From an uncultured Christensenella sp. (GTDB lineage: Bacteria > Bacillota > Clostridia > Christensenellales > UBA3700), in contig CATMWH010000002.1 in NCBI GenBank assembly GCA_950079155.1, positions 14,929 to 78,928 on the forward strand: a stretch of 64,000 nucleotides of DNA, given 5' to 3'. Below the pieces are notes generated by a model. The model did no database searches. It saw only the letters and a program-made list of their open reading frames with translations, and had not been told where the DNA came from. The translations under genes and the position numbers were made by a program. How positions within the stretch are numbered: the first letter of the stretch is position 1; every line of letters starts with the position of its first letter. Positions 1-64,000 of the stretch are shown piece after piece.

Positions 1-3000
1 AGACACATAATAAGTTCCGACCGGACTTCCCACTTTAACGCCGTCCCATAATTCTATAAGTTGAATACCGTCATTCTCAAAGAACCCCTTTTCTCCTACG
101 ACTTGCGCTACGACATCTCCCGGCAAAGCGTCGCCGTAAATTACGCTGTTGGTATTGAGATACACCTTGATCTTAACTTTTCTTGGCGTAACGGTATATT
201 TTCCTATTGAATTGACGTGTATATCGTAATTGTCCACCTTATTGTACGTCTCTAAATCAGGATCGTTAAGATGATCCAAGTCCGACATATGAGCCTTGTC
301 ATCACTCGTCTCTATGGTATACAAACCTCCTGCATACGCAAACTGATCGGTATTGCTAAGATAAGGCAATATTACGATATTATCGCCGGGGAAGAAATAG
401 TTGTCTTCTCCGATATCCGTTGAGTACCGCCAAGCCCTTACGCCGTCAGCAGCATTGGCATTGCCTATCAATTCCGGCAAAGCGCTGCCGTACTCTCTGC
501 TGTAATCCTTAATATCTATATATACGGTCTTCTTTTCTATCGTGACCATATAAAAGTCGTATAAGACGGTATAGTTATCTTTAGTGGATTCGTTTATCTG
601 CCAACCGGTAGAAGTCGTACCTACCTTGAAGTCTACTCCGACTTTGATTAAATAACTTCCGGCGTCGACGGCTTTATCAACCCATATATCCGTAGGCTTC
701 CAAGTTCCGGGGCTAATCTCCTCCAATCTATTAAATTCAAAAGTTGCAAAACTTGAACTGTATTCATAGGCAATAATACCGCCCTCGCCCATCTGTCTGT
801 TCAACTTAACGCCGACTTCTTCTACGGAAGTTCCGTACGGAACTACCAAGTCTTGATTGTTTCCGTCAATATACGTTGCATAAACTTCTCTCTTTTTTAT
901 TGTCACGTCAACTGTGATAGACGCGTCGTTATAGTTGGTATACGAAGCATTGAGGAAATCGAACTTTATGCGATAGTTTCCGGCGTCAAACGGCTCGGAA
1001 GGCGTCTGCTCAAATACACCAGGCTCTATCTCTTTATAATATGTTACGCCGTCAAACGTCAAATTCGTTCCATCCACGCCTGTAACCGTCACTGACGGCT
1101 CGACTCGATCCTTTACAAGAAAACCGTAAGGATATGAGAAACTCTTTTGCGTGCTCAACGTAGCGTCGGCAGGAATAATTTCAACAAGGAACGTCGTCAC
1201 TTCCGGCAAAATATAGTTACTTGAGTTTATACCGCCTAGCAAACTCATTTCCATCTCGAATTGACCTACGTTGCGCATATTCAATTCCCCGTCACCGTGA
1301 GCGCTATATTCAAACTTAATAATATTTTTATCTTTATTAAGTATATTGTAAAGAACCAATCTTGATCCCGAAGCATTCGCCTGCGACTGATTGGGATAGA
1401 TTTCTATCTCACTTGCCAAATCTATATCGCGCGCTTCGTATGGAACTTTGACGTAATATTTACCGTCTTGCAATTCTTGGGTTACCTTATTGATAATACC
1501 GATTTGACGCTGTTCAATGACAAAGTCAATGCAATACTCGACCTTCCCCGCTCCTGCAAGCGCGTAATTATCGTTAGACAACCCCGTAACGACAACCTTA
1601 TAAGTACCGGCGTTGACGCAACTGTCTACCTTATAATATTCTTTTTCATAATCGTTCCACATCCTATACTCGTAATTTGCCGTACACGTCTCGTTGTTGA
1701 TAAGCGTACCTTTGGGAATAGAAATATCGAACACGACCGGATCTCCGTCATACGTCGTCTTAAATTTGCCGTAAGAAATTATTTCGCCGGTTGCAGGATC
1801 GCTTTCGATATCATCTGTCTTGGTAATATCGTTAGCGTATCCCCAATCTATCGAAGTCAATTTAGGCTCTACTGTCTGAATAACTCTTTGCTGCCAATCT
1901 ATAAGTTTCTCGTTGGCCTTGACAGGCTCGTAATCGGGATATTTCTCCTTATAAGCATTGAAAACCGGATCGTCATATATATACGATACGTATCTATATG
2001 TCGAGTCGACAAATTGAATATAATTATAATTGCGACCTTCTGCGCTCTCGACGTATAGGAATGACTCGTAAGTATCAGGAGATACAATAGCGTCAGACAT
2101 TCTCACAAGCACATTGCTTTTACTGCTTCTCGATACCCAATAACTCTTTCCTGTAAGTCTTCTTATAAATTTAGTATGCTCTTTGTCATAATATAGATTC
2201 AAATTGGGTGCAGTCAGACCTGCGCCGTATCTTACCGACGAGAGCACGACTCTATCGGGATTTGACTCGTCCAATGCGTTGTCATAAGACTTGGTGAAGA
2301 AGACAGCCTTTCCGTGAGTATATTTTATGAGGTAATTTTGATTTTGATTACGAGGTATCTCCGTATGCGTAACGTCGAACTTCTTAGCGTCCTCTATGGA
2401 CGTGGCTTGGTCGTAATAATACTCAAGATCGGTTCTGTTTGTATAAGCATTCGTCACAGACTTTGACCAAAGAATACCTTCGTTGTCCTTGATATCATAC
2501 ACCGCCCACAACGGAGAACTTGTCTCCGTGCCGGCAAATGCAAGATATGCGTGCGTATCGGACGCCGTAGTATAATTTTCTGAGCCGTCGGGCTGAGACA
2601 GAACGTCCTGCATCAAAATATTTGTCGAATAATATCTGCCTTTATTGACTCCGTTGGTACCCTTTGCCGTTGTATAGTCGAACGCAACCGAGAACGTAGT
2701 ACCTGAATACACGTCTTTATTCATAAATATATTAGTTACGTTGGAGTTGGTACTGCTTATCATACCCGCAACGCCGATAATAAGATACCGAATTGAATTA
2801 TCGGTTACGTTGGTCGGAGAATATTGAGTATCAAAAGTCAAAAACTTTGCGTATCCTGTCCAATTATTGATTACGCCGTTTATTGTTCCGGAAGAGCCAA
2901 TCAAACCGGCGAGAGAATTTTGTCCTCCCGAACCGTCGCCGCCGGAAATGCCTGCGATTATTCCCGAGAAAGAGCGTCCTCTTTTAGGACTTGCTTGGTC

Positions 3001-4014
3001 GTTGACGCTTCTTGCGTCAAGATCTCCGCTGCCTTCGGTAACGATATTGTATGCCTGCGCGCTATTTGCCATCCAGCCGACAATTCCGCCCGTCCAACAT
3101 CTTGAATACGGATCGTGATATGCAGTGCCTCCGCTCTTATTTCTTGCGTTTATCGACAACTCAAAATTGTTATTGAGCGTAATCTTACTGTTAGAAACTC
3201 TTGCGGTAGCGGACGTCATCGTACCTACAAATCCGCCCAATGCAAACGAGTGTTGCGTTCTGCTCTCTGCGCCGTAATCAGCCGTTCCTATATTACCATT
3301 CCAAGTGGTATCACTGTAATATTTGATTTTTCCGTTGACAGTGAGACTGCAATTATCTATTGTACCCAAAGAGAGCGCCGCAATCAATCCCATCGTTCCC
3401 GAACAGTTCGTCGCATACGACGTGTCAATATTACCGCTATAAACAAAATTACAATTCTTAATCGTCTGATAATTCCTAAGAAAACCTATCAATCCTCCGT
3501 GAAGATCGACGTAATTGGTATACTTAGTATTTTCACCTGCAAAGAACGTCGACATAAACATCGTCCAACTAATGCTACCCTTATCGCCTGCGGTAAGATC
3601 TGTATCTATGTGCTTTGAAGGATTAGATGCAACATTAGTTGCCGTCAAAGTGATTTTATATCCATTGCCGTTGAGTTCCGTCATATTTACCGACGAAAGA
3701 GTACTTGTAAGACGATTGTCATCCCAAAAGAAATTGTTTATATCATTGGTTAGATAACCCTTGCCGCTTCCTGACGACAAGAAATCCCTCAATTCGGCAG
3801 GGGTGGAAATTGGAGTTCCGTCATTACTTATATTACCGTGCACTTCGCCGTTAGACATAATACTATTCAACTTATCTTGCGTGGCATTGCGCGCGGAAGC
3901 CGAATTTGCGCTTGCGACATCTGCGCTCTGCCCCACAAAGGATATAACAAAGCACAAAATCAATATTAAAGTTATTCCCAAAACAATTATAGTTTTCTTT
4001 TTTGTCTGCGTCAT
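1..4014 (-). CDS. Giant cell-surface protein, N-terminal portion (C-terminus lies beyond window start): signal anchor, Gly-rich GLUG-like motifs, MBG-type repeats
   Basis: Absent from the ORF track because there is no stop inside the window. My own minus-strand translation is open from ATG 4014-4012 (GGAGG upstream) to position 1: MTQTKKKTIIVLGITLILILCFVISFVG... It contains GGLIGF, GGFVGT and GGIVGW motifs and repeat units ending ...YGDALPGDV...VGTYYVS. It follows the stop of the upstream giant gene by 16 nt. Confidence 0.75.
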   Translation of the reverse strand, partial: MTQTKKKTIIVLGITLILILCFVISFVGQSADVASANSASARNATQDKLNSIMSNGEVHGNISNDGTPISTPAELRDFLSSGSGKGYLTNDINNFFWDDNRLTSTLSSVNMTELNGNGYKITLTATNVASNPSKHIDTDLTAGDKGSISWTMFMSTFFAGENTKYTNYVDLHGGLIGFLRNYQTIKNCNFVYSGNIDTSYATNCSGTMGLIAALSLGTIDNCSLTVNGKIKYYSDTTWNGNIGTADYGAESRTQHSFALGGFVGTMTSATARVSNSKITLNNNFELSINARNKSGGTAYHDPYSRCWTGGIVGWMANSAQAYNIVTEGSGDLDARSVNDQASPKRGRSFSGIIAGISGGDGSGGQNSLAGLIGSSGTINGVINNWTGYAKFLTFDTQYSPTNVTDNSIRYLIIGVAGMISSTNSNVTNIFMNKDVYSGTTFSVAFDYTTAKGTNGVNKGRYYSTNILMQDVLSQPDGSENYTTASDTHAYLAFAGTETSSPLWAVYDIKDNEGILWSKSVTNAYTNRTDLEYYYDQATSIEDAKKFDVTHTEIPRNQNQNYLIKYTHGKAVFFTKSYDNALDESNPDRVVLSSVRYGAGLTAPNLNLYYDKEHTKFIRRLTGKSYWVSRSSKSNVLVRMSDAIVSPDTYESFLYVESAEGRNYNYIQFVDSTYRYVSYIYDDPVFNAYKEKYPDYEPVKANEKLIDWQQRVIQTVEPKLTSIDWGYANDITKTDDIESDPATGEIISYGKFKTTYDGDPVVFDISIPKGTLINNETCTANYEYRMWNDYEKEYYKVDSCVNAGTYKVVVTGLSNDNYALAGAGKVEYCIDFVIEQRQIGIINKVTQELQDGKYYVKVPYEARDIDLASEIEIYPNQSQANASGSRLVLYNILNKDKNIIKFEYSAHGDGELNMRNVGQFEMEMSLLGGINSSNYILPEVTTFLVEIIPADATLSTQKSFSYPYGFLVKDRVEPSVTVTGVDGTNLTFDGVTYYKEIEPGVFEQTPSEPFDAGNYRIKFDFLNASYTNYNDASITVDVTIKKREVYATYIDGNNQDLVVPYGTSVEEVGVKLNRQMGEGGIIAYEYSSSFATFEFNRLEEISPGTWKPTDIWVDKAVDAGSYLIKVGVDFKVGTTSTGWQINESTKDNYTVLYDFYMVTIEKKTVYIDIKDYSREYGSALPELIGNANAADGVRAWRYSTDIGEDNYFFPGDNIVILPYLSNTDQFAYAGGLYTIETSDDKAHMSDLDHLNDPDLETYNKVDNYDIHVNSIGKYTVTPRKVKIKVYLNTNSVIYGDALPGDVVAQVVGEKGFFENDGIQLIELWDGVKVGSPVGTYYVS

Positions 4015-4029
4015 AATTCTTCCTCCATA

Positions 4030-7000
4030 TTAAACAATGCCTGCTTTCTTTCTCTTCTTGACCACGATCACTGCGGTGATTGTCGCAGCCGCCATAAGTA
4101 CCGCGACAGCGCCTATTGCCACCCAACCGACTGTAGAGATTTCAGCGCTGTTGATTTCGCCTACATCAACCGTCCAATATCTGTCGATATAGAAGTTATC
4201 GTTGGGAATTACAATCCACACAGTGTACCTTCCGTCGGCAATAATTCCGTTTTCGTCGGGCGTAACGATTTCGCCTTTGTCTTCGTTGCCCTTGAGATAT
4301 TTGCGGTACTGCAATAAGCACTCGACGGAATTCCCGCCTGCGTCTACAAAATAGCCTCTGTATGCGCTGAGATTCATTCCGCTCGGCACCTTGTTAGGCA
4401 ATGTCTTGCTGATTTCTTTATATGGCAACAATGCCTGTCTAATTGTGATTTGAGTCTTGAGTACCAAGTCCTCATAGTTGGCTGATTTTAATGTAACCTC
4501 TCCGGTATAATAGGAAGGACCTACTCCCGGCTCGATATATACGTCGGTAGCATACGCGTTGCCTTCCGAATATCCGTCGCTGATAATGACAGGTTCGCCA
4601 TTATAACTCATTCCGCCGTTGCCGTCATATTTAATTCCCAAGAAAGTTACGTCGTGTCTCTTACCGTCATACGCTACGTCCACAAGACCTGCCGTCACGC
4701 CTTCCATCTTAGCCTTTTTGATAGTGACTTTCGTCTGGAGTTCCTTGGTCGCATATCCATCTTTAGAGATGGTCATTGTTACGTTGTAATCTCTTGCGTC
4801 TATGAACTCAAAACCTTTGATTGCCTCGTTGGCGTTGGTTCCGTCGCATTGAATTTGGCTGACGCCGTATCTAAATGTAATCTTCAATCCGGTATAATTA
4901 AACAATCCGCTTACGGTAGGCACGTGATTTTTTCCGTCGTAAACTGCTTCGACAGAGTTAAATGTAATACCTTTGAGTTCTGCTTCGTTGATTATCATAA
5001 CTACGTCTAAAGAACTGGTATCGTAATCGTCGTTGCCTTTATAAGTTACTTTATATTCATATCTACCCGTCTCTGAATACCAGCCGCCGCCTTCATTAGG
5101 ACTTGGAGCAACGTCTACAAAACTTCCGTTGGTGTCTTTATACTGCACCTTGACTATACCTTCCGCAGACATACTTGCAGACCAAAGTTGCTTGTTGCTC
5201 GAAGATACAACTTCTGCGACTGCGTCAACAAGGTCATAGGTAAACATCTCTGCCGTATAACTGTATTCCAATACGACTTTTTCTACGTTGACCGTCGTCG
5301 AAGCCTTTACTATGACAAGATAGCCCTCTGCATAATCGCTCTTAGGGAAGAAGTTAGGATTGTCTTTTGTGACAAATTCTACTCTTACAAGATACAAACC
5401 TCTTTCTTTCGGATACTCCGTCATAGGCTCATCGCTTACTTTACCGACAATTTTTTGTTCAGCGGCATTATACACAGCGCCTTCGAGATACTCGTAATAA
5501 GTTACTTTCAAGTCACTGTCGGAATAGAGTCCTTGCTCTTTAGCCTCTTCGTCAATCACCAAATCATACTCCAATTGTTCCTCTGTATAATCCTTTATTC
5601 TCACACCCGTTTGGATATCCAACTGTCCTCTTGCAATACTGAACTTAAAAGAGTTCTGCCCTGCAATTACGTAATTGTTGTTGGACAAAGTGAGATTTAC
5701 CGTATACAAGCCTACTGCGCTCAAAGTGCTGGCGGGCTTGTTGTTGAGAATGTACTCAACATTGACTTTTTGAGCCTCGCCGTTGACATCTTGATACGTA
5801 CCGGTGATATTATGCACCTTACCGGCTTTGATACCCGTAGGTATATTGCCTACGTCACCGCCGTCAAATCTCAAATCGACTGAAATCGGTCTCGGATTGA
5901 TAACAATCGTCGTCGAATTGATACGGTATTCTATATTACCATATCCGTTGGGAGAGATGCCTTTGACGTCATATTCGTCTATATTTGCCGTCGAAGACGC
6001 TTTAGTATCAATCTTGACAGTCACGAATTCTCCGGTAGACTCCACGTATACGTCTATTTCGGTAGGAATGCTGTCTCCGTAATAATACTGCTTACTACTG
6101 CTGAATGCCTCTTGCTCGCTAAGTTCTATTACGACTTCGCGTTTTGTGATTTTGACGTCTACTTCTACCGTCTCCCAATACGTTCCCTCCTCGACCTCTA
6201 CGTCCTCTTCAAAGTTGATGACTGACAAATCGGTAAAATAAACGATATAGTTATATCCGTCCACGCCGGTCAAAACAACTTGGAAAGACAGTTTTGAATC
6301 TCCCACTGCAGACGACTTATATCTCATCTCTACGGGAACAATACCGTTCTCGCCCAAGTCTATAGGATTTCTCATGAATATCCCCGAAGGAGAGTATATT
6401 ACTCCCAAATGGTCGTTGGAATAGAATCCGTAACTATTGAGCAAAGACAAGTCCGTATAGAATTGATAGCCGTTCTTTCCCGCATACTCGTCCGTGCCGT
6501 CATACTGTTTGTCGAGATACCTGGATTTATCTTCTTCGCTTCTCAAAATCTCTTCGACGCTCAAAACTCTGCCGTTGTCATTGACAAAGATATTATTGAG
6601 ATTGGTGTCAAGATATATATTCGCGACTCTCAACCATATTATATAGTTGCCGATGACGTCATTGGGAAGTCTATCTCCTTTTGCGTCCGTCGGAAAAACT
6701 TCTTCCTCATATAGCCCCGCTTCGTTGACCATCTTTATCTTAAAATCATCACCGAGCCCGGTATTTATATTGCCCATATTCCAGTCAATAGTAAATGTCT
6801 TGACTGCTCCGCTATCCGTCAGAAGATCGGGGCTTGCAATCCAAATATCTTCACCCTGCGCGTCTCTTTGATAACTGTAATACATTCTCCAGCCCGACAT
6901 ACCGAAGTTAGCGACATAACGCACCGTGACGTTTTTGGTACTGTAGTTAAATCTGCCTTCAGGTCTGTACGACGACCCGGAAAAAGAAAGTTTTCCTTCA

Positions 7001-9732
7001 ATTCTGTCCACGTTGATTTGCAAATTTACAGGCGCAGTATGACCTCTCGCGTCGGTATACTCCAACACTATAGGTCTGCTATCGTTGATAGTTACGGTAA
7101 CATTTCTATCGCCGTTGATATTGAGCACTTCTTCATCAATATTACTTCCTTTAGGTGCAATTGCAATACCCGACTTTCCATTGTCGCTTACGGAAAATTT
7201 TGCCAAAATCTGATTTTTTGTCCAGTGCTCTTGAATATACTCTAAGTCGTCTTCGGACAAAAGTCTCTCTACGCCGTCTTCGACCATATAATACTCTATT
7301 TCGCCGACCTCCGGAGCCTCTCTGTCAATACGAACGGTTCTGCTATCGCTGACTGCAACTACAACGTTTTCTTCAGTGACGGTGTCCCTCTTATAGGCAT
7401 AGAAAGTATACGCCGTACCGTTTTTACCGGTAGTCTCTGTGACGGTATAGTACGCGCTTGCTCCTATTATTCTAAATCCGTCTGCCGAATCGCTTGGGAA
7501 TTCGCCGTTACGTTGGAATTCTATACTGTCAAAGTCGCTTGCGCTATTCATAGTCAGTTCAAACGTAACTTGATCCTGCCAACCGTCCGTAGTCGTGGTT
7601 CCGCTACCGAAAGCGAGTACGCCTTGCAAAATCGAAAAAACATAATCAGTCTTAGGTTGCCAAGCAAGCATCCTCTCCGTTTCGTTATAATATCCGTACG
7701 TACGCTCGCCAAGTTTAGTCTCAGCCTTCATTCTGTACGTGCCCGGCATATACGCTTGAGAAATATTTACGGTTTTACCGCTACGCGAAATGTTCCATAG
7801 ATTTTCATTTGCAAATACGCTCGTATCAAACGCAGGATAATTGGTCATAGTGACTGTCGGAAGTTTAAGCGGATCCGCTGTACCGTTATACGGTCTGACT
7901 CCGTTGTTTCCGTTGGTGTCGCTGTATTCCAAAATTCCCATACGTCCGAATTCATAATTATATTTGCCGACATTTGTAGAAGCTATCATATAAATCTCGG
8001 CATAGATTGGATCGTCAAGTATAAGGCTGATGTGATTTGAAGAATCGTAATCGTTTGAAAAAGTACCTGACCAAATAAAGCCGCCGCCTTCGCCTTCGCG
8101 CATCTTATATTGATAATAACGCGACGAGCCAGTCAAATTGACAGAGTCCATTGCTCCGCTGTTTTTAAATTCGTCGTGTCCGTCCGCAACTATATGTAAT
8201 CTTATATCATAGTTAGGATTATCCATATCAAACATAGCGGTTATAGTTCCGCCTTCGGACGCCGGATTAATCTCCAACCAATTTCTTAAATTACCGGAAG
8301 CGTCCAATACGAGTTTCCCATCAGGCGCGGTAGGTTTAAAAGCGTGATTTCCCGACGCATTATTGTCCATCAACGTCTCAAGATTAAATAAAATTGCAAG
8401 ACTCTCTATTTCATCATCACTTCCCACAGCGTCAAAAAGCGACCCCATAGACTCCTGCGGTCTGTTGTTGTAGTTGCTAAATCTACTACCGGTCCAAGAT
8501 GAAATGATACCTTTTATTTGACCTACTCTTACGCGCACGTCTGTATCGCTGTTACAATCGGTTACGCTGGAGTCCGTCGCAATTTTAACACAACCTCCTG
8601 CGATACCTCCGGAATACGACTTGAATTTTCCGTCTTTTGCCGCTCTGTTTGCAAAAGCCTTGACTTGTCCGTTACCTGTCAATGCGCAGTAAGTAATTTG
8701 AGCAGTACCGGAGTCGATATTTCCCACGAGACCGCCTGCGACTGCCAAAGCGTTGTGATTGTCTGTCAAAGGATTTGAAGTGGCTTTTCCTTGCGCGCCG
8801 GCAAATACGCCTGCGCCGTTAGCCAAATCTACCCAACAGTTGTTGATCTTGCTGTTGTCTTCTATTCTACCCGCAATAGCGCCGGAGTATCCTGCATTTT
8901 CAAGATAAAGCCCCGACTTGCCGGCTCTTTTAATTACCGTAAAAGCATTTTTGACGCTTATCTTCAAGTTGTCGATCACACCGCCGTATCCATTGAGTCC
9001 CGCAACTATTCCCGCTGCAAATACGCCTTCCCTACTGGACATAAGTCTATCTACGGTAGACATACCCAAGTCGCCCGTCTTATTGCCGGTCTCGCCCCAT
9101 ACTGCCTCAATTACGTTGTGGGGAGAAGTATAGTCAAGAGTAAAGTTGGTAATAGTACCGTAGTTTTGCGCTACTAAAAAACCGCTAAATTCGTACCAAA
9201 TATCGATGTTGTCATATCTATCCGCGCCGTTTCTATAAGTTGATCTATAGCCTTCATTGTCTTTGATTTCTTCAGTTGAGTTCGCAAGACCAACGCCGCC
9301 GTAAATTTTTACGGTATAACCATTGCCGTCGAATATATCGTCAAATATAGCGGCAGAACTGCTTTGGTTGATAGTATCATACCCCTCTCTGGTGGCATTA
9401 TAGGCTATCGCTACGTCGCAAGTAAGAAACCCTACTTTATAACTGCTGTACTCCCCTGAGAGAAATCCGTATAGTTCTGCACCGGATGTGATGGAAAATA
9501 CTTGGCTTGTAGAAACGCCGTATTTTGCGGCTATTGTATCGCGGTTGTAATGCTGTCCGTTAGGAAGAGTACCGTTGTCACCTTGATACTCTGCCGTATA
9601 GAGCACGCCTGCCGCCGCTTGCGCCTTAGGTTGAGTATTTGTCAAAAACGTCACTGCAACCAAAGACAGCACAAGCGCCGCAATTATAAAAATCGATATT
9701 AGACTAATTTTCCTTAAAGTCTTCCCTTTCAT
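4030..9732 (-). CDS. Giant surface protein (1900 aa): N-terminal signal peptide, GLUG-like Gly-rich region, many MBG/Ig-like repeats, C-terminal TM anchor with basic tail
   Basis: ORF track. N-terminus is ISLISIFIIAALVLSLVAV...AQAAAG. Motifs AGGLVGN and GGIAGG are present. Repeated YDGKNH/YDGKRH units and NNNYVI-type repeat ends occur. C-terminus is VGWVAIGAVAVLMAAATITAVIVVKKRKKAGIV. ATG at 9732 has a G-rich RBS. Confidence 0.85.
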   Translation of the reverse strand: MKGKTLRKISLISIFIIAALVLSLVAVTFLTNTQPKAQAAAGVLYTAEYQGDNGTLPNGQHYNRDTIAAKYGVSTSQVFSITSGAELYGFLSGEYSSYKVGFLTCDVAIAYNATREGYDTINQSSSAAIFDDIFDGNGYTVKIYGGVGLANSTEEIKDNEGYRSTYRNGADRYDNIDIWYEFSGFLVAQNYGTITNFTLDYTSPHNVIEAVWGETGNKTGDLGMSTVDRLMSSREGVFAAGIVAGLNGYGGVIDNLKISVKNAFTVIKRAGKSGLYLENAGYSGAIAGRIEDNSKINNCWVDLANGAGVFAGAQGKATSNPLTDNHNALAVAGGLVGNIDSGTAQITYCALTGNGQVKAFANRAAKDGKFKSYSGGIAGGCVKIATDSSVTDCNSDTDVRVRVGQIKGIISSWTGSRFSNYNNRPQESMGSLFDAVGSDDEIESLAILFNLETLMDNNASGNHAFKPTAPDGKLVLDASGNLRNWLEINPASEGGTITAMFDMDNPNYDIRLHIVADGHDEFKNSGAMDSVNLTGSSRYYQYKMREGEGGGFIWSGTFSNDYDSSNHISLILDDPIYAEIYMIASTNVGKYNYEFGRMGILEYSDTNGNNGVRPYNGTADPLKLPTVTMTNYPAFDTSVFANENLWNISRSGKTVNISQAYMPGTYRMKAETKLGERTYGYYNETERMLAWQPKTDYVFSILQGVLAFGSGTTTTDGWQDQVTFELTMNSASDFDSIEFQRNGEFPSDSADGFRIIGASAYYTVTETTGKNGTAYTFYAYKRDTVTEENVVVAVSDSRTVRIDREAPEVGEIEYYMVEDGVERLLSEDDLEYIQEHWTKNQILAKFSVSDNGKSGIAIAPKGSNIDEEVLNINGDRNVTVTINDSRPIVLEYTDARGHTAPVNLQINVDRIEGKLSFSGSSYRPEGRFNYSTKNVTVRYVANFGMSGWRMYYSYQRDAQGEDIWIASPDLLTDSGAVKTFTIDWNMGNINTGLGDDFKIKMVNEAGLYEEEVFPTDAKGDRLPNDVIGNYIIWLRVANIYLDTNLNNIFVNDNGRVLSVEEILRSEEDKSRYLDKQYDGTDEYAGKNGYQFYTDLSLLNSYGFYSNDHLGVIYSPSGIFMRNPIDLGENGIVPVEMRYKSSAVGDSKLSFQVVLTGVDGYNYIVYFTDLSVINFEEDVEVEEGTYWETVEVDVKITKREVVIELSEQEAFSSSKQYYYGDSIPTEIDVYVESTGEFVTVKIDTKASSTANIDEYDVKGISPNGYGNIEYRINSTTIVINPRPISVDLRFDGGDVGNIPTGIKAGKVHNITGTYQDVNGEAQKVNVEYILNNKPASTLSAVGLYTVNLTLSNNNYVIAGQNSFKFSIARGQLDIQTGVRIKDYTEEQLEYDLVIDEEAKEQGLYSDSDLKVTYYEYLEGAVYNAAEQKIVGKVSDEPMTEYPKERGLYLVRVEFVTKDNPNFFPKSDYAEGYLVIVKASTTVNVEKVVLEYSYTAEMFTYDLVDAVAEVVSSSNKQLWSASMSAEGIVKVQYKDTNGSFVDVAPSPNEGGGWYSETGRYEYKVTYKGNDDYDTSSLDVVMIINEAELKGITFNSVEAVYDGKNHVPTVSGLFNYTGLKITFRYGVSQIQCDGTNANEAIKGFEFIDARDYNVTMTISKDGYATKELQTKVTIKKAKMEGVTAGLVDVAYDGKRHDVTFLGIKYDGNGGMSYNGEPVIISDGYSEGNAYATDVYIEPGVGPSYYTGEVTLKSANYEDLVLKTQITIRQALLPYKEISKTLPNKVPSGMNLSAYRGYFVDAGGNSVECLLQYRKYLKGNEDKGEIVTPDENGIIADGRYTVWIVIPNDNFYIDRYWTVDVGEINSAEISTVGWVAIGAVAVLMAAATITAVIVVKKRKKAGIV

Positions 9733-9746
9733 CTAATTATCCCCCA

Positions 9747-12700
9747 TTAACCCATCTGATTGTCCAATACGTGGACTTTCATCGTGCAAGTTTGAGCAAT
9801 ATCTCCGCTACATATCGTCACTTCGATATTCATTGCGCAATCCTCAACTTGATCCGACTTAATGACTGTATTAGTCCTCAAATCGGTGATGACCATATTA
9901 CCGTCAGCGCCATTGCTCCATCTGAGCGTAGCGGACTTAGAGTCGCTGTACTGTATCTTTGTAAGATCAAGCGTAACTTCATAGACGCCCGACGTACCGT
10001 CATCGAATATGACCGTCTTGGTCAGCGTAAGTCTTTGAGTCAGCTTCGCCGTTTCGCTCAAGTTAGTGCCGCCAACCATAATGTACTGAACGCCGCCGGA
10101 AATAGTCAAAGCCTTCTTTGCTCTCACTTCGACGTCGACTTTGTACTCTTTGTTGAAAGCAGCGTCGGCAGCCTGTACTATCGTCTTTACGGTATAGGTA
10201 TCCGCAACGCTGTAATTGATATCCCTCAAATCCCATACGATTGGTACGTTGAAGTATTCCCATACCTCTGCGGATATGACCGTAATAGAATCTATATTGT
10301 TTGCAATGAAGTCTTTGATATAATCTATATCTGTCTCCATAATGCTTTCTTGTCTGCCGTCCAACTCATAGGTAAGCACGTATTTCAAGAAAGTCTTGTA
10401 ATCTTCGGATATGCTACCCGAGAATTGCGTTCTGCCCACTACGGCAAAGGTCTCGAGGTCAAACGTACCCACGCATTGATACAAGTTGATGTTGTCATTG
10501 AAGACATTGTATACTCTGTTGCCTCTCTCGTCAATGGTATATACGTACGGATCCATAGACATCTGAGTCAAATCAGACTTAAGATTGCTTCTGTCGATAA
10601 TCTCCACATCAATGTCAAACGAATATTCGTCGTTGAGTCTAAGCCTAGCCTTGAGGTTCTTCTTGCCCTTCAATGTAATAGCAAAGTTTCTCTCCCAATG
10701 CGCGTCCGACACTTCAAGTACAGAAGTCTTGCCGCTCATATATTTCACCGTCACCTTCTCCGGGAATGGATTCTGTCCGTAATAGAGCACCTGTATTGGA
10801 TCGACATAATACGTTCCGCCGACAAGCGCGCTTCCGTCAACCATTATACCGCTAGGTATACGGTCTTCAACCTGCACGTTGACGAATTTCTCTTGCAAAA
10901 GCGTACCGTTGATAGCGCTGTAATCGACTATTTGCCCCGTGCTGTTATATGCCGTAGGATCAAAACCAATTACTACTTCAAACTGTATGAACTGAGCCGG
11001 ACTGTTTGGATTGATATTGAAGTTTTCAAGTCCTTTCCAAGCAATCGGCATATAGTAAACCGCGCCGTTGGTGAACTGAACGTATGCGTAATCCGGGAAG
11101 TTTGCGGTTCCCTTACCGTTGATGAGATATTGGAAAGGATCTATGAAGAGCGCAGATTGCGTCAACGCTTCGTCAAAGTATATTGCTTCCACCTCATTTC
11201 TCATTACGGCAACTTCCGTCTTCTTGAAAGTCCAAGTAAACGAACTGTTGGGATACGCGCTGTTGTCCAAAGCCACGTCGACCTTGTTGACTGTATCGTT
11301 GTTGTTGTTCCAATCAAATATTACGTTGTCAAGGTTCTTCCATATCACGTTGACCTCTTCGTCATACTCGTCTCTGATGATTTTGGAATCGCCCTCTATA
11401 TCAGGATTGTAATTTGGATTAGCATATTCATCCAAGTAGTTTGCCACAACCGTGCTCGGGAAAGGATTTTCGTCGCTTTCGCCAATCATATACATATAGT
11501 ACTTATACGGATCTATATTGATTGTATTTATCGCGCCGTTGATTGTCAAAGAATATACGTTCTTAGATTTGACTACAAAGGACAGTTCCACCGTCTGCTG
11601 AGCGCTACCGTCGTATGCCGCAATACTCGTCGTGATGGTAAATATACCGCCGCTTACGTCCGAAGAATACTTTCCGTCTACATCTATAGGTCTGCTAAAG
11701 AGATTATGCGTTGCTTCCGTAGTATCCCATCCGTTGAGTATGTCAAGTCCCACTGCCTTTCCGTCCGGGTACTTAAAGAATAACGTTGACGGAGTAAAGT
11801 CTTCTATCTTAGACGTCTTTAGGTCAAATTCATAGAGATTGACGTTGACATTCGTACCTTCGGTACCGTCAATAATTATCTTAGTTACGGTACTGTCAAG
11901 ATAGTGTATCGTCATTGGCAACGTAGTTCCGTTCTTAAACGCAACAGTAGCCTCTACGTCGTGCGCCTTATAATCTTTTGGTCTCCAATTAGATACGGAC
12001 AAATATTCTGTATTTATCTTTCTTGACTTGCCGTCGTTTGTGTATATCGTCAAGAAGTCGGGCAACATATCGTCATAAGCGTGCATCTCGATGTCCTCAA
12101 CGTATTTAAGACCGCCGCCGTCGTCTCTTGACTCTACGTCAATCGTAAGCGTGCGAGTAATTCCGCCCGAGAATTTGGCAATGGCTTTAACTTTAAATTC
12201 GCCTGCGACGCTTAACTTAGCCTTGAGATTTTCTTCTCCCATAGCCTCCTCATAGCCGTTGGCGTTGACGATTTTGAACTCTACGGTTGACCTCATTATA
12301 GTGGTACCCTTCTGATAAATAGCCACCTTATTTTCAAAGTTTGTCTTAATCAGTTCTTTTACGCCGGCGTCAACCGAAGTGTAGATATAAGGCATAAATG
12401 TAATGTTAGTCGGAATATCTGCCCAAGTCACGATACCGTTATTTGTACCGTCGGCAGTGGATCCGCCCACACTGTTTGAGGAGTTGTAAATAAATATCTC
12501 CGTGAAGAAACCTTCCTTACCTCCGTCACTCGCATTTTGCCAAGAACCTCTTGCATCTTTTCCTTTGTCGTATGCAATCCCCTTATTTGGGTCATTGTCG
12601 ATATAAATATGCTCGCCGTTATCCTGTCCTCTGAAATGAATATTGGATATGGTTGCGTCGACGATATTAACTTCAAGCGTAGCGGTATTCCACACGGCAA

Positions 12701-15700
12701 AAGGCAATAATCCCGAAACAATATTTCTTATTTGAGAATAAACGCCGTTAAGCAGCACGTCTGTAAGCATCCAACTTACACCCGGTACAAAACCTGATAC
12801 GATGTCTTTTAACATATCGGTAAGGTTGGCTTGCAAATCGCCCCAAAGCGTATTACTCTTTCCGTTTGCGCCGTAAGTTTCTCTAGTCCAAGTTATCATA
12901 TCCAAATAACTCTTGCTGAACATATCAGGCGCCATTTCTTTAAGATTGATAAGAGATTCGTGTCCCGTGCCTTTAGCAAAGACGTAACCCATTATATCAT
13001 CCAACAATTTGTTGATAAGATATGGATTGAATTCAATCGTCACGTTGAACGTACCGTTGGCTCTCAAATTGAGCATAATACCCTTTTCTCCAAGCAACTT
13101 AATTACATCGAGATCTGCAAATACTTTGTTGATGCCGGTTGGCTCTTCTTCTTGCATCGCAACGTCGTCACTGAGGGCTGCGGTTTCTGCCGACTGATTA
13201 TTCAAGCCGTCGAGCGCGCCGTCTATGGTTGAGAACAAATCGTCGATTACCGGTCCGAGCATACCGAGCAAATCAAGATCTATGTATTGTTGTCCTACCG
13301 TATCACCTATATCTACGACGAACTCTACCAAGCCCGAACAAATAGCCAACATCAATTGTCCGGACGTCTTTCTATGGTCAAGTACTATATATACAAGCGG
13401 TTTTATGCTTGCGTCCGTTGACTTATTATCATTGTACATTGCCTTGTTGATATGAGCAAGAGTGACTACGAATGAGCCTTGCGCTGCTACCGGATTATTT
13501 TTGACGCCATTCAATCTCTTGCCGGAAGACGCAGTGACTTTTTCAATAATAATTCTCGTATACATCTTGTAGTCGTCAATAAATCCATATTTTGTTTGTC
13601 CGTGAAGATTGACTACGTCGTTGGTATAGTTGGCGAGATCAATTGTAAATCCTATATCAAGATTATTGAGCAACGTTCTTGCAAAATCTCTTCCGCTGGA
13701 TGCGTCCCAGTCCGGCACATCGTCGAAGTTGATAGGTATAGTTACCTCTTTGCCAAGCGACAAACTCAAAGACAGATCCATTGTGATATCTTCTACTGTA
13801 AATCCAAGTTCGATACTGTCGCCAAACAAGTCGAATACGCCGTCAAGTCCAATATTAAGTCCAAGATTGATGCCCACAAGTTCGTTGAGCATTCCGTTTA
13901 TGATCGAAGAAGTGAAGTCAATGACAATTGCCGTATTCTCCAAATGGATTGCTTGTGTCAAATACTTGATGAAATCTTTGACTTCCAATCCTTCGCCAAG
14001 CGTGGCAACACTGCCGTCCGCAGCAACTTCTTCGCCCAATGCAAGTTTGTCTGATTCTTCGGGTTTTGTTCCGACGGTAGGCAAACCGTTGTTTTTCAAC
14101 AAATCGTTGATTATATCGTTGAGATCGAGATCGCCTATGTTCTTTATAAGTCCGTCGATCATTCCGAATACCTTAGTCACGATATTTGAATTGACGATTT
14201 CTCCGCTGAACAATCCAAGCCCCGTAAGATCTACGATAATACTGTTACGATGGATATACAATCCCATAATGACTTTTTGCTCGTATCTCAATTCAAGCAT
14301 TATCTTACTGTTGGAGAATCTCGTCAAATCAAGATCCCAAGCCAAAGCAAGTTGAACGTGCGCGTCCCAATCGTCAAGATCAAGAGATATAGGCAATTCG
14401 AGTTTTTTACCTACGTTTGCCAAAATCGCGTTGATAAGACGCGTGAGATTCATCTCGTTGTCAAGAGTATGGAGGTCGATATCAAGTTGTACCGAAGCTT
14501 TACCCACAGTGCTGACTATTGCCTCAATAAGATCTGACTTATAATCAATAAATTCTTGCGCTTTTTGTTCTATCGGATACTTATGCTCTCCGAGATTACC
14601 TACTATCACGCGGTGATCGTCAGTTCCCGCCGAGAATACCAGTTTCATATCACTGCCGTAGTTATACTTCTTGGTCGTATAGTAGACAATGTTTTTGTCT
14701 ATATTTTCGCTGCTTGCAGGCTTATCTTTGATGTTTCTGTAAATCTTACCCTCTTCTTTTACGATTTGATTACCTTTGTCGTCAAAGTAGTATACGCACT
14801 CGCCGTTGCTGTCGAGTTTTGGTATAAATTCGCCGCTAAAGGAGAAGATAAATCCGTCGTTTCTTCCCAACTCAACCGACAAATCGACTTCCATAAGGCT
14901 GAGCGCCTCTGCCAAGGTGTTGCCCATATCGGTGTTGGTTGCACTGAGTACCGCAAGTATTGCGGCAAGCGAAATCGACGGTATGAACTTATCGGCATTG
15001 AATGCAAATATTATTGCCGCAGTCGGATTTACCTCTTGAGTTTGAGCGTACGTAGCAAGGCGCGAAGTTGAATTCTGCGTTTCGCCGGCTTGCGCTACAA
15101 CGCTTGACGTAAGACCAAGCAATTCCTTGAAATCAAGTTCAAACTTGAGATCTCCGCCCTGCACGTTAATTTGCTTTAGCAAATCGCCTATCACATTGTC
15201 GAGAAGCGTGTATATCAAATCCGTAAAGTTGAGCGAAAAACTCAATTTAGGCAATACTATACCTGCAATATTGAAGTTAGAAATATCTATATAAATATTA
15301 TTATTATATCCATATATACCGAGCAAGACTTGATCTTTTTCGATAATCTGATGGTCGCCCACCTTTATACCGCTCTCAGTCTTCATCTCCAAGACTATCA
15401 TAGATCTTGCAGTATCCGTTCTGTTGAGCGCAATTTGCAGATTGAGTGACGCGTCCAATATAAAGTCATTGTCGAATGTCCACAATATTTGAGACGATTC
15501 TACTTCCGACACTCCGAATCCTGCGATAAATGGCGCAAGATCATAAGTTCCTGCCGAGAAGTTAAGCGAAAAGCCGCTGCTAAATCTAATACCGCCCAGC
15601 AAATGCTCTATCACGCCGTTAAGCGACGATAGATAATCGGTATTTTCAATATCTACTTTGCTGTCTATATAATCTGCAAAATTCTCGTCTTTAAAGCCTA

Positions 15701-17660
15701 TTACAAACTGACCTATTCCCAGACGTATCGCAAACGCCGGATCAGTAATCGTAATGGTGCTGTCCTCAGGTCCAGCAACTTGAGACGTATTGTTGAGCAC
15801 AGTTTCTACCGTGACGCTGTCAAGTCCCACTTCGGATGTGTTGATAGACAATATTATATCGCCTATTTCGTCCGGCAAAGACACGTTTTTCAATTGCGGT
15901 ATAAGACCGCCGAGCACTTTGAAGAAATTATCGTTGACTACAACTTTGATACTGGTGTCGTCAGTATATATATTTGGTTCTACTGTCACGACGCCGTTTT
16001 CTTTCACGCCTCCAAGACCCAAGAGATTTGCCAACATATCTACAAAATTTCCAATACCTGCCGAGAGTTTATAACTACCGTCGTTTTCTTTAGCAAGCGC
16101 AACCACGCTTGCGCTGGTTGAAGACATCACTTTCTCTACTGCAGACATACTTGAAAGCGTCAAAGATCCGTTGTCATTTACTTGAATTTCGCTCTTGCGA
16201 AGTCCTGCAAAATCAAGACCGAATACGCCGTCAATAGCGTCGGTAATGATATCGACGAGTTTTGATACCAAATCGTCGAGTCCTGCGTCAAGTTTTATAT
16301 TCAATCCGTTGAGATATTGAGGCAACATATTATCCGTATTGAGATAAAAACTACCTTCTTTATAATAAATTCCCATTTGAGGCTTGAAGTTCTTATCCAC
16401 AAGCGTGCCGTCAGTATTGATTAGATACAACTCTATTGCGACTTTGTTGTTGTCTTGCGGCAACTTATCGTAATTGAGATCCAAGTCCAACTTAAATGAG
16501 AGTCTCACTCCAGTACCGCCATTGAGAAGCAACAAACCTTCGGGGATTCTTATGGTCGTGGATTCTCCAAGAAAACTGTTGATCATCTTGCCAAGGTCAA
16601 AATTCTTATTATGACCGCTTTCGTCTTTGACGGAATCCACTATCAAGTCGATGTCAAATTGCAAGTTTGTAAAACTAAATTCCGATATGGCTCTATCCGC
16701 CAAATTGCCGGGTAAACCTATATCAGTATCCGCCTCATCGCGTATATCTATAGTTGCGCTCAAATCAAAGGTGTTTTTGTTACCATTTAATTCGACTCCG
16801 CTGACACCGACATTTTTAAGATTGCTATCGCTGTCAAAATCTGCCTTTATATATAATGTTTCGTCGGGAATTAAATCTGCTAAGTAATTTACGAGAGGTT
16901 TGATATCTATAGGGATATCAAAGGGCAAGAATGGTAGAAAAGTAGTAACATTGCTCAAGAGACTTTTTAATCTCAACTCCATTGCAAGAGACTGAGAACC
17001 GTCTTCGCCGACTTTCACTTCGGGCACGCCGAATAAGACGTTAAACACAAGGTCTATCAGTCCCATATACTGCTCCAAAGAGCCCGTCAAGTCTGACACC
17101 ATTCCGCCTGCGCCTTCGATAATCTGGATTATGTAATTAAAGTCGAAATCCGACAGATAAATAAGTGGAGTTCCGTCCGCTCTGTCTATATAAATCTTGT
17201 CATTTACTATGTAAACTGCAAAAACCAACTGCCGTTGCGAGTCAGCCTCGCCTTTTTGCTGTTGATAAACGGCTAAACACAGTTCGTTGCGAACTTCACT
17301 GTAGAAATTGCCCTTTAAATTAATTGTCGTCACCTGATCTTCATTCTCAAATTTGACGTATACGTCAAGATTTAGAACCTGCTCCGGCACCTCCACCGAT
17401 TCGATGATCTTATTGAGCATCTCTTTGGAGGTATATTTCGGAATCTCCGGCGTATTACCTCCGGGATTGCCCGAAGGAGTCGGCGGTTTCCATATGTCGT
17501 CATTACTACCGGACGGCGTTTCGTTGGGGTCTCCGCTTGGCGTATGATTGCCACTAATTCCCCCATCCGGTTTAGGCTCGCACGCTACAAGCGTAGCAAG
17601 AAACACCGTAGCCAACACGGCTAACAGCAAAAGAACCGTAATCAACTTAGTCTTTTTCAT
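9747..17660 (-). CDS. Giant lipoprotein (2637 aa), putative adhesin or surface-layer component
   Basis: ORF track. Lipobox LATLVAC follows a hydrophobic signal, then a Pro/Gly/Ser-rich linker (PKPDGGISGNHTPSGDPNETPSG...). First gene of a three-gene giant-protein operon; the next gene starts 15 nt after its stop. Confidence 0.85.
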   Translation of the reverse strand: MKKTKLITVLLLLAVLATVFLATLVACEPKPDGGISGNHTPSGDPNETPSGSNDDIWKPPTPSGNPGGNTPEIPKYTSKEMLNKIIESVEVPEQVLNLDVYVKFENEDQVTTINLKGNFYSEVRNELCLAVYQQQKGEADSQRQLVFAVYIVNDKIYIDRADGTPLIYLSDFDFNYIIQIIEGAGGMVSDLTGSLEQYMGLIDLVFNVLFGVPEVKVGEDGSQSLAMELRLKSLLSNVTTFLPFLPFDIPIDIKPLVNYLADLIPDETLYIKADFDSDSNLKNVGVSGVELNGNKNTFDLSATIDIRDEADTDIGLPGNLADRAISEFSFTNLQFDIDLIVDSVKDESGHNKNFDLGKMINSFLGESTTIRIPEGLLLLNGGTGVRLSFKLDLDLNYDKLPQDNNKVAIELYLINTDGTLVDKNFKPQMGIYYKEGSFYLNTDNMLPQYLNGLNIKLDAGLDDLVSKLVDIITDAIDGVFGLDFAGLRKSEIQVNDNGSLTLSSMSAVEKVMSSTSASVVALAKENDGSYKLSAGIGNFVDMLANLLGLGGVKENGVVTVEPNIYTDDTSIKVVVNDNFFKVLGGLIPQLKNVSLPDEIGDIILSINTSEVGLDSVTVETVLNNTSQVAGPEDSTITITDPAFAIRLGIGQFVIGFKDENFADYIDSKVDIENTDYLSSLNGVIEHLLGGIRFSSGFSLNFSAGTYDLAPFIAGFGVSEVESSQILWTFDNDFILDASLNLQIALNRTDTARSMIVLEMKTESGIKVGDHQIIEKDQVLLGIYGYNNNIYIDISNFNIAGIVLPKLSFSLNFTDLIYTLLDNVIGDLLKQINVQGGDLKFELDFKELLGLTSSVVAQAGETQNSTSRLATYAQTQEVNPTAAIIFAFNADKFIPSISLAAILAVLSATNTDMGNTLAEALSLMEVDLSVELGRNDGFIFSFSGEFIPKLDSNGECVYYFDDKGNQIVKEEGKIYRNIKDKPASSENIDKNIVYYTTKKYNYGSDMKLVFSAGTDDHRVIVGNLGEHKYPIEQKAQEFIDYKSDLIEAIVSTVGKASVQLDIDLHTLDNEMNLTRLINAILANVGKKLELPISLDLDDWDAHVQLALAWDLDLTRFSNSKIMLELRYEQKVIMGLYIHRNSIIVDLTGLGLFSGEIVNSNIVTKVFGMIDGLIKNIGDLDLNDIINDLLKNNGLPTVGTKPEESDKLALGEEVAADGSVATLGEGLEVKDFIKYLTQAIHLENTAIVIDFTSSIINGMLNELVGINLGLNIGLDGVFDLFGDSIELGFTVEDITMDLSLSLSLGKEVTIPINFDDVPDWDASSGRDFARTLLNNLDIGFTIDLANYTNDVVNLHGQTKYGFIDDYKMYTRIIIEKVTASSGKRLNGVKNNPVAAQGSFVVTLAHINKAMYNDNKSTDASIKPLVYIVLDHRKTSGQLMLAICSGLVEFVVDIGDTVGQQYIDLDLLGMLGPVIDDLFSTIDGALDGLNNQSAETAALSDDVAMQEEEPTGINKVFADLDVIKLLGEKGIMLNLRANGTFNVTIEFNPYLINKLLDDIMGYVFAKGTGHESLINLKEMAPDMFSKSYLDMITWTRETYGANGKSNTLWGDLQANLTDMLKDIVSGFVPGVSWMLTDVLLNGVYSQIRNIVSGLLPFAVWNTATLEVNIVDATISNIHFRGQDNGEHIYIDNDPNKGIAYDKGKDARGSWQNASDGGKEGFFTEIFIYNSSNSVGGSTADGTNNGIVTWADIPTNITFMPYIYTSVDAGVKELIKTNFENKVAIYQKGTTIMRSTVEFKIVNANGYEEAMGEENLKAKLSVAGEFKVKAIAKFSGGITRTLTIDVESRDDGGGLKYVEDIEMHAYDDMLPDFLTIYTNDGKSRKINTEYLSVSNWRPKDYKAHDVEATVAFKNGTTLPMTIHYLDSTVTKIIIDGTEGTNVNVNLYEFDLKTSKIEDFTPSTLFFKYPDGKAVGLDILNGWDTTEATHNLFSRPIDVDGKYSSDVSGGIFTITTSIAAYDGSAQQTVELSFVVKSKNVYSLTINGAINTINIDPYKYYMYMIGESDENPFPSTVVANYLDEYANPNYNPDIEGDSKIIRDEYDEEVNVIWKNLDNVIFDWNNNNDTVNKVDVALDNSAYPNSSFTWTFKKTEVAVMRNEVEAIYFDEALTQSALFIDPFQYLINGKGTANFPDYAYVQFTNGAVYYMPIAWKGLENFNINPNSPAQFIQFEVVIGFDPTAYNSTGQIVDYSAINGTLLQEKFVNVQVEDRIPSGIMVDGSALVGGTYYVDPIQVLYYGQNPFPEKVTVKYMSGKTSVLEVSDAHWERNFAITLKGKKNLKARLRLNDEYSFDIDVEIIDRSNLKSDLTQMSMDPYVYTIDERGNRVYNVFNDNINLYQCVGTFDLETFAVVGRTQFSGSISEDYKTFLKYVLTYELDGRQESIMETDIDYIKDFIANNIDSITVISAEVWEYFNVPIVWDLRDINYSVADTYTVKTIVQAADAAFNKEYKVDVEVRAKKALTISGGVQYIMVGGTNLSETAKLTQRLTLTKTVIFDDGTSGVYEVTLDLTKIQYSDSKSATLRWSNGADGNMVITDLRTNTVIKSDQVEDCAMNIEVTICSGDIAQTCTMKVHVLDNQMG

Positions 17661-17923
17661 AATTCCCTCTCTTATGATTACTAATTTATTTCACGTTTAT
17701 TTTAAAATAAAAACCTTAAACAAACCTTAAATATTTTTCGCGCTTATATATACGCGTACGTTAAATGATAACTGAGGGATATATTTAAACAATTAGTACA
17801 CAATATCTGGTGCTTAAACTGGCGCGATACACAAAAAATATATTAAAACACTTTTTAAGAATTTACAAAAATTTTACAATTGGTTTATTAAAAGTTTCTT
17901 AAAATAGAAAATAAATTTTAGAT

Positions 17924-18619
17924 TCAAGAATCCTCTTCATCCGATATGAGATGTTTGGTATCAGACCACATATATCCCAAGTTTTTAATTGTCTTAAGAT
18001 AACCTACGCAACCGTAGCCTTCTAACAGTTTTCTTAATTTAGAGACATATACTTCGACAACCGTGATCACGGTATCGCTGTCAAGCCCCCATATTCTGTT
18101 GAAAAGTTGGTCTTTTGAGACTATAATATTGCGGCTGCGTATAAGACACTCCAAAATATCGTAAATTTTGCCGGACATTCTGACGTACTCGCCTTTGATC
18201 TTCAACATTTTGCTGTTGTAATCAAGTTCAATATTGCCGTTGACGTATTTGCTATAAAAATTATTATTATAACGTCGCAATATTGCTTCTGCTCTAACCA
18301 ACAGTTCTTCGTTGTTGAATGGTTTGCTTAAATAATCGTCTGCGCCCGCTTTAAGCCCCTCAATCCTTTTTTCGACTGAATTCAGAGCCGATACTATCAA
18401 AATTGGGCAATTGCTCTTTTTCCTCAACTCTCTTATTATCTCAATCCCGCTTCTTTTGGGCAATATCAATTCGGTTACGACCAAATCATACGCTTTTGCC
18501 TCAGCCATATAAAGACCTTCGACGCCGTCGTAGGCGCTGTCGCAGTTTCCAAGTTTACCGAGAATGTCGGCAATACTTTGATTCGTCCTATTGTTGTCGT
18601 CAATCACCAAAAATTTCAT
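17924..18619 (-). CDS. OmpR/PhoB-family response regulator (REC + winged helix), atypical: Glu at the phospho-acceptor position; no histidine kinase nearby
   Basis: MKFLVIDDNN..., YDLVVTELILP aligns by eye with the consensus DLvilDlmLP. IVSA (Thr/Ser) and SKPF (Lys) are conserved. The C-terminus LRKLLEG...YLKTIKNLGYMW is a typical wHTH. Confidence 0.85.
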   Translation of the reverse strand: MKFLVIDDNNRTNQSIADILGKLGNCDSAYDGVEGLYMAEAKAYDLVVTELILPKRSGIEIIRELRKKSNCPILIVSALNSVEKRIEGLKAGADDYLSKPFNNEELLVRAEAILRRYNNNFYSKYVNGNIELDYNSKMLKIKGEYVRMSGKIYDILECLIRSRNIIVSKDQLFNRIWGLDSDTVITVVEVYVSKLRKLLEGYGCVGYLKTIKNLGYMWSDTKHLISDEEDS

Positions 18620-18722
18620 TTCCCGCCCTAATGCAATTTATTCTCAAGTATTACATTGACTCAGTTATTATAACACGCCGGCAGTAAATAAATCAATAAT
18701 TATTTCAATCATAAGTTGCGAG

Positions 18723-19259
18723 TCATTTTTGCGATTTTTGAAAATAACCTTTTTGGGACGAACACAGCGGGCACATTTGCGGCGCGTCTGCTCCGTGAGA
18801 TAAATATCCGCACTTGATGCACTGCCACTTAACTATCTTGCTGTCTTTATACAACTTACCCACCTTAAGATCTGACATTACGCCTTTTAATTCTTCTTCG
18901 GTTGCGCTATCCACCTTAGCGACTTCATCAATGACGCCGGCAATATATTCAAAGCCCTCTTGCCTTGCCGTCACTGCAAAAGCATCCTTAAGTCTCTTTG
19001 CGGACGCGTGCAACTGTCCCGCGCAATATATGAGATTCGCGAGCGTGTCCACTTCGTCGCCCTCCTGCATAATTCTATACAGTACCTTGCAGTGTTCGCT
19101 CTCCTGTTTTGCTATAGTATCCAACCTGTCCGCAACGGTAAAATACCCTTGCTCTCTGGCTCTGTCCGAAAAGACGCTCAACACCGCCATATTCTTTCCT
19201 CTGCTTTCTAACTCTTTGACGATATTTTCATACGTATTACTCTTATCCATTAACTTCAT
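18723..19259 (-). CDS. Rubrerythrin-like protein (ferritin-like four-helix domain + C-terminal rubredoxin CxxC...CxxC)
   Basis: QESEHCKV (ExxH) motif; C-terminal WQCIKCGY...MCPLCSSQKGYF. Start moved to ATG 19259 (MKLMDK), preceded by GGGAGG. Confidence 0.75.
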   Translation of the reverse strand: MKLMDKSNTYENIVKELESRGKNMAVLSVFSDRAREQGYFTVADRLDTIAKQESEHCKVLYRIMQEGDEVDTLANLIYCAGQLHASAKRLKDAFAVTARQEGFEYIAGVIDEVAKVDSATEEELKGVMSDLKVGKLYKDSKIVKWQCIKCGYLSHGADAPQMCPLCSSQKGYFQKSQK

Positions 19260-19552
19260 AAAAAAACCTCCCTGTATCAATCATACCCATTTAAGGCTCG
19301 ATTATACAGGAAGGAAAACTCCCGACAACGACAGTAAAAATATTTGGAGGCAGTTTTACTGTTTATTATGGCAATTGTCATTGCCGAGAGTAAACTTTTT
19401 ATACTTAATTATCCATATTCTCAATTTTTATAGCCGCATATTTCTAAAACGTGCGTAGCGATATATTTGACGTGACGTACTACTTTATTTCTCAACCTCA
19501 TCAAAGAAAATCGAGATATCTAATTTGATTTATTTTCCCATTACGTCCATAT

Positions 19553-20458
19553 TTATATAAAGCGTTTTGCCACTATGAAATAACTCCACCTCTTGGCGCT
19601 TATCTCCTCTATTACAGCGTGATCCGAAGCCGTATGGAGTATGTAATTATCGCCTAGATACAAAGCCACGTGTCCCACTCTCTCCACACCCGTATTATTA
19701 TATCTACTGTCATTGGTGAAGAACATTACGTCGCCTCTTTGCAAGTCTGCGAGCGGCACCTCTTTACCCTGTAAGACTTGAGAGCGTGTATTGAGATCCA
19801 TCAGCACGCCTGCGCCTTTGTAAAAGATATACTGCATAAGCGCAGAGCAGTCAAACTGACCGGGAACAAAATTGGTATTGAGCGTTCCGTTGCCCCAGTG
19901 ATAGCGTTGGCTTCCCCAAACGTAGGGATACCCCAACTGTTCTTCTCCCACGGCAATTACGTTTTCCACTTTTTCGCTGCCTTGCTTCATATGCACTACG
20001 AAAGCATAGTTATTACCCGCATATATATACGCCGTCTTTTGCTTGTATACCGTCTTATACCAGCCGTTTTGCAGTCCTTCATATCTTACCATATCCCCCT
20101 TGTCGAGTTTGCCCAGCACCTGTCCGCTCGTCGACGGAGCAGAGCGTACGTTGAGGCTGTTGGTAGCGCTCTTTATCATAGCCGTATATGTCACAGGCTT
20201 TGTAGCGGGCGTCAATTCGCTTGGCGGAATTACCGTGCTTCCCCCTTCCTCGTCGTCCGGGGTATTGCCGCTAGGCGGTTGCGGATTGCTTCCTTGAGGC
20301 GGTTTTACGCCCGGACGGAGTCCGCTCCAATCTACGCTCCAGTCTCCGTACTCGCCGTCTTTCTGTGGGGCTTGAATCTGGCACGCAACTGCGCTGCCAA
20401 CCAATAAAGTACCCAACAAGAGCATTATCATAGTCAATTTTGATATTTTTTTTATCAT
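19553..20458 (-). CDS. Lipoprotein cell-wall hydrolase: SH3b domain + NlpC/P60 endopeptidase
   Basis: Signal with lipobox GSAVAC. SH3b: LNVRSAPSTSGQVLGKLDKGDMV...GWYK. NlpC/P60: YVWGS...FDCSALMQYIF...GHVALYLG. Start at ATG 20458 (MIKKISK), preceded by AAGGAGGAAAAA. Confidence 0.85.
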   Translation of the reverse strand: MIKKISKLTMIMLLLGTLLVGSAVACQIQAPQKDGEYGDWSVDWSGLRPGVKPPQGSNPQPPSGNTPDDEEGGSTVIPPSELTPATKPVTYTAMIKSATNSLNVRSAPSTSGQVLGKLDKGDMVRYEGLQNGWYKTVYKQKTAYIYAGNNYAFVVHMKQGSEKVENVIAVGEEQLGYPYVWGSQRYHWGNGTLNTNFVPGQFDCSALMQYIFYKGAGVLMDLNTRSQVLQGKEVPLADLQRGDVMFFTNDSRYNNTGVERVGHVALYLGDNYILHTASDHAVIEEISAKRWSYFIVAKRFI

Positions 20459-20668
20459 TTTTTCCTCCTTTCCGACATAGATTTTTATTTGTTTTCGTCG
20501 GAACAAAGTCTTAATGTACCTTAATTTTAACATCTAATATTCGTTCGTTCAATACACAAAATTTGGCAATGGACAAACAAATATCCTTTAACTCAGATAT
20601 ATTTCTTGCATAACAGGCAATTTATAGTATATAATTTTAGATATAAAGACTGCGAGAGACATACTGTG

Positions 20669-21910
20669 ATGATAAAGAATGTAAAAAACTTAAGACTATA
20701 CAACCTTAAAGGCTCTCTATTAAATGATTTTGCAGAATTTGAACAAAATCATCTGCAAGCCTTTGACCTTATCGGAAAATTGATTACTTTTGCCGAAAGA
20801 CACGCCGTACAAGGCAATGCCTGGCACTACTATATAGCTTATTTTATAGCAAGCAACGAAAACACGTTTTCCCTTGCGTGCGAGAGAAAACAAAGCGTAA
20901 ACGGAACGCTATTGGATTTTGCATACGACGATTGCCGTATTCTTATGGAAGCATTTAATACTTCGCCATCCATATTGCCTACGGCAGAAAATAGTCTAAA
21001 ACACATTACTTACTTTAAAAGTACTCTTACAAAGTCCTCTTTCCCTTACGCGCATCTTATCGAAAAATTTACCGAGCGCCTTTCAAAGTGTAAGACGACG
21101 CAAACATTTTTGGATACAGTAGTGGAATTTTACCAAGCATACGGAGTTGGCGAACTCGGACTCAACAAAGCCTTTAGAGTAGTTGACGAAAATAATCGCG
21201 CCAAACTCGTACCCATCACCTGTATGGATACCAAGCGCCTTCAAGACCTAGTAGGATACGAATTGCAAAAGCAAAAGGTTATGCAGAATACCAAAGCTTT
21301 TCTTGAAGGGAAAAAAGCAAACAACGTGCTTCTTTACGGAGATATGGGCACAGGCAAATCTTCGACGATAAAAGCCCTTATAAACGAATTCTATGAAGAC
21401 GGTTTGCGAGTCATAGAACTGTATAAACATCAATTTATGCATATCAGCGACCTGATAAGCAAAATTGCAGGCCGCAATTATAAATACATACTTTATCTTG
21501 ACGACCTCTCCTTTGACGACTTTGAGGTGGAATACAAATATTTTAAGGCCATTATAGACGGCGGACTTGAAGTCAAGCCCGACAATGTGCTTATCTATGC
21601 GACGTCCAACCGCAGACATCTGATAAAAGAACATTACAGCGACGGCAACGACATAGACCCTATGGACGAACTCCACAAGTCGGATACAAAGAACGAAAAA
21701 CTTTCTCTCGTGGCGCGCTTTGGACTTTCGATATACTATCCATCGCCCGATCAACAGGAGTTTCTCAATATCGTGCGCCAACTTGCCAAGAGATACGGCG
21801 TCGATATAGACGATACGACTTTAGAGAAAAGGGCATTGACTTGGGCAATCCGTAACGGTATGAAATCTGGACGTATGGCTGAACAATTCGTGCTTTCTCT
21901 ATTGCATTGA
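20669..21910 (+). CDS. P-loop ATPase of the DUF815 / AAA-like family
   Basis: Walker A LLYGDMGTGKSS and Walker B-like ILYLDDLSF. The track start at 20606 is TTG; the in-frame ATG at 20669 is preferred. Confidence 0.7.
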   Translation: MIKNVKNLRLYNLKGSLLNDFAEFEQNHLQAFDLIGKLITFAERHAVQGNAWHYYIAYFIASNENTFSLACERKQSVNGTLLDFAYDDCRILMEAFNTSPSILPTAENSLKHITYFKSTLTKSSFPYAHLIEKFTERLSKCKTTQTFLDTVVEFYQAYGVGELGLNKAFRVVDENNRAKLVPITCMDTKRLQDLVGYELQKQKVMQNTKAFLEGKKANNVLLYGDMGTGKSSTIKALINEFYEDGLRVIELYKHQFMHISDLISKIAGRNYKYILYLDDLSFDDFEVEYKYFKAIIDGGLEVKPDNVLIYATSNRRHLIKEHYSDGNDIDPMDELHKSDTKNEKLSLVARFGLSIYYPSPDQQEFLNIVRQLAKRYGVDIDDTTLEKRALTWAIRNGMKSGRMAEQFVLSLLH

Positions 21911-22071
21911 TAGAAATTCTTTGATTTTATTTACATATAATAAAGGCGGTATATATTGCTTAAAACCGCGTAATATGATATACTATACAAAACAAGTCAA
22001 TACTCCGCCCATTGCAAATTCAAGGCAATTTGTAGGGGCGTACAAATACAAAAACAGTTGAGAGGTGTAAA

Positions 22072-23103
22072 ATGACCACGTTAATGCAACAAGAAATTTT
22101 CAGCGAGCCGTCTATGATGAAACGCACTATAAACGCTTGCAAACCCGTATTGCCTGCTATTTATAAGGCTTTCAATGACAAAGGAATTACCAATATCGTA
22201 ACTATGGCGAGAGGTACTTCCGACAACGCAGCAACGGTATTTTCTTTCGTATGCCCGCTTATCACCGGCATAAAAGTAGGAAAATATCATCCGTCGTTGA
22301 CTACCGTATACGACAGCAACGTCGATATGAAAAATACCTGTATGGTAATAATTTCTCAAAGCGGTATGTCCAAAGATACCGTAGCCGTAATGGAAAAGGC
22401 TATTAAAAACGGCGCTATGACAATTGCCGTAACCAACAATGAAGACAGCCCGATTGCAAAAACGTGCGACTTCCATCTATTTATGGACGTTGAAGAAGAA
22501 AAAAGCGTCGCCGCTACAAAGACCTATATAGGCGAACTTTTTGCATTATATATGCTTACAAGCGCGCTTAAAGGCGATTTTAATGCAAGTTATGCGTATC
22601 TTGCCGACAGAATACAGGAGATACTCAATCTCAATCCTACGATTGAAAGCGCGGCAAAGAATTTGCAGACGCTCAACAACTTTATCGTATTATCGCGCGG
22701 CACTATGCTTGGCACCGGAGACGAGTGCGCGTTGAAATTGACGGAGTGCTGTTATCTTTTCAATCGCTCTTATTCTTCCGCCAACTTTATGCACGGTCCG
22801 CTTTCGCTTCTTGACGAAAACGCCAACGTAATTATGCTTGCCCCCAAAGGCAACTTCGACGCCGAATTTGCGGCAATGGCGCAAAGAATAAACGGACTTG
22901 GCGCAAATCTAACTGCATTTAGCAATATTCCGGAAGTACTTGCCTGCGCAAATAACGCTATTGTTATGCCGGATGCAGACGTCTTTGAAGCCCCGGTACT
23001 GTATGGCACTGCAGTAAGCCTCTTGGCGCTCAATATAGGACTTGCCAAGGGTCTCAACGTAGACGCTCCGCGAAACCTTAACAAAGTCACCATAACGCTT
23101 TAG
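22072..23103 (+). CDS. Double-SIS-domain sugar-phosphate isomerase/deaminase (GlmS-isomerase / AgaS / FrlB-like)
   Basis: MARGTSDNAA and IISQSGMSKDT SIS motifs in the first half; a second SIS-like half follows. RBS GAGAGG precedes the ATG. Confidence 0.75.
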   Translation: MTTLMQQEIFSEPSMMKRTINACKPVLPAIYKAFNDKGITNIVTMARGTSDNAATVFSFVCPLITGIKVGKYHPSLTTVYDSNVDMKNTCMVIISQSGMSKDTVAVMEKAIKNGAMTIAVTNNEDSPIAKTCDFHLFMDVEEEKSVAATKTYIGELFALYMLTSALKGDFNASYAYLADRIQEILNLNPTIESAAKNLQTLNNFIVLSRGTMLGTGDECALKLTECCYLFNRSYSSANFMHGPLSLLDENANVIMLAPKGNFDAEFAAMAQRINGLGANLTAFSNIPEVLACANNAIVMPDADVFEAPVLYGTAVSLLALNIGLAKGLNVDAPRNLNKVTITL

Positions 23104-23120
23104 TATCAGCAATATCAACG

Positions 23121-23150
23121 ATACGCTCCCGATTTGGGAGCGTATTTTTT
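23121..23150 (+). terminator. Rho-independent terminator of the SIS gene
   Basis: atacgctccc-gattt-gggagcgtat followed by tttttt. Confidence 0.8.
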
Positions 23151-23196
23151 ATGTGTTTTGCTTTCGCCTGAGCGCGCTCAAAAGGTGTGATTGAGA

Positions 23197-23237
23197 ATAT
23201 AAAAGAGGCTGTTGCAAATACCGTATGCGACAGCCTC
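23197..23237 (-). terminator. Probable terminator of the DUF5050-like lipoprotein gene
   Basis: Stem gaggctgt...acagcctc; on the minus strand it is followed by ttttat. Confidence 0.5.
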
Positions 23238-23260
23238 TTTCAACTCTTATTATTTAAAAT

Positions 23261-24790
23261 TTATTTATCGTCTTCCTCTTCGTATATTGCCTCTGCATAT
23301 TTTTGAGCGTCATCGGAAGTCATAAACTTAGGTATCTGATAATACTTCACACCCTCTTCGTTTGCATCCTCAGCGACGTACTTGATGACTATTTTATCGT
23401 CGTCGTTTTTGATTAGCGTTGCTTTGCGAGTACCGCTGACTATCTCGCCTTTTGCAAATACATAGTTATTGTTTTCTCCTACGAAAGCCGTAAGGTCAAT
23501 TCTATACATATAATTATAGGTATTGTCAATAAAGTACAAATAATTATCAATTACCGAACGCGTGAGCCACGAAGTATGAATTGCGTCTTCGCTCAATTGT
23601 TGAGTTACGGCATTCTTATCGGTAAAATCAATCTTATAAAGCGTGTTGCTCAATATATAGTACATATCATTGCCGTCAATCTTAATTATTTCTGCGCCGG
23701 TAGCAGAAAGCGTAGCGCCCTTTTGAGTATCGTTTTCGCCTGCCGTCTCAGATATAGCCTTGTAAATTTGCAACTCAGCCGCTGCTGTATAAAGTATTCC
23801 TTTATCTCCGCCGAGATTGATTATAGACGCTCCGGTGAGAGCCGAAGTAGAGTATCTCACTTCCTTCGCCGTGTCAAAAGAATAACTTTCATCAAATTTA
23901 TAAGCGTAGGTCGAAGTCTTCTTAGACGCGTCAGCGTCATTGCTCACCTTGGTGTAGAAAAGCGTATTTTCCTTTGCGTCAAAAGATAGGAGCGCAAATG
24001 TATATTGTTTCTTCAAGTTATTTTCGCTCAAGTCACCTTCTTTATCGTAAGTAGTATCTTCTGTAATTGCTTTAACTCCGCCGTTTACATAAACATAAAT
24101 ATTATTGTTGAGACGCACTTTGGAATCGCTGGCTTTCAAAAAGAATACCACGTTTGACTTTGCTGTAAATAAGACTGAAGTTACGTCCTCTTGAATATTC
24201 TCTGCTTTCTTATTGATTTTTTCATTGTCATAACCCACTTTTTTCAAAACGCTGTCTTCATAATATATAAACGCTTTGTCCGTAAAAGTATATTGAGTGG
24301 AATTTGACGTCAGCGTAGCGATTTCTTGAGTCTTAGTTCCGTCTATTTTGGTACGGAAAGCAACAGATTGAGACGACAATACGTTTGACTTATTGTCAGC
24401 CTTAGTATTGGGCGAAAGATAATATATCCACTCTCCGTAGATATAAAAACCGCCGTTTGAAGCCGCAGTGTAAAACATCTTCGGCACTACGACTGCCGTT
24501 TCGCTCAAATTGCCTTCAGCGTCTATTTTGCTCTTCATAATACTTCCCTTGACAGACGCCTTACCGAAAGCGTTATCTTCGGGCTTTACGATGTTTGACG
24601 TAGAATCCATTCCGTTGACGTAATAGAGATATCCGCCCTGCTGTACGACAAGTCCGCCGTTATTGACAACCGGACTGTCCTTGTATTCCGTTGTGCCCAC
24701 TGGACCGAAAGAAGGATTGCAACCCGTAAAAATCGCAATACCCATACAGACCACAAGGCAAATTATCAAAATTACTGATATTTTTTTCAT
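23261..24790 (-). CDS. Lipoprotein with DUF5050-like (YWTD/beta-propeller-type) repeats
   Basis: Lipobox IFTGC. Recurrent aromatic blade-like motifs: YLYYVNG, WIYYLS, FIYYED, LFYTK, MYYILSNTLYKIDF, YLYFIDNTYNYMYRIDL. Start at ATG 24790 (MKKISV). Confidence 0.65.
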   Translation of the reverse strand: MKKISVILIICLVVCMGIAIFTGCNPSFGPVGTTEYKDSPVVNNGGLVVQQGGYLYYVNGMDSTSNIVKPEDNAFGKASVKGSIMKSKIDAEGNLSETAVVVPKMFYTAASNGGFYIYGEWIYYLSPNTKADNKSNVLSSQSVAFRTKIDGTKTQEIATLTSNSTQYTFTDKAFIYYEDSVLKKVGYDNEKINKKAENIQEDVTSVLFTAKSNVVFFLKASDSKVRLNNNIYVYVNGGVKAITEDTTYDKEGDLSENNLKKQYTFALLSFDAKENTLFYTKVSNDADASKKTSTYAYKFDESYSFDTAKEVRYSTSALTGASIINLGGDKGILYTAAAELQIYKAISETAGENDTQKGATLSATGAEIIKIDGNDMYYILSNTLYKIDFTDKNAVTQQLSEDAIHTSWLTRSVIDNYLYFIDNTYNYMYRIDLTAFVGENNNYVFAKGEIVSGTRKATLIKNDDDKIVIKYVAEDANEEGVKYYQIPKFMTSDDAQKYAEAIYEEEDDK

Positions 24791-24987
24791 TCTTAAACTC
24801 CTATTTAGCGAACGAATCATATAATAGCAAGTATAATTATAATATAATATTAATTATATTGCAATAAGATTTTGAATAATTTTTCATTTTGTTTGAACAA
24901 ATGATACGCTTCCGCAAATAAAATTATACTCTCTTTGCAAAAATCCTCAAAATTTTTTAAAATAGTTTACGTCGCAACTCTCGTTTG

Positions 24988-26427
24988 CTAACTACTAACT
25001 TTTTCAAGTTGAGATGTCTCGATAAGACCGTCGTTTGCTTCTTGCAACTTTTTATACTTATCTACTCTAACGCACGGTTTTTGCATACTCAACGCCAAAA
25101 ATATGAGAAGATAGGGATAAGTATAAGTAAACGAGTTGCCAAATACCGCAGAAATTAAATACGAAAACGTCACGGCAAGCAAAGTCAAATCGCAAACTGT
25201 GAGCGCTTTTCTGGCTTTTACCGCTCTGATAAACCACCATATCACCGTGCCGATATACATCACAAGCCCTGGAATGCCTATATTGCTTGCCATCGTTATA
25301 TATTCGTTGTGCGACACGTCAAGAGAAGTATCATAGATATTATTTCCGTGATATAAGTCAAGACCTTTGCCAAACCAAGGCACTTGCTTAATTACAGCAA
25401 TAGTGCGGACCCAAAGCCCAAATCTGCCGGTACCCGCAGAACTGTTGTTGCCTCCGCCATCTCCGCTTTCTCCTGGCGAAATCACTCGCTTAATATCTTT
25501 AAACAACTGTACGTAAGATTCCCACATATTTGTTCTGCCGGAAATCTCAATTATGAGGTTGACTGCTCCAGACAAAGCACAAGCCGCCAGGAGTCGTTTC
25601 CAATTGAGTTTTTTTGTGATAAAACCGCTGCAAATTATAAAGAATATGGCGCCTATATACGCTATATTCGCGCCCAAAGTGTTGCACGCCAGAAGATTGA
25701 AAATATTCAACGGCAGTAGAATCGCCGACAAGAATATCTGCCACTTCTTCTTAGAATATACCAATGCTCCAAACGTCGCGGTCGACGACATTGCCAAGAA
25801 GTAACCGTAATGATTTGAGTTGTTGAATACTCCCGCTTTCAACGATGTGGGAATGCTGTAATTTGTGACCTCAATTCCTATAAATACAAAGCATATCAGC
25901 CCTGCCATACATATAAAAGTCCAAAGCATCGCTTCTTTTGCCCATTTAATTTCATCTCTGATTGCATACGCCGAAAGAAATACTACGGCGTATTGCAAGA
26001 CGGTGAAATAGCCTTCGTTGATATACCCCGCGCCATAAAGTGATTTTTCAAAATACGGAGATTTGAAAGTAGATATAAGCGCCCATATAAGCATAAATGC
26101 AAAAGGAAAAAGTATTAGATGATCTTGCGTAAATTTACCTAATTTAACTGTGCTTTTTTCGACGTTCACATATATTTTGACAATATAATATGTCAACAAA
26201 AATACCGTCAGAAGCATTGAGCAAAACTTAAAATACAACTGAGAATAGTACATAAAATGCGACCTGTTTGACACAGTGTTTGTTACAGTACCAACAAGTG
26301 TCAAACAAAAGAACGCCTGCAGCAGCACGAGCATAACGCCTGCAAACAAAACGTACGCCACTTTTTTTTGTAGTACTTCAAATTTCTGACTTCTTTTGTT
26401 TATTTCACCGATTGCTGCAAATCTCAT
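24988..26427 (-). CDS. O-antigen ligase / polymerase family (Wzy_C-like) polytopic membrane protein
   Basis: At least ten hydrophobic segments. NSNHYGYFLAMS and a periplasmic-loop-like segment ...SHNEYITMASNIGIPG... resemble the family signature. Confidence 0.65.
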   Translation of the reverse strand: MRFAAIGEINKRSQKFEVLQKKVAYVLFAGVMLVLLQAFFCLTLVGTVTNTVSNRSHFMYYSQLYFKFCSMLLTVFLLTYYIVKIYVNVEKSTVKLGKFTQDHLILFPFAFMLIWALISTFKSPYFEKSLYGAGYINEGYFTVLQYAVVFLSAYAIRDEIKWAKEAMLWTFICMAGLICFVFIGIEVTNYSIPTSLKAGVFNNSNHYGYFLAMSSTATFGALVYSKKKWQIFLSAILLPLNIFNLLACNTLGANIAYIGAIFFIICSGFITKKLNWKRLLAACALSGAVNLIIEISGRTNMWESYVQLFKDIKRVISPGESGDGGGNNSSAGTGRFGLWVRTIAVIKQVPWFGKGLDLYHGNNIYDTSLDVSHNEYITMASNIGIPGLVMYIGTVIWWFIRAVKARKALTVCDLTLLAVTFSYLISAVFGNSFTYTYPYLLIFLALSMQKPCVRVDKYKKLQEANDGLIETSQLEKVSS

Positions 26428-26463
26428 ATGTTTATTTTAAACCAATGGCAATTCGTTTGTCAA

Positions 26464-26494
26464 TAGCAAAACCCGACTTCGAGGTCGGGTTTTG
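26464..26494 (-). terminator. Hairpin terminator (bidirectional shape) after the Wzz-like gene
   Basis: aaaacccgac-ttcgag-gtcgggtttt, flanked by an A-run and a T-run. Confidence 0.7.
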
Positions 26495-26528
26495 TCAAAA
26501 TTTGTATAATTTATTCTTTTACTTTTTC

Positions 26529-28013
26529 TTACTCAACATCGTCAGGTGTTATATCTTCGCCGGTCGAGTCTTCCAATCCTTGAACGGGCAAGCCCTGAGG
26601 CTCGGCATTAGCCTCGTCGTTGACTTGACTGTTTTCTATCAAAACAACTTCTTGCGCATCTTCTTCGGCTGCTTTCTTTTTGAGTTTCATTGCGCCCTTT
26701 TTGCTTGTCACGACCATTGCCACTATAACAGCAATTATCAATACCATCAATTCTACTATCAAGCCCACTCTCAATGTTATAGGCGAATTTGTCGATTGAG
26801 TCGGCACCGCCGTCATTCTAACAATCGAACTTACGTTGTAGCCGCTGTTATATTCATCAATCATATTTTTGTAAGCAACAATGAGTGAATTATACTCATT
26901 GATAGCCTCGAGTTCGAGAGTGTTCGCAGTACTTATAAGCGCGGCTTTTTGCGCTTCGGTCTTCCCCTCAAAGTCTTGAGTATTGAAATAGGTCTTACGA
27001 GTCTCCCAAGCATTTTTTTCATTCTGGGCAAGCGTCTTGTTACTTACTGCTATGCTTATTGCCTCAGTAACCGCCTTTGTATCTGATGGGTTGACTATTA
27101 TGGTACCGGAGTTTGGCAAATTGACATCTTTATTTTGCATTATCAAGTCCAACACTTCGTTGAACGTTTTTATCTCTTGTTCATAGATTGCAATCTTATC
27201 GCTAGCCTCTTTTAATTTCAACTCTACGTATTGAGTCTCGCCGTGCGCATTTATTCCGTTAAACAGTATGAAATTGAGATAGTTTTCCAATTTTTGCGAT
27301 GCCATTTGAATACGAGTATTTAAAGAAGCAAAGGACATATCTTGACTGGTCGACACAAAAGCAGGCGCTTTCTCTGACCAAGTCTTACTTTCTTCAGAGA
27401 ATGCATTGAGATATCCTCGTATTGTATCGTATTTTTGGAAAGCGTTATAACTGTCCAAAACAGTCAAGTTTCCCAACGACGTACTGAAAGAAAATTTTCT
27501 CTTGAATGACTCAATATGATTAGTCGTAACTGCGCTCAAAATATTATTGTAATCGTTTCTTGATTTTAAAAATTTATCTATAGCAGCATCTTGCGACAAA
27601 ACAATTCTATAACTGTAATTTGCGCTCATCAATACTCCGGACTCGTTGACCGTCTCGTTGTCAACCGTCGAAATTACATTTAAATTTCTTATAATCAAAT
27701 TGACCAAAGCGTCTTTTTCTTCGTTGCTGTATTGCAATTTATCAAGAGCCGTCGATACGTTATTTGCAGACTTGACGTCCGATACCACGTCCTCTTGACC
27801 GCCCCAAGGGTTTTCTCCAAGTTCTGCACCCGAATAATAATAAGTAATTCTCGTTTCATATTGGCTTTGACTTACAAATATGTCGCATATACCCAAAATT
27901 CCGCCGCAAACAATGAGCGCAATAAAAGCGTATACTATTATTCTCACTCCGCTCTTTTTAATTTGTTGCCAAATCTTTTTAAAAGTCAACTCGCTGTTGA
28001 TATTCTCTTCCAT
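26529..28013 (-). CDS. Polysaccharide co-polymerase (Wzz / chain-length determinant)-like protein
   Basis: Bitopic PCP-type topology: N-terminal TM (IIVYAFIALIVCGGILGI), long coiled/extracellular middle, C-terminal TM (LIVELMVLIIAVIVAMVV), then an acidic tail. Start at ATG 28013 (MEENIN) after GGAGGG. Adjacent to the O-antigen-ligase-like gene. Confidence 0.55.
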   Translation of the reverse strand: MEENINSELTFKKIWQQIKKSGVRIIVYAFIALIVCGGILGICDIFVSQSQYETRITYYYSGAELGENPWGGQEDVVSDVKSANNVSTALDKLQYSNEEKDALVNLIIRNLNVISTVDNETVNESGVLMSANYSYRIVLSQDAAIDKFLKSRNDYNNILSAVTTNHIESFKRKFSFSTSLGNLTVLDSYNAFQKYDTIRGYLNAFSEESKTWSEKAPAFVSTSQDMSFASLNTRIQMASQKLENYLNFILFNGINAHGETQYVELKLKEASDKIAIYEQEIKTFNEVLDLIMQNKDVNLPNSGTIIVNPSDTKAVTEAISIAVSNKTLAQNEKNAWETRKTYFNTQDFEGKTEAQKAALISTANTLELEAINEYNSLIVAYKNMIDEYNSGYNVSSIVRMTAVPTQSTNSPITLRVGLIVELMVLIIAVIVAMVVTSKKGAMKLKKKAAEEDAQEVVLIENSQVNDEANAEPQGLPVQGLEDSTGEDITPDDVE

Positions 28014-28260
28014 AGTCCCTCCGTAGGCTATAATATCAATAAAATTCAATAATAGTATAACACCGTCAACCCTAATTATGCAATCATAAATTGCGTAATG
28101 TTTTTGTATTTAGGAAAAATTTATACAAAATTTTACAAAATTTTCACTTATTTAGCCAAAATACCGTTCTCTACCTGCCTTTTGCCACTCCCAAATACTG
28201 TCTGCATTGACACACTATACCTTTATAATTTATTTTATCCATATTTAATCCATAAATTGC

Positions 28261-28289
28261 TTGCCAAAAACCGTTTTTTATGATAATAT
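28261..28289 (+). promoter_or_regulatory. Candidate sigma-70 type promoter of tRNA-Ser
   Basis: TTGCCA, 17 nt spacer, then TAATAT preceded by TGA (extended -10). It lies about 70 nt upstream of the tRNA 5' end. Confidence 0.4.
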
Positions 28290-28356
28290 TTCAGTTGTTC
28301 ACGCAAGTGACACCCAAAATCTTCCCATAGATTTTGTAAAACATAATAAATTTTAT

Positions 28357-28446
28357 AGAGAGTTGGCTGAGTGGTCGAAGGCGCACGATTGGAAATCGTG
28401 TGAACGGGAAACCGTTCCGAGGGTTCAAATCCCTCACTCTCTGCCA
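28357..28446 (+). tRNA. tRNA-Ser (anticodon GGA) with encoded CCA
   Basis: Folded by hand. Acceptor agagagt/actctct; anticodon stem cacga/tcgtg with loop ttGGAaa; long variable arm gaacgg-gaaa-ccgttc; T arm gaggg-ttcaaat-ccctc; discriminator g + cca. Confidence 0.9.
28436..28446 (+). repeat. 11-nt att core (actctctgcca) = tRNA-Ser 3' end; direct repeat of 54738-54748
   Basis: The identical 11-mer occurs at both positions. It is read in the same frame (tct ctg cca = SLP) at both sites. Confidence 0.7.
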
Positions 28447-28650
28447 CAGGTGAATAATACGAACCCACGGATAGATGAGTTCGTATTTTTCTTTTCAAGA
28501 GACTATTTTGGCGTATGTGTTAAGACCAAAATCGCTTCACCAGAACCACCCACCCCAACGTCTTGGCAAAATCAAATAAGAGATAGTTTAGGTTGCTTTA
28601 CAAAATAATTCAATATAGGCATATCGAGATAATTCGGTATGCCTATTTTT
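28447..28650 (+). repeat. tRNA-downstream module D1 (two terminator-like hairpins plus a conserved reading frame); homologous to D2 at 54749-54950
   Basis: Alignable by eye: tacgaac...gttcgta+T-run, tttgg(c/a)gt(a/g)tg, ttggcaaa.tcaa...tag(t)t(t/c)tagg(t/c)tg(c/t)ttt.caaaataa, then a second hairpin + T-run (ataggcata...tatgcctat tttttt versus gcgtatcg...cggtacgc tttttt). Confidence 0.7.
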
Positions 28651-28711
28651 TATTCAATCCCCTATTTATTTTAATTCAATATACTTATAGATAATTCAGC
28701 AAAATTATAAA

Positions 28712-28974
28712 CCTTACTTTTATTGCCTTTCGGGGTGGCTATCGTAGCACAATTCTCCCGCCTGTCAACCGCAAAAAAATATCGCTTAAGCAGTAAACTC
28801 TATTTCGTTACCAGATTATAAATTTGTTTTGCCTACATTTATGCAATATTTTTTTGTATGGCTTTCTACTCATTAAATTGTCGGTTGACAGTTGGCTTGA
28901 GATTTTTACGTTTGAAAATTCCTACCCGAATTGTGCTACGATGCCCCCTTGTCCGAAAGGCAATAAAATTAAGG
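28712..28974 (+). repeat. Hairpin A: 263-nt imperfect inverted repeat immediately upstream of the small-gene operon (ssDNA-promoter / single-strand-origin-like)
   Basis: Paired blocks: ccttacttttattgcctttcgg / ccgaaaggcaataaaattaagg; atcgtagcacaattc / gaattgtgctacgat; tgtcaaccg / cggttgaca; caaaaaaatatcgc / gcaatatttttttg. The 3' arm carries TTGACA (28885-28890). A homologous copy lies at 56155-56412, with compensatory changes. Confidence 0.75.
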
Positions 28975-28984
28975 AGTAAAAAAT

Positions 28985-29290
28985 ATGGAAAAAGTGAATG
29001 TTAGGTATTACGTAAAGAGATTGAACTCTCAAAGCACCGGTTATTCCGGAAGTGGTTATTTGTTGAATGGTGATTTGCATATCCCATCTTTCAAAGATGA
29101 AAACGAAGATTATTTAGTTTTGTATGACGCTACAAAGTATTGTAGAAAAGTCTTTGACAAAGAAAACGAATACAAAGGAAATATCACGGTTTATCAAGAC
29201 GACGTAACGGTCTACAACGAAGAACGAGATAGATACGAAACTATTGACTGTCTAGAAACGACTTATTACGTTTGGTACAAAATCATATAG
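28985..29290 (+). CDS. Hypothetical small protein (101 aa), first gene of the early operon
   Basis: ORF track. AAGGAG RBS 8 nt upstream. Tight spacing to the following genes. Confidence 0.6.
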   Translation: MEKVNVRYYVKRLNSQSTGYSGSGYLLNGDLHIPSFKDENEDYLVLYDATKYCRKVFDKENEYKGNITVYQDDVTVYNEERDRYETIDCLETTYYVWYKII

Positions 29291-29301
29291 GAAGGTGAAT
29301 T

Positions 29302-29517
29302 ATGCTTGAATACGATTATTATCATTCAGACCATTTTGTAACGTTTGACGTCATTGAAATCAATGATGAAGAAGAAACAATCACTCTTGCTATAAGTAAT
29401 CAAGGCAAGATTAGCCAAGATACTTTTCCCCTTTTTGAAGATAAGGACGGACAGCAATATTTTGAGTATGGACCTTGCTTTGAAAAGATTTACGTTGATG
29501 AATTTGTAATTTTATAA
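29302..29517 (+). CDS. Hypothetical small acidic protein (71 aa)
   Basis: ORF track. GGAAGG RBS. Strongly acidic sequence (DVIEINDEEETI...). Confidence 0.55.
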   Translation: MLEYDYYHSDHFVTFDVIEINDEEETITLAISNQGKISQDTFPLFEDKDGQQYFEYGPCFEKIYVDEFVIL

Positions 29518-29532
29518 AAAGGAGATACAAAT

Positions 29533-29946
29533 ATGAAACTCAATTTAGCAAACATTAAAGCAATTAAACGCGATAGCGACAATAAACTTGTCAAACGCGT
29601 TTGTAACTACGTCATTAGTAGATGGAACGATTACGACGATAAGACTTACATATTCAAAGACGTACTCTATCACGGTTGCGTGTCAGGTATTGTCGGCGAA
29701 CTTATCTACTACTCGGACACGTTGAGATTCTACAAGCAATATCGAAACGAGATAAACAACCTATTGAGCGAACAAATGCAATCAATGGGTTGTTTTTCTT
29801 TACAAGAAATGTTTGGCGATAAATTTGACGAAGAAGATCCACTCATTATCGACTGCCACAATCAGAACTTGATGGCGTGGTACGGCTTTGAAGAAACGCT
29901 ACGAAATATCGGCTACAACTTTGAACAATTAGAAAACTTTATATAA
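29533..29946 (+). CDS. Hypothetical protein (137 aa)
   Basis: ORF track. AAAGGAGA RBS. Confidence 0.6.
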   Translation: MKLNLANIKAIKRDSDNKLVKRVCNYVISRWNDYDDKTYIFKDVLYHGCVSGIVGELIYYSDTLRFYKQYRNEINNLLSEQMQSMGCFSLQEMFGDKFDEEDPLIIDCHNQNLMAWYGFEETLRNIGYNFEQLENFI

Positions 29947-29961
29947 AAAGGAGATATAAAT

Positions 29962-30381
29962 ATGAAAATGAAAATTAGCAAAGAACTCAAAAAAGAGAAA
30001 GCAATCGAGATTTTGAATAATCTCAACATCTACAAGCCTTACGTTGAAGGCTTTAAGGACAAAGACCAAGTTTGCTTCTTTGAAAACTTTGGCGGTTATT
30101 GGGTATTCCAAGAGCCGGAGATTGAAAAGAAAATGCGTGAAATTGAGAGCAAGTATAACTGCACCGTTTACGCAATCACTCACGAATATACCGAGTTCGG
30201 CGAGTTGTACGATTTCCTTATAGTAACCGACCACAAAATCGAGTGGAAAACGTTGGTTAATTCACAAGGAAATACTCATACCGCATTTGCATACGTTTGG
30301 AACAAAGACGCTGAATATTGCAGTGAATTTGGAGACGTTACCGTACAATCATTCGGCGGTGGAATAAGGAGAATCGCATAA
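29962..30381 (+). CDS. Hypothetical protein (139 aa)
   Basis: ORF track. AAAGGAGA RBS. Confidence 0.6.
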   Translation: MKMKISKELKKEKAIEILNNLNIYKPYVEGFKDKDQVCFFENFGGYWVFQEPEIEKKMREIESKYNCTVYAITHEYTEFGELYDFLIVTDHKIEWKTLVNSQGNTHTAFAYVWNKDAEYCSEFGDVTVQSFGGGIRRIA

Positions 30382-30382
30382 T

Positions 30383-30688
30383 ATGAAAGTATATATTGTT
30401 AAATTAGATTGGTCTACTACTGATAGCGGAGATATAAAACTTTTCACTTACAGCACTTACGACAAAGCATACGCTAAATTCAAAGAGCTAATATCCGACG
30501 AACTTAACCCCGACAATTCTTGGGTTGGCGACATTGAATGGAATGATGAAGGACAACCTACTGAACATTACATATTTGAGTATGACGATGACAATTCCAA
30601 TGAGAACGAAGTATATTGGCATATCACCGACGAATGGGATTGGTATAAACATACTTTTATAGACTTAATAATAAAGGAGATAGAATAA
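30383..30688 (+). CDS. Hypothetical small acidic protein (101 aa)
   Basis: ORF track. Starts 1 nt after the previous stop. Asp/Glu/Trp-rich (possible DNA-mimic-like composition). Confidence 0.55.
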   Translation: MKVYIVKLDWSTTDSGDIKLFTYSTYDKAYAKFKELISDELNPDNSWVGDIEWNDEGQPTEHYIFEYDDDNSNENEVYWHITDEWDWYKHTFIDLIIKEIE

Positions 30689-30689
30689 T

Positions 30690-30950
30690 ATGAAAAACAC
30701 AAAAGAAATTCAAACAATCTTAACTGCCGTCTATTGCTTAAATCACTCAAAGCAAGAGAACAAAGATAAAGACATTGCGCAGATATGCGAATATGCTTTC
30801 GCTAGAATCTTCGATAGCAATACTAACCTGCTTATCGCTTGCTGTACCGGTAAAACTTACGAAGGAATCTTGGAAGAAGTAATTGAGATAATGTATACAG
30901 AAACCAAGTACAAAGAATATATTGACTCAAAGAAAGGAGATAACCAATGA
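30690..30950 (+). CDS. Hypothetical protein (86 aa)
   Basis: ORF track. AAGGAGA RBS. Starts 1 nt after the previous stop. Confidence 0.55.
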   Translation: MKNTKEIQTILTAVYCLNHSKQENKDKDIAQICEYAFARIFDSNTNLLIACCTGKTYEGILEEVIEIMYTETKYKEYIDSKKGDNQ

Positions 30951-31123
30951 ATACGACAAAGGCTCATATCTTCTCACTCGGCGGTGAGATAGACGAAGTA
31001 ACAATAATTGAACGTAAAGACAACAATCATATCATAGTTGATTATCGCGGTGTTAAATGCACGGCGATTTTTAATATATTCGATTGCTCTTATTACGTAG
31101 ACGACATATTCGGGAGAATTTAA
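30947..31123 (+). CDS. Hypothetical small protein (58 aa), below the ORF-track cutoff
   Basis: Own translation: MNTTKAHIFSLGGEIDEVTIIERKDNNHIIVDYRGVKCTAIFNIFDCSYYVDDIFGRI*. ATGA overlap with the upstream stop; AAGGAGA RBS. Confidence 0.45.
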   Translation: MNTTKAHIFSLGGEIDEVTIIERKDNNHIIVDYRGVKCTAIFNIFDCSYYVDDIFGRI

Positions 31124-31125
31124 CA

Positions 31126-31341
31126 ATGACAAACATACAAAGACTTATAAATGATAGCAACAAAAACTGCAAAATATTCGCCAACACAATCGTAAACTTA
31201 ATGCAATCACAAGGTTTCTACGGAAGATTTTGTAGAACGATAAACGAGTTGGATGAAGAAAACTACTCTATTCTTTATCACGAATTATCTAGGCAAGATT
31301 TCAAAGATAGTTTAGACGTCGTATTTTGGTTGGAGTGCTAA
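31126..31341 (+). CDS. Hypothetical small protein (71 aa)
   Basis: Track ORF 31084..31341 trimmed to ATG 31126 (MTNIQRL), 2 nt after the previous stop. Confidence 0.5.
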   Translation: MTNIQRLINDSNKNCKIFANTIVNLMQSQGFYGRFCRTINELDEENYSILYHELSRQDFKDSLDVVFWLEC

Positions 31342-31343
31342 CT

Positions 31344-31547
31344 ATGAATTACGGATACAAACTTTGTTACAAAAAGCAAGACGATAGTAAGTGGAAAGTA
31401 TATATCGTAACAAACACTTATAGACTAGCCGATTGGCACAAACAAGCCTACGAAAAAAACTCTCCACTTAAAAACGTAACTTGGGAAGTACGACCAATAA
31501 ATACATATTGGGAATACATGCAACGTTGGAAAGGTTGCCCGTTCTGA
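31344..31547 (+). CDS. Hypothetical small protein (67 aa)
   Basis: Track ORF 31326..31547 trimmed to ATG 31344 (MNYGYKL), 2 nt after the previous stop. Confidence 0.5.
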   Translation: MNYGYKLCYKKQDDSKWKVYIVTNTYRLADWHKQAYEKNSPLKNVTWEVRPINTYWEYMQRWKGCPF

Positions 31548-31603
31548 AAAGAGCGGGCTTTTCAATATACAAACAAATAATAAATCAAAGGAGATAAAAC
31601 TAT

Positions 31604-32563
31604 ATGGCAAAATTAAACTTAACTGCTAACGGACCTGCGCAAGAACGAATACTCGCCTATCTCGAAGAAAATGCCAGCGACGTATTGGTAGAGAAAATCA
31701 ACAACGGAACTGCCATTGAAAAAGACGGCAAACAACTTATCAATAAAAAGACACTTGACGGCTTTATGCAATATGCTACCGACGAGGCAAAAAAGATTGC
31801 CGAGAAAAATGTGCGTTATGCTTGCGTAGAAGATACGACCGTCTATGGTTGGGCTATTCATTACTTTGAAGAAGAAAGTATCGAAGGCACGTTATACACC
31901 GACAAAGGCACGGAATACAAGCCGGCAACAAAAACACCAACGCCGAAAAAAATGACTACACCTATTGCAGTTGCTAAACCGAAACAGCCTTCTAACGGAC
32001 AAACTTCTCTATTCGATCTTATAGACGCACAGTTGGAAAAGAAAGACGATAACAAAAATACGGAAAAAATCGAAAGCGAAGAAGATGAAATAGAAGAAAC
32101 GGAAGAAGAAACAATAAAAGTCGAAAAAGAAACGCCGGCGGTTGAACAAAAACCGCAAGTGCCAAAATGGTATTTGGATTATCTTGATACAAAAGAAAAA
32201 TATCCGCAAGACATTATTTTATATCATCTCGGCGACTTCTATGAGGCGTTCAGTAAAGACGCTATTACATTGGCAAAAGAATTGGACTTAACACTCACAA
32301 GTCGAGATATGAAACTCAAAGAACGTGTGCCAATAGTAGGATTCCCCTACCACGTCAAATACAATTACATAAGCAAGATACGAGAAAAGCACAATGTAGT
32401 TATTATGGAACACGAAGTTAATCAAAGGCTTCCGCAAACAACAGCAAAAACAAACGACGGAAATATCGTCGAAATAGACACGGGCGAAATCATTGGCGAA
32501 AATAATCCTTACGTTAAAAAACTTTCCGCTTTGCTCGATTGTCAAATAAAATTTGTGAGGTAA
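31604..32563 (+). CDS. Fusion protein: PcfK-like (AcrIIA9-family-like) N-terminal domain, acidic linker, MutS domain I (mismatch-recognition domain) only
   Basis: C-terminal YPQDIILYHLGDFYEAFSKDAITLAKELDLTLTSRD...VPIVGFPYHVKYNYISKIREKHNVVIMEH aligns with the MutS N-terminus (hPdalLfyRmGDFYElFyeDA..a..lL.itLT.R....pipMaGvPyHa...Yl.kLv..G.kVaicEQ), including the GDFYE Phe-x-Glu motif. The N-terminal ERILAYLEEN...GWAIHYFEEESIEG resembles PcfK-like proteins, from memory. Confidence 0.7.
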   Translation: MAKLNLTANGPAQERILAYLEENASDVLVEKINNGTAIEKDGKQLINKKTLDGFMQYATDEAKKIAEKNVRYACVEDTTVYGWAIHYFEEESIEGTLYTDKGTEYKPATKTPTPKKMTTPIAVAKPKQPSNGQTSLFDLIDAQLEKKDDNKNTEKIESEEDEIEETEEETIKVEKETPAVEQKPQVPKWYLDYLDTKEKYPQDIILYHLGDFYEAFSKDAITLAKELDLTLTSRDMKLKERVPIVGFPYHVKYNYISKIREKHNVVIMEHEVNQRLPQTTAKTNDGNIVEIDTGEIIGENNPYVKKLSALLDCQIKFVR

Positions 32564-32566
32564 AAA

Positions 32567-33886
32567 ATGTTAAACGCAAATAGTATTAAACCGATTCCAA
32601 AGTATATATTAAAACTTATTCAAAAGGCGGATAAGAAAGATCATCCGGCACAAGACGGCATTGCAAGATATTATTCATACCTTGCCAAACTAGATGGCGA
32701 ACTTGTACAAATAACGGTTGCTTGCAAAAATAGATATAAAAATTGGTACTGCAAGCAAGTCGCTATTCACGACGTCCACTCTCCCGATTGTCTTATAAAA
32801 GACATAGACTTTTATTATATTGCAGGATACGTAATAGATTGGTATGAAGAAGGACTAACTAAATATCCAAAATGGAAAGGCTGTGGCAAATGGTTTCCAG
32901 CGGATAGTAAATACTTCAATATGTATGCCCCAATAGTCAATATAAAATACGCTTTAAACTTTTCTCAATATAAATACAGCGCAGTAGATTTATACAAATA
33001 TACGAACGTTCTCGTATATCTAAAATATTATGAACAATATCCACACGCTGAATTATTAGTTAAATTCGGACTTTCTAAATACGCAACAAGTAAACAAATA
33101 CTGTGTAAAACAGCCAAAGACAAAAGTTTTTGCAAGTGGCTAATACGCAATAGCAAAGAATTGACATCGCACGATTACTATGTAAGCACCCTACTAAAAG
33201 CATATAAGACCGATAAGCCGTTAGCAATAATCCAACAACTTGAAAAAGATAAAAAAGTATTTTGCCAAAAATATAATTATAGCGACATTAAAGCGTTATT
33301 CAAAACGGACAACGAGATATCCACATTATTTGATTACATAGAAAAACAAGAAACCCATATATCCGCATACAATGATTATTTGAAAGCGTGCAATTACTTG
33401 GGGCTTGATATGAATCAAAATAAAAATAGACTTCCCCACGACTTCAAGCGATGGCACGATATAAGAATTGACGAATACCAAACGGCAAAAGCATTGAAAG
33501 ACGAGCAAGAGCGAAAAGAACTATATATTAAATTCGCTAGCATTGCCGAGAAATATCTACCGTTGCAAAGAGATAGAGACAACGCCTACGTAGTAGTAAT
33601 TGCCAAAAGTCCAGCCGACTTGATGCGAGAAGGCGACATACTCCATCATTGCGTTGGAAAAATGAATTACGACCAGCGAATGATAAGAGAAGAAAGTCTT
33701 ATCTTTTTTATACGAGATAAGAACTCTCCCGACGTTCCGTTCGTAACAATAGAATACTCATTGAAACAACATAAAGTCTTGCAATGTTACGGGGATAGAG
33801 ATTCCAAACCAAACGAAAACGTACTTAACTTCGTAAATAAAAAATGGCTACCCTACGCCAACAAAAAATTAAAACAAATAGCATAA
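32567..33886 (+). CDS. PcfJ-like protein
   Basis: C-terminal LMREGDILHHCVGKMNYDQR...FFIRDKNSPDVPFVTIEY...VLQCYGDRDSKP matches my recollection of the PcfJ-like family signature (E..M.HCV..Y....G....F). It sits immediately after the PcfK-like gene, as in pCF10-type pairs. Confidence 0.6.
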   Translation: MLNANSIKPIPKYILKLIQKADKKDHPAQDGIARYYSYLAKLDGELVQITVACKNRYKNWYCKQVAIHDVHSPDCLIKDIDFYYIAGYVIDWYEEGLTKYPKWKGCGKWFPADSKYFNMYAPIVNIKYALNFSQYKYSAVDLYKYTNVLVYLKYYEQYPHAELLVKFGLSKYATSKQILCKTAKDKSFCKWLIRNSKELTSHDYYVSTLLKAYKTDKPLAIIQQLEKDKKVFCQKYNYSDIKALFKTDNEISTLFDYIEKQETHISAYNDYLKACNYLGLDMNQNKNRLPHDFKRWHDIRIDEYQTAKALKDEQERKELYIKFASIAEKYLPLQRDRDNAYVVVIAKSPADLMREGDILHHCVGKMNYDQRMIREESLIFFIRDKNSPDVPFVTIEYSLKQHKVLQCYGDRDSKPNENVLNFVNKKWLPYANKKLKQIA

Positions 33887-33905
33887 ATAAAAGGAGATTA
33901 CAACA

Positions 33906-34229
33906 ATGACAAATTATTTTAGAATTACTGCATACCATGAGAAAGAAAACTTATCCGCAATTATTGATAGCAACGGAAAATTTGAAAAACTTTGGCAATT
34001 CAGTTCTTACGTATTGCAAAAAGGCTTTACTATATTAGAAGTGTCCAATGCGGATAACTTTATAGACGTCAATTTTGATCTTGCCAATAAAGATACGCAA
34101 CACGTTCTTTTGAGAGCGGCACAATCAGGCAAACCTGAATATATAAAGCACTACATAGGCGACGTACCTTACAAAGCCGTACAAGTAAACGATATGATTT
34201 ATATACCAGAAAGAACACAAATGATTTAA
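33906..34229 (+). CDS. Hypothetical protein (107 aa)
   Basis: ORF track. AAAGGAGA RBS. Confidence 0.55.
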   Translation: MTNYFRITAYHEKENLSAIIDSNGKFEKLWQFSSYVLQKGFTILEVSNADNFIDVNFDLANKDTQHVLLRAAQSGKPEYIKHYIGDVPYKAVQVNDMIYIPERTQMI

Positions 34230-34325
34230 TCAAAATTTAATCTGGGATTCCTTATGGTTTCCCAGATTTGCAATATAGCACATAATTTTCCCTAAAATAC
34301 ATAAAAAAATAGAGAGGCGATTTAT

Positions 34326-34562
34326 ATGAAAGAAATAATAATACAACGAAAAAAGATTTGGATTATTTTTAATGATAAGGAGTTATTATCAAAACCTATA
34401 TGTAAGATACAAACTACTGATAATAATGAAGAATATTATCTTGGAATTCACCTGCTGAAAATCCATAAATATGCTATTAATGAAGAAGACCTAATAGACA
34501 GTCCAAAAGATTTACCAAATTTTAATCTTTCGCAATTTATAAGTAGATATGCCACAAAATAA
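34326..34562 (+). CDS. Hypothetical protein (78 aa)
   Basis: ORF track. GAGAGG RBS. Last plus-strand gene before the convergent defence block. Confidence 0.45.
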   Translation: MKEIIIQRKKIWIIFNDKELLSKPICKIQTTDNNEEYYLGIHLLKIHKYAINEEDLIDSPKDLPNFNLSQFISRYATK

Positions 34563-34576
34563 TTTATGGCATATCT
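34545..34576. terminator. Hairpin between convergent genes (bidirectional terminator candidate)
   Basis: agatatgcca-(12 nt)-tggcatatct, a perfect 10-bp stem spanning the stop of 34326..34562 and ending 3 nt before the stop of 34579..36582. Confidence 0.5.
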
Positions 34577-34578
34577 AT

Positions 34579-36582
34579 CTAATCAATATCAATTAATACA
34601 TTATCTTGATTCTTAGCCGCTGCTTTAATTGACTCCGCTATGAACCTAAATTGCGGTTTACTATGTATCTCTATAATCCATTTATTGCTTTCCATATTAG
34701 GTTGAACTATAAATAACATATCACAATTTGTAAATTCAAAAAGTGAATTTATATCAATTCCATCAGACTTTAAAAATGCACCAGCCGAAATAAATGAAAT
34801 ATGAGAAAGATCGCATACTGAATCCGCTATTATCCAATCTGCATTTACTGTTTCTTTTACCACACTTGGCTTATAGGTAAATAAATGTTCCAAGTAATGC
34901 TTTAAAGCATCTCCAATATTATTCTCTAAATCATTTACGCGTTCTTTGGATTCAATAATTAATAATAATGGATTATCCGTAATATCAAATAATTCTATAA
35001 TATGATCAGGCCGTTTTCCATTTGGACTAACACGAGGCAGTGATAACCAACGATATTCTTTCCCTTCCAATAGTACAGAAAGACCACTCCAATCTCCGCC
35101 AGGTGGATTGCACAAGCCTTCAAAACTATGTTCTTCCATTAAATATTTAAAAATATAATGCATTATAGCGTCAACATCGTTTTCTTGATAACGCTTTGGC
35201 ACATTTGATACAATATCAATAGTTGTATCTTGACTGTTATTCAAGACATTCTGTTTAAAATCAGTGTTATATATCGTCAATTCAATACTTTCATCTGAAT
35301 CCACACATGGAGCATCTACTATAATTAAATCGCTAATACCTATTATCGATCTCCACAAACCATTATCATAGAACAATGATTTATAATTTGTTTGCAATTT
35401 GTTTGCATTTGTTTTAACAATTGGTCCAAAAAGAAATGTTAAGACTTTAACGTCCTCATTTAACAGCATTGTAGCAAAGGGCAAGGCACCTCTGTCTGGT
35501 CGATTATCATCCCCTCGTGGTTTAAACCCCTTTAATATACAAACAAGTAAATCTTCATTTGCCAATAACAAATTACATACTTTTTCGTCAGTAATACTAT
35601 ATAATGCTATTACCTCATTAGCAAAAGCCTGCTTATTTTCAGAAGGTATTAATCCAAAAGGCAAATCGTTTGACGCAATACCAACAGCATATTTAGAACA
35701 AATATCTCGAAATGCCTCTGCATGTCCGAATAACGACTTCCCTGCTATTTTCTTTTTAAACCCTAATTTCTTTTGTTTACTGTAATCAATTATATCTATA
35801 TTTTCATCATATAACTTGTCCCAATCCGAATCCAAGAAAGCCCCTTTTGCATTTGACGCTAAAAAATTAACCATTTTCTTATTCTTTTCTAGCAATAATC
35901 TTTCAATTTGAATTGTATTTTGATGCATCATTCTACCCAATAAAAACTCAGCTATTTGTTGTTCGCCAAATAGATCTCTTGGAAAATCTTTCAGTGAATC
36001 ATCAAATTCCGGTTGAAATTCCTCTGCTTTGATATAGGCTTGTGTAACTAAATTTTGCGTATGTTTAGAATGAGTTATATAACTGAAAGCAACCGCCGGA
36101 TTTGGAAATCGTAATGCTTTTCTACTACGGCTTAATGTATCTAATTCATATTTAACAAAATCTAAAATGTAAATGTAAGGACAATTAGTGCGCCCAACTG
36201 AATAAGCCCTACCACTTCTTTGCCAAGCCTGATTACCAGCCTGTAATGCACTACAAAACTCAATAGCCGCAACTATATTTTCTTTGTTTTGACTTAATTC
36301 AGTAAGTATTATATCTGGTGCTTCATCAAGAAAACATCCTTCTGTTTTTAACAATTCTAAAATATTAGTATCCCACCTATCATTATGGCTTTTATTAAAA
36401 CCTGGAAAATACTCTAATTTAAATTCAGATTCAATTGGTGCGGTAGCATGTATTTTTACGTAAGGACATGCTAATGACGCAAACCCTCTTTCAATAAAAA
36501 TAGGTTTACAATACTTTATCAACAAATCTGCTATGCGTTCACATTCAACTATATTATCGCCATGTAATCTAAAAATTTTCAT
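34579..36582 (-). CDS. Putative restriction endonuclease with two PD-(D/E)xK-like regions (type IIS-like partner of two methyltransferases)
   Basis: C-terminal GKRPDHIIELF...LLLIIESKER is a canonical PD...ExK. The N-terminal EAPDIILTEL...VAAIEFCSA is a degenerate PD...E motif. Last gene of the four-gene operon, 7 nt after the Dam-like MTase. Confidence 0.55.
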   Translation of the reverse strand: MKIFRLHGDNIVECERIADLLIKYCKPIFIERGFASLACPYVKIHATAPIESEFKLEYFPGFNKSHNDRWDTNILELLKTEGCFLDEAPDIILTELSQNKENIVAAIEFCSALQAGNQAWQRSGRAYSVGRTNCPYIYILDFVKYELDTLSRSRKALRFPNPAVAFSYITHSKHTQNLVTQAYIKAEEFQPEFDDSLKDFPRDLFGEQQIAEFLLGRMMHQNTIQIERLLLEKNKKMVNFLASNAKGAFLDSDWDKLYDENIDIIDYSKQKKLGFKKKIAGKSLFGHAEAFRDICSKYAVGIASNDLPFGLIPSENKQAFANEVIALYSITDEKVCNLLLANEDLLVCILKGFKPRGDDNRPDRGALPFATMLLNEDVKVLTFLFGPIVKTNANKLQTNYKSLFYDNGLWRSIIGISDLIIVDAPCVDSDESIELTIYNTDFKQNVLNNSQDTTIDIVSNVPKRYQENDVDAIMHYIFKYLMEEHSFEGLCNPPGGDWSGLSVLLEGKEYRWLSLPRVSPNGKRPDHIIELFDITDNPLLLIIESKERVNDLENNIGDALKHYLEHLFTYKPSVVKETVNADWIIADSVCDLSHISFISAGAFLKSDGIDINSLFEFTNCDMLFIVQPNMESNKWIIEIHSKPQFRFIAESIKAAAKNQDNVLIDID

Positions 36583-36589
36583 ATACTCC

Positions 36590-37393
36590 CTACCAATTTA
36601 GATACAATGTCTCAAATACGTCTTCTGAAACATTATCAATTACTTTTCTAAAAGTGGATTTTCCTGATTTAATAATTTCTTTCCTCACATATAAATCTTG
36701 CGGCATATCAACACTATATGAGTTTGCGCCACGTTGTCCATCAAACGACAATGCATATTTAACATTTCTGGCATTTAATTCACGCAAATAGTTGAAAAAA
36801 TCAAGATAATCAATTTTCCCATAATATCTTCCTTTCGTATTATAATATGGTGGATCAAGATATATAAAGTCTCCCTCTTGTGCTGTTAAAGTTGATTCTC
36901 TATAATCTTTACAAACAAATTCCACATTCTGGATTCTATTATGCCAATCAAAAATAATTTTGCATAACCTTTCTGGTTCAATTCCTTTACGTGTATAATG
37001 CAATGAATTATTAAATTCACCATTTGAATTAAACCGAATCAATCCATTCACACAAGTTCTCGTTAAAAACAAAAAATCTAGTGGATTACCATCTATATTA
37101 AATCGTTCTCTTGCCTGATAATAAATCGTATAATCGGATTGTAATTCCTTCCAGCATTTCTTATAATACTCTGACAATAACAATGGATCTGTTTTAATCA
37201 AATTCCATAAATCAATTAAAGGTTTACAAATATCTCCACATATTGCCCTCTCAGGAGAAATAGCATACAACACAGACCCTCCTCCTATAAATGGTTCAAA
37301 ATAATTGTTAAAAGTTGGGGCCAAGTTAGCGATAAAATTTGCTTGACTGCTCTTACTTCCACTCCATTTTATAACAGGTTTAATCTTCATCAT
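36590..37393 (-). CDS. Dam-like (alpha-class, D12) N6-adenine DNA methyltransferase
   Basis: IKWSGSKSSQ (KWaGgK), FEPFIGGGSV (motif I), IYLDPPYYN (motif IV). Start set at the ATG-ATG pair 37393/37390, overlapping the upstream stop. Confidence 0.85.
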   Translation of the reverse strand: MMKIKPVIKWSGSKSSQANFIANLAPTFNNYFEPFIGGGSVLYAISPERAICGDICKPLIDLWNLIKTDPLLLSEYYKKCWKELQSDYTIYYQARERFNIDGNPLDFLFLTRTCVNGLIRFNSNGEFNNSLHYTRKGIEPERLCKIIFDWHNRIQNVEFVCKDYRESTLTAQEGDFIYLDPPYYNTKGRYYGKIDYLDFFNYLRELNARNVKYALSFDGQRGANSYSVDMPQDLYVRKEIIKSGKSTFRKVIDNVSEDVFETLYLNW

Positions 37394-38258
37394 TATCATC
37401 ACTTCCAAATATATCAAGTTTTAATTGCTCAATGTTTTCTTTTTCAATTGTTGCTTGCAATCTATCGACTGATGCTGCACAATAAGTACTATCTATTTCG
37501 AATCCTATATAATGCAAACCATTTTCTTTTGCTGCAACACACTCACTACCACTGCCACTAAAAGGGCACAACATTATTTGTCCTTTTTGAGCGGTTAATT
37601 TTATGATTCTATCTAAAATGCGCAATGGCTTTTGTGTCGGGTGTTCACACCAACCTAATTCAGATTTATTTTTGTTATTAGGAATATCCCATACTGTCCG
37701 CATTTGCTTACCTGGACTTTTCAGTTGATCCCCATCAAATGAACCATTTTTGCTAAACTCATAGTTAAAGTAATATTTTCGTTGTTTACCTCCTGAATGC
37801 ATCCACAAAATTGTTTCATGGCTTGCTGTTAAACGTCGCCCAGATAAATTTGGAAACGCGTTCCTTTTATACCAAGTAACTTCATTTATTATCTCAATCT
37901 CCAATAACTGACATATAACATTGATGATTCCTATGTTATGATAAGTTCCAAAAACCCACATAGAACCGGTCGGTTGTAAAATACGTTTTGCCTCAGAAAG
38001 CCATGCGCACGAGAATGTCCAATAATCATTTAAAGATAAATTGTCCCAATCTTCCATTACTTTATTCCAATTTCCACCCATTCCACTTAATCTGACACTA
38101 TTGTCCCATTGCAAAGAATTACCTTTTGACAAATTATATGGCGGATCAGCAATAATTAAGTCAATGGAATTGTCAGGAATATCTTTCATCCCTGAGATGC
38201 AATCCAAATTCAAAATTTTATCTAAATATTTATCTATGCTAGAGTAATCCTTTGACAT
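37380..38258 (-). CDS. Beta-class N6-adenine/N4-cytosine DNA methyltransferase
   Basis: DLIIADPPYNL (motif IV) precedes CPFSGSGSECVAA (motif I), which is the beta-class order. Start at ATG 38258 (MSKDYSS), 1 nt after the stop of the HEPN gene. Confidence 0.85.
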   Translation of the reverse strand: MSKDYSSIDKYLDKILNLDCISGMKDIPDNSIDLIIADPPYNLSKGNSLQWDNSVRLSGMGGNWNKVMEDWDNLSLNDYWTFSCAWLSEAKRILQPTGSMWVFGTYHNIGIINVICQLLEIEIINEVTWYKRNAFPNLSGRRLTASHETILWMHSGGKQRKYYFNYEFSKNGSFDGDQLKSPGKQMRTVWDIPNNKNKSELGWCEHPTQKPLRILDRIIKLTAQKGQIMLCPFSGSGSECVAAKENGLHYIGFEIDSTYCAASVDRLQATIEKENIEQLKLDIFGSDDNDED

Positions 38259-38259
38259 A

Positions 38260-46801: not shown

Positions 46802-48213
46802 CCACCGCCTTTGCTATCATTTATCTTTTGGAATAGCGTACCGATTGCCTTGAATGGTAAACGTATCAACAGCCCTACGCCTTTAAACATATATACAAAG
46901 CCTTTGCCTATAATCTTAAATACCCATACCAATGCTTGACCTAGCACCGGGCAAAAGATTGAAAGTATAGGCATTAGTACTACCAAGACGATTACTACGG
47001 CTATCAATATTAAAGCCCACTCAGGTATATTAGTAAGTCGGCTCAACCACTCCAATAAACTTGCAAATTCATTAGTATTGTTGTTGCCCGGCTTATTGTT
47101 GCCTGTTACCTTATCCGATACTGCACCCAAGTTATATACCTTGCCATCCGTTATAAACTTCAAACGTAAAACCGTTACTTGAGATATATCCGTCCAAAAC
47201 GTAACTGTGGAATAATCTCCAACAACCATAGTAATGTCTGTTTCCACAAACCGAAGTACCCATTGCTTGCCTTCTAGGTTGGCTTTCGTTTCATCTTTCA
47301 AATCTTCTTTGGATATAAACTCGGAAACGCTTTGTATTCTCTCCCATTCATACTTCTTGGAAAACCAACCGTCCGCTGCGTTTCCCCCCTTTTGTTTTCC
47401 ATTTAATTTCGCAAGTTCCTGACTTGTATCTTTATAGTTAGTTTCGCCTTTAAGTCCTATTCCTGTTGCTCGCGAAGCAGAACGACGAACATACGATACG
47501 TCGGCTTCCATAAGCGAATCTATCTTCTTATCCGTAGAAAATGCTACGTAATGCGAATGACACCAATTAGGAGATAACTTAAAACCGTTGCTGTATTCCA
47601 AATAATCCGCGTAAGGATCTATGATTTGTATTGTTTCTGTTCCTTTGCAACTGTAAGTTACTTCGCCGTTTGTAGTAGTTGCTATATACAGTTTACCTAT
47701 GGCAAACGCCACTTCGTTTTTCGTATTGTCGTTACCCGACCCTTTGTCTATACTTGAATCCCATTGACGGTAAATGCTTGTTATGTTGTAATATCGAGTA
47801 GCCTTCTCATCTACAGCAACGCCATTGACTTTGTATTTGCAAAATACTCCGTTGCAACTCAATAGCGAAAGTCCGTACAGATTTGTTCCGTCCGCGCTTT
47901 CCGAAAATGACATATTTATTTGCGTTGCTACAAGGTACTTTGTAAGTTGGCTTGGTTGATATGTATATACGAATAATTCTTTGGTCGTACTCTCTGCAAT
48001 TTGTATCATTTTTATTGAATAATCGCTTGCATTGCTTGGGTAATCGTCAACACTGAACTCTATATCTATCTGCAAATCTTCAAGAACTTCACTATACCCA
48101 GATACTGCGGCATAAGCGGGTGGCGTTTGCCACCCACCCAATATCATTACAACAAGCAAACATAACGCCAACACTATTGTTGATATACTCTTTATACTTT
48201 GCTTGAATACCAT
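46798..48213 (-). CDS. Secreted/membrane protein (471 aa): signal peptide plus C-terminal double TM; possible adsorption/assembly protein
   Basis: N-terminus ...LVVMILGGWQTPPAYAAVSG. C-terminus IPEWALILIAVVIVLVVLMPILSIFCPVLGQALVWVF... Confidence 0.6.
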   Translation of the reverse strand: MVFKQSIKSISTIVLALCLLVVMILGGWQTPPAYAAVSGYSEVLEDLQIDIEFSVDDYPSNASDYSIKMIQIAESTTKELFVYTYQPSQLTKYLVATQINMSFSESADGTNLYGLSLLSCNGVFCKYKVNGVAVDEKATRYYNITSIYRQWDSSIDKGSGNDNTKNEVAFAIGKLYIATTTNGEVTYSCKGTETIQIIDPYADYLEYSNGFKLSPNWCHSHYVAFSTDKKIDSLMEADVSYVRRSASRATGIGLKGETNYKDTSQELAKLNGKQKGGNAADGWFSKKYEWERIQSVSEFISKEDLKDETKANLEGKQWVLRFVETDITMVVGDYSTVTFWTDISQVTVLRLKFITDGKVYNLGAVSDKVTGNNKPGNNNTNEFASLLEWLSRLTNIPEWALILIAVVIVLVVLMPILSIFCPVLGQALVWVFKIIGKGFVYMFKGVGLLIRLPFKAIGTLFQKINDSKGGG

Positions 48214-48224
48214 ACTTCACCGCC

Positions 48225-49310
48225 TTATAGTATTACCGACGGCTGATCCATCTCAATGGAAGAAACGCGTGCTTGATTTATGTAACCTGTACATACAAAC
48301 TTCGACGAAATAGTATAGTTGGTATATTGTCCCGATATAGTTACGTCCACATTAAACATTCTTGCTTCCGTTATGTCCAAGAAGTACCCCGCTATCTCCG
48401 AAGTAGAAAGATTCTTAAATTGTATATCCGAATTTCTGCCTGTAATGTAAAATTGAGATACGGCGTGCGGATAATCAAAATACAACTCTTTATCGGGATT
48501 GCGATTGTACGTTCCCGTTGTAATCGTACTGCCTTTCAACTTCATATAAATGTACTGCCCTGTATCCGAAATATCGTTACTCAAACTTATTGTTGCCGTA
48601 AAATTGTCCGCCAATGTATACACCGAGCCCTTGTCGTATTGCAAATTCGTCACTCCGCCCGGACCTATGCCGTTAGGATTTATATTGAACTTAACTTCCG
48701 TAGTACCGCCCAAGTTGACTACCATATCTCCATATTTCAAACTTACGTTTTGCACCTTTTGAGAATAGTCCAATATACATTGAGCCGTAGCGTTTGAATT
48801 GTCTTTACTAACAACGCTTATTTTTATTTGCGAGCCAAACGCTTGCTTACATTCTACGTTTGCAGTCAACGCTCCATTTGACGTCGGCGTTACCGTTACG
48901 TAATCCGTTACTGATTTACCACTTGCAAAACCGCTACTACCGTCTACCCAATTTATTGACCATTCCATTTGCTTGTTAGTTGCAGTATCGGGATTTACGT
49001 TTATAGTAAGCAAACAAGCGCTGTCGGCTTGCGTACTTATTCCGTTCGCTTCATACGCTGCGCGGGGTAATACTGTGCTTACAACTTTCATACCGCTTTC
49101 TACAACTTCCGAAACCAGCATTCCGCCATTAAGATTATCATTTTCCGGTATACTAGTCGAGTTATCCGGCTTTGCTACGTTTTGCGAGTTGTACTTAAAC
49201 CACGTCTTGACATCCCAATTAGTAAATCCCAATGAGCCTATTGATATGACGAGCACAAGTACAATCGCGATAAATGCTGAAACTATGCTGAATATTGTTG
49301 TCTTTTTCAT
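48225..49310 (-). CDS. Membrane-anchored protein (361 aa), beta-rich ectodomain
   Basis: N-terminal TM TTIFSIVSAFIAIVLVLVISIGSLGF. ORF track. Confidence 0.6.
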   Translation of the reverse strand: MKKTTIFSIVSAFIAIVLVLVISIGSLGFTNWDVKTWFKYNSQNVAKPDNSTSIPENDNLNGGMLVSEVVESGMKVVSTVLPRAAYEANGISTQADSACLLTINVNPDTATNKQMEWSINWVDGSSGFASGKSVTDYVTVTPTSNGALTANVECKQAFGSQIKISVVSKDNSNATAQCILDYSQKVQNVSLKYGDMVVNLGGTTEVKFNINPNGIGPGGVTNLQYDKGSVYTLADNFTATISLSNDISDTGQYIYMKLKGSTITTGTYNRNPDKELYFDYPHAVSQFYITGRNSDIQFKNLSTSEIAGYFLDITEARMFNVDVTISGQYTNYTISSKFVCTGYINQARVSSIEMDQPSVIL

Positions 49311-49336
49311 TTTTGTTCTCCTATTATTTGATGATT

Positions 49337-49371
49337 AAAAAACTACGGCAAGCGTATAACACCTGCCGCAG
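49337..49371 (-). terminator. Strong intrinsic terminator after the 119-aa gene
   Basis: Minus strand: cugcggcagg-(9 nt)-cuugccguag (10 bp including two G-U pairs), followed by UUUUUU. Confidence 0.75.
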
Positions 49372-49380
49372 TTCCTTTAT

Positions 49381-49740
49381 TTAACGCATAAGCATTGCAA
49401 GCAAAGTCTTGTCCGAATTACGAGCCGGCTTAATTGCGCTCTCGAACGTTTCTCCCGTTTCCTTGTCTACGGTACGCACGAGAAATCTATTGCCGGAAAT
49501 CAAACTGCCGTTCGCGTCCTTGAACTCGTATGGCTCTACCACGAAATCCGCTTGCGATTCGTTGCCAAATACGATATCCAATACGGCATATCCGCCCTTG
49601 TCGTTTACGTTTGGCGGTGCAAGTTTGATTTTAACGTCCTTACCCCTTACGTTTCCGCTGATAAAATACCCAAAAAACGATTTGCCCTTATATTCAAAGG
49701 TTTCTCTTTCAACCTTGATAGCCTGTTTCTTCTTTTCCAT
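49381..49740 (-). CDS. 119-aa protein, candidate abundant DNA-binding/structural protein of the ssDNA module
   Basis: ORF track. Beta-rich sequence, AAGGAGA RBS, followed by a strong terminator (position analogous to the highly expressed genes of Ff phage). Function not recognised. Confidence 0.5.
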   Translation of the reverse strand: MEKKKQAIKVERETFEYKGKSFFGYFISGNVRGKDVKIKLAPPNVNDKGGYAVLDIVFGNESQADFVVEPYEFKDANGSLISGNRFLVRTVDKETGETFESAIKPARNSDKTLLAMLMR

Positions 49741-49758
49741 TTGACTTTATTCTCCTTT

Positions 49759-50079
49759 TTAGTTTGCTTTCTTCTTACTATCGGTTTTCTTATCTTCGGA
49801 CTGCGGTACGAGATCTTCCAACTTCGTACCCTTTTGTCTCGAATATTTAACTGCAAGGCTCTTATCGCCATATTTCTCCATAGCGACCTTGTAACGGAAA
49901 AGTCCTGCGTGGTCGCTTTGACATTGCAAATATCCGGATCTCAATCCGCTCTCGTATTCCGTAAGCGGTTTACCTTCCTTGTCGCCGTGCTGATGCACTT
50001 TTGCCTTACGTTCTTCCGCATAACTGCTTGCTCTCTTATTTGGTGAATACCAACGTCTTTCTTTGTTATAATCTGCCAT
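49759..50079 (-). CDS. Basic 106-aa protein
   Basis: Track ORF trimmed to ATG 50079 (MADYNKERRW), preceded by AGGAGA. Confidence 0.5.
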   Translation of the reverse strand: MADYNKERRWYSPNKRASSYAEERKAKVHQHGDKEGKPLTEYESGLRSGYLQCQSDHAGLFRYKVAMEKYGDKSLAVKYSRQKGTKLEDLVPQSEDKKTDSKKKAN

Positions 50080-50259
50080 TGTTTTAATTCTCCTAAATGT
50101 TCTTCGCCCGTTAAACCGATGGCCCAGCATTCGTATTTCGACGACTCTTATGTTTTCTTTGATTTGTTTAGTGTTTTATTGGTGGCCACTCTTTTCTCGA
50201 ATTTCACACTAAATCTAATCACTCAATCCCTTGCGCCGAATACATCTATATCTAAACTG

Positions 50260-50481
50260 CTAGAATTTCGCCAACGTTCCGTCCGTATATCCTAGCAATT
50301 CTTGACTAGCTGAAATTATCTTCTTTCTTGCGCAGTAGTTATAAGACACTCGCCACAACTCTACGTCAGGCGATATGCTTGCCTTATATTCAAAAAACGC
50401 AAGGGCTTTGTCAAACGAAGTAAAATACTTACTACCGTAGTTGCATTCTACTCGATACATTTTCTTGACTGTTTTCTTCAT
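50260..50481 (-). CDS. Hypothetical protein (73 aa)
   Basis: ORF track. AAGGAGAGA RBS. Confidence 0.5.
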   Translation of the reverse strand: MKKTVKKMYRVECNYGSKYFTSFDKALAFFEYKASISPDVELWRVSYNYCARKKIISASQELLGYTDGTLAKF

Positions 50482-50570
50482 ATTCTCTCCTTAAATTTAA
50501 TTCGATTTTTGTAGTTGCCGTTAAAGCCCTTACACTATATAGCCACGAAAAAGGGCAAAAGTTTTCGGTC

Positions 50571-50969
50571 TCACAAAATATTCTTCAATTTTTTATAAAT
50601 TCTTGCTAATTTATTGCTCACGCTACACTTCGCAATCCCGTCGGCCTTTGCTATTTCAGTTACACTTTGTCCTTCAAAAAATACCCTGCGAATTAGGTCT
50701 TGCTGTGTTGGTAACAACTGCGAAATTGCTTGTTGCAACTTCTCATTATCCATATTCTCAAATCCGCTATCATCTTTGAAATATTCGTCAGTTACCGAAG
50801 GCTCTTGTCCAACTTCAAAAAGGCTCTCCATTGAAACGTGCCTGCGTGTTTCTCTTCTATTGGCGAGTTGATCCACCTTTTCTAAATTTTGGTAGGCTTC
50901 GTAAAACTCATCACTTACTTCTACCGTGCTAACTTGTCCGTCAGCAAATTTATACGTTATTGTTTTCAT
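50571..50969 (-). CDS. Sigma-70 region-4 / HTH regulator typical of Gram-positive transposon-like elements
   Basis: LLPTQQDLIRRVFFEGQSVTEIAKADGIAKCSVSNKLARIYKKLKNIL is a region-4-type HTH. N-terminus is YKFADGQVSTVEVSDEF...RRETRRHVS. Confidence 0.7.
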   Translation of the reverse strand: MKTITYKFADGQVSTVEVSDEFYEAYQNLEKVDQLANRRETRRHVSMESLFEVGQEPSVTDEYFKDDSGFENMDNEKLQQAISQLLPTQQDLIRRVFFEGQSVTEIAKADGIAKCSVSNKLARIYKKLKNIL

Positions 50970-50994
50970 ATCTCTACTCCTTGAATTTTCCTAT

Positions 50995-51074
50995 CCGTAG
51001 AGCCGAGTTTCCGTAAACAAAAAGACGACAAAAAGCATTTGAGATTTGCTTCCTTGCCGTCTTGCGGTCTACGG
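50995..51074 (-). promoter_or_regulatory. Conserved structured leader (terminator-like hairpin nested in an outer stem) upstream of the sigma-like gene; homolog at 59535-59621
   Basis: Outer stem ccgtaga.c / g.tctacgg. Inner aagacggcaa / ttgtcgtctt followed by a T-run on the minus strand. The same architecture and much the same sequence lie upstream of Rep2. Confidence 0.5.
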
Positions 51075-51254
51075 ATATTTTATTGTTAGCGGACTACACC
51101 GCTTTATTTTTATTTATAACATTGATATTGCCGTTGTCGCAAAAACTTATGAGCGTAACGCAACCCTTGATTGCTATCTCAATAGTCTTACTCGGCTTAT
51201 CTACTCGACAAACGAGTTTGCCTTGATTGTTTCTTATTTCCGTCAAGTTTTCCA

Positions 51255-51563
51255 TTAAGCACTCTCCTTGATTACCGATTGCAAAAATTTTAGTAACTGC
51301 TTATTTAATACCTGAACGTATTCCGGCGTATAGCCTAGTTTGTCCGACAACGATTCTTGCGTATGATTTTTTATATACAAACAATAATACAAGTCATATA
51401 ATTTGGGCGTTGCCTTTCTCATTACTTCGTTATATCTTTCAACTGTGTTTGTAATATCGTTCTTCTTGCCGGTGCAAGCGTATGCTTCGTCAAACATATC
51501 TTTACGCATATAGTAATAGCGTATATTTTTCAAATCTTCTCTTATTGCATTTAATGTTATCAT
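51255..51563 (-). CDS. Putative HTH / sigma-region-4-like regulator (102 aa)
   Basis: C-terminal HTQESLSDKLGYTPEYVQVLNKQLLKFL is HTH-like. ORF track. Confidence 0.5.
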   Translation of the reverse strand: MITLNAIREDLKNIRYYYMRKDMFDEAYACTGKKNDITNTVERYNEVMRKATPKLYDLYYCLYIKNHTQESLSDKLGYTPEYVQVLNKQLLKFLQSVIKESA

Positions 51564-51597
51564 TTCTATTCTCCTATCTTTTCAATTACTGCCATCA

Positions 51598-51656
51598 TAT
51601 AAAAAGCCCCGACGACAGTAACCCATCTAACTTAATGAGCTACTGTTCGTAGGGGC
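51598..51656 (-). terminator. Intrinsic terminator / attenuator between the Zn-ribbon gene and the HTH gene
   Basis: Minus strand: gcccctacgaacagta-(20 nt)-tactgtcgtcggggc, followed by ttttta. Confidence 0.6.
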
Positions 51657-51772
51657 CATACTTTGTATGCCGGTGGCACGAACCTTATCTAGATTGTATT
51701 GAGTAGGATTTACGGATCTTGTCTACCTAACTGTGCAACATAGACGAACATATTTATTTGTTACTTATTTTA

Positions 51773-51937
51773 TTATGATTTTACTATTCGTATTATCCTT
51801 TCTTTCTCCGAAGATTGCTTTGCTATAATAACCGAATTACATTTCTTGCAACAGCCTTTCGCTTCGCTGTTCTCGCCTCTCGTAACCATTACATAGTTCA
51901 AACATTCAGGACATTTAATTCGTTTGACTCGATTCAT
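51773..51937 (-). CDS. Small zinc-ribbon protein (54 aa)
   Basis: CPEC...(17 aa)...CKKC. Start at ATG 51937 after AAGGAGA. Confidence 0.5.
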   Translation of the reverse strand: MNRVKRIKCPECLNYVMVTRGENSEAKGCCKKCNSVIIAKQSSEKERIIRIVKS

Positions 51938-52132
51938 ACGACTATCTCCTTTTCCCATAAATACGTCAAGTTTAGATTTAACTTACTGCCATTGCAAGGT
52001 TGGGAGAGCCGGTGCGGAAGTAAACTATCTTTCGTATTCTCTATGCGTTGACTTATTCAAATCTTTGCTTACCCTAAAATTGTAAACAAATGTTCATATA
52101 TTGTCAAGACTTTTTATGAACATTTTTTATAT

Positions 52133-52321
52133 CTATGGCGGTTGTCCAAAATTATTCCCATCTTGCTTACTTTGTTGGTTTTTATAATAATCTCTAATTT
52201 CCAATTCCAAAATTGCCACAAACAAATCTTTTTCTTGTTTAGACATAAGACTAAACAACGGCGTTCCATCTACACAGACTTTATGTTTATAATTCTTGCC
52301 TTCACTTATAATTTCTTTCAT
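52133..52321 (-). CDS. Hypothetical small protein (62 aa)
   Basis: ORF track. AAGGAGA RBS. Confidence 0.45.
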   Translation of the reverse strand: MKEIISEGKNYKHKVCVDGTPLFSLMSKQEKDLFVAILELEIRDYYKNQQSKQDGNNFGQPP

Positions 52322-52823
52322 ACTATCTCCTTGCGTTCAGTTGTAATTCAACTATACAACGTACTAATTCAAAATGTTAGAAACTTAATCTAATGCTTGC
52401 CCCATATCTACCCTATATCAATCCAATATCTACCCAATATTTTTCGTAATCTCAAATAGTGGACTTTATTACAATATCTCCATTTGAGCACTTTTTTCGA
52501 CGATAGGTTTGGCAGAAAATGACGTTGCTGTCAAAAGCCGATAAAATATCGCCCAAAATTTTTATATCAATAACATAAATGCAATATTTTACGGCTATCT
52601 TTACTTTTAATTTTTGGTTTTGACCGCCCCGCCATTTCCTGCCCTTTTCGGTTTTGTCGAAAAAAGTTCTCATAGGAGATTAGATTGGGTCGATATTAGT
52701 TAATTCTTGGGTTGAATTTTGGGTTTATTGGTTTTTCTTGGAGAAACGTTGGGATAAAATTTCTAACATTCTCAAAGATTTTTCGATATTCTCAATTCGA
52801 AATAAATATATAGGAGACAAAAT

Positions 52824-53226
52824 ATGAAAACAGCAGTCATCTATGCACGAGTTCGTGGCGTAGATAATCCAGAGCAACAAATTCAAGAGCAAATAGCCAC
52901 TTGTACGCAATATGCGAATGAAAATGGCATCACCATAGTTGACATATATGTCGATATTGAAGGATTAGGCTCACATGTAAGTCGTCTTGATTTGAAACAA
53001 TTACTTAACGATAGCCATACGGCAACGTGGGACACAGTAATAGTTTATAGCAACGATAGAATCGCAAGGAAAATTCCCGAATCCAAAAAAATATCGCAAG
53101 ATATTAGAACAAAATGGCAAATCGCTAATAAGTGCTACGGCAGTTCCTGAAGATCCATTATTGAATGAATTATTGCAAACACTAGATAGTCTATTAAAAC
53201 AAATGAGAAAAAGGAGAAAGAAATAA
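52824..53226 (+). pseudogene. Resolvase-domain-only serine recombinase paralog: catalytic Ser lost and frame broken at an A7 run
   Basis: MKTAVIYARVRGVDNPEQQ, where the neighbour has YARYSSDSQ. The frame changes near A7 (53085-53091). The +1 frame continues ...KILEQNGKSLISATAVPEDPLLNELLQTLDSLLKQMRKRRKK*, ending at TAA 53224-53226, 1 nt before the next ATG. Confidence 0.6.
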
Positions 53227-53227
53227 G

Positions 53228-54910
53228 ATGAAAACAGCAGTAGTTTACGCTCGTTATTCGAGCGACTCTCAAACGGAACAATCAATCGAAGGTCAATTAA
53301 GAGTTTGCCAACAATACGCACAAAACAATGATATTCTCATTGTAGATACTTATATTGACCGAGCAATGACTGGTACTAATGACGCTCGCCCAGACTTCCA
53401 ACGTATGATTAAAGATAGCGTGAAAAGACAATGGAATTACGTTTTGGTTTATAAATTGGATCGTTTTTCCCGTAATAAGTACGAGGCAACAATACACAAA
53501 CACACCTTGAAAGAAAACGGCGTCAAGATATTGTCCGCTATGGAAAATATACCTGACACTCCCGAAGGCATAATACTTGAAAGTATGTTGGAAGGTATGA
53601 ATCAATACTACTCTGCCGAACTTTCTCAAAAGGTATTACGTGGATTGCGAGAGAGTTATATCAAAGGCAACTTCACCGGCGGCGCACAACTTTACGGATA
53701 TGACATTGTTGATAAAAAGAACGTCATCAATCCTAACGAGGCTGATATTGTCCGAGAGATATTCACTAAATACGCACAAGGATATACTGCCGTTACAATA
53801 TCCGCTGACCTAAAAAGTAGAGGCATACGAACTAAAAAAGGAAAATACATTACTTCTGCTAATATCTATAAAATGATCAACAATCCAAAATATAATGGTA
53901 GGGCTATACACCGCGACGTTGTTTATGACAATATCTACCCCGCTATCGTAGACGATACGACTTGGCAACGTGTACAAGATATTCGCGATACCAATAAGCA
54001 CGCACCCGGACGAAAAAAGGATATTTATGAATTTCTATTATCCAGTAAACTTATTTGTGGAAACTGCAAAGAAACTATGATAGGCGAAAGCGGTACAAGT
54101 CATACCGGCGATAAGCACTATTATTATAGTTGTTTGAGTCGTAGACGCAAACGCCACAAATGTAATTTCAAAGCACTTAATAAACAATATCTTGAAGATT
54201 TAGTAATGCACATCACTTGGGTTGTATTGTGTGAAAATGCTACTGTCTCCGAGATTGCCAAATGGGTACTTAAACAGCACGAAAAACTTAATAAACAAAA
54301 TGATATGCTGAAATCACTTGAAAATGCTCGACTGTCCGCAGTAAAGGCTTCTAATAATCTAATAGCCGCTATTGAACAAGGCATCATTACGGAACAAACA
54401 AAAATTAGATTAAAAGAACTTGAAGCACAAATATCGCAACTTGAATTTGATATAGACCAAGAAAGGCAACGGTCATATACTTACCTTACGCAAGAAAAGA
54501 TTGAGCAATATCTAAAAGCCGTTATATGCGGAGATATTGAATCAGTCGCAGTTAGGAAATTCATTGTGAAAAACTTCATACGAGAAATATTGGTGTACGC
54601 CGACAAAATTATAATATCTTTTAACTTTACTGAACAACCGCCCATAAAAGGCAAGCACGACAACAGTTTGGAAGATATAGAAATGCAGGTGGAAACGCCT
54701 GCATTTTCTCTTGATTATGGTTCGTTTAAGGCTGAAAACTCTCTGCCATTAGGGAACTGTACGAACACTCGGCTAGAAGGGTTCGTACTTTTTCTTACTT
54801 ATGAATGTTTTGGAGTGTGCCTACCTATCAAAGACTTACTGCCAAAGCATACTATTCAAACACATTGGCAAACTCAACAACGAAATAGTCTAGGCTGTTT
54901 TTCAAAATAA
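53228..54910 (+). CDS. Large serine recombinase (integrase of E1); its 3' end runs through the att core
   Basis: Catalytic VYARYSSDSQTEQSIEGQ; recombinase domain; Zn ribbon CGNC...C..RRRKRHKC; coiled coil. Codons tct ctg cca (SLP, 54740-54748) form the att core, so the last 54 codons lie in module D2. Confidence 0.85.
   Translation: MKTAVVYARYSSDSQTEQSIEGQLRVCQQYAQNNDILIVDTYIDRAMTGTNDARPDFQRMIKDSVKRQWNYVLVYKLDRFSRNKYEATIHKHTLKENGVKILSAMENIPDTPEGIILESMLEGMNQYYSAELSQKVLRGLRESYIKGNFTGGAQLYGYDIVDKKNVINPNEADIVREIFTKYAQGYTAVTISADLKSRGIRTKKGKYITSANIYKMINNPKYNGRAIHRDVVYDNIYPAIVDDTTWQRVQDIRDTNKHAPGRKKDIYEFLLSSKLICGNCKETMIGESGTSHTGDKHYYYSCLSRRRKRHKCNFKALNKQYLEDLVMHITWVVLCENATVSEIAKWVLKQHEKLNKQNDMLKSLENARLSAVKASNNLIAAIEQGIITEQTKIRLKELEAQISQLEFDIDQERQRSYTYLTQEKIEQYLKAVICGDIESVAVRKFIVKNFIREILVYADKIIISFNFTEQPPIKGKHDNSLEDIEMQVETPAFSLDYGSFKAENSLPLGNCTNTRLEGFVLFLTYECFGVCLPIKDLLPKHTIQTHWQTQQRNSLGCFSK
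54738..54748 (+). repeat. Second copy of the 11-nt att core (actctctgcca)
   Basis: Identical to the tRNA-Ser 3' end at 28436-28446. Confidence 0.7.
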
Positions 54911-54950
54911 AATATACGGCGTATCGAAAATATTCGGTACGCTTTTTTAT
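54749..54950 (+). repeat. tRNA-downstream module D2 (homolog of D1)
   Basis: See D1. Same order of two hairpin/T-run units and the same conserved reading frame, ending ...WQTQQRNSLGCFSK*. Confidence 0.7.
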
Positions 54951-54951
54951 T

Positions 54952-54998
54952 CCGTTTGGATTACTCCGTGATTTAACTCTTTGGAAGTAGCACAATTC
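54952..54998 (+). repeat. Partial copy (5' arm only) of the long hairpin
   Basis: ccgtttggattactccgtgatttaactctttggaagtagcacaattc aligns with tcgtttgggataccccgtgatttagcctttcggagtgtctatcgtagcacagttc at 56141-56195. The similarity stops at aattc. Confidence 0.6.
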
Positions 54999-55023
54999 AG
55001 CAAATTAAATTTAAATGCCGTTC

Positions 55024-55986
55024 TTAAGCCACCTCATTCGAAATTTCTTTTAAGTTTAAAATAAAATCTGTTAAGAGGATAGCATTTAACGCTGCCTTTT
55101 TCTTAGGATAACAAAAATGCCATCCGTGAGCATTACTATTTCTTCCCGGAACGTCTGGCAAAGCTTGTTCCTTACTTCGACAATCATACATTATAAAATC
55201 ATCGAAGAAAGATTTAAATGCTTCACCATACCCATTTTCTTCTATTAATTTTGCATAGTATTTTTTGGTCTGATTATCCTTTCGCCCACTCACAAAATCT
55301 CCAATTTTTTTATATATTAAACCTTGCCATAGAGTCGATAAGCAAATGGAAGTAATAGCATATTCTTTTCTAACATACGCATTTATAGCCTGAATCATAA
55401 TCTTTTTTTCTGCACTATCAATCTCGCTGTTTTTCCAACTCTTTTTAATTCTCATTATCTTTTTATCAGTATAATATTTCATTACGACTCTATCAATTCT
55501 ATTAACAGCTCTATCACTTATACCTTTGCTCGAATAGAGAATATCAAGTATTTCATTAAACAGACTTATATCCGAATGCCATCCTATGTATGGAAACCAT
55601 CTCGCCTTATACATTGACTGCATATAAAATTCATTTTCTTCTTTGAATCTTTTTGCGCGCTCAGGATCATACGAAAGAATTGCCGAAAAATCAAACGTAC
55701 TCAGCCAATCATAAAAAGGTGATATTATTGGTGTTATTACTTTTGTAAAATCACGCAATGGTACTGTAACATTACTTATAGTTGAAAGCATAGTATTGAT
55801 ATGATTAAAATCTATATCTGGAAGAAGCGGAGTTGCGATATATCGAATATTTTCAGTCAATACCGACATAGGTTTCATCGTATCATCAAGAAGATGTAGT
55901 ATTGGTTGAGTATTTACTGCCAATTTACTTATATTTTGTATTATGGAAGATAAATCATTATAAGGCTTTATTTTATCATCTTTCAT
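55024..55986 (-). CDS. Stand-alone HEPN-like protein (Rx4H), Abi-like
   Basis: C-terminal VPGRNSNAHGW (R-x4-H followed by G). No recognisable partner gene. Lies between the partial and the complete hairpin copies. Confidence 0.5.
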   Translation of the reverse strand: MKDDKIKPYNDLSSIIQNISKLAVNTQPILHLLDDTMKPMSVLTENIRYIATPLLPDIDFNHINTMLSTISNVTVPLRDFTKVITPIISPFYDWLSTFDFSAILSYDPERAKRFKEENEFYMQSMYKARWFPYIGWHSDISLFNEILDILYSSKGISDRAVNRIDRVVMKYYTDKKIMRIKKSWKNSEIDSAEKKIMIQAINAYVRKEYAITSICLSTLWQGLIYKKIGDFVSGRKDNQTKKYYAKLIEENGYGEAFKSFFDDFIMYDCRSKEQALPDVPGRNSNAHGWHFCYPKKKAALNAILLTDFILNLKEISNEVA

Positions 55987-56154
55987 TCAAACTTTCTCCA
56001 TTGTCAACTTTGCGCGTTCCCCATTTACTTTAAAATATTTTGGGGACATAATTATAGCATTTGTAGACATTGTGGTCAATATTTATAACTAAAAAAGTCA
56101 GAATGTTTACTATGTGCGAATGTTTGGGAATGTTTTTATTTCGTTTGGGATACC

Positions 56155-56412
56155 CCGTGATTTAGCCTTTCGGAGTGTCTATCGTAGCACAGTTCTCGCA
56201 AATGTCAACCGCAAAAAAATATTGCTTAAATTACCCATTATATATTGTTACTTATTTATAAGAATAGGACTTGAATATCTTTACGCAATATTTTTTTGTT
56301 TGTTTGCTTCTAAATGGTCAGTCGGTTGACATTCGCCGACATATTCCCACGTTAAGAGATTTTACCCGAACTGTGCCACTCTGCCCCTGCCGAAAGGCTA
56401 ATTAAATCACGG
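56155..56412 (+). repeat. Hairpin C: second full copy (258 nt) of the long imperfect hairpin
   Basis: ccgtgatttagcctttcgg / ccgaaaggctaattaaatcacgg; gcacagttc / gaactgtgc; aatgtcaaccg / cggttgacatt; caaaaaaatattgc / gcaatatttttttg. It is followed by GGAGG and an ATG at the same offset as in copy A. Confidence 0.75.
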
Positions 56413-56488
56413 AGGTATAGAAATATGCAAAAAGTAGTTTACTCGGTTTCCAAAGACAACATAAAATATGGGCACACCGTTATTGGGG

Positions 56489-58120
56489 TTATTTCTCGAA
56501 TTTATAGCGTATTACAGACGAAAAGTCCACTTTATAAACAATATCTATCGTGCGTTCCTCGCTTTTATCTTTCGGCAATGCCCCTACAACAACACGGTCT
56601 AACAGTTCGTAACACATTTCCCTTGTCAGTTCAGGCGCATTGAGATATTTCTTTATTGCCCGTATAAAACCGTCCGCGCTTTGCTTTTCGGTTTCCGTTT
56701 CGCTTAAATTCCTTTCAATATCTTTCACTTCCGCCGTAAGCGTTTTCTGCTCGGCTAAATATTTCTCTATAAACCCGAAACAGACTTCTTCGGGCATTTT
56801 GCCTCTCGCCCTGTCCTCATAGGCAAGTTGTATCAAGCGATTCAATTCTTCTATGCGTTTACGCTTTATCTGTAATTCTTTGTTCGCAGACTTCATTGCT
56901 TTATCCGCAAATTCGGCGTTGTGCTGTATGTACTCCTTTCGGATAGCATCTTCGTTAAGCGTTATTCTCTGCGCCATAGTGCGTATATCGTCAAGGACTA
57001 TTTTCTCAATCGCTTTTGCCGAAATAAAGTGCGATACACACAGCGCTTTGCCGTATCGCTCGTTGGTTCTGCAATTAAAGGCATATAATGGCTTGGGTAA
57101 TGATTTTCTGCCGAACGTGCGCATTTTCATTTTACAGCCGCAATCGGCACAGAACAAAAAACCGGATAACGGATGCGTAAGCCCCGATTTCGTCTTTTTA
57201 CCTTGCGCTACGGATTTCATACGTTCCTGCACTTTATCCCACAGTTCTTGGGATATAATTGGCTCGTGATTGTTATACACGATAGTCCATTCGTTTTGGT
57301 CTTTTACATATTTCTTATGGTTTTTATAGGAAACAGAAGTAGTCCTTAACTGCGGCAAATGTCCGAGATATACCATACTACTCAATGTCCGAGCGACTGC
57401 GCCTTGCGCCCACAGTCCTAAACCGTCTTTATTCATTTTGTGTCCGTACTTTTGGTGCGCATATCTCTCTGGCGACGGAACATTCTCGACATTAAGCGTT
57501 TGGGCGATTTGATTGGGCGTTATACCCGAAGCGTACATCTCGAATATTCTTTTAACGACGGGCGCGGTTTCTTCATCTACTAAGAGCGTCCCTTTTTCGT
57601 CTTTTGCCTTGATATAACCGTAAGCCGCTTTCTTGGCGTGATACACTCCTTCCTTTGCTTTTTCCCGCAATACCGCTCGGATTTTCTTTGATGTATTCGC
57701 CGCGTGCCACTCGTTAAAAACATTCATTATAGGCATCATTTCCATAGCGTTGCTGTCGCGGTTTTCGGTATCTACGTTGTCCTGTATGGCAATAAACCGT
57801 ATTCCGAACGACGGGAACACATAATCTACATACTGACCAACCTCGATATAATTGCGCCCGAAACGGCTCAAATCTTTAACAATAATCGTATTGATTACGC
57901 CTGTCTTTGCGTCATCTAATAAACGCTGTACTTGCGGACGGTCGAACGTCGTACCCGAAACGCCGTCGTCTATGTATTCGTCATAGGTTTGAAAGCCGTT
58001 ATCTTCCGCATACTTGCGGAGAACAAGTCTTTGATTTTCTATGGATACCGACTCGCCCTGTCTTTCGTCGTCCTTACTTAACCGCAGATAAAGCCCTGCA
58101 ATGTAGTTTTTCTGTTTCAT
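56489..58120 (-). CDS. Large serine recombinase (TnpX/TndX-like)
   Basis: YLRLSKDDERQGESVSIENQR catalytic region; recombinase domain; Zn ribbon CADCGCKM...FNCRTNERYGKALC; coiled coil. Confidence 0.85.
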   Translation of the reverse strand: MKQKNYIAGLYLRLSKDDERQGESVSIENQRLVLRKYAEDNGFQTYDEYIDDGVSGTTFDRPQVQRLLDDAKTGVINTIIVKDLSRFGRNYIEVGQYVDYVFPSFGIRFIAIQDNVDTENRDSNAMEMMPIMNVFNEWHAANTSKKIRAVLREKAKEGVYHAKKAAYGYIKAKDEKGTLLVDEETAPVVKRIFEMYASGITPNQIAQTLNVENVPSPERYAHQKYGHKMNKDGLGLWAQGAVARTLSSMVYLGHLPQLRTTSVSYKNHKKYVKDQNEWTIVYNNHEPIISQELWDKVQERMKSVAQGKKTKSGLTHPLSGFLFCADCGCKMKMRTFGRKSLPKPLYAFNCRTNERYGKALCVSHFISAKAIEKIVLDDIRTMAQRITLNEDAIRKEYIQHNAEFADKAMKSANKELQIKRKRIEELNRLIQLAYEDRARGKMPEEVCFGFIEKYLAEQKTLTAEVKDIERNLSETETEKQSADGFIRAIKKYLNAPELTREMCYELLDRVVVGALPKDKSEERTIDIVYKVDFSSVIRYKFEK

Positions 58121-58126
58121 AAATAT

Positions 58127-58333
58127 TTACCCCGCATTTTTAGTGATTTGCTTTTCGGCAAGTTGCTTGACCGTTTTGTTAAAATCCTTACCGCCCGAAA
58201 AATAACTGCGGACATAATAAGACTTACCGCCGATTATTCTCTGCCGTTGGATCGACTGCGAAAAGAGATAGCAATTCTCCTCGTAGTCCTCAATATTACA
58301 GTAAACTTCTTTTTGTCTTGCTGTTGTTTTCAT
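58127..58333 (-). CDS. TnpW-like small transposon protein (68 aa)
   Basis: ...IIGGKSYYVRSYFSGGKDFNKTVKQLAEKQI resembles, from memory, small TnpW-family proteins that accompany clostridial serine recombinases. Confidence 0.45.
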   Translation of the reverse strand: MKTTARQKEVYCNIEDYEENCYLFSQSIQRQRIIGGKSYYVRSYFSGGKDFNKTVKQLAEKQITKNAG

Positions 58334-58571
58334 AGTTTGTTTTGCCCCTTTTAGATTTATTTTGTTGAATTTGTCTTTCGACGGGAGCGAAATTAAACGG
58401 TTGCGCTTGGTTTATTTCTCGTAAATTTTTCCCACTTTTACACGCAGTCAAGGAATAAGAAAATATTTTGCGCGAGTATCTTTACGCTTCGTATTTTCGG
58501 CAAAATATTTTCCCTTGACGGCGCAAGCACAATCGTTTACGCCCCCACCGAGAAAGACAAAATGATTTTGG

Positions 58572-59465
58572 TTAGTTGCTTTTCGGCATTTTCTCTATGA
58601 CTTCGGGACATACCGCACCGTGTACTACGCCGTCTTGGTCGATACAGGTGAAACTGTCCGATAGCAACAGTTTTTTATCTTCCACGCCGTAGGGACAAAT
58701 TATGTCTTCGTCCATAACCGCGGCTATGAAATACGGCTTAACGTCGCCGCCCTGACAAAGCCGACCGCCTTCCTTTTCTATGTACTTGATGATGTACTTT
58801 ACCGAATGTTCTACGTCCATAGGACATATCTCTTTGAACTCGTTTAAGCCAAAGCGTTTGAGAAAATATGTATTCTGTAATTTCTTCTGCACACGTTTTC
58901 TTTTCGTGCTGTAATCCGTTACGGAAACTAACTCACCAACCATTTGATCGTCTGGAATAACGAATATGCCGTGAAAATGCAATCTGCCGTTTTCTCCGCC
59001 GTGTTCCCACGCTCCAATATATTTCCAACCTTTGCGCATAACAAGTTTTTTCAACGTATCTTGCAGTTTTGCTTTGAATGTTTCAGCCGTACATTTAGCC
59101 GAATCGAAAGTCAGCGTTACAAAATAATTCCACCGCTGTAACCGTACTTTACGCCATAACAGACAGTATTTCTTGGAACGGTTACGGTCTTTGCGTTCGT
59201 TATTTTCGGCTATGAAATTTTTGCGTTCGTTTTCGTCGGGGATAGCGATTTTCAACTGTTCGTCTATATATTTTTTTCGTTGCATATACGGCAGTTTCTT
59301 ACTTTCCTTATACGCTGTTTCAAACGCTTCTTTGCGTTCAATTTGTTCAGGCGTAGGGTTCGCCGTATTCTGTTTCTTACAGCCTTTGCCGCTTGGAAAA
59401 CTCCCTTGCGGTATGGCTATGTAATGACTTCCGTCAAAGTAGATTTTACATTGTGTGAATGACAT
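58572..59465 (-). CDS. HUH rolling-circle replication initiator (Rep2), paralog of Rep1
   Basis: NYFVTLTF, RLHFHGIFVI, SVKYIIKYIEKEG. Start at ATG 59465 (MSFTQCKIYFDGSHYIAIP) after AAAGGAGA. Confidence 0.8.
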   Translation of the reverse strand: MSFTQCKIYFDGSHYIAIPQGSFPSGKGCKKQNTANPTPEQIERKEAFETAYKESKKLPYMQRKKYIDEQLKIAIPDENERKNFIAENNERKDRNRSKKYCLLWRKVRLQRWNYFVTLTFDSAKCTAETFKAKLQDTLKKLVMRKGWKYIGAWEHGGENGRLHFHGIFVIPDDQMVGELVSVTDYSTKRKRVQKKLQNTYFLKRFGLNEFKEICPMDVEHSVKYIIKYIEKEGGRLCQGGDVKPYFIAAVMDEDIICPYGVEDKKLLLSDSFTCIDQDGVVHGAVCPEVIEKMPKSN

Positions 59466-59534
59466 TGATTTTCTCCTTTTCTTGAATTTTGTGTTGCTTG
59501 AAAAGTACACTCATTCTTACGATGTATCCATATA

Positions 59535-59621
59535 TCCGAGACCTCCTTTGCTTTCGTGCGGAAATAGAAAAAGACGGCACAAAAAGCGTTACTGCTTCCT
59601 ATGCCGTCTTGCGGTCTGCGG
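59535..59621 (-). promoter_or_regulatory. Second copy of the conserved structured leader, upstream of Rep2
   Basis: tccgagacc / ggtctgcgga outer stem. Inner aagacggcac / atgccgtctt (plus-strand reading). On the minus strand the inner hairpin is followed by a T-run. Confidence 0.5.
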
Positions 59622-59719
59622 AAAATATTTATCTCACAACGCTTTATGCGCCGTAAGTCTAATACTCAAACTCTACAGGTTTTGTCGAGTTTGAGAAATT
59701 AGTTGCAAGAATTTTTTAC

Positions 59720-59805
59720 TTACCTATACAGTATAGCGGTCTCATTCGGGAAAGTGAATAACATCACTTGCCGTTTACCTATCCAAAATACAACATTACC
59801 TATCC
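59720..59805 (+). repeat. Three TTACCTAT(A/C)C boxes (iteron-like) upstream of Rep2
   Basis: ttacctatac at 59720, ttacctatcc at 59775 and at 59796 (the last two 21 nt apart). The first overlaps the palindrome ctatac-a-gtatag. Confidence 0.45.
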
Positions 59806-60052
59806 TTTACCCGTCATTACTTGACGTTGATTGATATTTTTCTAACCTCGTTACGGTAAGCATAGCACCCAAATAGGAAAAGAATTTTCCTATTTGAAAA
59901 AATAGTTGAAAGATTTTCGACTACGCAAGCATTATACCACGGCGCAAAAAACAATGCGGTCGCATTGAAAGACAGTAAAGTACACAAAGGGAATCTTGGC
60001 TAATGTAAGGTAACAAAAGATCGCATAGCGGTTCAGCGAACGACGGAAAAAA

Positions 60053-60266
60053 GCGGCGGCGAAAGAAAATTCGGGCGGGCACGATAAGCCTGCGCGTGCC
60101 GCCCGAATTTCGCCGCCGCTGTTGTCGGCAGTTTCGGTCTTTTTATTTTTGTCGGTCGGTTGGTTTTGGGGGTGCTTGTAGGCGCCCGAGCGCGAAGCGC
60201 GAGGGTGGCGGCGCAGCAACGCCGCGACGACAGCGACAGCCGCCTCTCGTTAATACAAGCACCCCC
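60053..60266. repeat. GC-rich double-hairpin module (second copy)
   Basis: Hairpin 2: gcggcggcgaaa...attcgggcgggcacg / cgtgccgcccgaatttcgccgccgc (60053-60119). Hairpin 1: gggggtgcttgta (60168-80) / tacaagcaccccc (60254-66), with a very GC-rich loop. The loop of hairpin 2 (ataagcctgcg) matches the reverse complement of the E1 copy loop (gaaagcctgcg). Confidence 0.7.
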
Positions 60267-60494
60267 AAAAGTGCCAAGCAGTAGTTTTAGTGGATTTTTA
60301 GCTTGAAAAATTTTGTCGTCATTACCTTCCGCAATCTATACATGTTTTTTCAATTGATTTTGTAAAAGTTGCTTATTTATAAGTTTCAATTTGTATTCCG
60401 AACCCATTGTAGACTAAAAAATATAGTTTTGAACATTTATATTAAATATTCAATAAATTCTATGTTGCTTTTTCTGAACATTTTTACTGCAAAT

Positions 60495-62237
60495 TCATTG
60501 TTGCTTATTTAGATATTGTCCATATGTATAAATATTTTCTTCACCAGCCAAATCAGACAAAAAAGATTGAAATATCGCATCAATTTTAGTAGTAACAAAA
60601 AGTATAAGCCGTTTCTTTGCTCTGGAACAGCATACATAAAACAGATTTCGATTGCGCTCAAATGCACTTTCCCTACCTGTAGGAATGGGCACCTTGTTAG
60701 TTATCATTGGTGCGTATGTTTCAAACTGATATTGATTCCAACCCTTGCTAATTACAAACACAACATTATCATACTCTTCTCCCTTTACGCCGTGCTCGGT
60801 CGAAAACTCTGCCTCTGGATATAAAAACTCTATTGCGGACAAAAATTGTTTATATTCTAATTCAAAAAATTCTTTTAAACTGACATTATTGGCGTATATG
60901 GTATCTGGAGCATCTAAATACTGTTTATAATAGCTCTCTACTTGAGGTGGTATAGGAATTAACTTCGAATCATAAATTATCCTAATAATATCAATCGCCT
61001 TACCATTTCGCGCCTCAGCAAGATTTTGTTTTAATATTTTCCATTTGGTTTTTTCGGATTTTTGTGTAATCGGATATCTTTTGATCCCCATCGCGCTAAA
61101 TAAAAGTTGCATATTAGATTTATCCAATGCTTGATAAATCGGTTCAACTACATTCATAAAAAAGAGCAAAAGCGGATCCTCTATATCGCGCAACCCATCT
61201 CCAAGTATATCTAACAAATGTTCATAGCCCTGTTGAGTTGCGAGCACTTTATGAGTAATCATCAAAACTTTTAAATTTTCATCATGTGGGCATAAATTTT
61301 TAATGTGCGCGATTAAACTATTCAGCCTACTCTTCAATTCTTCGACTGGTAAATCTCCTTTAAATGTTCGATCAGTTCGTCGCGCTCCTAAAAAATCCTC
61401 ACACGTAACCACATTTACTTCGCCATCAAAATCATCTATAGCAGACAATTGTGGTAAATCTGGGCGGATATCATTTAACAATTGTACTATTCTTTGTGCA
61501 GATCTAAAGTTGGACCCTTTTTTAATAACCTTTAAATTGCTATCCTCTATAAGACCACACGCATTATTTGATTGATAAATAGTTTGCCATGCATCACCAA
61601 AAAAACCAAACTGTGGACCTTTTTTTTCTGCAATAAAATATGAAACAAACCGATCGATAATGGGCTTATAAGAATCTTGATACTCATCAATCAATATAAG
61701 TGGATACTTATCAGCAAAAATACACCGAAATTTTGTATTGTCTAACAATGCTGCAAATAACTTTAAAACATCATTATGATAAAGATATTGAATACCATTT
61801 TCTTTATATCTATGACCTAATGTATATTTGACCTCACTTATCTTTTCAGGACTACATTCATCTTCCTGAAAAATCTCACCATTCTGTATAAGCTTTATCA
61901 ATGTACTTTGATATTGATTTATTGCATGCCAAGCAAATGAATGAATAGTTGAAGGCACGATAAAGGAATTACTAGATAATCGTTCTGAGATAACATCAAC
62001 AGCCGCATTTGTATAAGTAATACATATAACATTTTGTTTCTTCTGGCTATACTCTTTCAATTTATTGGTTTGAATCCATTCTATGACTTTATTAAGCGAA
62101 TACGTTTTACCTGAACCCGCTCCAGCCTCAACACGAAAACTTTTTCCACATTGAAGTGCGTCTATGATTTCCGCATCAACTTTATCTGCTTCTGCTTTCG
62201 CTATACTATAATTATCTGAGTTATGTTTCTCTATCAT
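60495..62237 (-). CDS. UvrD/PcrA-type superfamily-1 helicase (GajB-like)
   Basis: EAGAGSGKTYSL (Walker A), LILIDEYQDS (Walker B), FSTEHGVKGEEYDNVVFV, YVCCSRAKKRLILF. Starts 9 nt after the OLD-family gene. Confidence 0.8.
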   Translation of the reverse strand: MIEKHNSDNYSIAKAEADKVDAEIIDALQCGKSFRVEAGAGSGKTYSLNKVIEWIQTNKLKEYSQKKQNVICITYTNAAVDVISERLSSNSFIVPSTIHSFAWHAINQYQSTLIKLIQNGEIFQEDECSPEKISEVKYTLGHRYKENGIQYLYHNDVLKLFAALLDNTKFRCIFADKYPLILIDEYQDSYKPIIDRFVSYFIAEKKGPQFGFFGDAWQTIYQSNNACGLIEDSNLKVIKKGSNFRSAQRIVQLLNDIRPDLPQLSAIDDFDGEVNVVTCEDFLGARRTDRTFKGDLPVEELKSRLNSLIAHIKNLCPHDENLKVLMITHKVLATQQGYEHLLDILGDGLRDIEDPLLLFFMNVVEPIYQALDKSNMQLLFSAMGIKRYPITQKSEKTKWKILKQNLAEARNGKAIDIIRIIYDSKLIPIPPQVESYYKQYLDAPDTIYANNVSLKEFFELEYKQFLSAIEFLYPEAEFSTEHGVKGEEYDNVVFVISKGWNQYQFETYAPMITNKVPIPTGRESAFERNRNLFYVCCSRAKKRLILFVTTKIDAIFQSFLSDLAGEENIYTYGQYLNKQQ

Positions 62238-62245
62238 TATTTCAC

Positions 62246-64000
62246 CTACTCCAGCACTTTCTGGTTATTTAGCCATACAAGCCCATCTTTAATATACTTC
62301 GGAATCTCATAATCCGATTTACCACAAATTAGATTTAATGCAAAGTCGGTTTTGCTTTTACCATCAAATTCCAAATCATCCTCAATAGATTCATCAGACA
62401 AGCCATAAAATTCTCTGTTGACATTTTTAATTGCCTCTTCTAACGATCTCCCACACAAACCGTTTTCTTCAGTTTGAAACTCAAGATGACATCTTTCTTG
62501 TGTCTTTTGCTCATAATTTAAAGCAATGATTTCTGCCAAACTAATTGTCTGCTTATCGTCTTCCGTCAAATTCTTTACTTTTCGCGTCCACCATTTTATT
62601 GTAGCATTTGAAGTCGTTTTGCCATTACTAACAGTCGTCTTTGTTCGCCCATCTTTCATTGAATCAATATCTGTAAGTATTAAACATGGAATACCAAGGA
62701 AATTTACGAACGGTATAAATTTATATGCATATGCCCCACCTATTTCAATCAAGGCATAATACTGTGCAGACAATTTATATTTTTGCGATTCAAATAGCCC
62801 ATTCGTATCACATTTATTTATCATATCTGGTAATAGTAGCCGTTCCGATGCTCCCTCTACAAATATAACTTTATCTGCAAAAAACAAGTCACATCTGCTT
62901 AATGTTAAATATTTTTTTATAAAATCCATATTCTGCGGATTTTCTTTAGCAAAGAAGTCTAAATTTTTATAAACAACACCCTTTGCTGTTTTTTGGGCAT
63001 ACCGAATTTTTGAAAATTCTATTGTGTTAGCAATATGCGCCGAATGAGAAGTTAAAAATGTTTGAATGTGCGAACTTGTGATTTTACTTAAAAAATTCTC
63101 AATGTACTCCGCAAATAAATGTTGCATTTGCGGATGCATATGAGATTCCGGCTCTTCTATAAATAGTAAAGGTATGCAGCTTGTACCATTCTGATCAATT
63201 TTTTGCGCTACATCAGCAAGTATAAATTCAATTTTTATCAAATTTTTATAGCCAAGGCCATTATAAGAACTTGGTAGAGATTCGTTTGAACCATCCATTT
63301 TATACGCGAGCTCGGTTTGACTCTTTATTTGATCATCTATGCTCAATTGCGTATTAACTGCTAGTTGTAACTCCTCTCCATTCGGATAACCAAAACCAAT
63401 AGATTTATTAATAATAGATGCTAATAGTATATCGCTATTTTTTTGCACATCTTTGTTAGCATCCTCAACAATTTTACGCAAATTTTTAACTTCTTCTACT
63501 ACATTAGGATCTAAATCCTCCTCTTTTGCTGCAAATAAACCTGTTATGATTTCCCCAAGAGAACTATTGTTTTGAATTCCGTCTTCACCAAGAACTCTTT
63601 CTGCCGGTATAGAATAGAAAGGAAATAAATCTGTCAGTTCCTTTTGACTTTTGACTTGTACGTCTAAAATATTTTTAGGATTTATAGCAAGTATCGTCAA
63701 TCCAAATATTCTCTTAAAGTTGCTGATACAGATATTTCGAACTTCCTCAGCGTCTGGAGAAAATACATTATCACTGTAAAATCCGGGATTCAATAAATCA
63801 CGCAAAGATTCCTCATCAAGCTTTAATTGATATTCCACACGAATAATAGCTGAAGTCACATCCTCTTCCACATCAATAATAAATGGAGAAAGTGCACCTA
63901 AGTTGTCATTTGGTGCATCAAGAGAATAGTCTATGTAAAACTCTATGGATATAAGTGGAAGCTTTTTACAAAGTTCATCATATGTAACTTTATTTTCCAT
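62246..64000 (-). CDS. OLD-family ABC-ATPase + TOPRIM nuclease (GajA-like), probably N-terminally truncated by the window edge
   Basis: LFIEEPESHMHPQMQ (Walker B/D-loop type), VIFVEGASERLLLP and LILTDIDS (TOPRIM). No Walker A is seen in the 584 aa within the window, so the true start is probably beyond 64000. Confidence 0.7.
   Translation of the reverse strand: MENKVTYDELCKKLPLISIEFYIDYSLDAPNDNLGALSPFIIDVEEDVTSAIIRVEYQLKLDEESLRDLLNPGFYSDNVFSPDAEEVRNICISNFKRIFGLTILAINPKNILDVQVKSQKELTDLFPFYSIPAERVLGEDGIQNNSSLGEIITGLFAAKEEDLDPNVVEEVKNLRKIVEDANKDVQKNSDILLASIINKSIGFGYPNGEELQLAVNTQLSIDDQIKSQTELAYKMDGSNESLPSSYNGLGYKNLIKIEFILADVAQKIDQNGTSCIPLLFIEEPESHMHPQMQHLFAEYIENFLSKITSSHIQTFLTSHSAHIANTIEFSKIRYAQKTAKGVVYKNLDFFAKENPQNMDFIKKYLTLSRCDLFFADKVIFVEGASERLLLPDMINKCDTNGLFESQKYKLSAQYYALIEIGGAYAYKFIPFVNFLGIPCLILTDIDSMKDGRTKTTVSNGKTTSNATIKWWTRKVKNLTEDDKQTISLAEIIALNYEQKTQERCHLEFQTEENGLCGRSLEEAIKNVNREFYGLSDESIEDDLEFDGKSKTDFALNLICGKSDYEIPKYIKDGLVWLNNQKVLE

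Follow-up and report, generated by a model that had tools for sequence, protein, structure and literature searches.

A 26,302-bp integrative element, E1, occupies the 3′ end of a tRNA-Ser(GGA) gene in the window (the whole 64,000-nt stretch of DNA analysed here), and was most probably, at roughly 80%, inserted there by its own large serine recombinase (LSR) through a crossover located within the LSR reading frame, so that integration exchanges a 53-aa tail of the enzyme. This reading draws on the anatomy of the locus, an exact empty site, the decoupling of LSR bodies and tails at a CCA codon, and a selection on the tail that is specific to one reading frame.

According to the mechanism that we propose, the LSR of E1 would insert the element into the 3′ end of the tRNA gene, the attP crossover falling inside the LSR reading frame, where the CCA end of the tRNA would be read as Pro507. 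In the free circle, body, core and the segment D1 would make up one continuous gene, and its 560-aa product would end in the conserved tail of 53 aa that belongs to the element itself. Integration would split D1 from the body; D1 would land behind the tRNA, its hairpin and T run taking the place of the native terminator, and the body would be joined to whatever is downstream of the tRNA. At naive sites, the LSR would gain an unrelated or very short tail. At the present locus, the segment D2, probably the leftover P′ arm of an older element, E0, would provide a homologous but different one.

Table 1. Positions of the features discussed in the text, within the window
Feature	Position	Strand	Evidence or remark
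tRNA-Ser(GGA)	28357-28446	+	Integration target; attB left arm plus core; ARAGORN, Rfam
tRNA T-arm GGTTCA	28422-28427	+	5 bp nearer the core than the attP left-arm GGTTCG (offsets -25 to -20 versus -30 to -25)
11-nt core at attL	28436-28446	+	ACTCTCTGCCA; acceptor 3′ strand, discriminator G and CCA
E1, integrative element	28447-54748		26,302 bp, low-GC cargo; empty site L019, GC profile
D1	28447-28608	+	P′ arm of E1 itself; continues the CCA frame for 53 codons and a stop; predicted LSR C-terminal tail when excised
Hairpin and T run inside D1	28456-28492	+	ATACGAAC...GTTCGTAT; terminator-like for the tRNA at attL
ACGAACC	28459-28465	+	Right inverted repeat of reconstructed attP; 5′ arm of D1 hairpin
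Intrinsic terminator past D1 stop codon	28615-28646	+	
Conserved non-coding left-end module of E1	28725-28995		Recurs after D2 and after the tails of L101, L103 and L189
Small paralog, resolvase catalytic domain	52824-53150	+	Just upstream of LSR; lacks the catalytic serine; frameshifted here, intact in L012
LSR, 560 aa	53228-54910	+	Body, codons 1-507; tail, codons 508-560, supplied by D2
Hairpin and T run within LSR reading frame	54680-54707	+	~30 nt upstream of the core; kept in homologs
GGTTCGT	54719-54725	+	Left inverted repeat in attP as reconstructed; encodes G-S within the conserved GS.K motif
11-nt core at attR	54738-54748	+	Codons (N)-S-L-P507 of LSR
D2	54749-54910	+	Resident tail; 53 codons plus stop; probable P′ arm of older E0, now read as LSR C-terminus
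E0 left end	54749-56461		Probable degraded related element
Intrinsic terminator past D2 stop codon	54918-54943	+	
320-aa ORF in E0	55024-55986	minus	
E0 left-end module	56133-56435		
E2, third element	56462-64000		Inserted into E0's first gene; runs off the window end
LSR of E2	56489-58120	minus	DUF4368-type

Target tRNA gene, core and empty site

The tRNA-Ser(GGA) gene is intact and was found by both ARAGORN and Rfam (tRNA, 56.3 bits). The sequence ACTCTCTGCCA occurs in exactly two copies in the window, where 0.53 matches are expected by chance with one mismatch allowed. As claimed in the original prediction, it forms both the 3′ end of the tRNA and the recombinase codons N504 to P507; the displaced 11-nt 3′ fragment and the intact gene are the hallmarks of an Islander-type tRNA site. 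Besides the tRNA, Rfam detected nothing at the two junctions. Two sub-threshold matches to the trpB motif were rejected, as they merely overlie terminators, and so was a minus-strand ORF overlapping the tRNA (28235-28498), the minus frames of the homologs carrying one to six stops with pN/pS values of 0.58-1.06.

The public contig L019 (8,645 bp) matches, with 0 mismatches, the window from which positions 28447-54748 have been removed, which identifies E1 as a discrete insertion. In this contig, the tRNA runs directly into D2 and not a single D1-type base is found past the core, so that any exchange fell inside the 11 nt of identity, as in conservative recombination over a short identity, and no duplication of the target extends beyond the core. 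The crossover within the core, already anticipated, is borne out, D2 lying behind the tRNA at the exact empty site. The E1-less junction is also visible at the protein level, since P0129 corresponds to the tRNA-Ser of the window read through into a P0121-type tail, and E1 is present or absent among otherwise identical strains. The sources of L013-L016 are among those that carry it. In the scaffold L018, tRNA-Ser is followed by 116 nt of unrelated sequence, retrieved neither from the window nor from any other locus, and then by an N gap; this may represent a naive attB arm or a scaffolding artefact.

The large serine recombinase and its tail

The LSR displays the Resolvase, Recombinase and Zn_ribbon_recom domains of Pfam. 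Its N-terminal catalytic domain (PF00239, E = 4e-27, residues 4-144) harbours the motif YARYSSDSQ, in keeping with a serine nucleophile, and is accompanied by PF07508 (E = 3e-18) and PF13408 (E = 1e-9). In the AlphaFold model, long helices (residues 319-416) located between the zinc-ribbon strands 275-302 and 451-466 correspond to the coiled-coil insert. All recognised domains end before residue 470, the linker 490-521 is predicted to be disordered, and no Pfam family covers the tail. Model confidence is low for residues 490-560 (pLDDT below 60 in the tail), with only a weak beta-hairpin at 520-533.

Past TCT CTG CCA, both sites stay in the same frame for 53 codons and a stop, with the C-terminal ends WQNQIRDSLGCFTK and WQTQQRNSLGCFSK. 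The prediction of homologous tails in frame behind the core was hence correct, apart from their length, which had been put at ~54 codons. D1 and D2 share 67-71% identity across ~215 bp. When the two tails are compared along their full length, 14 codons are unchanged, 10 carry synonymous changes and 29 non-synonymous ones (Sd/S 21.2/34.8 versus Nd/N 38.8/124.2; Fisher p = 0.003). The count reported earlier for the last 15 codons is also found when the stop is taken as the 15th: 8 of the 14 amino-acid codons differ, 4 of them synonymously (AGA/CGA, TTA/CTA, GGT/GGC and TGC/TGT).

The hairpin inside D1, with a folding energy of -11.3 kcal/mol, precedes a T run; it was overlooked by a simple terminator scan owing to its large loop. 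Its arms correspond to the T-N and F-V codons of the tail. In agreement with the terminator hairpin predicted for the duplicated DNA, it is kept, with compensatory changes, in 8 of 8 conserved tails examined, and is absent from the unrelated tail of L011. Counting against the explanation that we favour, two terminator-like hairpins are present in the LSR reading frame and could limit how frequently the tail is transcribed and translated.

Exchange of tails among homologs

LSR bodies that are identical or nearly so carry different tails, and in three independent lineages the switch occurs exactly after the CCA codon, which is the C-terminal exchange that had been foreseen. The body of the window's LSR is common to P0001, P0121 and P0125, the latter showing, with the exception of a few substitutions, the same body together with an unrelated 21-aa tail. 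P0004 and P0138 have the same visible body end, but the tail of P0004 is unrelated, whereas P0138 has a D1-like tail fused to a related LSR body. At the nucleotide level, the D2 arrangement of the window and L012 differ by 1 nt in the body and 31 nt in the tail, and L101 and L103 by 0 of 1521 nt and 24 of 159 nt, respectively. Conversely, L012 and L102 differ by 264 nt in the body and by 3 nt in the tail.

Pro507 is kept in 118 of 123 LSR homologs. The tails of these 123 proteins are unrelated (69), not longer than 5 aa (24), or contain a conserved FG motif (23) or a long motif (7); 93 homologs (~75%) thus have an unrelated or very short tail past the CCA proline. Together with the three lineages, they indicate that integration changes the end of the integrase, and the empty site places the exchange inside its reading frame, at codons 504-507. 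When 1.84 billion proteins were searched with a tail profile, 58 matches were obtained, among which 18 are ORFs that cross a tRNA (VQIP/VRIP...PP) before entering the tail, the arrangement of attL. In species genomes, the sequence ends in NCCA in every case, and native-looking terminators often come behind it. Across genomes representing species, the clade accounts for at least 592 matched stretches.

Selection on the tail and its possible function

The tails have a pN/pS of 0.44 in the LSR frame only, and no in-frame stop in any of them. The five other frames give values of 0.58-1.11, with 1-6 stops each, reaching ~1.0-1.1 where the wobble phase of the LSR frame is not shared. The coding-type substitution pattern noted between D1 and D2 is specific to this frame. 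Further, purifying selection is stronger in the tail (dN/dS 0.13-0.67) than in the 40 codons upstream of the core (0.6-1.1), as estimated from 8 short, related sequences that overlap DNA-level constraints. Tail motifs persist at 31-47% identity, and FFxxxEYF[GA]V is retained even in a subclade without the PP site, that is, with no in-frame CCA site. At 120-160 nt from the core, the distal W..Q.R[DN]..G.F.K motif is outside the reach of a typical LSR att site, and its changes are mostly synonymous. Three signals seem to coincide in the tail DNA, namely, a protein segment under purifying selection, the right half-site of attP, and a terminator hairpin.

The exchange could be real and yet functionally neutral. 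The enzyme would then work via residues 1 to ~470, the attP core would lie in the 3′ coding region since att site and integrase gene are kept together at the element end, and the tail would be conserved for a reason other than state switching. This is a serious possibility, even if we do not favour it. It agrees with the position of the recognised domains and the disordered linker, with the intact bodies of the ~75% of homologs devoid of the conserved tail, often found on many contigs (57 for P0004), and with the polymorphism of E1 among strains despite its foreign tail D2. It accounts poorly for a purifying selection that is stronger in the tail than just upstream of the core, and for motifs that persist at low identity, including in the subclade without an in-frame CCA site. 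It is improbable that a segment of this kind is neutral in the enzyme form bearing it.

By analogy with Mx8 IntP/IntX, the tail change may instead alter the activity, stability or directionality of the LSR between its free and integrated states, a suggestion that we make tentatively. Its extension to an isoform switch throughout this clade, in LSRs of gut Clostridia/Christensenellales, is speculative and rather unlikely. The conserved 53-aa tail would be present only in the free (attP) form and would be stripped or replaced at the CCA end of the tRNA. No separate regulator would be required, since the tail itself would determine how active or stable the enzyme is, or in which direction it recombines; a single stretch of 160 nt would code for protein, provide an attP half-site and replace the tRNA terminator, and neighbours in tandem arrays would donate tails to each other.

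That the similarity of D1 and D2 reflects a DNA- or RNA-level function only (attP arm, tRNA terminator or promoter), with an incidental ORF and a tail that is no meaningful protein segment, is improbable. In its favour are the attP inverted repeat located in the region, the conserved hairpin, whose two arms coincide with the T-N and F-V codons and which has a T run, and the low AlphaFold confidence in the tail. Such a function would, however, leave unexplained the restriction of low pN/pS and of stop-free tails to the LSR frame, and the mostly synonymous changes in a distal motif so remote from the core.

Geometry of the attachment sites

In the reconstructed attP, the core lies in the middle of an inverted repeat, GGTTCGT/ACGAACC, which forms a putative quasi-palindrome; the GGTTCA of the tRNA lies 5 bp further in, and the spacing is odd. 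The position of this T-arm sequence would suit an attB half-site of an LSR, a 5-bp register shift in attB being described for phiC31 (10.1101/2025.05.02.651858). In the excised form, in which the body would be joined to D1, the predicted attP junction reads GGCTGAAAACTCTCTGCCA followed by CAGGTGAATAATACG. The 28-nt junction is absent from viral and JGI metagenome contigs, and the exact body-D1 protein from a collection of 15 billion proteins. A family-alignment scan of viral contigs retrieved relatives of at most 47% identity, and no circular genome of a close relative.

Element E1 and its neighbours

E1 encodes a G2P-type Rep, a Zot-like ATPase, methyltransferases and a Metallophos-HD protein. 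The REP_ORF2-G2P match (41.5 bits) is above the cutoff; the Zot match reaches 18.4 bits versus a cutoff of 20.3, and a match to PHROG 197 was obtained at 4e-12. No inovirus coat protein was identified in E1. In a Pfam scan of part of the E1 ORFs, the only recombinase matches were the serine recombinase and its truncated paralog, and no tyrosine-integrase domain was found among the precomputed Pfam marks on called genes in the matching loci.

With regard to D2, strains lacking E2 show homologs of E1's left-end genes (72-75% nucleotide identity) behind it. In L001, D2 precedes homologs of the left-end module and genes of E1, arranged as in E1, and in L102 a near-identical tail precedes tailed-phage structural genes (Phage_tail_2 and Phage_connect_1). 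These arrangements support the assignment of D2 to the left end of a related, now degraded element and not to native chromosome, in line with the original prediction of an element-like D2 and a second related element in tandem. From ~3.4-4.3 kb past the tail, L001 and L012 are colinear and reach chromosomal rubrerythrin and NUDIX genes. As neither a further core copy nor a tRNA fragment is encountered up to these genes, E0 appears to be truncated.

If D2 and the downstream DNA were native, and the D1 of E1 a captured copy of host DNA, D2 would be expected at the tRNA of an E1-free strain, as is the case. This origin is nevertheless very improbable in view of the E1-like genes in L001 and the phage genes in L102. 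Moreover, in other genomes unrelated sequence and native-looking terminators come after the CCA, and D-like tails sit behind many different tRNAs in varied gene neighbourhoods. Homologous recombination between D1 and D2, or other repeats, is hardly credible as the source of E1 presence and absence, their 67-71% identity over ~215 bp making a poor substrate, and both the empty site without any D1-type base past the core and the recurrence of the CCA-codon breakpoint in unrelated lineages arguing for a site-specific event.

To our knowledge, canonical serine integrases do not carry out attP x attL recombination. The site of E1, made up of the tRNA and D2, resembles an attL owing to its P′-like right half, and the formation of a tandem array on such a target counts against the explanation that we favour.

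Comparison with known systems

The closest analogue is the IntP/IntX pair of the Myxococcus phage Mx8. As summarised in PMC6070905 (citing Tojo 1996 and Magrini 1999), the Mx8 attP lies inside the integrase gene, a tRNA gene region is targeted, and integration creates a new 3′ end; the prophage integrase has a different C-terminus, which is read there as regulation of integrase activity. E1 shares with the Mx8 of this summary the attP in its own integrase gene, the tRNA target and the C-terminus rewritten upon integration. However, Mx8 Int is a tyrosine recombinase, whereas the E1 enzyme is an LSR, and the segment exchanged in E1 is a family-conserved 53-aa tail comprising an attP half-site and a terminator hairpin. 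The SSV-type 'suicidal' archaeal integrases also have their recombination site within the integrase ORF, target tRNA genes and see their gene rewritten by integration (PMC7253208). They are tyrosine recombinases whose gene is split in two and inactivated, whereas the LSR of E1 loses only the last 53 of its 560 codons and keeps residues 1-507, with all recognised domains, intact.

Among serine enzymes, that of the Ralstonia filamentous phages phiRSM uses the 3′ end of a tRNA-Ser with a 13-nt core (PMC3816273), and E1 likewise has a G2P-type Rep and a Zot-like protein. The phiRSM enzyme is, however, of the small resolvase/invertase type, with attP between two genes, while E1, 26 kb long and mostly cargo, encodes a 560-aa LSR whose ORF contains the core. 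In mycobacteriophages with integration-dependent immunity (PMC3694055), attP is inside a phage gene and integration alters the C-terminus and behaviour of the protein; in phiRSS0, the C-terminus of ORF13 is changed in the same manner (PMC3816273). In these cases too, a gene product differs between the free and integrated states through the position of attP, but the rewritten gene is a repressor or regulator, and the recombinases are tyrosine integrases or host XerCD. The integrases of phiC31, Bxb1, A118/LI and SPbeta resemble the LSR of E1 in domain order and short attP/attB identity, and in the quasi-palindromic attP and the 5-bp inward shift of the outer motif in attB, both of which are putative for E1; they differ by their protein-coding or intergenic targets and by an attP outside the integrase gene. 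Islander-type islands show the same 3′ tRNA insertion and restored gene, but are defined by a tyrosine integrase, and the scanned E1 ORFs contain none.

According to a 2020 publication, serine integrases are not known to target tRNA genes (PMC7192596), and a survey of 6,207 enzymes makes no mention of tRNA (PMC10083194). Tail rewriting through an attP in the element's own integrase gene is known for the tyrosine class, and we found no literature report of it for LSRs. To the LSRs of the literature searched, the present clade would add the targeting of tRNA 3′ ends, an attP embedded in its own coding sequence, and a C-terminus that depends on the free or integrated state.

LSRs are the main enzymes under development for the insertion of large DNA into genomes, and the control of their direction is an active question. 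If the tail affects activity, it would represent a compact, self-contained signal telling an LSR whether it is free or integrated. For recombinases sequenced from integrated copies, whether in genomes or in metagenomes, the wrong C-terminus would be recorded, as it is for about three-quarters of the homologs here, and surveys that drop candidates whose att site overlaps the gene would miss the clade entirely. Finally, the locus illustrates how a tRNA site that is used again and again accumulates a stack of remnants, and how elements arriving later come to read these as part of their own gene.

The Core Shared by tRNA-Ser(GGA) and the Recombinase Gene

The original prediction that the 3' end of a tRNA is at the same time a run of recombinase codons holds for both copies of the core, in position and in frame. 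The 11-nt core, ACTCTCTGCCA, forms the end of tRNA-Ser(GGA), namely, the acceptor 3' strand, the discriminator G and CCA, and is present exactly twice in the window. The second copy lies inside a 560-residue ORF, where it reads (N)-S-L-P507. The encoded protein harbours the Resolvase, Recombinase and Zn_ribbon_recom domains, which identify it as a large serine recombinase (LSR). In either place, TCT CTG CCA continues in the same frame into a tail, D1 behind the tRNA and D2 at the end of the LSR, each with a canonical terminator behind its stop codon. The tails share 45% identity as proteins and 67% to 71% as DNA, and the earlier counts for their last 15 codons (eight different, four of these synonymous) are correct, provided that the stop is the fifteenth codon.

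Just upstream of the LSR gene, a 108-residue ORF codes for a paralogous resolvase catalytic domain without the serine nucleophile (YARVRGVD versus YARYSSDSQ). This paralog is intact in the related loci L012 and L011 (133–134 residues), abutting the recombinase start, and is frameshifted in the window (an A7 run versus A6 in L012). It may represent a regulatory partner or a directionality factor.

Coordinates of the features discussed in the text
Feature	Position	Strand	Remarks
Chromosomal flank	4030-17660	-	pair of neighbouring, very large ORFs (1,900 aa and 2,637 aa)
Left flanking protein	26529-28013	-	query of the empty-site search
tRNA-Ser(GGA)	28357-28446	+	sole tRNA of the window (ARAGORN and Rfam)
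Core, tRNA copy	28436-28446		last 11 nt of the tRNA
Element E1	28447-54748
D1 tail	28447-28608		53 codons and stop, in frame with CCA
attP repeat arm ACGAACC	28459-28465
Non-coding module, E1 copy	28725-28789
Low-GC cargo	34579-43994	-	27-33% GC
Rep and Zot-like region	44429-49310	-
Resolvase-domain paralog	52824-53150	+	108 aa
LSR ORF	53228-54910		560 aa
Hairpin in LSR frame	54680-54707	+	12 bp and T run
attP repeat arm GGTTCGT	54719-54725
Core, LSR copy	54738-54748
D2 tail	54749-54910		53 codons and stop, in frame with CCA
Direct repeats	54944-54985, 56133-56174		about 42 bp, 81% identical
Unannotated ORF	55024-55986	-	320 aa
Non-coding module, E0 copy	56165-56229
Third element	56462-64000		inserted at 56461/56462
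DUF4368-type LSR	56489-58120	-	third element
G2P-type Rep	58572-59510		third element
UvrD-like helicase	60495-62237		third element
OLD/AAA_15 protein	62246 onward		third element

E1 as a Discrete Element

In the empty-site search, an exact-sequence query with the left flanking protein led to contigs of near-identical strains. One of them (L019, 8,645 bp) matches the window base for base once E1 is deleted in silico, the tRNA running directly into D2. E1 is therefore an insertion of 26,302 bp, and the exact match places any exchange within the 11-nt identity, in agreement with the crossover predicted in the core. The GC content of E1 is 28% to 35%, versus about 42% in the flanks. In one MAG scaffold (L018), tRNA-Ser continues into 116 nt of unrelated sequence including a terminator (1831–1946, minus strand as stored), then into an N gap and D1 from 28471. 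These 116 nt, without match in any other locus or in the window, may be the naive attB arm of a strain that was co-assembled, or may result from faulty scaffolding.

The cargo comprises a G2P-type rolling-circle Rep, a Zot-like protein, two DNA methyltransferases, a 1,213-residue Metallophos-HD protein, and PcfJ and MutS_I-domain proteins. The REP_ORF2-G2P replication protein and the Zot-like ATPase (PHROG 197 match at 4e-12; Pfam Zot score just under the cutoff) lie beside several unannotated ORFs, in a region that, as far as its gene content tells, resembles an inovirus core. Tandem arrays matter for the replication of CTXphi, and could likewise matter for that of E1 if it has such a core. 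The low-GC cargo, with an unannotated 667-residue protein, the D12 and N6_N4 methyltransferases, unknowns of 414 and 235 residues and the Metallophos and HD protein, probably serves in restriction or defence.

Exchange of Tails and the Family-Wide Pattern

Among the proteins that cluster with the window's recombinase at 90% identity, whose bodies (the part up to P507) are identical or a few residues apart, one body carries three tails, with a switch exactly after N-S-L-P: D2 itself (P0001), a D2 variant (P0121, locus L012), and an unrelated tail of 21 residues (P0125, locus L011). D2 and L012 differ by 1 nt in the body and by 31 of 159 nt in the tail. In a lineage whose enzyme has 79% identity to that of E1, L101 and L103 show no difference over 1521 nt of body and 24 over 159 nt of tail, and their gene neighbourhoods differ. 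L012 and L102 differ by 264 nt in the body and 3 nt in the tail; here, one resident tail adjoins two different elements. P0004 and P0138 have their visible body end in common, one tail being unrelated and the other D1-like. LSR bodies and tails are decoupled at the nucleotide level, which bears out the proposed tail exchange at the core. No excised circle was seen, either as a body–D1 protein in the protein collection or as the attP-junction 28-mer in viral and JGI metagenome contigs.

The finding is of interest mainly for the family-wide pattern and for the overlapping signals of the tail. Among 123 homologs (at least 59% identity), in which the preceding residue is P, A, L, S or Q, 118 retain the CCA proline. 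Past this position, the tails are unrelated to each other in 69, of at most 5 residues in 24, provided with an F..F...[DE][YC]FG[IV] motif in 23, and full, ending in W..Q.R[DN]..G.F.K, in seven. Species-representative genomes, of uncultured gut Clostridia and Christensenellales, gave at least 592 relatives among at least 599 matched stretches, these being stretches and not species, with some retained loci from one genome assembly. Their DNA always ends in NCCA, and in many cases a hairpin and T run of native appearance come directly after it.

When eight tails were combined into a profile (A4), 1.84 billion representative proteins yielded 58 matches, 18 of which are short called ORFs reading through a tRNA gene into the tail (T-loop translated as VQIP or VRIP, then ..PP, then the tail). 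These correspond, in other genomes, to the predicted attL arrangement. One of them, P0129, joins the window's own tRNA-Ser to a P0121-type tail, and so shows again, this time at the protein level, the tRNA running directly into a resident tail with no E1 between them. The tails of P0115 and P0157 contain two successive PP and N.TN units (...SSPPQANNANT...SGPPQVNNANT; tRNA...LSPPKATEF...IAPPQRNCTN), which look like stacked remnants of repeated integrations at one tRNA.

The Tail as Protein, DNA and RNA

In five ungapped tails, the LSR frame has a pN/pS of 0.44 and zero stop codons, whereas the other five frames have values of 0.58 to 1.11 and one to six stops in every sequence, 0.58 belonging to the antisense frame with the same wobble phase. 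The coding-type substitution pattern claimed for the tail is thus found in the LSR frame alone. Pairwise dN/dS is 0.13–0.67 in the tail, 0.6–1.1 in the 40 codons directly before the core and 0.05–0.13 in the body, and synonymous change significantly exceeds non-synonymous change in three comparisons (Fisher p = 0.003, 0.005 and 0.0004, the pairs not being mutually independent). The ending ...FF...EYF[GA]V persists in a subclade that lacks the PP site, which suggests that this motif is of older standing in the protein. AlphaFold predicts disorder for residues 490–521 and a weak beta-hairpin at 520–533, with low confidence beyond.

Reconstructed attP (body and D1) contains an inverted repeat, GGTTCGT/ACGAACC, centred on the core at about 54743, and GGTTCA of the tRNA T-arm lies 5 bp nearer the core than GGTTCGT. 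In serine integrases, the half-sites of attB have been described as shifted in register by 5 bp relative to those of attP (10.1101/2025.05.02.651858), and the offset is consistent with, though not proof of, an LSR site. A hairpin that precedes a T run has ACGAAC as its 5' arm and occurs in all eight conserved tails (−10 to −18.5 kcal/mol), with compensatory variants in L105 and L107; the unrelated tail of L011 is devoid of it. In the integrated state, this hairpin is located 10–40 nt past the tRNA, a position that is taken at naive sites by terminators of their own. Since hairpin and attP overlap, codons T-N...F-V-F-F are also constrained at the DNA and RNA levels. About 30 nt before the core, a further hairpin, spanning codons E-M-Q-V-E-T-P-A-F, is kept with changed stems in seven homologs (−9.5 to −18.9 kcal/mol, z −2.8 to −4.2).

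Comparison with Known Systems

The original observation and its interpretation are supported as a whole; integrase genes that contain their own attP are already known, and the occurrence of this arrangement in an LSR, supported here, would be new. For Mx8, an attP located within the integrase gene and a new C-terminus following integration near a tRNA gene are established (PMC6070905); the principle is common to both, but the Mx8 enzyme is a tyrosine integrase. SSV-type archaeal integrases, which split their own gene on integration (PMC7253208), represent a more drastic form of it. An attP inside a regulator gene is known from integration-dependent immunity (PMC3694055) and phiRSS0 (PMC3816273). 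In phiRSM, a serine recombinase also acts at a tRNA-Ser 3' end, but the enzyme is small and attP intergenic (PMC3816273). According to a 2020 survey, tRNA genes were not among the known targets of LSRs (PMC7192596), an att-site survey of 6,207 enzymes does not mention tRNA (PMC10083194), and our limited literature search found no report of LSRs with tRNA targeting or with attP within the recombinase gene.

Origin of D2 and the Neighbouring Elements

D2, already proposed to be element-like, belongs to a related element, now degraded (E0), whose left end it forms, because in L001, a locus where the third element is absent, D2 and the 320-residue ORF precede homologs of the left-end module of E1 and of its left-end genes, with their order kept (72–75% at the nucleotide level), and because a near-identical tail in L102 precedes tailed-phage structural genes (Phage_tail_2, Phage_connect_1). 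Only a few of these genes, and no recombinase, remain in L001 and L012. The alternative, that D2 is native chromosome, is contradicted by these neighbours of the tail in L001 and L102. The left-end module also lies behind the tails of L101, L103 and L189, and the sampled long-tail cases therefore look like integrations beside an earlier resident. The site of E1 (tRNA and D2) resembles an attL, since its right half is P'-like; canonical serine integrases do not pair attP with attL.

On its minus strand, the non-coding module shared by E1 and E0 (88% identity) has a promoter-like sequence (TTGACA-16-TACGAT, extended −10) directed toward the tail. In E0, the direct repeats bracket a 1.19-kb segment containing the 320-residue ORF; E1 has no such segment at the equivalent place, where L101 has a hydrolase gene, and the segment looks like a cargo slot. 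The third element is inserted inside the first gene of E0. Its UvrD-like helicase and OLD/AAA_15 protein form a Gabija-like pair, and in L002 a type ISP restriction enzyme comes next.

Follow-up and report, generated by a model that had tools for sequence, protein, structure and literature searches.

The window, by which we mean the whole stretch of 64,000 nucleotides that was analysed, holds an integrative element next to a tRNA-Ser(GGA) gene (28357-28446, plus strand). The last 11 nt of this gene (28436-28446) are repeated at 54738-54748, inside the 3' end of the gene for a large serine recombinase (53228-54910, plus strand) that forms the right end of the element, and we propose this repeat as the att core and as the element's left end. 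Past the tRNA gene, an intrinsic terminator in plus orientation (28615-28646), placed where it would block read-through from the tRNA side, is followed by a long inverted repeat (copy A, 28712-28974) and then by the early operon (28985-34229, plus strand), which consists of a 101-aa ORF, DUF7222, three small ORFs, a PcfK-like protein with MutS domain I, PcfJ and a 107-aa ORF. The Rep, the Zot-like ATPase and all the core genes lie on the minus strand, opposite to the early operon, an arrangement found likewise in the 'Bacteriophage sp.' genome MT835493, one gene of which is 53.5% identical to the Rep of the window.

Both marker genes named in the earlier note were recovered by profile searches. 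The HUH rolling-circle Rep (44429-45451) is of the G2P type, with a match to Pfam REP_ORF2-G2P and readable HFHGLFH and YLMKY motifs, and the P-loop ATPase (45977-46801) matches the Zot-like PHROG at 4e-12. The latter is 30% identical to the Zot of the Inoviridae genome PQ006185 and is without an obvious membrane segment. Searches of PDB and NCBIfam gave no match for the Rep, the Zot or the 119-aa protein; no gene for a major coat protein was recognised in the element, nor was a relaxase or T4SS detected. That the element travels as single-stranded DNA is, on its gene content, not certain.

Copy A (nhmmer profile match 28716-28976) and a second copy, copy C, each form one long imperfect hairpin in DNA folds of both strands, as had been described before. 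The place of copy C was confirmed by the folds, the promoter scan and the profile match, whereas its bounds had to be moved from 56155-56412 to about 56150-56418. The plus strand folds at -55.8 (A) and -52.0 (C) kcal/mol, with z of -9.2 and -8.5, and the minus strand, on which the proposed functional fold lies, at -64.4 and -57.3 kcal/mol (z -10.3 and -9.2); none of 200 shuffles matched the DNA fold energy of either copy. The compensatory differences between the copies are real, since both cacaattc/gaattgtg (A) against cacagttc/gaactgtg (C) and attgcc/ggcaat (A) against ttagcc/ggctaa (C) can be read in the sequence, and the atatcgc of A has a single C.A mismatch to gcaatat where C has the perfect pair atattgc/gcaatat. 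Contrary to the earlier note, the hairpin reaches into the ribosome-binding site: its basal pairing, CCTT (28712-28715) with AAGG (28971-28974), takes in the first four bases of the Shine-Dalgarno sequence AAGGAG (28971-28976), which precedes the ATG at 28985 (the ribosome-binding region as a whole spans 28971-28987, plus strand). In copy C the ATG is at 56425, and the operon breaks off about 31 nt into its sequence, as judged by comparison with locus L009.

Relatives of the hairpin were gathered through a protein search with DUF7222, which supplied the needed diversity: 560 homologue clusters were found, and the hairpin heads each operon examined. The protein of the first ORF gave a single match, the metagenome pattern scan yielded two loci only, a pattern match in the L004 genome proved to be a chance match, and exact-pattern scans of IMG/VR returned no matches. 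With blastn (word 11), positions 28700-28985 had no match at E <= 0.01 in PLSDB (72,556 plasmids) or INPHARED. Besides A and C, the nhmmer profile matched 39 loci drawn from genomes of Clostridia and from gut metagenomes, each with one full match. The expectation that homologs would stand before PcfK/PcfJ-type operons held: among the 18 copies examined, the hairpin ends 0-13 nt before the ATG of a DUF7222...PcfK/MutS_I...PcfJ operon, the exception being L024, at which the automatic boundary call failed. The first gene of the operon varies between loci, but the position of the hairpin does not; upstream of it one finds a tRNA, host genes, or genes that may point either way. The copies are about 246-320 nt long, with a GC content (0.34-0.52) close to that of their own element; copy A has 0.38 against ~0.36 in the early operon.

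Covariation in the larger alignment of 18 sequences was above both the shuffle and the slide controls. Paired cells amounted to 84.4% compared with 76.8% in shuffles, 30 of 59 pairs were changed on both sides compared with 17, and in none of 500 shuffles was the observed value of any of five measures reached. Registers slid against each other were at most 48% paired, and 50 paired left-arm columns showed at least two types of Watson-Crick pair. Taken together, these measures indicate that the hairpin structure is under selection. The kind of molecule selected can be read in part from the mismatches. Among single stem mismatches, plus-strand A.C (equal to minus-strand G.T) occurs 8 times and plus-strand G.T only twice, in a total of 1132 Watson-Crick pairs, and such a near absence of wobble pairs speaks against a structured RNA, be it a 6S-like rod or a long 5' UTR masking the ribosome-binding site, in either case with transcription starting upstream. 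Copy A does fold well as RNA (z -8.9), and a full-length transcript would have its Shine-Dalgarno sequence paired. However, plus-oriented terminators precede the hairpin in A and sit within the apical loop in eight further families (represented by L010, L020, L028, L034, L036, L038, L045 and L047), so that both arms would not come to stand on one RNA. The promoter scan of 28400-29050 gave no plus-strand promoter-like site upstream of A, and Rfam reported only a tRNA at the gathering threshold in the window and nothing at E <= 1 in 28600-29050. An RNA of this kind, which had been offered as the alternative, is thus disfavoured by the terminators, the few G.T pairs and the lack of an Rfam match, and we regard it as very improbable.

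The two arms are built differently. The left arm (28712-28790), the 3' arm of the minus-strand hairpin and the proposed non-template arm, carries an uninterrupted promoter-like series on the minus strand. It begins with an A/T tract (28773-28782) that reads ATATTTTTTT on this strand, occupies the position of an UP element and is kept as ATA(A/T)TTTTT in most families. There follow a -35 hexamer, TTGACA (28763-28768), paired with 28885-28890; the motif TGTGC (28747-28751), which is either the Gram-positive '-16 region' TRTG or an extended -10 of the type TGn; and, 16 nt past the -35, the -10 hexamer TACGAT (28741-28746). In copy C the -35 is at 56203-56208 and the -10, again TACGAT, at 56181-56186. 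In the promoter scan, this minus-strand TTGACA-16-TACGAT with TG scores 10/12 in both copies and is the only sigma-70-type site reported in 28400-29050. Across the 19 copies, the left-arm -35 is TTGAC[A/T] in 16, TTTAC[A/T] in two and TTGATA in one, and the spacer measures 16-17 nt, or 18 in a single copy (L038). TGC precedes the -10 hexamer and A stands at its second position in 19 of 19 copies, to be read with the knowledge that 11 of the 19 belong to one clade, that six of those were found by a pattern fixing part of the -10 block, and that the independent lineages number only about 9-10. The T at position 6 is present in 15 of 19, being missing from L010 and L047 (both TACAAC), L028 (TAAAAC) and L038 (CAACCA). 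From motif order and spacing, we read the minus strand of the left arm as a predicted Gram-positive sigma-A promoter: A/T tract, TTGAC[A/T], 16-17 nt, TRTGc and a TAnnnT-like hexamer.

The right arm (28839-28974), the 5' arm of the minus-strand hairpin, is the proposed template arm and continues into the template of the operon. All large bulges lie on this arm in the 17 copies with both arms readable. Bulge 1, of 37 nt (28891-28927), faces a 7-nt stretch of the left-arm spacer (28756-28762); bulge 2, of about 25 nt (28857-28881) and absent from the earlier note, is on the loop side of the -35 duplex. The distance from the -35 to TGTGC is 41-50 nt on the right arm compared with 11-13 nt on the left. 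The right-arm partner of the -10 hexamer is variable among the 19 copies and often mismatched to it; in L010 and L047 this hexamer (TACTTT) is closer to consensus than the left-arm one. At the -35, L041 has an intact TTGACA on the left arm and TTGtACA on the right.

As described before, the right arm contains a TTGACA of its own (28885-28890; in C, 56326-56331) that is paired with the TGTCAA of the left arm (28763-28768; in C, 56203-56208) and is followed by the large bulge. It had been supposed that a -10 in this bulge completes a promoter on the plus strand. In A there is indeed a TACGTT (28907-28912) 16 nt on, and the whole (28885-28912, plus strand) is a possible promoter; this TTGACA-16-TACGTT would be of the ordinary kind that works on duplex and not on single-stranded DNA. 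One may accordingly ask whether such a duplex promoter, TTGACA-16/17-TAYRTT, drives the operon by itself while the inverted repeat regulates it, the left arm being a divergent promoter, an operator-like symmetric site or a modulating cruciform. It could express the operon without any hairpin; TAYRTT at 16-17 nt is present in A, C, L001-L003 and L005-L007, that is, in most of A's clade (L008 has the degenerate AATGTC), the left arm offers a good sigma-A site as duplex as well, and symmetric protein sites can give apparent covariation. A bulge -10 is, however, confined to the window's own clade, so it was rejected as a general conserved feature: in the right arms compared it is absent from L010, L020, L028, L034, L036, L038, L041 and L045, and these eight copies have kept the hairpin all the same. 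Moreover, the covariation, with about 60 consecutive pairs on arms no shorter than 75 nt, greatly exceeds the length of any operator, and a leftward promoter would have no consistent gene to drive. An ordinary duplex promoter as the full explanation is for these reasons improbable, in our estimate.

As aforementioned, Rep, Zot and the core genes share the minus strand. Third codon positions on the minus strand hold more G than C in each of the element's four gene groups, irrespective of gene orientation, with a GC3 skew of 0.15-0.37, which exceeds the strand effect of host genes by a factor of about two to three. The pattern recurs in L028 and L034, and the host genes adjoining the element have a weaker skew in the same direction. 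Of 18 copies, 14 have the lower folding energy on the minus strand of the hairpin, the mean difference being 4.2 kcal/mol; this preference is absent or reversed in the other four (L034, L038, L045 and L047). The single stem mismatches given above, 8 plus-strand A.C against 2 plus-strand G.T, lean the same way. The orientation of Rep and Zot, the strand-wide skew and the lower folding energy together suggest that the minus strand is probably the single-stranded form and, from gene orientation, this strand is the template of the early operon.

A folded single strand could also serve as a recognition structure for the Rep or a recombinase, as a plus-strand origin, an oriT, or a folded att site like that of CTX phage. 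HUH enzymes and XerCD act on folded single-stranded DNA, and the hairpin is close to the left end of the element. HUH sites, on the other hand, are short hairpins, not 260-nt ones with a full promoter, and the Rep is 16 kb off with hairpins of its own next to it. Integration here is by a large serine recombinase, an enzyme type that acts on duplex DNA. The att core sits at the 3' end of the tRNA-Ser gene, 265 nt from the hairpin, and in relatives the gap between tRNA and hairpin ranges from about 100 to 3700 nt; a mere composite of att sites is thereby dismissed as well. A candidate Rep nick site, CTACGATGCCCCC, superficially resembles the nick region of pMV158 but is on the variable arm and was rejected. 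We consider a recognition function of this sort highly improbable.

The reading that we favour is that the hairpin is itself a promoter that works as single-stranded DNA. The general idea of the earlier note, a hairpin promoter or single-strand origin acting in the single-stranded state, was the best supported after comparison, but not its geometry. Only the minus strand can template the operon, so a plus-strand hairpin, with TTGACA in its 3' arm and the -10 in the bulge, would transcribe only leftwards, away from the operon. The conserved promoter with the right spacing is on the other arm and the minus strand, where the -35 occupies 28768-28763 and TGc with TACGAT occupies 28749-28741. As duplex, this promoter points away from the operon; in the folded minus strand it points into it. 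We call such a promoter 'inside-out': the same 60 nt that point outward in the duplex would be turned to the operon only by hairpin folding.

The events can be pictured as follows. On entry, or when displaced, the element would take the form of the window's minus strand, the sense strand of Rep, Zot and the core genes, which by gene orientation is also the template of the oppositely oriented early operon. The 260-nt inverted repeat on this strand, which folds when computed, would do so in vivo as well. An intact non-template strand is then provided by the 3' arm, in which A/T tract, TTGACA, 16 nt, TGTGc and TACGAT can be read directly, and the template strand would come from the 5' arm, which pairs with it at the -35 and in the downstream spacer. 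The two bulges may be looped out where RNA polymerase makes few contacts, and the region from about -10 to +6, mismatched in most relatives, may act as a pre-opened bubble. Host sigma-A RNA polymerase would initiate about 35 nt 5' of the ATG (predicted start 28945-28952, plus strand, ~7 nt past the -10 and giving a leader of 33-40 nt by the geometry) and leave through the hairpin base into the operon. Such an mRNA would lack the left arm, and its Shine-Dalgarno sequence would therefore be free. Once the complementary strand has been made, the same promoter would face away from the operon, and the terminator in the apical loop (most families) or upstream (copy A) would insulate the operon, so that expression would stop. 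Because the promoter is turned into the operon only when the incoming strand folds, the hairpin is probably a switch that allows expression only while the element is single-stranded. The clade of the window may have retained a weak ordinary promoter in its bulge, and the transcript may also prime synthesis of the complementary strand, as that of Frpo does.

Priming could, in turn, be the whole function. The hairpin would then be purely a single-strand (minus-strand) origin, at which RNA polymerase makes a short primer only, and its nearness to the operon would be incidental. An origin would need the same physical features, namely an imperfect palindrome of 250-320 nt that is specific to one strand, mimics -35 and -10 boxes and is carried by a rolling-circle element with an HUH Rep, and there is one hairpin copy per element; Frpo transcripts themselves prime DNA synthesis (bioRxiv 10.64898/2026.01.09.698686). 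Like ssoA/ssoU and the Ff minus origin, the hairpin is a strand- and orientation-specific imperfect palindrome of the 150-300 nt class in the non-coding part of a rolling-circle replicon, and host RNA polymerase would likewise recognise it through promoter mimicry. ssoA is defined by the CS-6 hexamer TAGCGT/A in its terminal loop and by an RSB site. In contrast to ssoA, no TAGCG[A/T] occurs on either strand in any of the 19 copies. Further differences from both the sso types and the Ff origin are that the position is tied to the operon and not to the Rep, and that the predicted start points outward into a Shine-Dalgarno sequence, an ATG and 5 kb of coding template. An origin does not need its base to overlap a Shine-Dalgarno sequence with the ATG 0-13 nt on, and this is kept in every lineage despite differing first genes. 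Other GC-rich hairpins beside the Rep (44249-44431, inverted-repeat finder) could serve as origins instead. Altogether, an origin and nothing else seems unlikely to us.

The closest functional parallel is found in the Frpo and ssi hairpins, which rebuild -35 and -10 boxes when folded, precede leading genes templated by the transferred strand and are off as duplex (PMC9849209, PMC12672017, PMC11541004). The present hairpin shares with them a stable stem-loop on one strand, long and imperfect, with predicted -35 and -10 boxes at canonical spacing, the strand being probably the one that enters; a position directly 5' of putative early establishment/anti-defence genes templated by that strand; an expected silence as duplex; and a possible role in priming the complementary strand. 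In other respects they differ. There is no sequence similarity, the BLAST criterion of homology of Samuel et al. 2024 (E < 1e-6) giving no link, the host belongs to the Clostridia instead of the Enterobacteria, and the promoter, which includes a TRTG -16 region, looks Gram-positive. As carrier there is an integrative element that has an HUH Rep and a Zot-like ATPase, with no relaxase or T4SS detected. Each element holds a single hairpin copy, and the apical loop of most families includes an intrinsic terminator. Judged from sequence, structure and gene context, the hairpin is probably a Frpo/ssi-like single-stranded DNA promoter, of an unrelated sequence family, carried by integrative rolling-circle (inovirus-like) elements of Clostridia. 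The fuller proposal, in which a phage-like, non-conjugative rolling-circle element of Gram-positive gut bacteria would express its establishment/anti-defence operon from the incoming strand through an inside-out promoter and be shut off afterwards by the apical terminator, we put forward more tentatively, at somewhat less than even chances.

Among Gram-positive mobile elements, EGeRS1 precedes the establishment operons of pLS20-family plasmids (PMC8708921). The likeness lies in a conserved, inverted-repeat-rich non-coding block placed just before the ribosome-binding site of an establishment/anti-restriction operon and in the block on upstream read-through. EGeRS1, however, is 400-750 bp long, GC-rich (51% against 38%) and multi-branched, and its fold has no recognisable promoter and is on the non-template transferred strand (PMC8708921), whereas copy A, at a GC of 0.38, is a single hairpin with a full promoter on a strand that is probably the template. 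No relevant literature was found on PcfK/PcfJ, inovirus hairpin promoters or ssoA.

No route other than single-strand promoters is known by which a mobile element can express genes ahead of second-strand synthesis. Such promoters have to date been demonstrated for IncF and IncI plasmids of Enterobacteria alone; of Gram-positive elements, pLS20 rules the mechanism out and an island of S. pneumoniae is a low-confidence candidate (PMC11541004). The hairpin family described here would, if our reading is true, be the first family of single-stranded DNA promoters outside enterobacterial conjugative plasmids, and would offer a well-defined and widespread example in gut Clostridia that ties the mechanism to a Rep/Zot (inovirus-like) element instead of to conjugation. 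'Zygotic induction' would thereby be extended to the entry of single-stranded DNA viruses or elements in Firmicutes. The same reading would mark DUF7222, PcfK-MutS-I and PcfJ as the genes expressed first upon entry and hence as candidates for anti-defence or establishment functions, and it would supply a compact part for gene expression restricted to single-stranded DNA in Firmicutes.

DNA folding of both strands confirmed that positions 28712–28974 (copy A) form one long imperfect hairpin and that its relative at approximately 56150–56418 (copy C) forms another. The folding energies were −55.8 kcal/mol (z −9.2) for A and −52.0 kcal/mol (z −8.5) for C on the plus strand, and −64.4 kcal/mol (z −10.3) and −57.3 kcal/mol (z −9.2), respectively, on the minus strand, whereby 0 of 200 dinucleotide shuffles matched the native folding of either copy. 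The two copies are 81% identical across the aligned stretch with unrelated flanking sequences, and all compensatory differences between them quoted in the earlier note were found. The right-arm TTGACA of copy A (28885–28890) is indeed base-paired, with TGTCAA at 28763–28768, and is followed by a large bulge of 37 nt (28891–28927); positions 28857–28881 form another bulge, of about 25 nt. The hairpin had been described as ending just before the ribosome-binding site and the ATG: the ATG (28985) is close, but the base pairs of copy A (CCTT 28712–28715 with AAGG 28971–28974) take in the first four Shine–Dalgarno bases. A degenerate third copy at 54985–55030, about 240 nt to the right of the att core repeat, scores below the nhmmer threshold. 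It consists of the left arm only (TTACTCCGTGATTTAACTCTTTGGAAGTAGCACAATTCAGCAAAT), the right arm being missing, and looks like a remnant of an earlier tandem element.

Pattern scans of Clostridia and Christensenella genomes and of metagenomes yielded eight further copies. Homologues of the DUF7222 protein of the early operon fall into 560 clusters, and contigs were obtained for eight of them (seven 64–74% identical to the window protein and one identical). In all of them the operon was the same and was preceded by a hairpin of about 250–320 nt, its 3' end 0–13 nt before the first ATG. An nhmmer profile built from 18 hairpin copies found exactly one full-length match per locus in 39 loci, plus A and C, scoring 95–233 bits on the operon strand, with an opposite-strand palindromic echo of at most 37 bits. 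The first operon gene differs among copies of a shared hairpin type (the first ORFs of A and of locus L003 are unrelated), so the hairpin is an independent module. Covariation likewise extends beyond the two window copies. In a MAFFT alignment, for which a structure of 59 pairs was set by majority vote, standard pairs occupied 84.4% of the cells vs. 76.8% in shuffled alignments, 30 vs. 17 pairs were changed on both sides, and the covariation score was 0.22 vs. 0.11; the observed values on all five measures were reached by none of 500 shuffles. Sliding the partner by 1–3 columns lowered pairing to 37–48%. When counted from the left arm, 50 paired columns contained at least two Watson–Crick types, with compensatory changes such as GCCTTTCGG/CCGAAAGGC to GCCTTACGG/CCGTAAGGC in locus L041 and TGTCAACCG/CGGTTGACA to AGTAAACGG/CGTTTACT in locus L010.

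Such a conserved structure might also act as RNA, and several observations argue against this. A plus-oriented intrinsic terminator (28615–28646) lies just upstream of copy A, and in eight families (L010, L020, L028, L034, L036, L038, L045, and L047) a plus-oriented GC hairpin with a T-run sits within the apical loop, so transcription from upstream would stop between the arms. The stems contain 1132 Watson–Crick pairs vs. only two G·T single mismatches, and the hairpin had no match in Rfam. A role as part of the att site was ruled out, since the distance from tRNA-Ser to the hairpin varies from about 100 to 3700 nt in four loci.

The left arm (28712–28790 in A), read on the minus strand, is by its motifs an uninterrupted Gram-positive sigma-A promoter. 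Among 19 copies, roughly half of them from a single clade, an A/T-rich upstream tract (ATATTTTTTTGCGG) is followed by a −35 of TTGACA or TTGACT (16 copies), TTTAC[A/T] (two) or TTGATA (one), a spacer of 16–17 nt (18 in L038), a TRTG-type −16 block with terminal TGC in all 19, and a −10 hexamer of TACGAT (11), TACAAC (two) or TACGCT, CACGAT, CACACT, TATCCT, TAAAAC and CAACCA (one each). Six copies were retrieved by a pattern fixing part of the −10 block, yet L041, L024, and divergent families, which came through protein searches, carry the motif as well. An independent consensus scan recovered the minus-strand TTGACA-16-TACGAT with TG (10/12 matches) in both window copies, as the sole match within 28400–29050. 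The right arm carries a −35 only because it pairs with that of the left arm: L041 keeps TTGACA on the left arm and has TTGtACA on the right, and L036 keeps the left-arm TG and has AG on the right. Because both large bulges always lie on the right arm, 41–50 nt separate its −35 from TGTGC, and its hexamer is variable (TCCTCC, CACTCT, TCTTTT, and others). As a result of these differences, including the free hexamer, an internal loop spans roughly −10 to +6 in half of the copies or more. The T at position 6 of the −10 hexamer is absent in four lineages, and the right-arm hexamer matches the consensus better than the left-arm one in L010 and L047. In the window clade, which has no apical terminator, the bulge holds TTGACA-16/17-TAYRTT, which might be a conventional promoter; hence, the operon of the window itself may not be strictly ssDNA-dependent.

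The stretch from 28446 to about 54750 was taken as one integrated element. The last 11 nt of tRNA-Ser(GGA), 28436–28446, recur at 54738–54748 as the att core (ACTCTCTGCCA), followed in both places by a homologous hairpin and T-run. The repeat lies inside a large serine recombinase gene (53228–54910), at the 3' end of its coding sequence, and the last 58 residues of the recombinase are also "encoded" directly downstream of tRNA-Ser in related loci (L005, 823–996); the gene therefore seems to span attP, and its C-terminus would be exchanged upon integration. The early operon (28985–34229, plus strand) encodes a 101-aa ORF, DUF7222, small ORFs, a fusion of PcfK-like and MutS domain I, PcfJ, and one more ORF. 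Lytic phages of Enterococcus and Staphylococcus, about 150 kb in size, encode homologues of DUF7222 (29533–29946) at about 35% identity; several of the Enterococcus records listed have the match only a few kb from a record end, a position that would fit an early or host-takeover role. The PcfK-like protein (31604–32563) retains the mismatch-binding Phe-X-Glu motif (GDFYEAF); speculatively, it might bind DNA with mismatches or bulges, for instance the hairpin, or disturb host mismatch repair. All genes from 34579 to 51563, small ORFs and two genes for membrane or secreted proteins among them, are on the minus strand. The stretch that separates the early operon from Rep (34579–43994) holds defense cargo: a type II restriction enzyme (E 1e-203), D12-class and N6/N4 methylases, and a 1213-aa calcineurin-like phosphoesterase/HD-domain protein without a PADLOC match; the relatives L028 and L034 carry SIR2, ParE/Phd or other cargo there. 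The HUH Rep and Zot-like ATPase reported earlier were found at 44429–45451 (G2P type, motifs HFHGLFH and YLMKY) and 45977–46801. Within the phage collection, the Zot-like protein has a single relative, the Zot of an Inoviridae genome obtained from rodent feces, and Rep is 53.5% identical to a gene of a 57-kb "Bacteriophage sp." scaffold from human feces with the same layout. No relaxase or T4SS domain was found, and since no major coat protein was recognized, "inovirus-like" is a working label.

In Ff phages and rolling-circle plasmids the displaced or packaged strand is sense for Rep and most other genes; by analogy, the single-stranded form would here be the minus strand, which serves the early operon as template. 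At third codon positions this strand is G-rich in every gene group in either orientation (sense-strand GC3 skew of −0.29 in the early operon, −0.23 in recombinases, +0.15 in the core, and +0.37 in cargo; the strand effect in host genes is about 0.08), and L028 and L034 show the same pattern. It also folds better in 14 of 18 copies (mean 4.2 kcal/mol), and single stem mismatches were eight times plus-strand A·C (minus-strand G·T) vs. twice plus-strand G·T. Skew, folding energy, and mismatches give weak but concordant indications of the minus strand as the single form. In the duplex, the left-arm promoter faces left, away from the operon and toward the tRNA, and in the circular form it would face the end of the recombinase gene. 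As deduced from sequence, the folded minus strand would run 5'-operon template, right arm, loop, left arm-3', with the left arm, read from loop to base, serving as non-template strand and the right arm (28839–28974) as template, and the polymerase would exit through the hairpin base into the operon. Transcription is predicted to begin near 28945–28952 and to give a leader of about 35 nt, which would not include the left arm, so the ribosome-binding site would be free.

An RNA-polymerase-dependent single-strand origin would follow the same physical logic as a hairpin promoter, and Frpo transcripts likewise prime DNA synthesis; a dual role is conceivable. Four features favor gene expression as the selected function: the junction with the Shine–Dalgarno sequence and ATG is invariant, the predicted start points outward, the ssoA CS-6 hexamer is absent from the hairpin, and other GC-rich hairpins adjoin Rep. 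These other hairpins lie directly 3' of each Rep gene, at 44249–44431 and 60039–60270 (e.g., GCAGGGCGTGTCCTTGTCT / AGACAAGCACACGCCCTGC), and are candidate rolling-circle origins; a 94-aa ORF at 44217–44501 is probably spurious.

Around copy C, a strong minus-strand promoter-like site (56051–56079, TTGACC-17-TATAAT with TG, 11/12 matches) precedes a 320-aa gene of unassigned function (55024–55986) divergent from the hairpin. In the region 56425–58120, the first ORF after the hairpin breaks off about 31 nt from its start, as a comparison with the intact relative L009 shows, and beyond the break comes the 3'-terminal part of another large serine recombinase (56489–58120, minus strand); this early operon was apparently replaced or interrupted by a further element. 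A second G2P-type Rep (58572–59510) is followed by a complete Gabija system, with GajB at 60495–62237 (E 3e-197) and GajA from 62246 to 64000 (E 3e-177), extending past the window end.

In its proposed mode of working, the hairpin resembles Frpo/ssi and the newer classes of ssDNA promoter on IncF and IncI plasmids (PMC9849209, PMC12672017, PMC11541004) but shares no sequence with them and occurs in another host phylum and another carrier. EGeRS1 of pLS20 (PMC8708921), in contrast, is a longer, GC-rich region on the non-template strand, and its fold shows no promoter. The literature covered by the search contained no prior description of the hairpin family. Overall, we regard a single-strand promoter as a moderately probable reading of the hairpin; the earlier proposal of an ssDNA promoter is supported in substance, with strand and arm corrected to the minus strand and the left arm. 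The hairpin family is new in sequence, and the mechanism, itself known, would here operate in a new biological setting.
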